64,000 nucleotides of DNA, taken from assembly GCF_006345805.1 (NCBI RefSeq), contig NC_043019.1, positions 25,977,360-26,041,359 on the forward strand, read 5' to 3'. Source of the stretch: Octopus sinensis. Its lineage: Eukaryota. Every line of letters begins with the position of its first letter. Position 1 is the first letter of the stretch. A program made the position numbers and the translations under genes. Below the pieces are notes generated by a model. The model saw only the letters and a program-made list of their open reading frames with translations. It did not search any database and was not told the origin of the DNA. Of the stretch, positions 1 through 64,000 are shown one piece after another.

Positions 1-40
1 AAATCTGTGGTATTGAGCAGAATATTTGCTGTAGCCCATC

Positions 41-143
<103 letters not shown>

Positions 144-166
144 GTGACTGTTGTTGTTGATTTCAG

Positions 167-307
167 ATTGTCGTGATGAAAATGTTGATTGTCGTTACTG
201 GGCCGCTACCGGAGAATGTAAAACTAGTGCAGAGTTCATGAATAAAGAATGTAGGAAATCTTGTCAGTTGTGTAAGTCCATGCACCAAACTCAACCAGCA
301 GTTGATG
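167..307 (+). CDS. ShK/ShKT domain exon A1 (141 nt, phase 1-1) of a multi-ShK protein; gene begins left of the window
   Basis: Acceptor gatttcAG ends at 166, donor GTAAGT at 308. Reads DCRDENVDCRYWAATGECKTSAEFMNKECRKSCQLCKSMHQTQPAVD with C-x6-C-x8-C-x10-C-x3-C-x2-C ShKT spacing. Confidence 0.9.
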
Positions 308-538
308 GTAAGTTTACCTTTGGATTCTTCTACCCGGTTGTCATTCACTTTTCCTGCTCCACCCGTTTTCTACTGTTGTTTCATTTAAGAAGTAACGAGA
401 TATTTATAAACAAAATGTAACAGAAACACCCTCCAGCTATTTCATAGCGAAGGGAATTTTACAAATGGCCGTTGGGATTGGCCTTGATTTGGGAATGGTG
501 GGTAGATTACTCGGAGTTTCTCGCAAGCCACGGGGTGG

Positions 539-576
<38 letters not shown>

Positions 577-939
577 CTTGAACGGCAAAAATCCCATTTT
601 ATTTCATTTTCTTCTTATGATAAAAATATGTTCACACCACGCCCTCGGAGAGAAACCAACAGGTGTAAAACCACACAGGTATTCTCTCTTTAATATATGA
701 ATAATGGTAGAGAGGCAGGTTGGATGACTCGTTAGCATGCCAGGCAAAACGCTCGGCGGCATTTCGTTCATCTTTAAGATCTGAGTTCAAACTCCGCCGA
801 GGTCGATATTGCCTTTCATCCTTTCGGGGTCAATAAAACATGTACCAGTGGTCAATGCAATTGATTTAACCCCACCGCCACCAGAAGTTGCTGGCCTTCT
901 GCCAAAATTTCAAAACCATTACTATTATTATTATTATTA

Positions 940-975
<36 letters not shown>

Positions 976-986
976 TATTATTATTA

Positions 987-1051
<65 letters not shown>

Positions 1052-1610
1052 GAGTGAGAGAGCAGCGCATGCCATCAAAGTGACACTGGATTAAAATATA
1101 CGAAGCCCAGTATACCCATCATAACCACCCGTCTGATAAGGGTACACCAGGCACATGCATCACAACCATATGTGCGCGACATGGTGATCTCATATCAAGG
1201 TAAACAGCGCATGACCTTGCAGGTGGGGCCCAGTTAGAATTTTCTTCAGGTCGAGTAGCCCATCCCGCTCAAAATGTCCCTGAATAAGGGTTGTTTAAGG
1301 ATGTTGAAAGAACCACCCATGTTTCCAGAGGTGAATTATTCAAACCCCAAAGAATCCCTCTCAACACATGGCTATGATGCTCCCCTGCTACTTCTGCTCG
1401 TGATCAGAGATGCACATATCGTCAGCCACTAAGGGACATGATCAACTGGTTAAGGTCAAACAACTGACAAGCAAATCTCTGGTATTGAGCAGAATATTTG
1501 CTGTAGCCCATCTTTTTATACCAAAACAAAATAATGTACATGATAACACTTCCAATCAGTTAAGATCAGAAGCCATGAGAGCCACTGCCTTGTACTGCAT
1601 CAGAGCATTT
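1052..1610 (-). mobile_element. Non-coding ~560-bp retroposon with (TAA)n 3' tail; related pieces at 1-42 and 62830-63021
   Basis: Same sequence recurs at three places and each abuts (TTA)n; no ORF; family unclassified. Confidence 0.7.
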
Positions 1611-1772
1611 AGTATTTATTTTTGTTGTTGTGGGTGGTAGTGTTGGTGGTGATGGTGGTGGTGGTGGTGGTGGTGTTATTATTATTATTGTTGTTGTTGT
1701 GGGTGGTAGTGGTGGTGGTGGTGGTGGTGGTGTTATTATTATTATTATTGTTGTTGTTGTTGTTGATTTCAG

Positions 1773-1883
1773 AATGTCTTGATCAACATAAGAAGTGTCC
1801 TCATTGGGCCTCTGTCGGAGAATGTGACAAGAATCCGAAATACATGCATAAGTACTGTGAAAAATCTTGTCAGTTGTGTGAAG
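1773..1883 (+). CDS. ShK domain exon B1 (111 nt, phase 1-1)
   Basis: gatttcAG / GTAAGT boundaries; ECLDQHKKCPHWASVGECDKNPKYMHKYCEKSCQLCE, canonical W..G.C..NP.YM...C.KSC..C. Confidence 0.92.
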
Positions 1884-2119
1884 GTAAGTTTATCTTTGGC
1901 TTCTTCTACCCGGTTGTCCTTCACTTTTCCTGCTCCACCCGTTTTCTACTGTTGTTTCGTTTCAAAACAAAATGTAATAAGAACACGCTCCAACTATTTC
2001 ATAGCGAAGGGAATTTTACAAATGGGCATTAGGATTGGTGTTGATTTAGGAATGGTGAGTACAATACTCGGAGTTTCTCGCAAGTCACGGGTGTGAATTT
2101 ATTCACCATTCTCTTAAAT

Positions 2120-2207
<88 letters not shown>

Positions 2208-2581
2208 TGTAAAACTTGAACGGCAAAATTCCGTTTTATTTTATTGTACTCTTATGGAAAAATACCTCCACACTACGCCCTCAGGGAGAAGCCAACGGGT
2301 GTAAAGCCACACAGATATTCTCTCTTTAATATGGTATGAATGGTGATAGGGCGATGAGCTGGCGGAATCGTTAGCACGCCAGGCAAAACGCTTGACGGCA
2401 TTTCGTTCATCTTTAAGTTCTGAGTTCAAACTACATCGAGATCGACTTTGCCTTTCATCCTTTCAGAGTCGAGTACCAGTTACGCACTGGGGTCGATGTA
2501 ATTGACTCATCATCCCCTCCCCCAAAATTTCAGGCCTTATGCCTATTGTAGAAAGGCATATTATTATTATTATTATTATCA

Positions 2582-2612
<31 letters not shown>

Positions 2613-2651
2613 TATTATTATTATTGTTGTTGTTGTTGTTGTCGATTTCAG

Positions 2652-2792
2652 ATTGTGCTGATCAAAATGAGGATTGCGCATTTTTGACCTCTATCGGAGA
2701 TTGTAGCAAGAACCCTAGCTACATGTATACAAAGTGTAAGAAATCTTGTAAAATGTGTCTTTCTAACGCTCACGTTCCAAGTGTATCTGAAA
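2652..2792 (+). CDS. ShK domain exon A2 (141 nt, phase 1-1)
   Basis: gatttcAG / GTAAGT; DCADQNEDCAFLTSIGDCSKNPSYMYTKCKKSCKMCLSNAHVPSVSE; six Cys kept, usual Trp replaced by Leu. Confidence 0.9.
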
Positions 2793-3436
2793 GTAAGTTT
2801 ACCTTTGGCTTCTTCTACCCGGTTGTCATTCACTTTTCCTGCTCCACCCGTTTTCTACTGTTGTTTCGTTTGAAAAAGTAACGAGATATTTATAAACAAA
2901 ATGTAATAAGAACATCCTCCAAATATTTCATAGCGAAGGGAACTTAACAAATGGCCGTTGGGATTGGTGTTGCTTTGGGAATGGTGAGTACAGTACTCGG
3001 AGTTTCCCGCAAGCCACGAGTGTAAATTTATTCATCATTCCCTAAAATGATTGAGGGGTGGCCTTGCTAGCCTTGTAGGCCTTGAACCAACACTTGAAAC
3101 CATTATTGTTGTTGTTGATGTTGTTGTTGTTGTTCTTATTGTTATCATCATAATCATCATCACCGTAGTCGTCATTGTCATCATCATCGTCATCATCATC
3201 AAGGCGGCGAGCTGGCAGAAACGTTAGCACCCCGGGCAAATTGCTTAGCCTTATTTCGCCCATCGGTAAGTTCTGAGTTCAAATTCTGCTAAGGTCGAAT
3301 TTGCTTTTCATCTTTCTGGAGTCCATAAACTAAGTGCCATCGACTAGTGTCGATGTAATCGACTAGTCCTTCCCTCACAAATTTCAGGCTTTTGTGCCTT
3401 TAGTAGAAAGGATTATCATTATTATTATCATTATCT

Positions 3437-4405
3437 TTTTTTCCTCTTCTTTCAAATTTGCTTCCATTTCTTGCCGAGTGTCTTCCCGACTCCTAGGGCA
3501 AAGAAAATCATAGTATACATTGGTAAGCCATTAAACTAAACTCACTAGTTCGTTCATTTTTTTTTAAGTTAAATTAAAATACATGGGTAGTAATAGTTCT
3601 CACATCGACAATGCTCTTCTTAATACGTGTGATGTACCAGTTAAGACAATCTTTTGCACTTCTTGCAGGGATGGTAAGCCAGGGATCATTCTCATATAAT
3701 TTTCGGTTCCCTTCTTGATCATTCCTAGTGCTCCTACGATCACTGGTATTGTAACCGCCTTGAGATGCCACATTTTCTCAATTTCCATGAGCAGGTCTTT
3801 ATATTTTCTGAGCTTGTCAAACTCTTTCGCCGAGATATTATGATCACAGGGGATGCTCATGCCAATCAATAAGCAAACTTTATTGTTTTGGTCTTTCACA
3901 ACAATATCCGGTTTATTGGCTTTGATGGTTCGGTCTGTATGTACTGGAAAGTCCCACAGAATCGTTACATTTTCTCCTTCAGTTACAGCTTCAGGGTGGT
4001 GATTATACCACTTGTCGGCAGTTTTGATATTGTAATGCCGACTTATTAGCCAGTGTAGATATTGGCCAACTCTGTCATGTCTTAATTTATACTCCACTGG
4101 TGCTAAGACTTTACATCCAGAGATTAGGTGGTCCACTGTTTCAATCATGTCGTTGCAGAATCGGCATTTTAGGTCTGCTCCATTTTTCATCACATTGGCC
4201 TGGTAGTTCCGGGTTAATAGGCTTTGATCTTGAGCAGCCAGGATGAAACCTTCGCTCTCTGCTTTTAGCCCTGGGCTCCGTAGCCACTGATGGGTTTGCT
4301 TCTGGTCAACATCAGCTTGTTTGCTACGGGCCACATATTTGCCGTGCAGAGGTTTCTCCTCCCACCTATCAGCCAATTGCTCGTGCGCTTTTTTCGTTGC
4401 CATTA
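3437..4405 (-). mobile_element. 5'-truncated R4/Dong-type non-LTR retrotransposon (CCHC knuckle + restriction-like endonuclease), copy 1
   Basis: CRFC..ETVDHLISGC, RHD, ILWDF, KPDIVV, K..KYKDL, IPVIVGALG; stop at 3600, then 3'UTR and TAA-type tail. Confidence 0.9.
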
Positions 4406-4414
4406 TTTTCACCT

Positions 4415-4445
<31 letters not shown>

Positions 4446-4511
4446 CATCATCATCATCATCATCATCATCGTCATCATAATCATCGTTATTATTATTATC
4501 ATCATTATTAT

Positions 4512-4960
4512 TATTATTCATATACACACAACAGATTAGGCTACTGGAAAAGAAAAAATTCTTAACATCGGGCTACAACAAGTAACCTTAGATGCCAAGA
4601 ACCCTCCTAAGTATCTTAGCTGTCCCTAATAAAACTGTACTAGGTTTTATGTCTATTTCCTCTATCCTTCTGTTCAAATCTTTAGGGATAGTTCCTAATG
4701 CCCCTATAACTACTGGGATACATTTCACCCTCATTTTCCATAGTCTCTGTAATTCAATGGCTAGGTCCTGGTACTTTGCTATTTTTTCTATACCTCTCAT
4801 ATTGATTTTTTTCATCATTTGGTGTAAAATTATTTATCTGGCACTTACTATTCTCTTTATCTACTACTACCAAATCAGGTCTTATAGCTTCTATTACTCT
4901 GTCAATCTGAATGTTAAAATCCCACAACAACTTATATTTCTTAGTTTCTAGTACTTTACT
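4512..4960 (-). mobile_element. R4/Dong-type RLE 3' fragment, copy 2 (different subfamily, frameshifted)
   Basis: KLLWDFNIQIDRVIEAIRPDLVVVDKE ... KYQDLAIELQRLWKM..IPVVIGALG ... LLGTAKILRRVLGI-stop. Confidence 0.85.
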
Positions 4961-5002
4961 AGGTACATTATTATTGTTGTTGTTGTTATTATTATTATTA
5001 TT

Positions 5003-5137
5003 GACTTTGCACAGCTTCAGCTGTTCACTACCAGTGAACTAAGGTAACACCTCTTATTTTACGAGCACCTTCCGGAGTATTCGAGTGGTTCCAAGCAGTA
5101 CTGTTTTCTTCAAGTGCTCCACACTTATTGCAGCCCT

Positions 5138-5139
<2 letters not shown>
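5003..5139 (-). mobile_element. R4/Dong-type RLE extreme 3' tip, copy 3
   Basis: Minus frame AAISVEHLKKTVLLGTTRILRKVLVK-stop, short UTR, TAA tail. Confidence 0.75.
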
Positions 5140-5199
<60 letters not shown>

Positions 5200-5209
5200 T
5201 CATTATTTG

Positions 5210-5965
5210 ATGAAAAACTCACAGCTTGTTTTGCTGGGTATGATGGAAAGTGTCAGCTGTCCACAGCCAGCAGACTAAGGTGACACTTGTTTTACTGGTC
5301 ATGCCTCAAGAACCGTGCGTAGAATTCTTGCAGCTGGAAGCAATGCTGATTTTTGTAGGAGTTCTACCTTTACATTTTAATCTTTTTCAGCCATTTTGGT
5401 AGTTGACTGCTGGGGCTTCCAAGTGCGCCAATTACTACTGGTATCACGTCTAGTCTCTTCATTGACCACAATATTCATATTTCCCACTTTAACTCATCGT
5501 AGTTGTTCAGTTCTCTCTTTGATCCTGTTGTCACCCACATATACTATGTCGAGTATTATGCATGTTCTTTCTCTTTTATTCACCAAAACAATGTCCGGCT
5601 TCCGATGTTTGATCAGGGGATCGCACTGAATCATTGCAGCCCACAGGATTATGCAATTCTCACTTTAGGTGACTCCTTCTGGAATTTTCACATACCAAGC
5701 CTTTGTTCTTTGAAGGCCGAGATTTCCAAAGAGCTCCCAATGGATTATTCCTTCCACATTGTCTCATGTCGTTTTTTCGTATTCGCCTTGTGCCAATTTC
5801 GGGCATTCGCTAACGATGTGCCATATCGTTTCACCCATCTCACCACACATTCTGCATTTGTCGCTGTCGGTAGTGCTGTCGCTACTACTCCACATAGTTA
5901 GTCCTTAACGCCTGTTCTTGTGCTGCGCATATAAGAGCTTCTATCCCCATCTACAGATCACTCCC
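5210..5965 (-). mobile_element. R4/Dong-type RLE 3' fragment, copy 4 (degraded)
   Basis: EALICAAQEQALRTNY, CRMCGEMGETIWHIVSEC, RKPDIVLV, IPVVIGALG, LLQKSALLPAARILRTVLEA; contains stops and frameshifts. Confidence 0.85.
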
Positions 5966-6063
5966 CCCGATTTCATTGCCACCGATCTTCTGTATCTGTC
6001 TTGGCGTTCGTATCTCGTATCTCTTATTATTATTATTATTGTTGTTGTTGTTGTTGATTTCAG

Positions 6064-6174
6064 ATTGTCTTGATCAACATAAGAAGTGTCCTCATTGGGC
6101 CTCTGTCGGAGAATGTGACAAGAATCCTAAATACATGCATAAGTACTGTAAAAAATCTTGTCAGTTGTGTGTAG
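6064..6174 (+). CDS. ShK domain exon B2 (111 nt, phase 1-1)
   Basis: gatttcAG / GTAAGT; DCLDQHKKCPHWASVGECDKNPKYMHKYCKKSCQLCV; 4 nt differences from B1. Confidence 0.92.
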   Translation: MVLINIRSVLIGPLSENVTRILNTCISTVKNLVSCV

Positions 6175-6411
6175 GTAAGTTTATCTTTGGCTTCTTCTAC
6201 CCGGTTGTCCTTCACTTTTCCTGCTCCACCCGTTTTCTACTGTTGTTTCGTTTCAAAACAAAATGTAATAAGAACACGCTCCAACTATTTCATAGCGAAG
6301 GGAATTTTACAAATGGGCATTAGGATTGGTGTTGATTTAGGAATGGTGAGTACAATACTCGGAGTTTCTCGCAAGTCACGGGTGTGAATTTATTCACCAT
6401 TCTCTTAAATG

Positions 6412-6448
<37 letters not shown>

Positions 6449-7226
6449 TTTATTGTACTCTTATGGAAAAATACCTCCACACTACGCCCTCAGGGAGAAG
6501 CCAACGGGTGTAAAGCCACACAGATATTCTCTCTTTAATATGGTATGAATGGTGATAGGGCGATGAGCTGGCGGAATCGTTAGCACGCCAGGCAAAACGC
6601 TTGACGGCATTTCGTTCATCTTTAAGTTCTGAGTTCAAACTACACCGAGATCGACTTTGCATTTCATCCTTTCAGAGTCGAGTACCAGTTACGCACTGGG
6701 GTCGATGTAATTGACTCATCATCCCCTCCCCCAAAATTTCAGGCCTTATGCCTATTGTAGAAAAGCATATCATTATTATTATTATGGTGGTGGTGGTGGT
6801 GGGGTGGTGGTGGTGGTGGTGGTGGTGAGCTGGCAGAATGGTTAGCACACTGGGCAAAATGCTGAGCGGTATTTCGTCCGTCTTTACATTCTGAGTTCAA
6901 AATTCCGCCGAGGTAAAATTTGCCTTTCATCCTTTCGAGGTCGATTAAATGAGTACCAGCTACGCACTGGGATCGATGTAATCGACTTTATCCCTACCCC
7001 CAAATTTGATTCCTTGTGCTTCCAGTAGAAAGGATTATTATCATTATCATTAATTATCATCTTAATTGGCTTGGTGATTGTGATTGTGGTGGTGGCAGTG
7101 GTGGGTGATAATATTGAAACGAGCAGGAAGCAAAATTGTTTGTTGTAGCTTCTTGAACTCTTCTCTTAAAATTCTGAGGGCGATAAAATATTACCAGGTA
7201 TGTAATGGGGTTCATCTAATTGTTTA

Positions 7227-7287
<61 letters not shown>

Positions 7288-7403
7288 TCTCGCTTTTTCT
7301 CTATCTATCTATCTTCCTTTACCTCCTTCTCCCTCCAGTAAATGCTTTATTTTGCGTTTATAACAAACCACATTAGAATTCCTGTTCACTTCTTTATTTG
7401 CAG

Positions 7404-7516
7404 CCTGCATTGATAAGAACGCTAAATGTGCTCAATGGGCCAAAAGGGGCGAATGTGACATAAATCCAGTTTACATGCATAAACACTGTAAACGGTCTTG
7501 CTTTATCTGTAGCTAA
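7404..7516 (+). CDS. Last coding ShK exon with stop codon
   Basis: Pyrimidine tract and ttgcAG at 7403; ACIDKNAKCAQWAKRGECDINPVYMHKHCKRSCFICS then TAA 7514-7516; donor GTAAGT at 7521. Not in the ORF track; read by hand. Confidence 0.9.
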
Positions 7517-9546
7517 ATTGGTAAGTATTACAAGCGATTCCCTTTCGTGTTTAGAAGCGTGTGTATATATGTTTATTTACAGAGCCGACTGGTTTCGCAT
7601 GTGATTGTGAGACAAACTTCTTTAACTCTCAAACATTCCTACACTTGCTATATGTTTCTAGAACCTACAGATGAGTGATACAGCTAGTCTTCTACGGATT
7701 CAGCTAGTCTACTATGGGTTCAAATCCACCCACAAGTACGTTTCTCTGATATAAAAATAAGAATGTAAAATATAGAAATAAGACTTGTGAAAGCTTTACC
7801 AAAGAAATCCTACCGTAGCAGAATAATATTGGAGACAGATTTTATTTTAGATTCTTTTCGATATTCAATTATTATTTAAAAATTAATGTAAAAATTGTAA
7901 ATCATGAAAATCTCTCTCAAGGAATAACAAATGTCAAATGTTTAACAAAGAATATAGTTTTCAAAGATGTTCTCTTTTAAGACTGCACCTTCAGTACTAC
8001 CAATATTGAATTCCTAATATTTTAAGAGGCTAAATCCACAGATTGGCTGTGTGATAAGTAGCTTGCTTACCAACAACATGGTCATGGGTTCAGCCCCACT
8101 GCGTGGCACCTTGGGCAAGTGTCTTCTACTATAGCCTCGGGCCAACCAAAGCCTTGTGAGTGGATTTGGTAGACGGAAACTGAAAGAAGCCCGTCGTATA
8201 TATGTATATATATATGCGTGTGTGTGTTTGTGTGTGCATATGTTTGTGTGTCTGTGGTTGTCCCCCCCCCATCATCGTGTGTGCATATGTTTGTCCCCCC
8301 ATCATCGCTTGACAATCGATGCTGGTGTGTTTACGTCCACGTAACTTAGCGGCTCGGCAAAAGAGACCGATAGAATAAGTACTAGGCTTACAAAGAATAA
8401 ATCCTGGGGTCGATTTGTTTGACTAAAGGCGGTGCTCCAGCATGGCCACAGTCAAATGGCTGAAACAAATAAAAGAGTAAAGTAAAAGAGTAAAGTTCCC
8501 AACAGTTTTATTGCTTCCGAAAGCAAGTATCTAATATAAAGGCCAGAAGGTGCTATTTTGACGTGTGATCTATAACCTAAAGGGAGATTACTTTGGGTTA
8601 CTTTTTAGTTTACTTTTCAATTTCTAAAACACCTTAACTGTTAGCGAAAGATTTTTTTTACAATAAATTCTTTGGTACACACTTAAATTTCCAAAATTGT
8701 TAGTATTTTAATAATAATAAAACCATATTCCCTTTATCTCTTAGTGAATAATAACAACCCAAGAATAAACAATACGATAATTGAAATAAGCGCGTAGATC
8801 ACACAAGTTTGGCATCCGCGAGTTTTACAACGTAAAGCAACTAAAAACTAAACAAGAGTAATCGCCCTTGAAGTTGCTGATTACGCACCAAAGTGTCACC
8901 GGCCAGAAAACGCAGGAAGTCCTATTATCGACATTAATATGGGAAGCACTCCGTCGTTTACGACGATGAGGGTTCCGGTTGATCCGAATCAACGGAACAG
9001 CCTGCTCGTGAAATTAACGTGTAAGTGGCTGAGCACACCACAGACACGTGCACCCTTAACGTAGTTCTCGGGGATATTCAGCGTGACACAGAGAGTGACA
9101 AGGCCGGCCCTTTGAAATACAGGTGAGAGAAAGTTGTGGTGAAAGAGTACAGCAGGGATCACCACAATCCCCTGCCGGAGCCTCGTGGAGCTTTAGGTGT
9201 TTTCACTCAATAAACACTCACAACGCCTGGTCTGGGAATTGAAACCGCGATCCTATGACCGTGAGTCCGCTGCCCTAACCACTGGACCATTGCGCCTCCA
9301 CCCGACATTAATATACACAGTGGCAGACTGGCCAGGTTGCCAGCTTGCCCGATGGCAAGTGGGACCCTGTGCCATTTGAATCCATATATGGGGGTCCATG
9401 TTAGTACGTAGGGGCCCATCCACTCAAGTTTGAGAATTTTTTATTCACTCCTGAGAGAATGCATTAATTATTTCTGCCTGGCTGTGTTTGTAGACAGTTG
9501 AAAAGAATACTTTTAACAAAAAAAAACAAAAAAAAGTTAAATGATA

Positions 9547-9950
9547 GCGCAGGAGTGGCTGTGTGGTAAGTAGCTTGCTAACCAACCACATGGTTCCGGG
9601 TTCAGTCCCACTGCGTGGCATCTTGGGCAAGTGTCTTCTGCTATAGCCCCGGGCCGACCAATGTCTTGTGAGTGGATTTGGTAGACGGAAACTGAAAGAA
9701 GCCTGTCGTATATATGTATATATATATAAGTGTGTGTGTATATGTTTGTGTCTGTGTTTCTCCCCCTAGCATTGCTTGACAACTGATGCTGGTGTGTTTA
9801 CGTCCCCTTCACTTAACGGTTCGGCAAAAGTGACCGATAGAATAAGTACTGGGCTTACAAAGAATAAGTCCCGGGGTCGATTTGCTCGACTAAAGGCGGT
9901 GCTCCAGCATGGCCGCAGTCAAATGACTGAAACAAGTAAAAGAGTAAAGA
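9547..9950 (+). mobile_element. tRNA-head CORE-like SINE, family A; other copies approx 8040-8490(+), 12563-12953(-), 16160-16405(-), 16805-17208(-), 18412-19285(-), 22560-22750(-), 26700-27092(-), 30050-30825(-), 44155-44660(- x2), 59673-60070(+)
   Basis: A/B-box-like head (tggctgtgtggtaag..gggttcagtccc), CORE-like ccttgggcaagtg, internal TA/CA tract, gagtaaaa tail. Confidence 0.8.
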
Positions 9951-10162
9951 GCATTGTAGTTGCGGGTGGGCCCCCTTAGTCTCCTGGCAACCAATATTCT
10001 TAGACCCAGTCCGCCATGGAATATGCTTATCCTTGTGTGTATGTGTATATATACATATTGATGAGAGTGTATGTGCATGCGTTCTTATATATTTATGAAT
10101 ATTTAACAGTTTTCTTTGATGACTTTCTTTGGTAATTTTTTTCTCTTATGTTTGTTTTTCAG

Positions 10163-10280
10163 ATCCAAGAAATTCCAGAATAACTCGATGCTTACCATTC
10201 TTCGTTAGAATTCATTTAAACCAACATTTACATACCGAGATTTATAACCATGAAATCAATAAAAATTATATTACTTTTAT
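10163..10280 (+). other. Probable non-coding terminal (3'UTR) exon of the ShK gene
   Basis: Strong acceptor ttctcttatgtttgtttttcAG ending 10162, AATAAA at 10258-10263; the unpaired donor at 7521 needs a downstream acceptor. Inference; the end is approximate. Confidence 0.5.
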
Positions 10281-10305
10281 ATATAAATATTTGATGATGA
10301 TGATG

Positions 10306-10367
<62 letters not shown>

Positions 10368-10435
10368 CTGCCCTAGGTGTATGGAAAACACTCGGCGAGA
10401 AACGGAAGAAAATTTGAAGAAAGAAGGAAAAAAAC
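10368..10435 (+). mobile_element. ~70-bp 3'UTR tip of the copy-1 RLE family embedded in an (AAT)n array
   Basis: ctgccctagg...acactcggcgagaaacggaagaaaatttgaagaaagaagg matches the reverse complement of about 3437-3505. Confidence 0.7.
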
Positions 10436-10474
<39 letters not shown>

Positions 10475-10738
10475 TTTCATTAGTCGCAGAGCTTAAATAA
10501 ATTTAGTTGTCCATTGAAATGAGTTCTTCGTTGTTTATGCTTTGGATTTTGGTTGTCGAGACACTGAAGTCGGGTGCAATATTTTGAGAGCACTGAATTA
10601 CTTCCCTTTGCCTTTCATTTTTCTCTAGTAACAGGAATGAGGATTGGTGAAATGCTATGATGAGTCTTGGTCCTTTCGCTGCTAGTCTGACTGTCAATTT
10701 CTTTACAGTATTTTTTGTGGGTGGAGGAGACAAGTCTG

Positions 10739-11156
10739 GGATCTTTTCGGTTTGAACGGCAGTTTTTTTAAATAATTTCCACGTAACTAAACACTTTTAA
10801 ACTTCGTATACTGGTAGAATGTGTTTATAAAATATCTTTTTCTCTTTGCTTTATTGAGAAAATTCTATAGTTTGTAAGATATTTGTCGTTGTTTTTTCTT
10901 CAATTTCTGCAATTTCAACCAATCAAATTACGTCTATTGAGGTAAAAAAAACATTCTGTGCCGTATGAATATGTCCCTCGTTTAAGAAACAGATTGGGTT
11001 TATTTACATTTGTGAAGAAAAAAAAAAGATACCCTACCCCCCACCCCTAACCCTAAAACAGATTGAAATGCAATAGATCGATACTAGGGTCATAATTAAG
11101 GGTGACAATTTCATATGACACCGCTAGAAAAACTGCCATTCAAACCGAAAAGATCC
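10739..11156. mobile_element. Merlin-like MITE (418 bp)
   Basis: TIR GGATCTTTTCGGTTTGAACGGCAGTTTTT (1 mismatch); perfect 8-bp TSD CAAGTCTG. GG termini plus an 8-bp TSD fit the Merlin/IS1016 superfamily. Confidence 0.8.
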
Positions 11157-11486
11157 CAAGTCTGAGATCTGTAAACTGGAGGTGGCGTGTGTTTCTGTAT
11201 TTGCGTACGTGTTTCTGTATGTGCGTTTGTGTGTAAGAGTGTGTGTGTGTGTTTGTAAGTTTGAGTATGTGTTTCTGTGTGTGTGTGCGCGCGAACGTGC
11301 ATGTGAGCACGTGATCTACGGGTCAGGCATATAGTACTCACGATCGCAACATCGTGGTTTCAATTTCCAGACATCCTGTACATTGAGTTCTTGAGCAAAA
11401 CACTTCATTTCCTGTTGCTCCAGTCCACAAAATGAGTGACCCCTGCAATGCGTTTTGTTCCATCTCTCACGACCAGAGTCAAACTT

Positions 11487-11518
<32 letters not shown>

Positions 11519-11776
11519 CATGTGTTTATATACACACACACACACATACATATATGTAGCAACACCAAATGGCGGTACCCCAGCATGGCCACAGCTGGTG
11601 AGCCGAAACTAGATAAAATTTTAAAATATAAATAAAAATATATATATGTATACATACACATATATATATATATATATTTACATATATATATATATACATA
11701 TTTACATATATATATATACATATATTTACATATATATATATATATATATTTACATATATATATATATACATATATT

Positions 11777-11816
<40 letters not shown>

Positions 11817-13309
11817 CATATATATATATATATATATATTACATATATATATATATATATATATATATTCATATATTTACATATATAATATATACATATA
11901 TACATATATATACATATATACATATATATATATATATACACATATATACATATATATATATAACATATATATATATATATATACACATATATACATATAT
12001 ATATATACATATATATATATATACATATATTTACGTATACATATATTTACATATATATATATATATATATATATTCATATATTTACATATATATATATAT
12101 ATATATACATATATACATATATATACATATATATATATACACATATATACATATACATATATATACATATATATATACACATATATATATACACATATAT
12201 ATATACACATATATATATCCTATGTCTCCCTAGCTCTCTCCCTTTCATAACTTCCCTCCACTTTAAGTGATCAGCACTCCCTTATCTAACTGTCCTCATC
12301 CATCCGCATCACCTGACCAAACTAGCACAGCCTCCGCTCTTGAATACTGCATATAATTTTTCTTATACTTAACATTTGAAGGGAAAACACTTGTTAAGTA
12401 AAGATAATGTTTATGTGTAAGCGCTTGTGTTTGTGCTCTACCACTGTTGGAAAACTGGAGCTGGTTTGCTTATATCCCTGAAACTTAGCAGTTCAGCAAA
12501 TGACACCGACAGAATAAGTAACAGGCTAAAAAAATAAGTACTAGGATCAATTTACTCTTTTACTTGTTTCAGTCATTTGACAGCAGCCATGCTGGAGCAC
12601 CGCCTTTAATCGAGCAACTCGACCCCAGGACTTATTCTTTGTAAGCCCAGTACTTATTCTATCGGTCACTTTTGCCGAACCGCTAAGTAATGGGGACATA
12701 AACACACCAGCATCGGTTGTCAAGCAATGCTAGGGGGACAAACACAGACACACAAACACATACACACACATATATATATATATATACATATATACGACGG
12801 GCTTCTTTCAGTTTCCGCCTACCAAATTCACTCACAAGGCTTTGGTCGGCCCAAGGTTATAGTAGAAGACAATTGCCCAAGGTGCCACGCAGTGGGACTG
12901 AACCCGGAACCATGTGGTTGGTGAACAAGCTACTTACCACACAGCCACTCCTGCGCCTATGTTTAATTAACAAAAGAAAAACTTCATGGCAGTGCCCCAG
13001 CATGGTCAGGGTCCAAAAACTGAAAAGAATAATACATACAAAGTGTAAAAAAAAAACTGTTTTAAAGTCTTAAAATTTAGAAAAAATCTATGAAACAATT
13101 GCTTACCTTGTATTACCCAATGGATAATTGTCCCACGTGAAAAGCACCTGTGCCAGTGCTGCATAAGAGCATCCAGTACACTCTTGGAGTGGTTGGCATT
13201 AGGAAGGGCATCCAGCTGTAGAAACATTGCCACAGCAGACAAGGAGCCCAGGCAGCGCTTCAGCTGGCCAAGTTCCAGGCAAGCCATTCAACTCATGGAA
13301 AACAGACAT

Positions 13310-13613
13310 ATAGGAGGAGGAGGAAGAAGAAGAAGAAGAGGAGGAAGAAGAAGAGGAGGAGGAGAAAAATAAGAAGAGGAGGGGGAGGGGAAGAGGAGAA
13401 AAAAGAAAAGGAGAGGGGAGAAAAAAGGGGAGGGGAGGGGAGAAAAAAGAGGAGGGGAGGAGGAGAAAAAAGAAAAGGAGAGGGGAGAAAAAAGGGGAGG
13501 GGAGGGGAGAAAAAAGAGGAGGGGAGGAGGAGAAAAAAGAAAAGGAGAGGGGAGAAAAAAGAAGAGGAGGGGGAGGGGAAGAGGAGAAAAAAGAAGAGGA
13601 GGGGGAAGAGGAA
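13310..13613 (+). repeat. ~300-bp homopurine tract with higher-order repeat units
   Basis: Only A and G; repeated gaggagaaaaaagaaaaggagaggggagaaaaaaggggaggggagggg. Confidence 0.9.
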
Positions 13614-14981
13614 GTGGTGATGATGATGAACATGTTCTCCAAGATTCTCAATCCTAAGAGTAGATTTTCTACATCATAAATTATATTCTTAATAAAGAAC
13701 CTTGATGTACCCATGGTACTAATGTTATGATGGAGCACCCTTTAAGTAAAACTCGTTTAAATATATCGAAACAATAACAAAACAAAATGGGTGTATATAA
13801 AATAAACAACAACACAACAGCCCAGCAACATTGGTATAGATTTTAATATATATACATATATATATATATTTTTTTTTTTTCAAATTTTTAATAGATTCCC
13901 TCTTTCAGAAACAACTTCATTATAAACACAATTTTAATTTAAACTTTTTGAAACTTTCTTGCTTTTGTCTTCTTTTTACATTTATTAAATTTTTTTTTTT
14001 GTTATCATTATTTTTGTCTTAATAATTGGAATGGTAAAATATCCCTTTATCCAGTCGGATGTGTCTTTCTTTATAATTATCATTGTTTAGATGAAAACTT
14101 GTTTTATTATTTATATTGAATTATTCATACAAAATGACCCATTCATTACCCAACATATATCAACAACACAATTGTTTTTTGTTTGTTTTTTTCTTGGAAA
14201 GCACTGGTGAGTTTGTTTGTTTGTTTGTTTGTTTTTATACACAGACCAAACTAGAATATTCTAGTTTAAGCTAGTGTTTGGCATTTTTAATGCTTTCAGC
14301 ATTAAAAATAAATGTTAACTACAACAAAAATATTTTTAATTGGTTTCCTCTTACACAACACGACTTCTACTTTGTTGAAGAATCCTCTCCAAGATTTCCC
14401 TTTTTGTTCAAACCGAACAAAATTGTCTTTTAATAATTGTCAATGCATGAGGCATTAAAAAACACTGCCGTAACTTGAATATTTTCTCAGCTACAACATT
14501 TTTTACAAAGGTGCTAAAACAACAGCTCCTTGAATTCATGACCCAAATATTTTACAGGTATTTATTTTTCATAAATTCTGGAGAGACGAGGAGCAGAGTC
14601 TTCCCTTTTTAGGGATCTGAATTCGAAACCGAAACTAAATATTTCAATGAGTTTCATCACAGAAGAAAAAAAAAAACTGTCTTGGTCACAGCCATTGTCC
14701 AAAAACTCTGCTGCCTTTTGGTCTCAGCGATTGTCTGTACCACCAAATATTAACACAAGTCAAGTCATTTCAACAATAATGAAAATATAAATAAACATGG
14801 CTTCCATTTTTTCACTTTTGCTGTTTTTGTCTTTTTTTCTTTTTTGGTGGGGTGGGGGCAGATGAGCTTTGGAGGGAGGGGATTTGAAAGAGTGGAGAGA
14901 CATATGGAGAGGGGTTTTCTGTCCTTGCTAGTCTGTATATAAATTATCCTCCTTTAACAAGGTCAGTCTTTATTTTATAGT

Positions 14982-15030
<49 letters not shown>

Positions 15031-16403
15031 ATGCAAACACACACACATATAGATGTGCATATGTGTGTGTATGTATGTATGTAAAAAAAAGTTTATAGAC
15101 AAAGATCTCTCCTACACCTAAGGATCTCCCCTGTCCATAGATATAATACCAATCCTTTCCATTCACCCAAAATGAACCAATTGCCATCTCTCGTCCCCAA
15201 TTCTTCTGCAGACAACTAAATAAAATGAGGAACTTATCAACCCTTGTCTAACACTGATTGTTAATAATTCTTCTCATCCTTTAAAGACTATAGTCTTGTG
15301 AGAAGAAGAAAATAACAGGGAAAACCAGGACAAATTCTAAAGATTCTTTACATTTGGACCATACACTAAAGGTTAAAGACCCCATTTGTTCATGAATGAC
15401 CATGGGACAGCATCTGGAAAGTTACCCTTCGAGGCACAACTCCAGGCAAGGTTGTTTATGGAAGACCAGCCTCCCCTCTCGACGCCACCAATGTTATCCA
15501 AGAGAAAGGCAAAGGCTGATACAGCTTGGCACCAGTGACGTCACAACTTATTTCTACAGCTGAGTGAACTGGAGCAATTTTAAATAAAGTGTCATGCTCA
15601 AGAGCACAACACAGCCTGGTCCAGGATTCAAACTCACTACCTCAAGATTGTGAGCCTGATACTCTAACCACTGGGCCATTCCCCTTCACCACTGAGCCAC
15701 GTGCCTTCACCACTCAGCCATGTGCCTTCAACCATTATGATATTCTGTAGTGGCTGTGGTGGAATTTCTAACATTTCAATGACAATTGCATCAAAACTTA
15801 CTCCTAAACCATATAAACACCAAGAAATATTTTTTTCAATAAATATCAATAAGTCAAATGCCAAGACACAACAAAATGCTAGCAGTGGATGTGAACTCAC
15901 AACCCTGGAGTTGGCAGCCCCGTATTTTTTATAATTCGGTTGGCTCTCATATCTGTCTTAGTTTCTCTTTGTAAACTTCCTTAACCCTTTAGCATTTAAA
16001 CCAGCCAAAATACGCCTCCTGGTTTCATGTTCAAACTGACCAAATCTAACCTCTCGCAGCTACCCTACATATATCAATAAGTCAAATCTCAAAGCTATGA
16101 AACAATACATGATTAACTCAAAACAATATGAATAAACAAGCTTTGGATTTGATAAGATATATAAATCTTTGTCGGTTGTCAAGCAATGCTAGGGGGAAAA
16201 CATAGACACACAAACACACACACGCATATATATATATATATATATATACGACGGGCTTCTTTCAGTTTCCGTCTACCAAATCCACTCACAAGGCTTTGGT
16301 CGGCCCGAGGCTGTAGTAGAAGACACTTGCCCAAGGTGCCACGCAGTGGGACTGAACCCGGAACCATGTGGTTGGTAAACAAGCTACTTACCACACAGCC
16401 ATT

Positions 16404-16437
<34 letters not shown>

Positions 16438-17207
16438 GCCAAAGGGTTTTAAGAAAACTAAACACTTAATATGGGGCATACCGAGGAAGCAAGACTCCCT
16501 TTAGATATGGGTGAGGGGAAAGAGTGTATCCGACGATGGATTGTAGAACATAGGATTCCAAAAGGTAGTTCCAAAGATGTGGGAACATAAACAAAAGTCA
16601 AAATGTGTTGCTGTTGTGAATGTCATTGTTGCTATTTGAATACAGAGTGAGATATGTTTTGTATGGGTGGGAGAAGACAATGGACCAATATTTAGGGGTT
16701 TTATGTAGTGGCGGTGGAATGAGAAGGGTGGAGTGAGTTTTCAGGGGTAGGAGGGGGTGGCAAATGTAAGTAACTTTAAATAATTTTATTTTACTGGTAC
16801 ATATACTCTTACTCTTTACTCTTTTACTTGTTTCAGTCATTTGACTGCGGCCATGCTGGAGCACTGCCTTTAATCGAGCAACTCGACCCCCGGGACTTAA
16901 TCTTTTGTAAGCCCAGTACTTATTCTATCGGTCTCTTTTGCCGAATCGCTAAGTAACAGGGATATAAACACACCAGCATCGGTTGTCAAGCAATGCTAGG
17001 GGGACAAACTCAGACACACAAACACACACACGCATATATATACATATATACGACGGGCTTATTTCAGTTTCCATCTACCAAATCCACTCACAAGGCTTTG
17101 GTCGGCCCGAGGCTATAGTAGAAGACACTTGCCCAAGGTGCCACGCAGTGGGACTGAACCCGGAACCATGCGGTTGGTAAACAAGCTACTTACCACACAG
17201 CCACTCC

Positions 17208-17239
<32 letters not shown>

Positions 17240-17808
17240 CATCTGCATAGGATAAAAAACAAAATCGGTTGCCTAGTGGAATTTGAACTCAGAACATAAA
17301 AATAAACACTGAAAATATAAATGCCTTTGGACCAGCACTCTACTGACTCTGCCAGCATTTCTACATTGAGAATGGTGAAATATTGCAGCAACAACACTCC
17401 TGAGATAGTGAAAGTGGTTCTTTCAAGCGCTGTGTATGGAATCTTGTAGCAGAGCAATGGTGACAGTGGGGGCCGGGAGGGAGGTCGACGATCTAATGTT
17501 TCCATTGATGAATTGACAAAATCAGAAAAGGGGATGAAATGCTTCACAATATTTTGCTTCTGTATCTTTTACACTCTGAGTTCAAATCCTACCAAAGTCA
17601 ATAAAATACAGTACCAGTTGAATATTAGGTGGGGGCGGGGGGAGGGTCAGTATGATTGATATAATTGGGTGTAACCCCAAATGTGTGACCCAGGGGCCTT
17701 CGTTAGGATTTTATTATAATTTTTCAACAGGTTGGCCATCTTTGGATCTCAGACGACTTGTACAGGCACCTCAATATTTCTATACTTTGACTGGTAAACT
17801 GTTGATGA

Positions 17809-17842
<34 letters not shown>

Positions 17843-18076
17843 GGTGGTGATGATGATGTTGATACCACCAGGATGGTGGTGGCTTTAGTTTCCATTGTGA
17901 AAATGTCCAATCAGCAAATTTCTCCACTGGTCCACATTCGAAAACTTTGAGTCGTTTTCATTTTTTTACTTTTTCTGTTTGTTTGTTTGTTTGTTTGTTG
18001 TTGTTGTGGTCTTTTTTTTTTTTTTACCTTTTGGTGGTGATGGTCTCAGGGTGTGTGGATATGAAATGCTTTCGAA

Positions 18077-18209
18077 TTACAAGTAACCAGCGAAACAGGC
18101 AATGACGACGGTGTGTAACAAGAGGAAGTAGAACCAGATAACGGAACGGAGGTTGGGACGGAACCGCAGCAAACGTTGCAGGTGGCGGCTGGAAAAGCAG
18201 AAGTATTCC
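18077..18209 (-). CDS. GOLGB1: Giantin-like golgin, terminal exon with tail-anchor TM helix
   Basis: Acceptor ttttctttctctttctaacAG, phase 2; EYFCFSSRHLQRLLRFRPNLRSVIWFYFLLLHTVVIACFAGYL-stop. Basic segment, then a TM helix with the Tyr and His typical of giantin/golgin-84/CASP; resembles human giantin end RVPLLAAIYFLMIHVLLILCFTGHL. Confidence 0.88.
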
Positions 18210-18638
18210 CTGTTAGAAAGAGAAAGAAAATCACAACAACTGAAGCATGCATGATCCGCCTACATGTGACAACCATAAAGCCCCAACATAGAGAAAGAGA
18301 AGGTGGCGGGGTGGAAGTGTCCAGAAAGGGGATGTCAAGGCAGAGAACAAAGAAGGAGGCGACACCACATAGCATTCATTGCAGAAAATGCCAATTCTAT
18401 TTTCTGGCAGATTCTTTTACTGGTTTCAGTCATTTCACTGCGGCCATGCTGGAGCATCACCTTTAGTCGAATGAATCGACCCCAGGACTTATTCTTTTTA
18501 TAAGCCTAGGACTTATTCTATCGGTTTCTTTTGCCAAACCGCTACATTACGGTGACGTAAACACACCAGTGTTGGTTCTCAGGCAATGGTGGGAGGACAA
18601 ACACAGACACACAAACATACACATACATATATATACAC

Positions 18639-18689
<51 letters not shown>

Positions 18690-19069
18690 CATACACATAC
18701 ATATATATATATATATATACATACATACACATACATATATATATATATATGCATACATACACATACATATATATATATATACATACATACACATACATAT
18801 ATATATATATATACATGCATACATACACATACATATATATACATACACATACATATATATATATGTATATATATATGTGTATGTATGTGTATGTATGTAT
18901 ATATATATGTATGTGTATGTATATATATATATGTGTGTGTGTGTGTATATATATATATGTGTATATATATGTATGTGTATGTTTGTGCGTCTGTGTTTGT
19001 CCTCCCACCATTGCCATATATATATATACATGCATACACATACATATATATATATATACATACACATAC

Positions 19070-19127
<58 letters not shown>

Positions 19128-21053
19128 GATGGGTTTTTTTCAGTTTCCATCTACCAAATCCACACACAAGGCTTTGGTCAGCCTGAAGCTATAGTAGAAT
19201 ATACTTGCCCAAGGTGCTACGCAGTGAGACTGAACCCAGAACCATGTGGTTGGGAAGCAAGCTTCTTACCACACAGCCATGCCTGCACCTATGTTTAACA
19301 TCATTACAGGAATAACCATATAATTTTGTAGTTAAAGGGTTAAAGGCCCTTAGGGGTTTAGGGAGCTTTTGTATTTAACCTGGCTGTTTAACAACTGGCA
19401 CCTCATCAGTTATGATGACCAGCGTCCAGCTGATCTGATCAACAGAACAACTTGCTTGTAAGATTAACATGCAAGTGGCTGAGTACTCCAGACATGTGTA
19501 CCCTTAAAGTAGTTCTCAGGGAGATTCAGCATGACACAGGATATGACAAGACTGGCCCTTTGAATTACAGATACAACTCATTTTTGCCAGCTGAGTGGAC
19601 TGGAGCGATTGGAAATAAAGTGTCTTGTCCAAGGACACGACATGCCACCAGGAATTGAACTCACGATTGCGAGCCAAATACCATAGTCACACAGAATCGT
19701 TGGCTGGACAACCATTAGACCATGTCAGAGATATCTGCTGTACATCACCACTGAAAAGGCTAACTTTTATAAGAACAGAACATAAGTTCATTATGTACAT
19801 TTGACAGATATTTGTCTTCATCTTGTTTGTTGTTAACACAATGTAAACAATGTAAATAATGTACATAATTCCTCATCCCTTAAATACAGAACAGGACATA
19901 GGTTGACAGCATATTACTGGTACTCTTTTATATCAAGTGTGAAGGGTTGTGAAACAAAGTCAGCCACATGCTATGATTTCAACAGACAACCACAGAAAGA
20001 CACAAGACAATATATTTTAGGGTCCAACTCTAATGAAACAAAGAATTATTTGTAATATAAGCACACGGCTTGAAATTTAGGGAAGGAGACTACTCAATTA
20101 AAACTGCCCCCAGTACTTGACTGGTATTATATTTCACAAAGAATGAAAGGTAATTTGACCTTGGCAGGATTTGAACCTAGACAGTAAAAATTCAAAACAA
20201 ATACCACAATGAACTATTCTGATGTTCCAAACATTTTTCCAATCCACAACCCTTGTAAGAAAACAAACAGACCTTTCTACTGTAAGCGCAAGGCCTGAAA
20301 TTTTGTGGAGAGGTGTTAGTCAGTTACAGCAACCCCCGTATTTAACTGGTACTTCTTGTCTCAAACCCGAAAGGATGAAAGGCAAAGTCAACCACGTTGG
20401 CATTTGAGCTCAGAACTCAAAGCCGGATGACATGCCACTAAGCAATTTGTCCGGCAGGTCAGCACCTTGTAGGAAAGCAAAGAATGCTAAGAATCTCTTA
20501 ACTTTGAAGTGCAATGCAATTTCTGCAGTGATGATGATTATCAAAGTAATTTCCCCACACAAAACATGTAAAGCCAGCAAGAGAGGTTACAACAACACAA
20601 ATACAGACACAGACATACAGCAAATGGTTCCAGAGTAAAAGCAAGTACACAAGCTTTAGTGAACGAAGCCCAATTTTAAGCAAACAAATTAAGACAACAA
20701 AAAGCTAGCATTTAACAATACAAACATGGAATGATACATTCAAATTAAAAATAAATTAATATTAAAAACATTAATTAACATTTCTTTCAACTTTAACATA
20801 TCATAATCTAAAACTTAAATTTTTTTTAATGTGCAGTAAAACAGAAACAGTATTATACAACAGCTGTTTCTTTATATATACACCAGCTAACAAAACAGAA
20901 ATGACATTATACAACACCTGTTTCGATATATGTAGACAAGGTAACAAAACCAAAATAGTATTACGCTACAGCTGTTTCTATATATAGATATTATAAATAT
21001 ATATATACATACAAGCTGATATGATAGAAATAAAAATATACTGTTTATATATA

Positions 21054-21093
<40 letters not shown>

Positions 21094-21532
21094 TTTATTA
21101 CATGAAGGACAAAATCACTTTGATGACTTTATCAAGTGGCCAGCATGGAATAAAAACCTTGAAGGTAACATTCAATACTAATTTATAAGCTAACATGACA
21201 GATATAGCCTTATTCTACAGTTGCTTCTGTGTAAATAAGGAAGGTCATCTCCTCTGTAGGAATCATTCCAAAGCAGACAGAAGAGCTTGGTGCAGTCTTG
21301 CGAGTTACCAGTTCTTGTCAAGCCATCCAACCCATGCCAGCATGGAAAGCAGATGGTAGATGCTGCTGAGATACATACACACACATATATAAACACACCA
21401 AGTAAAAAACACAGAAATAATATTATACTACAGCTATATATATATATGTATGTATGTATGTATGTATGCATGTATGTATATATATATATATATATATATA
21501 GTATGTATGTATGTATGTATATAATATATATA

Positions 21533-21572
<40 letters not shown>

Positions 21573-21591
21573 CACACACATACACACGTGT

Positions 21592-21842
21592 AGGTGCGTG
21601 GCTTAGCGGTTAGGGTGTCAGCATCATGATCGTAAGATTGCGGTTTCGATTCCTGGACCAGGCAACGCGTTGTGTTCTTGAGCAAAACACTTCATTTCAC
21701 GTTGCTCCAGTCCGCTCAGCTGGCAAAAATGAGTAACACTGTGATGGACTGGTGTCCCGTCCAGCTGGGGAACACATACGCCATTGAAACTGGGAAACCG
21801 GGCCCATGAGCCTGGCTACGCTCTGAAAGGACGCATTTATTT
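21592..21842 (+). mobile_element. tRNA-head SINE with V-domain-like core; also approx 60515-60690
   Basis: tggcttagcggttagg head, gatggactggtgtcccgtccag core. Confidence 0.65.
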
Positions 21843-22325
21843 TTTCATTTTATATACACACACATATGCATGATGGCACTAACCTGAGAGGATGACCCCT
21901 CCCCAATCCCATCAAACAAGACCATGAAGTAAGCAAGCAAGCAGGTGTATATATATATATATACATACATATATATAATAGTGTATAAACAACTTACGTA
22001 TTTATATACGAAAGAGGTGACATTTGACAGGACACCTTACATGCTAGAAAGGGCAGTTAAAACCCAAAATGTGTATAAATACATAAATTGCTTATACACC
22101 ATTATATACGAAAATATGTTATCTATTGACCTTATTACACATGCTAGCCACATGCTCCTTATAACATCAAACATAACAGGATTTAAATCTTCCAAGTTCC
22201 TTATGACATCAAGCATAATCCTTATGACACTAAAAAACAAAACCGCCATTTAAATGCTCCTTACATGCTCCTTATGTCATCAACAATAAGTTTTTATCCA
22301 AAATACCCAAAGATGTTCTACTTAC

Positions 22326-22380
22326 TTTTTCACTTTCATCCAGCGTTGTATGCGATGACAATAGTTACTTCCTTGACGGA
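22326..22380 (-). CDS. GOLGB1: Giantin-like exon (55 nt, phase 1-2)
   Basis: ctgccAG acceptor, GTAAGT donor; VRQGSNYCHRIQRWMKVKK; phases fit both neighbours. Confidence 0.78.
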
Positions 22381-23563
22381 CTGGCAGACACAGTTGAGGT
22401 GGTCATGGAAAGAGAGGTAATTTGATACAGTGAGAAATACTTGAATTAAAATTGTGATATGGAACAAATGAAGACAAAATATCAAACGTGTGTAGATGTG
22501 TGTGTGTGTGTGTGTGTGTACTTTATGCATAAATTCATATGAAGGCATGTGTGCATATATTCTTTTATTCTTTTACTTGTTTCAGTCATTTGACTGTGGT
22601 CATGCTGGAGCACCGCCTTTAGCCGAGCAAATCGACCCCAGGACTCATTCTTTCTAAGTCTAGTACTTATTCTATCAGTCTCTTTTGAAGGACAAACCCA
22701 GACACACAAACAAACAAACAAACACACACACACACATACACACATACACACACACTTAATAACTGACAAGATGCCGGAGCAGATTTCCACCCCGACATCA
22801 GAAACTCAGAGTTTTATCATGGCAACCGAATAATTGTCTCACCACTTCAAGCATGTTAGAGTTGGGTCGTTTTCACCCTTGCCCTCTTAATATAATTATA
22901 TACAGAGGTATATTATTATTAATTTAATATATATTTATATCACGTGATCACATGACCGACCAGTCCATCAGATGTAGTTACACATCGCTGGTCACAATGC
23001 GTTCGCATTGTTGTTTAGCCTTCGAATGACGCCACCCCACTGGCTAAGCTAGCAGGCCAACAGAAGAAAGAGTGGTGAAATAGTACAGCAGGGATCACCA
23101 CGCCCTGCCGGAGCCTTGTGAAGCTATTAGGTGTTTTCGCTCAATAAACACTCACAACGCCCGGTCTGGGAATCGAAACCGTGATCCTACAACCGCGAGT
23201 CCGCTGCCCTACCATTGGGCCATATTTATATATATGAAATAATAATAAACAGAATGTTAGTAAAAGAAAACTTCCCATTTCTGCAATGTATACGAACATA
23301 ATGAAAAGTCTGTCAGCCTAGCTCAAACACACAAAGCATGCATTGACACACACACACACATTCACGTACAGTCACACAAAGAAAACATCTACTGTCAGCA
23401 TTACACAAACCTAAACAAACATAGTCATGAGAGGTAAATCCCCTTGAGGGGTGAGAAATAAAATTCACTCCGCAATGGAATTTGGACCTGAAACCTGGGA
23501 TATGGCAAAGCTAAATGAAACCAACACAGGAACTATTTCAGTCAACTGAGCAATAAGACTCAC

Positions 23564-23621
23564 CTAAGAGTGGTTCCGCTTGAAGAATTCTGTCTGGATC
23601 GTCATCCATTTCGATTTTGAA
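23564..23621 (-). CDS. GOLGB1: Giantin-like exon (58 nt, phase 0-1)
   Basis: ctctttccccAG / GTGAGT; FKIEMDDDPDRILQAEPLL. Confidence 0.85.
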
Positions 23622-24671
23622 CTGGGGAAAGAGAGACACAGTGAGACAAACCTTTAAAATATAAGACACAATTACACACACACACACACACACACACTTG
23701 TATGCATACATTTCCATACAACACACTCGTACACACACACACTGTACACAATAGTGTTGTCATTAGGTGTGACCATACTGGGATATTCCATGGGTCCAGA
23801 AGGCCCACCACTAATCAATATACACTGTGGTTTATTGTAGGAGTCCTGGTACATTGTTTTACTGTGGGGCAGGGGTCACCTATAATCCTAATGAAAGTGC
23901 ATGGCCAAGTGGTTAATGTATTGCACTCACAATCGCAAGATTGTAGTTTCAGTTCCTGGAGGAGGTAGTGGGTTGTGTTTTTGAGTAAAAACTTCATTTC
24001 ATGTTGCTCCAGTAAATGGGTGATCATATGACAGACTGGCATCCCTTTCAGGGGGAATGCTGTGTTCTTGATCACTTATATACCTATTTCTTTACTACCC
24101 ACAAGGGGCTAAACACAGAGAGGACAAACAAAGACAGACAAACGGATTAAGTCGATTATATCGATCCCAGTGCATAACTGGTACTTATTTAATCGACCCC
24201 ATAAGGATGAAAGGCAAAGTCGACCTCGGCGGAATTTGAACTCAGAACGTAGCGGCAGGCGAAATATCGCTAAGCATTTCGCCTGGCGTGCTAACGTTTC
24301 TGCCAGCTCACCGCCTTGATCACTTATATACCATGGAACCCATGTAACCAGCCCCGAGTCCCAGGACTCAAGACAAAACTTACAGCCAAGAATCATATGA
24401 AGAGAGTCTTCACATCTGAATGCTAAAGGGTTAGGAGTACACGTGTTTGTGGAGTACTCAGTCACTTGCACGTTAATTTCATAAGCAGGCTGTTCCGTTG
24501 ATTGGATCAGCTTGAACACTCATTGTGGTAACTTACAGAGTGCCAGTTACAATACATTAACAAAATTCGAAGCACCATGTAGTGTCCACACAGATAAAAC
24601 AGTATAAAGAGAGGCATCTGTGTACAGGACATAGTCCAAAATTCCTGACAGTCTCAACTATGATAGAATTA

Positions 24672-24878
24672 CGAGGGGATGCTGCAAAGTTCCTGACTTT
24701 AAGAGTATCACGAAAGGCCTTGTTGGAGGCCCAACCTTCTGAGTTCATTTACAGGGCCTAGAAAAACTGAAGACCCGCTGCAGTAAGTGTGTGAATCTGA
24801 GAGAGAAAATATGTTGGATAAAATCATAATTAACTGATCCTTTTAACCCAAAATCAGGAACTTTTCAACACCTCTTTG
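24672..24878 (+). mobile_element. Mariner-derived non-autonomous element (~207 bp)
   Basis: TA|CGAGGGGATGCTGCAAAGTTCCTG ... CAGGAACTTTTCAACACCTCTTTG|TA; remnant GLEKLKTRCSKCVNLR resembles a mariner transposase C-terminus. Confidence 0.75.
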
Positions 24879-25089
24879 TACATTCATCATCATCATCATC
24901 ATCAACATCTATTTTCCCATGCTGGCATGGGTTGGATGATTCAAGAAAAAAAGCCAAAGAGTTCCACCAAGTTCTATATCTGCTTTGGCATGGTTTCTAC
25001 AGCTTGATGCCCTTCCTTAACACCAACCGCTTAACATTTTGTTTGCGCCTCTCTTGGAGTCCCCCGAAAATATAAAAATCATCTCTTAC

Positions 25090-25249
25090 ATCCTGTTGCA
25101 TTTTCTCTCGCATTGAATTCAGTTGCTGTTGCGACTGCTGCAGCAAAATTTCCACCTGCAGTCTTTGATTCCTCTCAGCAACAAACTTGTTTGCTTGATC
25201 GACACTGGTCGACATCAGCTCTTCCTGATGCTCTTCCAATTCTGTAATT
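25090..25249 (-). CDS. GOLGB1: Giantin-like exon (160 nt, phase 2-0)
   Basis: tttgtAG / GTAAGA; RITELEEHQEELMSTSVDQANKFVAERNQRLQVEILLQQSQQQLNSMREKMQQD; ERNQR segment resembles giantin EERDQRV. Confidence 0.87.
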
Positions 25250-25408
25250 CTACAAACAGCAAAAAAAAGAAAACACAAAATTATACAAGAATTTCTTCTG
25301 TGCCCTTTCTACACAACGGCGAGTACTGTCATGTGAGTAACTAGCTAACTCCCAGAGCGTCAGTGACTGAGCTTCATTCACTCCATTCTTTCTATCTTTC
25401 TCTATGCA

Positions 25409-25470
<62 letters not shown>

Positions 25471-25923
25471 TGTATAGTGGTTAGCCTAATGGTTAGGCTG
25501 TTGCACTCATGATCACTAGACTGTGGGTTCAAATCCCAGACTGGGCAGTGTGTTGTGTTCTTGAGCAAAACACTTCATTTCACATTGCTCTAGTTGCCCT
25601 TTTGATCAGTGGGGATGTTGGCCTGCTCACCTAGCCAGTGATGTGACGTCATTTGAAGGATAAAACAATGCAAAAAGATGCCACACAGTGGGACTGAAAC
25701 CAGAACCGTGTGGTTGGGAAATCTACTACTTACCACACAGCCACTCCAGCACCAATATATATATATATATATATAAGTAGTTGAATGAATTATCCTAGTA
25801 TGGATAATTCGGTTAACCGATACCCGGGTAGCAAATTTATGTCAGAAATCACGGTTGAAGCTACATGCCAAGGGCAGAAATCATGTGCTTTCGTGTGGAA
25901 ATTTGTGTGTTTTTTTACTATAA

Positions 25924-26284
25924 ATAAATGAAAGAATGGAGTCGAACGACGATTTAACAAAATTCCTTTATTCTCGACATATGTTTCGAAGACTGCATAT
26001 TCTCAATTCCGAAGGAATAAAGGGTGCATTATGCCGCCTTCTCATCAGGAAAAACAAGAAACTTATGTCAGCATCATGACGAACAAAAACGTGTGGGCAG
26101 TCATCTAAAAGTTTTTGTTCATCATGATGCTGACATAGGTTCCTTGTTTTTCCTGATGAGAAGGCGGCATAATGCACCCTTTATTCCTTCGGAATTGAGA
26201 ATTAAGAATATGCAGTCTTCGAAACATATGTCGAGAATAAAGTAATTTTGTTAAATCGTCGTTCGACTCCATTCTTTCATTTAT
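25924..26284. repeat. Fold-back inverted repeat (167/174-bp arms, 20-nt loop), probable MITE
   Basis: Arms differ by 4 substitutions and a 7-nt insertion; explains the mirrored ORFs 25968-26177(-) and 26024-26245(+). Confidence 0.9.
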
Positions 26285-26300
26285 ATATATAATATATATA

Positions 26301-26349
<49 letters not shown>

Positions 26350-26576
26350 AAGTTTGTTTATTGGAGATGTTTTAAATATACAAATAAAGCTGCTATTCCA
26401 TTATGCCATCCACTGTCTAATGATGCTGACTAGGGAGCCAGTTTTGTGGGGTTGCATCAAGTTATACTGATATAATGTAGGATAAATATGACAATAATAA
26501 TAAACCTACGATGGAATTTATAAACATTTAATGCATCACAAAGCATTAAATGTTTATAAATTCCATCCTAGGATTA

Positions 26577-26648
<72 letters not shown>

Positions 26649-27281
26649 TCTTGTTTCAGTCATTGGGAAGCAAGCCATGCTTGCACCAATATCAAAGCAT
26701 ACTCTTTTACTTATTTCAGTCATTTGACTGTGGCCATGCTGGAGCACCACCTTCAGTCGAGCAACTTGACCCCAGGACTTATTCTTTGTAAGCCTAGTAC
26801 TTATTCTATCGGTGTCTTTTGCCGAACTGCTAAGTTATGGGAATGCAAACACACCACCACTGGTTGTCAAGCGATGTTGAGAGGACAAACACAGACACAC
26901 AAACATATACACATATATATATATATACATATATACGACAGGCTTCTTTCAATTTCCGTCTACCAAATCCACTCACAAGGCTTTGGTCTGCCTGAGGCTA
27001 TAGTAAAAGACACTTACCCAAGGTGCCACGCAGTGGGAATGAACCCGGAACCATGTGGTTGGTAAGCAAGTTACTTACCACACAGCCACTCCTGTCATTT
27101 AACAAGACTGTTCACTATGACTAAAACACTTCAGACAAATTAAAAAACGTTAGAGGCTTCGATTTAGATGGCTACAGCATGACCATAGCCAACTGGTTTG
27201 AAAATATATGAAAGAAGATCAGTAAAAGAAACAGGTTTCGTTTCTACAACATACAATTCTCAAAGATTATCTACAGCTTAC

Positions 27282-27382
27282 CTTGCTTGAAGATTATCTA
27301 TTTCTTTGGAATGTGAATTATCAGATTGTTGAGATTCTTGCTTCTTTAAGGCATCTGTGTGACTGGATTCCAGTTCAGTAAT
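27282..27382 (-). CDS. GOLGB1: Giantin-like exon (101 nt, phase 0-2)
   Basis: ttcacAG / GTAAGC; ITELESSHTDALKKQESQQSDNSHSKEIDNLQA. Confidence 0.85.
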
Positions 27383-28979
27383 CTGTGAATGTAAAAGAGA
27401 CAACGATTGTTTCTTATTTAGACACAAGGCCAGGAATTTCGAGGGAGGGGGGCTTTTACTTTATACAACTGATACCAGAACTTGACTGCTGGGTTTTTTG
27501 GGGGTGGGAGTGACCCAGAGAGAATAAAGGACAAAGTTGACCCTTGCTGGATTTGAACTCTGAACACACATATATATCATCATCATCATCGTTTAACGTC
27601 TGCTCTCCATGCTGGCATGGGTTGGACGGTTTGACTGAGGACTGGCGGCAAGCTGGCAGAATCATTAGCATGCCAGACGAAATGCTTAGTGGTATTTCGT
27701 CTGCTGCTACGTTCAGACTTTGCCTTTCATCCTTTCGGGGTTGATTAAATAAGTACCAATTACGCACTGGGGTCGATATAATCGACTTAATCTGTTTGTT
27801 TGTCCTCTCTGTGTTTAGCCCTTTGTGGGTAGCAAAGAAATAGGTTTGACTGAGGTCTGGCAAGCCAGTGGGCTGCACCAGGCTCCAATTTGATCTGGCA
27901 ATATTTCTACAGCTGGATGCCCTTCCTAATGCCAACCACTCTGAGAGTGTAGTGGGTGCATTTTATGTGCCACCAGCACAGGAGCCAGTCAGAGGGCACT
28001 GGCATCGACCACGTTCGGATGGTGTTAAAACAGGAAATTAGAAACTTTTTGGTATTATTTATTCACCATTACACATGTTTCATTTGGTAATGGGAATTAT
28101 AAAGGTTTAAATGTTAGATAAACATGTAAGGTGTTTCCTATTAGAAATTCATCACGCTGAATCTCCCCCAAGGACTACATTAAGGGTACACGTGTCTGTG
28201 GAGTACCTAGCCACTTGCACATTAATTTCATGAGCAATCTATTCTGTTCATCAGAACAACTGGATCCTCGCCTTCATAATTGACAGAGTGCCATGGAATA
28301 TATAGATACATATATATATGTATATAGAACGTTATGATAGATCGTTAGCTCCTACACGAATTTTTTCTCTCCTTGTTTCTCTCCTTGTTTCTTTTCTGTG
28401 TATCTTTCTGTCGAAGAGCGTAGGCTCGAAACGTAAAAGACTTGTTCTATTTCTATTCCTGAGCGCCATACTAATACATTTGTTTGTTTGTACTCCACCT
28501 ACCTTCGTCTTTTGTTTATTTTCGTAAACCTTCCCGTTATATATGCATAGGAAATAGTTATTTCTTTACTACCCACAAGGAGCTAAATACAGAGGGGACA
28601 AACAAGGACAGACAAACGGATTAAGTTGATTACATCAACCCCAGTGCGTAACTGGTACTTAATTTAAGGATGAAAGGTAAAGTCAACCTCAGCGGAATTT
28701 GAACTCAGAACGTAATGCCAGACGAAATATGGCTATGCATTTCGCCCGGTGTGCTAACGTTTCTGCCAGCTTGCCGCCTTATATGTAGGAAATAGTGGCA
28801 CAACAAAGTACTAACGTTTGCCACTATTTCTTATTTATAATTCAACCTTTACAGTGCTTATCACTGAAAAACAATGCTATTGTATTATAATAATACAAAC
28901 AGACAGATATATAAAGCCATTAGACAACGTGAAATGAAAATATCCAGCAGTATGTTGTTTAAGTAATCTGAATACTTAC

Positions 28980-29126
28980 CCTCTGTTGAAGTTTGGTCTG
29001 TTTCTCATAACTATCCTTTATTTGATGGGCTAAACTGCTTGACTCTTTCTCTTTCTCACGAAGGGCCAAAGACAAATTGCCCATTTGGACATTAAGGTAA
29101 CTGCGGTCCTCTGCTAACTGGCTCAC
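28980..29126 (-). CDS. GOLGB1: Giantin-like exon (147 nt, phase 0-0)
   Basis: tttcttAG / GTAAGT; VSQLAEDRSYLNVQMGNLSLALREKEKESSSLAHQIKDSYEKQTKLQQR. Confidence 0.87.
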
Positions 29127-29280
29127 CTAAGAAAGTAAATGGTTTTCTATTAGTTTATCAAAGTTGCATTTTGTAATTAGAATTTCAGCTTGTATTTTTC
29201 ACATTTCTAAAAATACAATTTCATTATTTTAAGGGTATAACTACTAACATTTAGCAGCACACATTTACATACATCACAAC

Positions 29281-29551
29281 CAGGGGCATGTATTCCAGGT
29301 GTGCACTACACACCCATCAAAAATGACAAATTTGTTATAAACATTAACCTTACTCGTTAATTTAATTCCAAATCTTAATGGAAAACTTTTGTTATACCCC
29401 TATTTGGTGACATTGGGTGTGATAGTACACCCAATAAAGCAACCACCATATGCCACTGGTACATGCAATGCACACACACACACACACACACAAATACAGA
29501 TATACACACCTACACTTTATACACAGTTAAATACACACACTCCAAGCCCTA

Positions 29552-29594
<43 letters not shown>

Positions 29595-29773
29595 ACCAGG
29601 GGTGTATATTCTGGGTGTGCTGCATCAAAAATGGCAAATTCATCATAAACATTAACCTTACTCATTAATTTACCCCTAAATTTTAATGGAAAACTTTTGT
29701 TATACCCCTGCTTGAAACTTGGTGGCACTGGGTGTGGAAGTACCCCCAATACAACCACCACCATACACCACTG
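29281..29773. mobile_element. Composite hAT-type element: two ~178-bp MITEs in direct orientation plus a (CA)n spacer
   Basis: Units 29281-29458 and 29597-29773, each CAGGGG...CCACTG; perfect 8-bp repeat ATCACAAC only at the outer ends. Confidence 0.7.
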
Positions 29774-30188
29774 ATCACAACACACATAGATACACTTCAC
29801 TGCACACCTAGCTTACAACATTTTGGAATCACTAATCTCGATGGAAATTAAGATCTTCCAAACCCTAACAATCCTGTTGCGAAATAGATCAAACTAGAAT
29901 AAGGTGCTTTGTTGAAGGGACAGAATTTTTGATTGTTGAGATTATCTCGCCTCCTCAAGTGAAGCCTGTCTTAATTACCATTTGTTAATTATGGTACACC
30001 TTCAAGGAGTGGAGATAATTTAAATATCATTTATCATTTCTTTCATCTTTTACTTGCTTCAGTCATTTTACTGCAGCCATACTGGGGCACTGCCCTGAAG
30101 TGTTTTAGTCGAACCACTAAGTAATGGGGATGTAAACACACCAACACCGGTTGTCAAGTGATGGTGGGGGACAAACATAGACATAAAG

Positions 30189-30266
<78 letters not shown>

Positions 30267-30531
30267 AATATATATACATATATATATATATATAATACAT
30301 ATATATATACACATATATATATATATAATACATATATATACATATATATATATATATATACATATATATATACATTATATATATATACATATATATATAT
30401 ATACATATATATTATACATATATATAAATATATATATACATACATATATATACATATATGTATATATACACATATACATATATATATATTACATACATAT
30501 ATATACATATATATATACACATATACATATA

Positions 30532-30567
<36 letters not shown>

Positions 30568-30743
30568 CACATATACATATATATATATACATACATATAT
30601 ACACATATACATATATACATACATATATACACATATACATATATATATATACATACATATATACACATATACATACATATATACACACATATATACACAT
30701 ATACATACATATATACACATATATATATATATAATATATATAC

Positions 30744-30774
<31 letters not shown>

Positions 30775-30967
30775 CATACATATATATATGACAGGGTTTT
30801 TTCAGTTTCCATGTACCAAATCCACTCCTAAACACAAAAAGAAATACAAAAATATATAACATGAAAAACAATAGCTGTGAGCAGGATTTGAAATCATGAC
30901 CATGCAGCTCATAATTCATCACCTAAACCTTACAGCCACAACAGCACAGAATGAAAGAGGTTGTTAC

Positions 30968-33900
30968 CTGCATTGCCAACTGTTGACACCTCGACTCCCT
31001 CAACTGGAGTCGGTGGTTGGCTTGGTTCAATTCCGCCTGAACACAGTTGTTTTGCTCGATACTCTTAGAAAATTGTTCCTGCAATTTCTGGTACTCTTCT
31101 TGGAACTGGTTTAGCCGGTCACCACCATTTTGGATGACCTGCAGCTGTGACTTGAGAGATTCATTCTCAAAATGAGCTTCTTTCAGTGAGCTGTTCACTT
31201 GTACCATATCCTGCTTCAACTGTGTGTTCTGGTTGGTCAGTTCCTGCACGTGATCTTCTAGTTCTTCAACTCTTTTAGTAAATGTTACTTGCTCTCGTTT
31301 CAAATGCTCCTGTTGCTCATGAGCAAAGCTTTGTTCTTTTTCCACTTGGGTCTGCATTTTGTTCCTAAGCTCTTCAAACTGCTTTGCCAAATGTGTGTTA
31401 TCCATCAATAGCTTGTTATAGCGTTCATTCACCACAGACAATTCCTCTTTGCTGGAAACCAACTCTTTATTTTGTAAAACTATTTGTTGTAACTCTGTAG
31501 TAAGCTTACTGTTTTCTTTCTTCAATCCATCTACCGACTGGCATGTGGTCTCTAAATCACGGCCTTCAGCAGTCAGTCTTTCAATTTGCTCATTCATGAT
31601 GTCCACTTCATTCTTCAAAAGAGACAAGCTTTCTTCTTTTCGACTCACTTCTAGCTCAGCCTCTTCGAGCTGTCTCTTCCAAACTTCCCTAATGCTAATT
31701 TCCTTTGTTAACCGATTTACTTCTGCTGTCAATTCTTCAATTTCTTTCATATTCTGTCTCAACATTTCTTTGTTAGCTTCCAGCTCCATTTTAACAGTTT
31801 GGAAATTTTCTTCTAAAAACATCTTTTCCTGCTCAAGTTCTTCTTCTCGTTTCTGAGATTCCCTTAACTGCTCTCCAATGGCACCAGCTTCTTGGGCTTC
31901 TCTTTTGTACAGTTCTCTTTCATTCATTTCATTCTTTATCTTTTCTGACAACATCTGATTCTCATCCTTAAAATGGATTATCTCACATACTTTAGCTTCT
32001 AATTCTTTTTCAAGATTAGACAGCCTCACTTCTAGATCCTTTTTCGCCGACTCATCTCTATCATCAGATTCCCTCTTTGTCTTTTCTAACTCTGCGACTA
32101 ACATTTCCTGTTCCTGCAACAGTTTATTTTTTGCTTCTTCAAACTGTTTCCTTAACGTCTGCACTTCCTTACGATGGGTAACAACTTCTTCTCTGGCAGC
32201 ATCCACTTGATCTTTTAAGTTATCCCGCTCTTCAGACAAACCTTGTAACTGAATTTCAACTTGACTGCAATGATCCTTAGCAATGCTGCTATTTAACATT
32301 TCTTTCTCATATTTCGAAACGCTCTCTCTCAACTTGTGGTTTTCACTCTTCAAATTATCCTGACTTTCCTTCTGTTTCTTAACAAGTTGTTGGAAGTCTT
32401 CTAGGTCTGCATAGACATTTTTACATTCCCCTTCTAAATTTGTGATTTTATTCAACAAGGTAGACTTCTCCACAGAATACTGATTGCTGGCAGTCTCCAT
32501 TTCCTGTTTCAGATTGATCCACTTATTTTCAAAATCAGATTTTTCTGCCAAGACATTTTCAATTTGTTTTGAGAGTTTATCACATTTTGACTGCAACTCA
32601 GAATTACTCTTAGACAACTTCTGATTCACTTTCTCATTTTTTTTCTTAACATTCTCAAACTCTGCCAGTTTTTCAGCAGCTTCACTCTGAGACTTTTGTC
32701 CTTGTTGATAGAATGCTGAAAGTTCTTGATATTTTAGTTTTTCAGAACCAAGGTCATTCTGGAGTTGAATAACTTTCGATTCCTCACCTGCCTTCTGTAT
32801 CTTTAGATTTTCCATTTCTTTTAAAAGATTATCATTTTTATCTTTAAAAGATTTCAGCTTCACTAATAACTTCTCACATTTTTCTGTTGCTATTTGATGT
32901 TTATTTTTTAGAGTCTCATGCTCTCGAGAAAGACTTTCAAATCTCTCTTGCACATCATGTAACTCTTTCTCTATTAGCAAACTCTCAGAGGAATTCTTAA
33001 CCTCTGACCTCTGAATAGATTCTTTCTCAATGCGAGCACTGTATAAGCTACCTTGATGTTCTTTCACTAGACTTGGTTCCAAAGGCACTTCTGCAGAATA
33101 CGTTTCGGAAGATACAGGATTACACTTCTCCTTAAGCATAGAGTTTTCTTTCTTTAATTGTTCTAGATTTTCTGAAAGCACCATTTTTTCTTTAGAAGAT
33201 TGCAAGAGATCTTCAGTAAATTTTTCAATATCTTCTTCCATTTTCGCGATATTTTCATGACTCACACTCAAACTTTCTTCCAAAGCTTTCCTCTTCGAGT
33301 CAGACTTCTGGAGTTCAGAATTTAACCGATTATTTTCATTAATAGACTCCTTCCACTCAGAAGTTAACTGTTCCTTTTCTAAACTCATCCGACTAGATTC
33401 TACCTTCAGTTTTTCATACAAAATCCTTAAATCCGGCTCAATATCAGAAGCAGCCCTTTCACTTTCTCTCTCTCTGAAATATTCTAATTGTTCTTTATAT
33501 TCCACAATTAACTGTTCCTTTTGCTGAACTTCATTTGAAACAGCTTCCAGTTGGTTTTGAATCTGTTTTAGCAGGGCACCTTTGCTGTTTATCTCTTCTT
33601 TATTTAATTGCAATTCTTCTACTGTTTGGTTATATATTTCCTTAAGCTTCTTCAGTTCTTCAACAGTATGTTGGTTCTGTTTGCTAACATCATCCAAAGC
33701 ATTTTTTAGCTCTGAAATTACAGTTTCTTTTTCAGAAATCTCATTACCAACACCAATCATTTTCTCTTCAGAAGCTTTCAGGAGCAATGATTGCTCTTCA
33801 ATACATGCATTCTTTGCATTAATTTCTGCTGACAATTCCTGCATCTTCAGGGCCATTTCTTTCAGCCGATGATCATCCTGATCCAGCAGCTTTTGTTCCC

Positions 33901-35329
33901 ATTTTGAAGCGTTTAGTTTGTAATCTTCCAACTCTTTGTTCTTGTTGGTGATTTCTTCTTGAAGAAGATGAATTGTATGGCCAGACTCGTCCAGTTGTCC
34001 ATTGAGAAATGTAATCCTGACATCTTTCTCCGTTTCTGTCTCCATTGTCTTCAAACTCTGCTCAACTTCATAAACTCTGTCTTGCAATTCTAGCATTTTG
34101 TGATTTTTCTCTTCAATGGTCGATAGAAGATCTTCCTTCTCCAAATTTTGGGACAATAATAGTTCCTGTTTCTGATTGAAGTCTGATAAAAGGATTTCCT
34201 GTTCTTGACTTAACTGTTTCAACATCTGATTCTCCTGCTGACTTTCGACCATTACATGCTTTGCCGCTTCTAAAGTAGACACCAATTTCTGCAGCAGTGA
34301 CAGTGTTGCTTTACATGGTTCTGTACCAGAACTGCTAGACTCCTCCATTCCTTTCTCAAACAGGTTTGCTCCAGCAGTGTCTTTTCCCTCCGCCTCCGCC
34401 AATTCCGGCCACTCGCTCAATACAAGAGAAACTTTCTGTTGAAAAATTGAATTCATTGAATTAATTTCTTCAAATACTTTCGCATTCATTTCTTTCATTT
34501 CATCTTTGCCAAGTTTACTCTCATTCTTTGCCTCTTGAACCTGTAATTTCAATTTCTTGGCCGTTGCTAAGACTTTCAAATATTGGTTTTCTTTATTTTG
34601 AAGCGATTTCTTTGTTGAATCGAGAGCTTCTTTCTCTTTCTGAAGAGCATCCTCCAACTCCGCTATCTTTCCTTCACTCCCTTCTTTCACGTTAAACGAA
34701 CTCGTTAATTGTTCTTCTAATTCCTGCATGTTTTCCAAAAGTGACATTATCTTTTCATCTTTTTCTTTCAATCTCCCTTGCTGCTCCTCATGCGTCTTCA
34801 TATTCTCAGCAATCTCCAAAGTCAGATGCTGCAGTTGCTGTTCTCTCACCGAAAGTTGCTCCTTCAGCAACGACACATCTTTCTTGTTTTGCTCCTCTGC
34901 GGAATCATCCTCTTGCTCTTGCTTATTCTTTCTTTCCAATAGTTCTTTCAATTCATTCACATGAGAGTCTTTCTCAACCAAACTTTTATTAAGCAAACCC
35001 AAATTCCCTTCAGCTTCTTGCAAATGAGTCGACAGTTTATTAATCTCAGCAGACTTCTCCTCAACTTGCGATGAAAGTTCCTGTATTTGCAAGTCTTTCA
35101 ACCTAGAATGTTCCTCCGTTGATCTTAATTCTATCTTAACCTGTTCCATTTCGTGTTGCACATCCTGCATAGAAGACTGCATTTCTTGGTTGGTTGTGAC
35201 TAAATCGGTCAACTTAGTCTGCAGTTCTTCGTTATATTTTTGGACTGAGGCCAACTGTTGATCAACTTGGAACTTCCCTTGCCTCACTTCATCTAATTCC
35301 AGAGATATTTTATCCAGTTCCACAGACGT
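30968..35329 (-). CDS. GOLGB1: Giantin-like giant exon (4,362 nt, 1,454 codons), continuous coiled coil
   Basis: Within the 1472-aa ORF; acceptor ttgcAG before TSVEL, donor GTAACA after QLAMQ; E/K/Q/L heptad-rich. Confidence 0.92.
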
Positions 35330-35959
35330 CTGCAATGACATTGGTTAGAAACAAGAGTTAGAGTTTTGGAAATAAGTTCACATACACACGGTCGTCTGTT
35401 TCTTTTTAAATAACAACAACAACAACATGTGAATAAATAAATAAAAACCAAGCAAACCCAAACATAACAACAATACCTATTATTATTTTTATTTCTAATT
35501 TTGAAACAAGGCAAGAAATTTTGAGGGGAGGGGCATGGTGTTTACATGAGCCCCAATGCTCAAACTTGCACTTATTTTATCAACCTTGAGAGGATGAAAG
35601 GCAGCATTTAAACTAAGAATGCAAAGAGCCAGAAGAAAATGCCCCTAAGCATTTTGTCTGACATAGGGAATGGTTCAGCCAACTTGTTGCCTTAGTAATA
35701 ATAATAATAATAATAATAATCCTTTCTGTTATAGGCACAAGGTCTGAAATTTGGGGAGGGGACTAGACAATTACATCGACTCCAGTGTTTCACTGGTACT
35801 TAGTTTGTCGATCCTGAAAGGCCGAAAGGATGCAAGGCAAAGTCAACCTCGGCAGAATTTGAACTCAGAATGTAGTGACAGGCAAAATACGACTAAGCAT
35901 TTAGCCCGGCGTGCTAACGATTCTGCCAACCTGCCACCTTATAATTAATGATGATGATG

Positions 35960-35994
<35 letters not shown>

Positions 35995-37046
35995 CCTTTC
36001 TACTATAGGCACAAGGCCTGAAATTTGGGGGCAGGGGTTAAGCTGATTGCATCGACCCCAGTTCTCAGTAGGCACTTATTTTAACAACCCCAAAAGGATG
36101 AAAAGCAAAGTTGGCCTTGATGGAATTTGAACTCAGAACACGAAGACAGACGAAATACCGCCAAGCATTTTGCCTGGCATGCTCACAATTCTGCCAGCTC
36201 ACTGCCTAAATAATAATAATAATCCTTTCTACTAGAGCCACAAGGCCTGAAATTTTGGTGGGGACAGGGGTAGTCCCTAATAAGTACCAGTGCTCAAGTC
36301 GGATAAGTTGTCGGACTAAGCATTTTGTCTGACAACTTAATGATTCTGCCAAAATATTTCTGATCAAAGCACCAAATATTTTATAGAAGGAAATATCTGG
36401 TTAATGGCATCAACTGCTTGTCTGCTACTTTAGGTTCATTGGCCTCCATAAAGATGAAAGACAAAGTAGGCCTTGGCAGGATTTGAACTCAGAACATAAT
36501 AGTCCATTCTGCTGATTCTATTATATACCACCACCACCACCACCAACACCATTACCACCACCATCACCATCACCATAAAAACAATAGTTCTTAGTGTAGG
36601 TATGAGATATGAAACAGGGGGGAAGGGCGTTAACCAACAGCATTGACCTCTAGTGCTTGGTCGGTACTTTTATGTCATTGATGAATAACAAAACCCCTAA
36701 GACCTAAAACAGAGTGAAAGAAGTACACCAAGGCCTTAACCACAACACATCATGTGGAATACTGTGAATGCAACAGAAAACAAGTAAGCAACACAAGACA
36801 CTACACACGTATGGCACACACAGAACTGTACTTTGTTATGCAGGGAAAACATACGATAAAAAAAAAATGTTGAAAAATGAATAATGATGAGGGATTTTTG
36901 CAGAATTGCACATAACCCATGCTTTTAGTAGAGGAAGGAGACGAAGGGTCTGGAGGAAATATGGAAGAAAATACATAGAAGGAATCTCCAATGCAAAGAG
37001 GGAAAGTAAAGAGCATCGAAATAACAGTGTAGTAATTAATCCTTAC

Positions 37047-40000
37047 ATGTTGAGGCGTCGGCTGAGTATCTCGTGTAGTGTCAAGGTTCTGTGTAAGGAC
37101 AGGGTGGTTGCTGCCATCCAGTTCCGAGACATTTTGGCCACTGATGGAAGACATTTCTTCTGGACATTTCACAGACAATTCCTGCTGTTTTGTCAACAAA
37201 CTCCTAAGTTTTTCAATTTCACTGCCCTGGTTGTTACAAACATTGGCTACATGAGAATAGGCAGCAGCGAAGGCAGCAAAATGTTTCTCCAGACTCTGCA
37301 AATTCTCCAGATTTGCTGTGCCGCCAGGCAGCTTATTTACCAAACCGTCTGTGACATCGTCATGGCATTCCTCTTCTTCCTCACTCTCTTCCATTATGGT
37401 TTCCAATGTGGAACCATGGACATCTTTCACATAAGTCAAAAGACCAGAGATTCTACTTTCAAGAGCATCTAAAGAGTTTTTCACCCTCTTTGTCTCTTCC
37501 GAATGACTGACGGCTGTGCTGTGGCTATCATCACAAGCATTCTGTAGTCTAGCAACTTCTTTGACAAGTTTCTTACGCTCAGAAGACAGAGCTTCCATAG
37601 TTTCACTCATTTTCTGAATGGCTTCTTCTTTAGACAAAACTACAACATTCAACTCTGATACAATGTCCAGGAACCTAGCATTGTCAGCATCATGAGACAG
37701 TGCCAGGTCTTTCAAATATCCCCGAAGCCAGTTTAAAAAATTCACACCTGTCTGTGTATCTGAATCATCCAACGGGCACATTTCAGACTTTGATTTCACC
37801 AAGTCAACCTGTTCTTCTGTCGATGTAGAATGTTCCAGATAGTTGCTATTGTTGACAATTTTTTTTAAATCTTCTAAAACAGCCTCGTATGATTTTGGAT
37901 TAGCTTTCAAGCTTTTTTCTTTGATATCGTTTTGGATTTCTTTGAGACAGCTCATGAAAGATCCAAAAACTATGAAAATCTCTTGTTGGTACCTTTGGTA
38001 CTGACTCAAGAAATGGCTTAACTTTTCTAAAGCTTCTGCAGTTTTAAAACTTTTTTGTTGACATTCATCTAAACTTTGAAATAGTCCTGAACCCAATTCT
38101 TCAAAGAGTTGCTTGAAATGATTCTGTAAAGAATCTGCTTCAGGTTTGTGGAACTGATTTTGTGAAACCAGTTCCAAAATCTCTTTTACCAATAATGAAA
38201 ATGATTCTTGAATTGTTTTACAGCAGTTTCTTGTAGCACAAAGCTCTTCATTCCTCGCAGATAATGTCATCTGAAGCTGTTTAATTCCATCTTCCGAAGA
38301 CAACTGTTTACTATCAGCAGCAGAGTTTAGTTCCAATATCTCAGCAGTTTTAACATCTAAACCATCCTTCAGTTCGGTCACTAAAATTTCAAAGTCATTA
38401 ATCTTTATTTCTTTTTCTTTCAGTTGTTCATCCAGCCTCACAGCCTTTGAGTTCACCATCTCCAACTGCTTCTTCAGGGCTTCTATCTCAGCATTATTTT
38501 GATGACAAGATTTCTTTAACTTTACACACATTTGCTTCAAGCGTTCATTTTTATTGCATAAATCTCTAACTTCATTTCTTGCCACCGATTCATCCCCTTT
38601 AGGTTCGTTTTCAACTTCCGTATCCTTCACATTCGGGGTCTCATCCAAATATCTTTCCTTAGCTGGTTCTTTCTCAGCAGTTTTAATTTCAGAAAAAGAA
38701 GATTTCCAATTTCCAATTTTAGTTAACACTTCTGACATTTCAGTTTTAATATTTTCAACCTTAATTGCAATTAACTCGGCATTTTCACTGACTTTTTCAT
38801 TAACTTCAGCTTCGTTTGACTCTTCATTAAGACTTACTTCAGGCGACAATATTCCACTCAAACTTTTACAAATATCATTTCTCCAAAACATTTTCAGTTC
38901 TTCAAAATGTTTAGAATAAGCTTCTGTCTTGGACCGCAATTCCATGAGCTCATCTCGCAAACACATCTCAGATGCACAAGAATCCGACGTACCATATGAT
39001 TTTTCACTCAAAGTTGGAGAACTAACTCTTAGAATTTCACTTCTCACCGATTCCACACTTCCATATTTGGAAGCTGACATACTAGAAAGACACTTTTCAG
39101 TAGTTTTTTTGGTCAAAGATGACTTTCTCTTTACATCTTCTGGGTTCTTGTTGACTTTTTTATCTCCAATTTCTTGACTTTTTGTTCGGCGCTTAAGTAA
39201 GGGTGTATTTTTTTCAGTTTTTGGTTTTGTCCCTGGCACCTGCTTTTTCAGTCGTTCTTTATCGATTTTCATTTGACTTATTTTACTTTCCATATCCATA
39301 ACCTTTTGGGATAAAACCTGTTTGTCCCTCAACACTTTTTCAAGACGGCTTTCTATATCATGACATTTTTGATGTTCCCGTAACACTTGTTCCAGATGGT
39401 TCTTCACTTTATCCCGTTCTTGACAAGTCGACACCAGTTCCATATCCACTTTAGCCAACTGCTCAGCAACAAGATCTTTTTCCACCAATTTCTTCTTCAG
39501 ATCTTCTTCCAATTTCCTGATGGTAATCCTCAAGAGCTCCACCTCATCCATCTGAAACTCCAACATTTCCTTCTCCTTCAGCACTTCAATTAACCTAGTC
39601 TCCAACTCCTCTTTCTCTTCTACCAATCTACTATTTTTCTCCAGCTTGACTTTCTCTTCATCAAATTCAACCAAATTATCTTCATTTAACACAGAATCTG
39701 TAAGTCTGGGATCACCAATAAATTGATCTTTTCTTTTTATCAACTCCAACACCTGATCCTGAGAAGATCCTTCTAAAGCCTGTACAAACGCCTTCAGGCC
39801 TTGCGATTCTTTGCCTAAACAAACAACTCTGTCAAACAAGACATTCAGTGACACTTCGAGAATATCTTCTTCCCTCAGGTTTTCCTTATTAACTGTGGCT
39901 GGAAGAGTAACATTGATTCCAGTCTGTTGGCATTTTGCAAAGAAATTCAAAATAGTTTTTTGCATAGGTGCTGTATTGTGTGAAATTTCCTCAGGTAGAC

Positions 40001-43000
40001 TTGAAATATTTGGATCTTTTTTGCTGCTTATCTCAGCTGATTCTTCAGTTGCAAGAACTCTCTCTTTTTCAACAACAAATTGGGATTGACTAGGATCCTG
40101 TGCAACCACTTTCTCTTTAGAGCACTTTCCAGAAGTTTCACTTGTGTTTACATCCGGGATGCTCACATGTGTTTCTTTCCAAGTCTGAAGAACATGAAAC
40201 AAATTTGAAAATTTATCAACCAAATTTTCAAGTTGATTATTTTCATTTTTATCATTAGAACATACAAGAAAATCAGAATCCTGTGATGGCATCTGCTCTG
40301 ACCCATTAACCAAAATACAAGCACAGTTCTCATAGATTTCTGTCAGTTGTTTGGCAGCTGAACCGAATGCCAATTCCCTGTCCATTTGTATTTGTTGTAA
40401 GTTTTCTAGCATCAATTTCTGTTCTTGCAAATATTTACAAAATTGGTTAATGCGGCCAGGAATGCTTTCTTCTTTCAGAGCATCTTTCCCAAAGTTTGAA
40501 TTTAAAGAGTCTAATAATGAAAATAGGTTTTCTCTTTCTTGAACTAACTCTTTTAATTTCTTTATAATAATTTTGTTCCCACATTCCTCTTTCGAAGAAA
40601 TATCAGATTCATTGTGTCTTTCAGAGGAATCAGCAGCTGTGTTACCATTATTCAAAGAAGATGTGCTCTTTGATTTTCTTGTAGACTTTTTAGCATATTT
40701 TTTCTTTAAAGCGCCATCAACATTGGAATTTGGGGTCTGTTTCTTCACATTCTTAAAGGGCATCCCAGAAGACTGTAATCTTGGTGGGACAGGTTCCGGT
40801 AAAGACTCTTTACCATAATTATTCAACAAACAAGCATCAATCAATTGATTAATTTCAGAACAATCTTCTTCATTGATGGAGATTTTAGTTTTAAGTTGAG
40901 CACATTCTTTTGACTTCTCAACCAATTCCTTCTTCAACCTTCCTACCATTTCTTGAGACTTATTTCCTTCATCTATCTGGAGTCTGAGATTACTGATCTC
41001 AGTAGTAAGGACTTGATTCTTGTTTATTAAATCGGTAATAGTTAGTTCGGATTCTTTCTTTACCTTTTCAAACGAGTCTTCCAGTGCCAGCTGAGAATCA
41101 TGAAGAACACCTTGAAATCTAGAAAGCTCCAAATTTGTTTCCTCCAGATTATATTCAGATTCTTTCAGTTTTTGGCAGAGTATATCATGTTCTTGTTTCA
41201 GATTTTCATAAGACTTCCTAAAACTTTCCACGGCGACCTCTCCTTCTTTTACACTATTCTTCATTTTTACCAAAGATTTCTCACTCGTGACCCCTAGTTC
41301 TTTACTGTCTTTTAGTTCAGATTGAAGATCTTTGATAACTTGTTGATAGAACTGGTTCTCTTGGAGCAACATCTGGAATTTCTCTTTACCAACTTCTTGA
41401 GATTCTTTAGTTTCATCAACAGACATTAATAAATTTCTAATCAAATCTTCCTTCTCCTGTAAACTCACTTTAAAGTTAACAATATCCATTTCAGCTTCAT
41501 GTTTCTCTGACTGCAACAATCCTATCTCTTTTACTAATCTATTTTCATTTGCCACAGATTTCTGAAACTGTTCCTCAAGACCAGAAATACAGCGATTCCT
41601 CTCAGCCAACTGATTATCAAAACTACTTTGTAGTGAAGAGAGTTCGTTGCTTAAACTAAGATTCTCTTCTTGCTGTTTTTCAGCAGCTCTATTAGAAGAT
41701 GTTATCAGACTATTTTGATCCTGCAGTTCTTGAACTGTCTTTTGATGATAATTTTCAAATGATTCCTTTATATTTTTATTAACTGTTTCAATATTTACTC
41801 TAAGCTCTTTTTCTACTTCCAACCTGTTACCAAGTTCCTTAAGTTTGTCTTCCAAATCTTTCTTCTCCAAACACGCTTCTTGTAGCATTGCACTGTTTTC
41901 CTTTATTTTATCTTCAGCATTTTTAAGATTAGTTTCAAGTTCCCCGATGGTACCATCTCTCTCTGACATCACCTGTTCAGCTTTAACTAATTTACCTGCA
42001 ATATCTTCATTATCTTTGGCCAGCATCTTCTCTTTCTCGTGTAACAACAACTGGTTGTTATCATATTCAGATAGTTTTAACAAAAGCTGATTGTTCTCCA
42101 CCTCTAACTCTTCCACTCGATCTTTGCGTTCAGCAAGAGATTTTTCAAAGGTAAGATTACTAGCTGAAACTTCAGACAATTTAGAATTAGACGAAGCAAG
42201 TGCTTGTTCAAGATCATTAATTTGATTAGAGCATTTTTCTAAATGAACATTTAATTGAGATTTTTCCTTTTCTAGTTCATCAGAGTGATGTTGAAGTAAA
42301 CCTTCCTTCTCAGACAACAAATCTTGTAGCTGCCCTATCTTTTTGGCTAATTCTAAATTAGTGTTAGTAACAAGTTGTATTTCACGTATACCATTTTCAA
42401 CCTCAGCATGCATGCATTTCTTTTCATGTGACACTAATTCTAAATTTTCAGACAAAAGTCTCACCTTCTTTCCTTGTTCTTCCAGCAAAAGCTCCAGATC
42501 TTGCCTGTTGGTTTCCCTAGAAATTTCCTGGTCTTTTAAGAGCCTCACTTCTTCCTGTAGACTGGTTTGTTGTTGCATCAATGCCTCTACTTGATTTTTG
42601 GCATCAGTCAGTTGCTGCTGCATGAAGTTGGAACTGTCTTGAACATTTTTAATCTGTTGTGTTAAGTCATTTTCACGAACCTGGCTTTGTTGTAATGACA
42701 AATTTAAGCTTTCAACATTGTCCTGTAAAGAAGTGATTTTTACATCTTTCCCTTCCATAAGTTTCTTCACTGCTAGTTCTTGCTGTGAAGAATCTGATTG
42801 TAGATTCATCAAAGACAACTCATTCTGGCTACATTTATTTTCCAATTCCTCAACGTTTGATTTAAGTGATTCATTATTTTTTTCGGAATGTTGTAGCATT
42901 GATTCAAGCCGAACTTTCTCTGATAACAATCCTTCTATTTGAGAAATAACTAATCCAATAGACTCTGACAGAGGCATTTCCATTTCAGAATCTGTTGATA

Positions 43001-44099
43001 AAGTCCCAAGTCTGTTGATAAGCAAATCTTTCACCATTTCACCAGATACTTGCATTGTCCTTTCATGGGTCACCTTCTCAGCCTGCACTTTCTCGCAAAC
43101 TGCTTTAGATTCGTTGAAGCTTGCAGTCAATTCAGACACTTTTACAGAAAGACTTTCGATTTGAGCATCTTTTTCTGTCTTTTCAGTGTTAAGCTGCAAT
43201 ACAACAGAGTTCATTTCTTTACGTTTCATATCAAAATCAGATTGTTTCTCATTTAGAATGTTGGTCATTTGATCCAGTGAAGATTTAAGGTTTTCTATTT
43301 GTGCCTGTTTCTCTGCCATAATCTTGCCACTATTTTCATCCATTCTGGATTGTTCAGAAACCACTTTGGTAAAATCCTCAACTTTTTCTTGCAGAGATTG
43401 CTGCAAACTCTCTACTTTAGCTTCAGACTCACATAAACTGCTTTGTTTACTCTCAACATCTTTCTGCAAAGCTTCTATTTGACTCTGAAACAGGACGGTT
43501 TGGGAGAGGAATTCTTGCAGCTTCTCACTAGCTTCCTTTTCATACTGTTCTACTTTCTGCTCCTGAGAGACTTGCAGTTCCTTAAACTTACATATTTCGG
43601 CTGTCTGAGTATCAACAGTTTCCTGAAGTAACTTTATACTTTGATCCTTCATTGACAAATTTTCTTTATATGAATTATTCTCAGCTGCTCTGTCATGCAT
43701 GGAAAGCTGAACATTTTTGTCGTAGTTTTGAAGCTGTGATTTCAACGATTCAACCTCAGTTTCTTTACTCTCAAGAGCATTCTGTTTCTCATCCCAAGAC
43801 TTCTCGATAATTTGAAGTCTCTGTTGCAGTTCAGTGACACACTCAACTTTCTCTTTCACCACGTAGTATAGTTTCTCCACAGAAATCTCAGTAAAACCAA
43901 GGAACTGACAGACGTGACCTATTTCCTTGCTCTGCTGCTGAAAGTTACTCAACGTTTCATCAAGTGACTGCTTCAGTTCTTTCTGTGCTTTTCCATGTTC
44001 ACTAGCAACTGTCTGAAGAGCATCTTCTGTCTGTTGTAGCTTCATCCGAGTCTCGTCCAAAGAGGTTTGGGTCTTCTTCAGTTCCTCGTCCGCTTCAGT
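37047..44099 (-). CDS. GOLGB1: Giantin-like giant exon (7,053 nt, 2,351 codons)
   Basis: Extends the 2419-aa ORF 13 codons upstream to acceptor ttgtAG (TEADEELKKTQTS); donor GTAAGG after TPQH; phase 0-0. Confidence 0.92.
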
Positions 44100-44424
44100 C
44101 TACAATGACAAAAACAAAATATCAAGATTCACTGACAACAGATTTATGTATATACTTTTATTCTTTTACATGTTTCAGTCATTTGACTGCAGCCATGCTG
44201 GAGCACAGCTTTTAGTCAAACAAATCGACCCCAGAACTTATTCTTTGTAAACCTAGTACTTATTCTATCGGTCTCTTTTGCCAAACCAATAAGTTACGGG
44301 GATGTAAACACACCACCATCGGTTGTCAAGCAACGTTGGGGGGGACAAACACAGGCACACACACAAATATATACATATACTAACTCCAAGACGCCGAGTT
44401 CAATTCTAGGCAGTGCCTTGAATA

Positions 44425-44464
<40 letters not shown>

Positions 44465-44924
44465 TACTCTTACTCTTTTATTTGTTTCAGTTATTTGACT
44501 GTGGACATGCTGGAGCACCGTCTTTTAGTCGAGCAAATCGACCCCAGGACTTATTCTTTGTAAGCCTAGTACATACTCTATCGGTTTCTTTTGCTAAGTT
44601 ACGGGGACGTAAACACACCAGCATCGGTTGTCAAGCGATGTTGGGGGGGGGGGGCACAGACACACAGCAAAAAAAAATACCTTAGGAACGAGAATCCAGA
44701 GTTGGGTTCAAAATTCTACAAGGACACCTGATAGAGGCTCCAGCCGAAACATTGTGGTAACAATAAACAAGATGAGGACACATATTCGTCCAATGTAAAT
44801 AATGTAAATAAACTCCATTGTTATTGGTGACACTCTAATCCACAGAATGGTTCGGATTTTATACTCAATGTTTAAGACATCCCCTAAATTCCGTCCTGTA
44901 CACCTACATATACAATAAATAAAG

Positions 44925-45349
44925 GGGTATTTTCGGTTTGAACGGCAGTTTTTTCTAGCGGTGTAATATGAAATTGTCACCCATAATTATGACCCTAGTA
45001 TCGATCTATTGCATTTCAATCTGTTTTAGGGTTAGGGTTAGGATTAAGGGTGGGGGGAAGGGTATCTTTTTTCTTCAGAAATGTAAATAAATCCAATCTG
45101 TTTCTTAAACGAGGGACATATTCATACGGCACAGAATGTTTTCACCTCAATAGACGTCACTGATTGATTGAAATTGCAGAAATTGAAGAAAAAAAAAACA
45201 ACAAATATCTTACAAACTATAGAATTTTCTCAATAAAGCCAAGAGAAAAAGATGTTTTATAAACACATTCTACCAGTATACGAAGTTTAAAAGTGTTTAG
45301 TTACGTGGAAATTATTTTAAAAAAACTGCCGTTCAAACCAAAAAGATCC
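44925..45349. mobile_element. Second copy of the Merlin-like MITE, opposite orientation
   Basis: Reverse-complement match to 10739-11156; flanks share AATAAAG. Confidence 0.8.
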
Positions 45350-45985
45350 AATAAAGTTATGTCGAATCGCCAATATCAGTGACGAATTGTGATTAAATCT
45401 TAATTTTAAACTGATATCCTTGCTTGTTCGACGAAGTTTCCTTGACACTCAACGTTTATGATGTAAGGGACATAACCCAATCGCTGTTCGACCAAGTTTA
45501 ATGATTAAGAGAGGATGACGTGGCCGAGGGGAGGAGAACTGCTTTCCAATTAATTTTTTTAAATAGGATTTAATTAAAGAATGATTCGATAAGCAGCAAT
45601 AAGTGGAGGGCCACTTCCATTCTAAACAGGAATTAGCAACGTTAAAAGTAAATCCATTCGCGACACAGAAGTGTTTCTACGCTGGTGTCAATGTTTTAAA
45701 TATCGGAGCGAGAATGTGTCTGGACTGTTGACGAGGAAATTATGGATAAAATAATAAACAAGAATTGCATTTGTATCAAAGAATCGGTGACTGTAATGAT
45801 TGATTATGATGGAGAGAAAATGCTGTAATTTAATAATTAGGCCAAAAAAATATCGAAAACACTGATGGACGGAACTTGATAGTGTGTGTGTGTGTGAGAA
45901 GAAGATGGCCATGTTCGCTCCCTGCTACACATGCGGGTGTACAATCGCTTCTTACATGGGCTCTCGACTCTTAGTAAGTGTCATT

Positions 45986-46036
45986 GGATGTAACTTCGGT
46001 ATAGGTACCGGAAATACCCGATACATTTCAAGAAAG

Positions 46037-46078
<42 letters not shown>

Positions 46079-46185
46079 GGGGGGGGGTTAAGGTTAGGGT
46101 TTGTGTTAGGGTAGGGAGAAAAGGGTTTCTGTTATTTTCAGAAATGTAAACAAAGCCACTTTACGGTACCTATACCGAAGGATCG
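45986..46185. mobile_element. Related small MITE with a different TIR (CTTCGGTATAGGTACCG)
   Basis: 17-bp inverted ends; internal ttaggg..ttttcagaaatgtaaa core shared with the Merlin-like MITE. Confidence 0.55.
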
Positions 46186-46555
46186 CCGGTTATTGAAGTG
46201 CCGCTATGACATAGGGCATGTCTTAAATAAACAAAATGTGGTGGAAGCCATCCTTTCTTCAGGTTGGACCACAGCCGATGGATGTTTTGGGGAGAGAAAA
46301 AAAATAAAGAGAAAAAAAAAAATCGACCTTAATATCGCCTGGACTGGTAATTCATCGATCTTGAGGAGATGAAAAGCAGACGAGTTGACTTCAGTCGGGT
46401 TTGAATAAAGAACACGGGGAACCAGAAAGAATATTAAAAGACTTCTCTCCAACGTTCTGACTGCCATTGCAAGCAGCAACGAAAATGGGACAGTGACAGT
46501 TGAAGGGAAATAACTCCTGCTAAACCCAGTCGTCATCTTCTTATATATCTATCTA

Positions 46556-47069
46556 TCTATATATATATATATATAAAACTCTAGTTGTGTGAGTGTCTGT
46601 CCCCTTCGATTTAGATTCCTAACTCCTCCCACATTTTGCGGTGCAGTTTAACCAAATTCGGGTATCTTATAGTCGTGATTCATATCGAGCCCGTCTGACT
46701 ATTAGCGCGCGTCAACGATGAGTCTACGATTTTAAAAATAATTTAACATCATTTTTTATTCCATTTTAATGCATAAAATGCATCGTATGTCGATGGCGGC
46801 GGAGTTGGCGTCCACGCTCACAGCTGCACCTGTTTGCTTCTCCCCCTTCCCTCCCTCGTGAAGCTGTGGGGAAGGGAGTGTAAAGAAATCAACGTCGTAA
46901 TGCGTTGTGAAGGAAACCAGCGTTCTTTTAAAACAACGACTTCATGGCTTGAAGACACCAAAACAAAAATGGCTAAGAAAGCCCGAATTTATAAGGGAAG
47001 TAACTCTCTAAAAATGCTTATATAGTTATTTCCCTTACAAACCCGAGCAACGCCGGGCGATACTGCTAG
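46556..47069 (+). mobile_element. Non-autonomous Helitron, copy 1
   Basis: 5' A|TC(TA)n; 3' hairpin cccgagcaacgccggg followed by CTAG|T. Confidence 0.8.
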
Positions 47070-47580
47070 TCTATATATATAAAACTGTAGTTGTGTAAGT
47101 GTCTGTCCCCTTCGATTTAGATTCCTAACTACTCCCACATTTTGCGGTGCAGTTTAACCAAATTCGGGTATCTTATAGTCGTGATTCATATCGAGCCCGT
47201 CTGGCTATTAGCGCGCGTCTACGATGAGTCTACGATTTTAAAAATAATTTAACATCATTTTTTTCCATTTTAATGCATATTTTTTCGTGTGTCGATGGCG
47301 GCGGAGTTGGCGTCCATGGTCACACCTGCACCTGTTTGCTTCTCCCCCTTTTTCCCTCCCTCGTGAAGCTGTGGGGAAGGGAGTGTAAGGAAATCAACGT
47401 CGTAAAGCGTTGTCAAGGAGACCAGCGTTCTTTTAGAACAACGACTTCATGGTTTGAAGACACCAAAACAGAAATGACTAAGAAAGCCCAAATTGGCATC
47501 TATAAGGAAAGTAACTCTCTAAAAATGCTTATATAGTTATTTCCCTTACAAACACGAGCAACGCCGGGCGATACTGCTAG
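47070..47580 (+). mobile_element. Non-autonomous Helitron, copy 2 (head-to-tail with copy 1)
   Basis: Starts TC immediately after the CTAG of copy 1; ends hairpin-CTAG|T. Confidence 0.8.
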
Positions 47581-47779
47581 TATAAAATAAAAGTATTAAA
47601 TCTGTTTGGATTAGGGTTCGCTGCAAGGGATCAACAAATATCGGGACCCCACAAAGAACTTTTTGCAATCCCCCACCTCCATCTGCTTTCTCATATAATT
47701 ATTCTTTCTTCACCACATTCAATGCTAACATAGTGTAATGTTGGACAAAATTGTTTCGCCATATATTTACTCTCACTGC

Positions 47780-48160
47780 TGGAGGCGCAATGGCCCAGTG
47801 GTTAGAGCAGCAGACTCGCGGTCGTAGGATCGCGGTTTCGATTCCTAGACCAGGCGTTGTGAGTGTTTATTGAGCAAAAACACCTAAAGCTCCACGAAGC
47901 TCGGCAGGGGATGGTGGTAATCCCTGCTGTACTCTTTCACCATAACTTTCTCTCACTCTTACTTCCTGTTTCTGTTGTACCTGTATTTCAAAGGGCCGGC
48001 CCTGTCACTCTCTGTGTCACGCTGAATATCCCCGAGAACTACGTTAAGGGTACACGTGTCTGTGGAGTGCTCAGCCACTTACACGTTAATTTCATGAGCA
48101 GGCTGTTCCGTTGATTTGGATCAACCAGAACCCTCGTCGTCGTAACCGACGGAGTGCTTC
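47780..48160 (+). mobile_element. tRNA-derived SINE family C, near full length; also approx 8945-9300(-), 23020-23220(-)
   Basis: Head ggcgcaatggcccagtggttagagc..ggtttcgattcc; recurs in the window. Confidence 0.75.
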
Positions 48161-48490
48161 CACTCTCACTGCTACATCACCTGGACGGCCTCCCTGCTTC
48201 GTCTTCTAGGAGAAATACTGGATTCATGGATTAACTACAATAATTAATTACTGCTGCAGCAAAGAGGAGGACAATAAATTCTATCGCTGAAGCTGCAGAG
48301 AAGGTCACTAAGTGGCTTTGGATAAAGGGAGCAGATTACTTGTTTGCCACAACTAAGATACAAGTTGAGATTAGATCAACTCCAGTTTAGTTGACTGGGT
48401 ATCGTTGGTCTAAGGCTAAAAGACTGAAAACTCTTTGAGATCCCAGGAACATTGCTGACAATACATCCCAGATAATGGTAGAGTCTAAAC

Positions 48491-48722
48491 AGGCGGCGAG
48501 CTGGCAGAATCGTTAGCATGCCGGGCGAAATACTTAGCGGTATTTCGTCTGCCGTTACGTTCTGAGTTAAAATTCCGCCGAGGTCGACTTTGCCTTTCAT
48601 CCTTTCGGGGTCGATTAAATAAGTACAGTTACGCACTGGGGTTGATATGATCGACTTAATCCGTTTGTCTGTCCTTGTTCGTCCTCTCTGTGTTTAGCCC
48701 CTTGTGGGTAGTAAAGAAATAG
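48491..48722 (+). mobile_element. SINE family B (ggcggcgagctggcagaatcgttagc...); approx copies 710-905, 2357-2570, 3205-3415, 6560-6765, 6825-7035, 24107-24316(-), 27645-27845, 28562-28780(-), 35730-35935(-), 36000-36205(-), 50145-50350(-), 58740-58965(-), 62590-62805
   Basis: Multi-copy ~220-bp repeat with B-box-like gagttcaaattcc. Confidence 0.8.
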
Positions 48723-49453
48723 GTAGAGTCTAAACACTATCATAGACCAAACAAGAGTACAAATATTTTTGAAGGAAGTATAAGAACATTAGAATTGTAA
48801 CAGCAATAAAGTTCACTGCCAGACTAGACATCATATAAAGGATGGCGGATAAGAAAGGAGTCTTCATACTGCTTAATGCATATTTCTATGTTTTTTTTGT
48901 TTTTTGTTCTTTCATTGGGGCGGAGTGTCAAAACAGGAAAGTTTAATTAAGTTAATCAGTTAAGAAAAAACTAATTATTTCAATATTAGGTGAAGCTGAC
49001 TAATGCTTCCACATAAAAGAATAAGGAAAAAAGCCTGCAAAAAAGGAGTGGCTTATACACAGAGATGGCTGTGTGATAAAGACATTTCCATCTAACTCAT
49101 CATAAATATGATCTTGAATTTTGACATTAGGCCTGCAATTTTAGGGAACGGATTTAGCCAAATACATTGACCCCAGGGTTCAACTGGGGCCAATGTAGTC
49201 AAGCCTGAAAGTATGAAAGGCTATGATGACAACTCAAAATGTAAAGATCCTGAAATGCCATTAAGCATTTTGTCCGATGCATTAACGATTCAACCAACTT
49301 GTTATCTTAATCCCGTCAGAAATATTAATTAAATTTTTTTTTTATCTAGATTTTGTCATTATTTTATTTGCTTGTTTTTTTTTGGGGGGGGGGGTGCTTT
49401 TTGTTTTGTTTGTTTATTTGTTGTTGTTGTTGTTGTTTTGTTTGCTTTGTTAC

Positions 49454-49615
49454 CTTTGCTTTCTTCAAACTCTCCATCATTTGGTCAATGTTCGATAAAG
49501 ACGCGTCCTTTGCCGATTCCATTGACTGCAATTTCGAAATCAAATCGTTTATTTCTTGCTTTTGTTTCTTAGACACATCATCTTGAGAAACCAACTGATT
49601 CTGTAATTCCTGGAT
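49454..49615 (-). CDS. GOLGB1: Giantin-like exon (162 nt, phase 0-0)
   Basis: ttttccAG / GTAACA; IQELQNQLVSQDDVSKKQKQEINDLISKLQSMESAKDASLSNIDQMMESLKKAK. Confidence 0.87.
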
Positions 49616-50577
49616 CTGGAAAACAACAGAAAAAGATACCCAGAAAATTGAACCCAGAAAATAGACATCACTACTAATTATCAACAAAAAAACATTCGTT
49701 TGATTAAATCTGGATAATCCTTACTTCATCCCAGTGGTAAGAATTTTACTTCTTTAATTCTTGGTGATGGCCTTGAGGTGGGGAAAAGGGGGAAGATCAG
49801 GGGATGAATGTCACAACTTTCTACCTTATTTGTCTTTAAGCCTTTAGCATTCAGATTTCTCTGTCAAATGTAGTTCTTATTTATTCTCATTGTTTTGAAT
49901 TAATCCTGCTTTATCTCATAGTTTCAAAATTTCAATGATGTAGAGTGTTTAATTTTATAATGACATTGTAAGACAGGTGCAACAGGCTGGATCTGGCAGG
50001 TTTGAATATAAAACAGAATATTTGGGACAGATATGGCTGATCTAAGTGCTAAAAGGTTCAAATCAATTACTCATTTACAAATCACAGGGATTACATCATA
50101 ATTTATAATTAAGTAAACACCAATAATAATAATAATAATCCTTTCTACTATAGGCACAAGGCCTGAAATTTTGGGGGAGGGGACTAGCTTATAACATTGA
50201 CCTCAGTAATCAACTGGTACTAAATTTATTGACCCCAAAAGAAAGAAAGGCAAAGTTGACCTAGGTGAAATTTGAACTCAGAACGTAGTAGCAGACAAAA
50301 TACCGCAAAGCATTTCACCCATCATGCTAACGCTTCTGCCAGCTCGCTGCCTTAGACCAATAATAATAATAATAATAATAATAGGAGGAGGAGGAGGAGG
50401 AGGTGGTGGTGGTGATGGTGGTGGTGGTGGTGGTGGTGGTGGTGGTAGGGGTGCTGGGAGAAGGTGGTGGGGTGGTTGAGGAGGAGGAGGACGGGAGGGG
50501 AGGGGAGGGGAGGAGGGTAGGGGAGGGGTAGGAATTAACATTTCTATTTCAGAATAAGAATTGAAGTTAGATTTCAC

Positions 50578-50696
50578 CATCAGTTGGAGTCTGGAGTTTT
50601 CTTCTTCAAATGCTATATTTGGCTGTTTTTCATATTCAATTTTCAGCTGGAGGTCACTGATCTGTTTCTGAAGAGCACCTCTGTCTTTATCTAAAG
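50578..50696 (-). CDS. GOLGB1: Giantin-like exon (119 nt, phase 1-0)
   Basis: tttttttgcAG / GTGAAA; ALDKDRGALQKQISDLQLKIEYEKQPNIAFEEENSRLQLM. Confidence 0.85.
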
Positions 50697-50761
50697 CTGC
50701 AAAAAAATACAGAAAATTTATGTATATTTTTATCATATATATATATATATATATATAATAT

Positions 50762-50962
50762 AACGGGAAGCTTTATGAAAATAGACAAAAGACGAAGGCA
50801 GGTGGAAAACAAACGAACAATTGTATTAGTATGGCGCTCAGGAAATATAAATAAAACAAGTCTTTAACGTTTCGAGCCTACGCTCTTCAACAGAAAGATA
50901 CACAGAGAGAAAAAAAACACAGAAAGAAAGAGAGAAAAAAAATGCGTGCAATAGCTAACGAA
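50762..50962 (-). mobile_element. Penelope pseudo-LTR-like repeat; also approx 28325-28540(+), 57170-57340(+)
   Basis: Three copies share tgaagagcgtaggctcgaaacgt; the Penelope assignment is by resemblance only. Confidence 0.45.
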
Positions 50963-51258
50963 TCAACATGGACATATATATATACATATACATTATATAT
51001 ATACAATATATATATACATATACATATATATATACATATATATATACATATCATATATATATATATATACATATATATACATATACATATATATATACAT
51101 ATACATATATATATATATACATATATATATACATATATATATATATACATATATATATACATATACATATAATATACATATATATATAGATATACATATA
51201 TATATTATATATACATATATATATAATATATACATATATATATATATACTATATATAC

Positions 51259-51290
<32 letters not shown>

Positions 51291-51564
51291 CATATATATA
51301 TATATAACATATACATATATATACTATATATATATATATATACATATATATATAGATATGTGCAAACAAGGAGTCAGAGAAAGGCAGAATGCTACTTATA
51401 TCTGAACACTACTATAGAAATATTCTTTTAAACAAACTTTCTTCTAATTTTTCTAAATTTAATTATTAATCGTTACAGTTGAAAAGGTCTCAAAATGACC
51501 GAAACCGGTACTGAAAGATTCACTATAAAATTATCTTAGCATTTTCTATTTTTGACTTGTTTTT

Positions 51565-51701
51565 TCATACATATATATATATACACACATATATATATAT
51601 ATATATAATATATACATATATATATACACATACATATATATATATACATATATATATATATACACATATATATATATACACATAATATATAATATATATA
51701 C

Positions 51702-51732
<31 letters not shown>

Positions 51733-52041
51733 CACACATATATATATATATAACACATATATATATACATATATATATGTATATATATACACAGATATAT
51801 ATATATATATACATATATATACACATATATATATATATATATATACATATATATACACATATATATAATATATATATACATATATATACACATATATATA
51901 TTAATATATATATATGTGTATATATATGTATATATATATATATTATGTGTGTATATATATATATATATATACATAATATACACATATATATATATATATC
52001 ATATATATACACATATATATATATATATATACATATATATA

Positions 52042-52075
<34 letters not shown>

Positions 52076-52160
52076 CACATATATATATATATACATATAC
52101 ACATATATATATATATATATATACATATACACATATATATATATATATATATATACATAT

Positions 52161-52197
<37 letters not shown>

Positions 52198-52525
52198 CAC
52201 ATATATATATATATACATATATACACATATATATATATATACATATACACATATATATATATATATACATATATATAACACATATATATATATATATCAT
52301 ATATATATACACATATATATATATATATACCATATATATATATATATATATACACATATATATACATATATATATATACATATATATACATATATATATA
52401 TACATATATACATATATATACTACATATATATACATATATATACATATATAATATACATATATATACATATATATACATATATATATATACATATATATA
52501 CATATATATATATACATATATATAC

Positions 52526-52558
<33 letters not shown>

Positions 52559-52578
52559 CATCTATATATATATATATA

Positions 52579-52627
<49 letters not shown>

Positions 52628-52650
52628 TATATATTATATATATATATATC
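51565..52650. repeat. ~1.1-kb compound (TA)n/(CATA)n microsatellite; similar tracts approx 11640-12215, 18610-19125, 30200-30790, 50970-51360, 62095-62320
   Basis: Directly visible; source of the Y/I/H/T junk ORFs. Confidence 0.95.
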
Positions 52651-52771
52651 GCATATATTTATATGTGTATATTGATTGGATTGTAACAGCTGGAGGGTCA
52701 TTGACAGAAATGTCTCAATGACACTCCAGCTGTTATAATCTATTCAATACACACACACACACACATACATC

Positions 52772-52802
<31 letters not shown>

Positions 52803-52882
52803 GTGTGTGTATATGTGTATGTATATATATATGTATGTATATATATATATACAACAAATACCAGCATGAAAAACAGATGGAG

Positions 52883-52915
<33 letters not shown>

Positions 52916-53419
52916 GGTGGTGGTGGTGATGACGATCTATGTACATGGCACATAAAAAACACCTGTCAAGTGTTGGGCCTCATGAAGGCAACTGTTACCC
53001 ATACCGGTGGCATGTGAAAACCACCTGTTGAGCATTGGGCCTCGCAGTGGTAATGTGGCTGATGCCAGTGTCACATACCTGGCAGCTGTGCTGATGACAC
53101 GTAAAAAGCAACTTTAGAGTGTTGGGCCTCACAGAGGCAATGACAAATGACCGAGAACTTCTGCAATATGCTCTGCTTGAGAAGAAGCGCCATCTAGCCA
53201 AATGAAATTGTAGTCATGGCAGATACTGGTGTCGCACAACTGGCACCCGTGCCGGTGGCATGTAAAAGCACACTTGGCGTGGTTGGCATTAGGAAGGGCA
53301 TCCAGCCTTAGAAACCATGCTAAATCAGAGTGGAATCTGGTGCAGCCTCCTCAGCTTACCAGCCCTGGTCAAACCATCCAACCCATGCCAGCATGGACAA
53401 CAAATGTTAAATGATGATG

Positions 53420-53450
<31 letters not shown>

Positions 53451-53461
53451 TATATTCTGAG

Positions 53462-53759
53462 ACCCCCTTCGGTCACGACACTGACCATCGGATTGCACCT
53501 AGAATGTTACCCTCCTAGGCACAAGACCGGGCAAGGTTGTTTTATGGAAGACCAGCAGTCACCCATGCATACCGGCCTCCCCTCTCCATGCCACCGGTGT
53601 TATCCAAGGGAAAGGCAGAGGTTTCTACAGCTGAGTGAACTGGAGCAACATGAAATAAAGTGTCTTGCTCAAGAACACAACACACAGCCCGGTCCAGGAT
53701 TCAAACTCACAACCTCACAATCGTAAGCTCGACGCTCTAACCACTGAGCCATGCACCTT

Positions 53760-64000: not shown

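Follow-up and report, generated by a model that had tools for sequence, protein, structure and literature searches.

The locus is best read as the 3' half of an octopod gene encoding a secreted poly-ShKT protein; the gene's last five coding exons lie within the 64,000 nt of Octopus sinensis DNA analyzed here (the window). Four of these exons belong to a tandemly amplified exon-plus-intron cassette, in which the exons are far more diverged than the introns that follow them. The explanation we favor, with moderate confidence, is concerted evolution of the cassette introns through gene conversion, combined with fast change at weakly constrained, possibly partly adaptive residues outside a conserved scaffold of six cysteines.

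All features described here lie on the forward strand. Exons A1 (167..307) and A2 (2652..2792) are 141 nt long and encode a ShKT domain plus a linker (11 residues in A1). Exons B1 (1773..1883) and B2 (6064..6174) are 111 nt long and encode the domain, in B1 without a linker. These four exons have a tttcag acceptor and a G/GTAAGT-type donor, are in phase 1 at both ends, and have lengths divisible by three; exon C (7404..7520), the last coding exon, is likewise a phase-1 exon and ends in a stop. The Pfam ShK profile (PF01549) matched five stretches of the translation (E=1.9e-40; 137.6 bits against a cut-off of 20.9), and the canonical ShKT spacing, C-x6-C-x8-C-x10-C-x3-C-x2-C, was found in 5/5 exons, with all six cysteines kept in every copy and no copy interrupted by stop codons. 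The exons, splice sites and Pfam matches thus bear out the proposal of a first-pass annotation of this DNA that the locus is a multi-ShK gene made of duplicated symmetric phase-1 exons. The ShKT units are domains of one multi-domain protein, unlike ShK-type K+ channel-blocking toxins, which are short single-domain secreted peptides with a channel-occluding Lys/aromatic dyad.

Exon C, which also encodes a ShKT domain, lies outside the amplified cassette. Its coding part (7404-7516) falls beyond the range given in the first-pass annotation. A donor 4 nt past its TAA stop codon (7514-7516) indicates that a 3'UTR intron follows. Farther downstream are a non-coding patch (7598..7759) with 92.6% identity to the 3' region of a paralogue, and a possible 3'UTR exon (10164..10290), predicted from an acceptor (tttttcag, 10156-10163) and an AATAAA signal (10258-10263). 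The sequence around this putative exon (10040-10310) is 82.6% identical to positions 44251-44524 of the same paralogous locus, O. vulgaris nas-13-like (L001).

The cassette runs in the order (ATT)n(GTT)n, exon, unique intron sequence, (GT)n and SINE, and carries A1, B1, A2 and B2 in tandem. Its 36-nt intron start occurs exactly four times in the window, against zero expected from shuffled sequence, and the (ATT)n(GTT)n acceptor-side motif precedes 4/4 cassette exons; the acceptor regions of B1 (1733..1772) and B2 (6024..6063) both contain GATTTCAG. Comparison of the copies delimits a conserved 5' part of the A1 intron (308..535) and a distal part (539..905) comprising (GT)n, ~130 nt of unique sequence and a tRNA-derived SINE, with an (ATT)n tail to ~1052. 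The B1 intron (1884..2625) consists of the conserved start, (GT)n, a unique segment, SINE and (ATT)n, and the B2 intron (6175..6785) of the conserved start, (GT)n, a unique segment and SINE. After A2 the conserved 5' part spans 2793..3053, and the remainder of that intron (to 6063) is made up of transposable elements. The SINE position is common to the A1, B1 and B2 cassettes and to that of O. vulgaris exon V3, the third ShKT exon of nas-13-like (L001 39680-39820), which is set in the same cassette with (GT)n and SINE.

The nearest database relatives of the window gene were not toxins but astacin-plus-ShK proteins, the ShKT tails of astacin metalloproteases, and the nearest solved structures by sequence were ShKT domains of metalloproteinases (2mcr and 2k72). 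M12-ShK proteins have been reviewed (PMC6409789). Homology of the V3 cassette and of the stop-then-donor layout that exon C shares with the last coding exon of nas-13-like, together with the 37/37 identity of the O. bimaculoides orthologue's signal-peptide exon to that of nas-13-like, shows common descent with an astacin (M12A)-ShKT gene. The astacin-ShKT proteases nas-13-like and O. bimaculoides A0A0L8FN55 likewise end in a C-terminal tandem ShKT array; the cassette is single-copy in nas-13-like, whereas the window gene has at least four copies.

An orthologue is present in O. bimaculoides as two models, LOC106871202 (XP_014773035.1) and A0A0L8HE40, in which an astacin-type signal and propeptide precede orthologues of A2, B and C; this comparison covers protein models only, and XP_014773035.1 is chimeric and contains intron read-through. 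A2 is the orthologue of LOC106871202 residues 293-339 (28/35 core identity, with the same 'VSE/N-C' junction), B2 is orthologous in both position and sequence to domain 387-421 (27/35; 26-27/35 for exon B generally), and C is the orthologue of domain 434-468 (26/35). The A2/B split is older than the split from O. bimaculoides. A clear orthologue of A1 was not found in the O. bimaculoides models, where the best match was identical at no more than 17/35 positions. LOC106871202 has a five-domain array, as does the window gene, and neither A1 nor the second B copy is represented in it; the window gene in turn lacks domains 214-248 and 340-374 of LOC106871202, and linker lengths differ. Of the two O. 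bimaculoides models, one includes the exon orthologous to A2 and the other skips it. The astacin catalytic domain is present in the paralogue (P0155) and absent from both O. bimaculoides orthologues as modeled; the 5' part of the gene lies upstream of the window, and any catalytic part would fall there.

The B1 and B2 cassettes are ~99% identical over ~0.8 kb, exon included, and the region is rich in microsatellites, as might be expected if these two cassettes, or the whole array, were collapsed or duplicated haplotypes. We consider such an assembly artifact very improbable: A1, A2 and B are plainly distinct, the O. bimaculoides protein models independently give a five-domain array with matching junctions, and the same cassette is found in the O. 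vulgaris paralogue.

The divergence of the exons exceeds that of the adjacent introns in every pair of cassettes, and every count on which the first-pass annotation had based this claim was reproduced, including 84/141, 1/75, 4/111 and 239 nt. A1 and A2 share 84/141 nt without gaps, and the first 75 nt of their introns differ at 1 position (0-3 in every pair of the four copies). B1 and B2 match at 107/111 nt, and the 239 nt that follow are identical (239/240). Three of the four B1/B2 exon changes are nonsynonymous, each replacing a Glu, and one is silent (CCG/CCT), as claimed; the pair previously given as E/D reads E/N, because A2 ends in A and the 5' split codon is therefore E in B1 and N in B2.

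The contrast of 60% with 99% identity rests on those 75 intron nt that are conserved best. Between cassettes, divergence amounts to 28-34% in the ShKT exon cores and, in the introns, to 4-6% (nt 1-80), 11-12.5% (nt 101-228) and 16-19% (distal intron), so that the exon excess over the rest of the intron (11-19%) is ~2-3 fold. The excess of the ShKT core over unique intron sequence was nonetheless significant (Fisher p=1e-7 to 6e-3), as it was for codon positions 1+2 (p=4e-6 to 7e-3, giving a dN/K_intron of ~2-3); for A1-B1, positions 1+2 (27-34% different) exceeded even the distal intron (p ~0.01). Sites with at least three states made up 14/105 in exons versus 3/208 in introns (p=3e-5), a 9-fold exon enrichment, and 16/35 domain positions carry 3-4 different residues among the four cassette copies. 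In the young B1-B2 pair, 4/111 exon changes compare with 5/652 in the flanks (p=0.03); this excess, beyond the reach of conversion, favors genuine exon acceleration.

Such patterns could arise if the cassettes were young, the introns recorded neutral divergence, and venom-style selection drove the exons 3-30 times faster. The exon excess in every pair and at positions 1+2 fits this explanation, as do the multi-state sites, the 1.5-1.7 nt changes in each replaced codon, and the B1-B2 difference with its three charge-changing Glu replacements; conotoxins (PMC3862624) and viperid three-finger toxins (PMC2474615) show a like pattern. However, the dN/dS >1 signature of the toxin-like acceleration put forward in the first-pass annotation was absent: omega (NG86/ML) was 0.33-0.93 across all cassette pairs, and no pair exceeded 1. 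Exon dS between cassettes was 0.38-1.15, although NG86 values may be inflated through multiply changed codons; synonymous change at codons keeping their amino acid was 0.14-0.63. That annotation had set against its own proposal a dN/dS well below 1 with saturated synonymous sites, a state the data nearly reach, with omega not well below 1 and dS unsaturated. Synonymous exon divergence was ~3x the intron K (0.04-0.19; Poisson p ~0.02), so the introns cannot simply serve as the neutral standard. The background of the paralogue where unconverted, in the immediate flanks of exon C, is already 24-34% diverged, and the units are domains of one protein rather than a family of separately secreted toxins. 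Venom-style positive selection on the cassette exons is not demonstrated, and as the sole cause we think it quite unlikely.

Further evidence against the introns as a neutral record comes from their own site patterns. All three mutually incompatible 2:2 site partitions occur in the cassette intron, and its genealogy changes along its length: nt 1-80 hold 7 V3-specific changes and 1 array singleton, versus 8 and 15 in nt 101-228 (Fisher 0.015). This is the pattern of concerted evolution, although with four independent lineages and short segments every such test was low-powered. Exons group by orthology, with 26/35 identity between V3 of O. vulgaris and of O. bimaculoides versus 17-19/35 between V3 and the array exons. 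At the intron start, in contrast, where one O. bimaculoides intron could be compared over 24 read-through codons, orthologues differ at 5/24 and paralogues at 3-4/24 (hand count); in this small sample the paralogous starts are no more diverged than the orthologous ones, yet the A2/B split predates that of the species. Divergence from the paralogue forms a mosaic, highest around exon C (24-34%), intermediate in the cassette introns (12-16%) and lowest at 7598-7759 (7%); the immediate flanks of exon C, which has no cassette, are as diverged as the exons are. The mosaic patterns argue for gene conversion. Of the original interpretation, exon duplication and the excess of exon over intron divergence stand, and non-scaffold residues do turn over fast; venom-like acceleration is not supported as proposed, given the omega values and these signs of homogenization.

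Homogenization of the introns might even account for the whole contrast, with old duplicates under ordinary purifying selection on their exons. Consistent with this, dS is well above K_intron, omega is below 1, and the exon divergence of 28-34% is close to the unconverted background around exon C. Several measures make this improbable. The omega of young cassette pairs is 2-5x that of old ShKT pairs (0.1-0.25), and their dN (0.29-0.41) has already reached the level seen in ancient ShKT pairs (0.28-0.51). The exon excess in B1-B2 also stands against it, and the identity of orthologous ShKT exons reaches only 74-80% between the octopus species, versus 37/37 identity between the signal-peptide exon of the O. 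bimaculoides orthologue and that of nas-13-like.

The peak of similarity adjoining the donor would not be predicted by simple blocking of conversion tracts at diverged exons, and purifying selection on a splicing element could give the same pattern. The first ~80-230 nt of the intron would then be a single-stranded, CU-rich splicing regulator for skippable symmetric exons. Similarity is indeed highest at the donor and then decays, the first 80 nt of the A1 intron are 72-76% pyrimidine and 94-96% identical to the other copies, and the 5' part folds worse than shuffled sequence (z +1.65 for A1; +1.65 to +2.0 overall). The cassette exons are symmetric, and the exon orthologous to A2 is included or skipped between the two O. 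bimaculoides models. Even so, the paralogous V3 cassette changed by 11-15% in the same 80 nt, at the rate of the rest of the intron; the introns of other ShKT exons of the family (V1, V2 and C) are unrelated and not pyrimidine-rich; near-total identity over 75 contiguous nt exceeds the need of short protein-binding motifs; and no Rfam family matched. We therefore regard functional constraint as unlikely.

In the combined explanation that we favor, the poly-ShKT gene descends from an astacin (M12A) 'nas-13-like' metalloprotease gene; in the O. bimaculoides orthologue models, the ShKT array follows directly on the astacin-type signal and propeptide. The parent's third ShKT exon and its intron, with (GT)n, SINE and (ATT)n/(GTT)n, gave rise to a tandem array of at least four copies, probably by unequal recombination in microsatellite and SINE-tail sequence. 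Gene conversion or unequal exchange may then keep the cassette introns alike, above all in the first ~80-230 nt past the donor, with tracts ending where homology collapses at a diverged exon or linker. The exons would hold the six-Cys scaffold, and other surface positions would change fast under weak constraint, possibly with some diversifying selection. Fast change on a kept scaffold would leave the exons as islands of divergence. The contrast of 60% with 99% thus seems to combine both processes, with intron homogenization taking the larger share. The predicted protein may serve as a module that binds proteins, or possibly ion channels.

Crotaline PLA2 genes are a known case of accelerated venom-gene evolution with conserved introns. 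In conotoxins, Dn as well as Ds is elevated in the exon for the mature peptide, with conserved intron ends (PMC3862624), and viperid three-finger toxins show the same exon-raised, intron-conserved pattern, termed 'ASSET' (PMC2474615). The window gene resembles such venom genes in having exons far more diverged than introns, highly conserved beginnings of microsatellite-rich introns, dN and dS both raised in the variable exon, and surface residues that turn over on a kept disulfide scaffold. It differs in that the comparison is among domain exons inside one gene, not separately expressed toxin genes, that dN/dS is below 1, and that the introns bear evidence of homogenization. MHC class I and II introns evolve in concert, with selectively maintained differences between exons. 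The same holds for primate L/M opsins (PMC3213168), and islands of divergence under gene conversion have been described (PMC3728101). As in these systems, paralogous introns are closer than exons, site patterns are mosaic, and exons, which group by orthology where introns seem not to, form sharp islands of divergence; here, however, the units are ~0.9-kb exon cassettes in one gene.

ShKT arrays are common in secreted proteins of molluscs, and their growth and diversification at the DNA level are poorly described. At this locus a whole exon-plus-intron cassette, microsatellites and SINE included, was amplified and turned over between octopus species, and introns stayed near-identical while domain surfaces were rewritten on a fixed Cys scaffold. 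The locus offers a small natural system in which gene conversion can be told apart from selection, and a caution that exons evolving faster than introns is not by itself proof of venom-style positive selection. A more speculative idea, which we consider doubtful, is that the array is a built-in generator of diversity, in which homogeneous introns sustain unequal exchange, exon gain and loss, and cassette skipping while the symmetric phase-1 exons are under diversifying selection, giving octopods a fast-evolving, protease-less, astacin-derived secreted poly-ShKT effector. Such a protein could act in saliva, skin or immunity, for instance, and hit ion channels or proteins of prey or pathogens. 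Should the gene turn out to be adaptive and specific to a gland, cephalopod effector biology would gain a poly-ShKT family of astacin origin.

On the plus strand, positions 1-7520 of the window hold five exons that each encode one ShK-type (ShKT) domain: A1 (167-307, 141 nt), B1 (1773-1883, 111 nt), A2 (2652-2792, 141 nt), B2 (6064-6174, 111 nt) and C (7404-7520, 117 nt), the last coding exon, with its TAA stop at 7514-7516. In all five, the acceptor reads tttcag or tttgcag, the donor is GTAAGT and either end is in phase 1; the lengths of the first four are multiples of three. The window opens within an intron, and the 5' part of the gene lies upstream of it. The spliced 205-residue product gave five matches to the Pfam ShK family (E=1.9e-40); a database search with this protein returned a single weak match only, and exact-protein look-ups of two window ORFs and of both O. 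bimaculoides models described below found no record.

The first four exons sit in a tandemly amplified cassette. It opens with (ATT)n(GTT)nGATTTCAG and the exon, continues through a unique intron stretch of ~250 nt, a (GT)n tract and a further ~130 nt that are unique, and closes with a SINE and an (ATT)n tail that runs into the acceptor of the next exon. The B1 and B2 cassettes are ~99% identical across ~0.8 kb, including the exon, and the A2 cassette is cut off after 3053, with a transposon-rich intron beyond. A 36-nt segment at the intron start occurs four times in the window, as against none in 100 shuffles, and a metagenome scan with the intron motif gave no matches. The window DNA is octopod-like and rich in tRNA-derived SINEs and (ATT)n tracts. 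A dispersed transposable element, or 'introner', was considered as the source of the conserved intron. We rejected this source: the embedded SINE is the sole multi-copy part of the cassette intron, and the unique parts are confined to the four window cassettes and one copy in the O. vulgaris locus of 'metalloproteinase nas-13-like' (L001, from OX597836.1).

That copy surrounds V3, the third ShKT exon of nas-13-like (L001 39680-39820, 141 nt), which lies in the same cassette, (GT)n and SINE included. In its stop-then-donor layout, exon C matches the final coding exon of nas-13-like, and two patches downstream of exon C are 93% and 83% identical to the nas-13-like 3' region. From the shared cassette and last-exon layout, the window gene is therefore a nas-13-like paralogue in which a V3-type cassette has been amplified. 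That final coding exon, the fourth ShKT exon of nas-13-like (L001 42564-42681), carries a 1-nt indel relative to exon C; the resulting frameshift makes the annotated protein end in '...CIDENSQCSNLGLKE', with loss of the rest of the domain, although the remaining ShKT sequence is still legible in another frame. The indel may reflect decay of the domain or a fault in the assembly.

More widely, a profile search placed the gene closest to astacin (M12A) proteins that carry a ShKT array at the C-terminus and to ShKT-only proteins, at ~45% identity, two of these entries being from O. bimaculoides. The nearest solved structures by sequence are metalloproteinase ShKT domains (2mcr, 2k72), not anemone toxins. 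Clear O. bimaculoides orthologues (LOC106871202/XP_014773035.1 and A0A0L8HE40) match A2 at 28/35 core residues, B at 26-27/35 and C at 26/35, and no counterpart of A1 was found in either. In both of these gene models the ShKT array directly follows a signal peptide and propeptide of astacin type, and there is no catalytic domain; the A2-orthologue exon, which keeps the 'VSE|N-C' junction, is skipped in one of the two. XP_014773035.1 is chimeric over residues 1-116: ShKT exons of a neighbouring astacin gene form its N-terminus, followed by ~40 codons of cassette-intron read-through (RKFSFGFFYSVAIHFSCSTRF...), after which come the 5'UTR and signal peptide that belong to the poly-ShKT gene. This chimera suggests that in O. 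bimaculoides the poly-ShKT gene lies next to the astacin gene and shares its strand.

Other elements in and around the array were also recorded. The A1 intron contains a ~0.6-0.8 kb repeat (918-1689) whose copies in the O. vulgaris locus match it at 90-96% identity. Copies lie at L001 40932-41711, 17872-18452 and 20236-20415 and at window 62803-63010; one L001 copy occupies the equivalent intron beyond the V3 cassette, and the 3' end of this repeat also makes up window positions 1-45, a short way upstream of A1. The repeat is therefore young and multi-copy, and the DNA comes from a species close to O. vulgaris. On the minus strand of the A2 intron (3600-4505), a 301-aa ORF has a Cys/His-rich segment of the kind that typifies the C-terminal region of retroelement ORFs, and Pfam returned no match for this ORF; similar-looking but more decayed ORF-like stretches occur at 4560-4960 and 5220-5900. 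The putative 3'UTR intron is 2.3 kb here, as against ~0.2 kb in the paralogue, because two ~430-nt SINE-like repeats (8040-8490 and 9550-9950), 84-91% identical to several L001 copies, have inserted. Farther along, the minus strand carries two giant ORFs, 30923-35341 (1472 aa) and 36801-44060 (2419 aa), both glutamate/lysine/leucine-rich coiled coil and presumably huge exons of one gene. Neither had a Pfam match, and a database search with a coiled-coil ORF found no close orthologue, the best matches being Logan transcripts at 36-54% identity that carry PF24161 or PF14662.

The first-pass annotation had drawn attention to exons that diverge faster than their introns, and its counts were reproduced. 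A1 and A2 are identical at 84/141 positions, and the first 75 intron nt differ at one position between them and at 0-3 between any two copies. Between B1 and B2, 4/111 exon nt differ, three of them replacing a Glu and one silent, and the 239 intron nt that follow are identical. One replacement was misread: A2 ends in A, which makes the first split codon of B2 Asn, not Asp. Among A1, A2 and B, the 105-nt exon core diverges by 28-34%, near-evenly over the three codon positions, whereas intron nt 1-80 diverge by 3.7-6.2%, nt 101-228 by 11-12.5%, the segment after (GT)n by 14-17% and the well-aligned SINE core by 16%. Against the V3 cassette, the corresponding values are 29-34% for exon cores, 11-15% for nt 1-80, 12-16.5% for nt 101-228 and 15-30% distally. 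The exon excess is significant (p=1e-7 to 1e-2); it is 2-3 fold relative to most of the intron, and reaches 5-9 fold (30-fold for A1-A2) only against the first 75-80 nt.

A low intron divergence could reflect constraint on the CU-rich intron start itself. This start is specific to the cassette and is not found in other ShKT introns. A general requirement of ShKT exons for it was rejected, as the introns of V1, V2 and C, further ShKT exons in this family, are unrelated and only 41-54% pyrimidine. A splicing-enhancer role is possible; against it, V3 is altered by 11-15% within the same stretch. Neither the conserved start of the intron nor the exon-intron junction yielded any RNA structure (folding z of +0.34 over 371 nt and of +1.65 to +2.0 over the initial 77-93 nt), and no Rfam family matched anywhere in the window, introns included. 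The exon frame does continue open for 34-49 codons into each cassette intron (308-420, 1884-2032, 2793-2895 and 6175-6323), and a retained intron would append a hydrophobic tail, GKF[TI]FGFFYPVV[IL]HFSCSTRFLLLF..., with basic residues after it. Coding read-through was nevertheless rejected: two of the three differences are non-synonymous, and constraint on the protein would not account for so high a nucleotide identity. The open frame is probably a by-product of the CU-rich sequence. The intron read through in XP_014773035.1 has the same conserved start, and its inclusion there looks like a model artefact. In the linker after the first array domain of that protein (residues 249-291), a tandem repeat, 'P(P)NP[AV][IV]FELPNPVVIE', weakly resembles the read-through translation (F.F..YPVVI); it could be exonised intron sequence, or chance.

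Several observations are evidence for homogenisation of the introns. In intron nt 1-80 there are 7 V3-specific changes versus 1 array-copy singleton, and in nt 101-228 there are 8 versus 15 (Fisher 0.015). The three possible 2:2 partitions, which are mutually incompatible, are also all present, and the genealogy therefore varies along the intron. Divergence from the paralogue likewise forms a mosaic: the sequence immediately flanking exon C differs by 24-34%, equal to exon divergence, 7598-7759 by 7% and the cassette introns by 12-16%. Exons cluster by orthology and the A2/B split is older than the split from O. bimaculoides, but the intron start does not cluster in this way. In a hand count with small numbers, 5/24 read-through codons differ between the V3 introns of O. 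vulgaris and O. bimaculoides, and 3-4/24 between V3 and array introns. The ~99% identity of the B1 and B2 cassettes shows that homogenisation, or renewed duplication, acts on whole cassettes in the array.

Fast change in the exons was assessed by codon-based comparison (NG86 and ML). Cassette pairs gave dN 0.29-0.41, dS 0.38-1.15 and omega 0.33-0.93, never above 1. Old ShKT pairs, those formed with V1, V2 or C, reach an equal dN (0.28-0.51) but are saturated in dS (omega 0.1-0.25), and amino-acid change in the cassette exons is thus disproportionately high for its synonymous age. Among the four cassette copies, 16/35 residues have 3-4 states, while all six cysteines and several scaffold residues are invariant; multi-state sites number 14/105 in exons versus 3/208 in introns (p=3e-5), and divergence at A1-B1 codon positions 1+2 is above that of even the distal intron. 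Between octopus species, orthologous ShKT exons are only 74-80% identical, and the signal-peptide exon of the family is 37/37. At codons that keep their amino acid, synonymous change is 0.14-0.63 (mean ~0.4), ~3x the intron prediction (Poisson p ~0.02), so the introns are not behaving as a neutral clock of exon age. In the young B1/B2 pair the exon has 4/111 changes against 5/652 in the flanks (p=0.03), and 3/4 are charge-changing, although conversion meets no barrier in this pair. Together with the A1-B1 codon positions and the low identity of orthologous ShKT exons, this is evidence that exon acceleration is in part real.

The exon/intron contrast is thus real and statistically sound. Support for reading it as accelerated evolution of the toxin type is only partial: conotoxin genes (PMC3862624) and snake-toxin genes (PMC2474615) show a similar pattern, but dN/dS here is below 1, dS is far above intron divergence, and the repeated units all belong, as domains, to a single astacin-derived protein. 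The L/M opsins, in which introns evolve in concert around selectively maintained exons (PMC3213168), are as close a precedent as the toxin genes. The most likely explanation combines two processes, concerted introns and fast-changing non-scaffold ShKT residues: gene conversion or unequal exchange would keep the cassette introns in concert, most strongly beside the donor, while weak constraint would let the non-scaffold residues change fast, some of that change possibly being adaptive.
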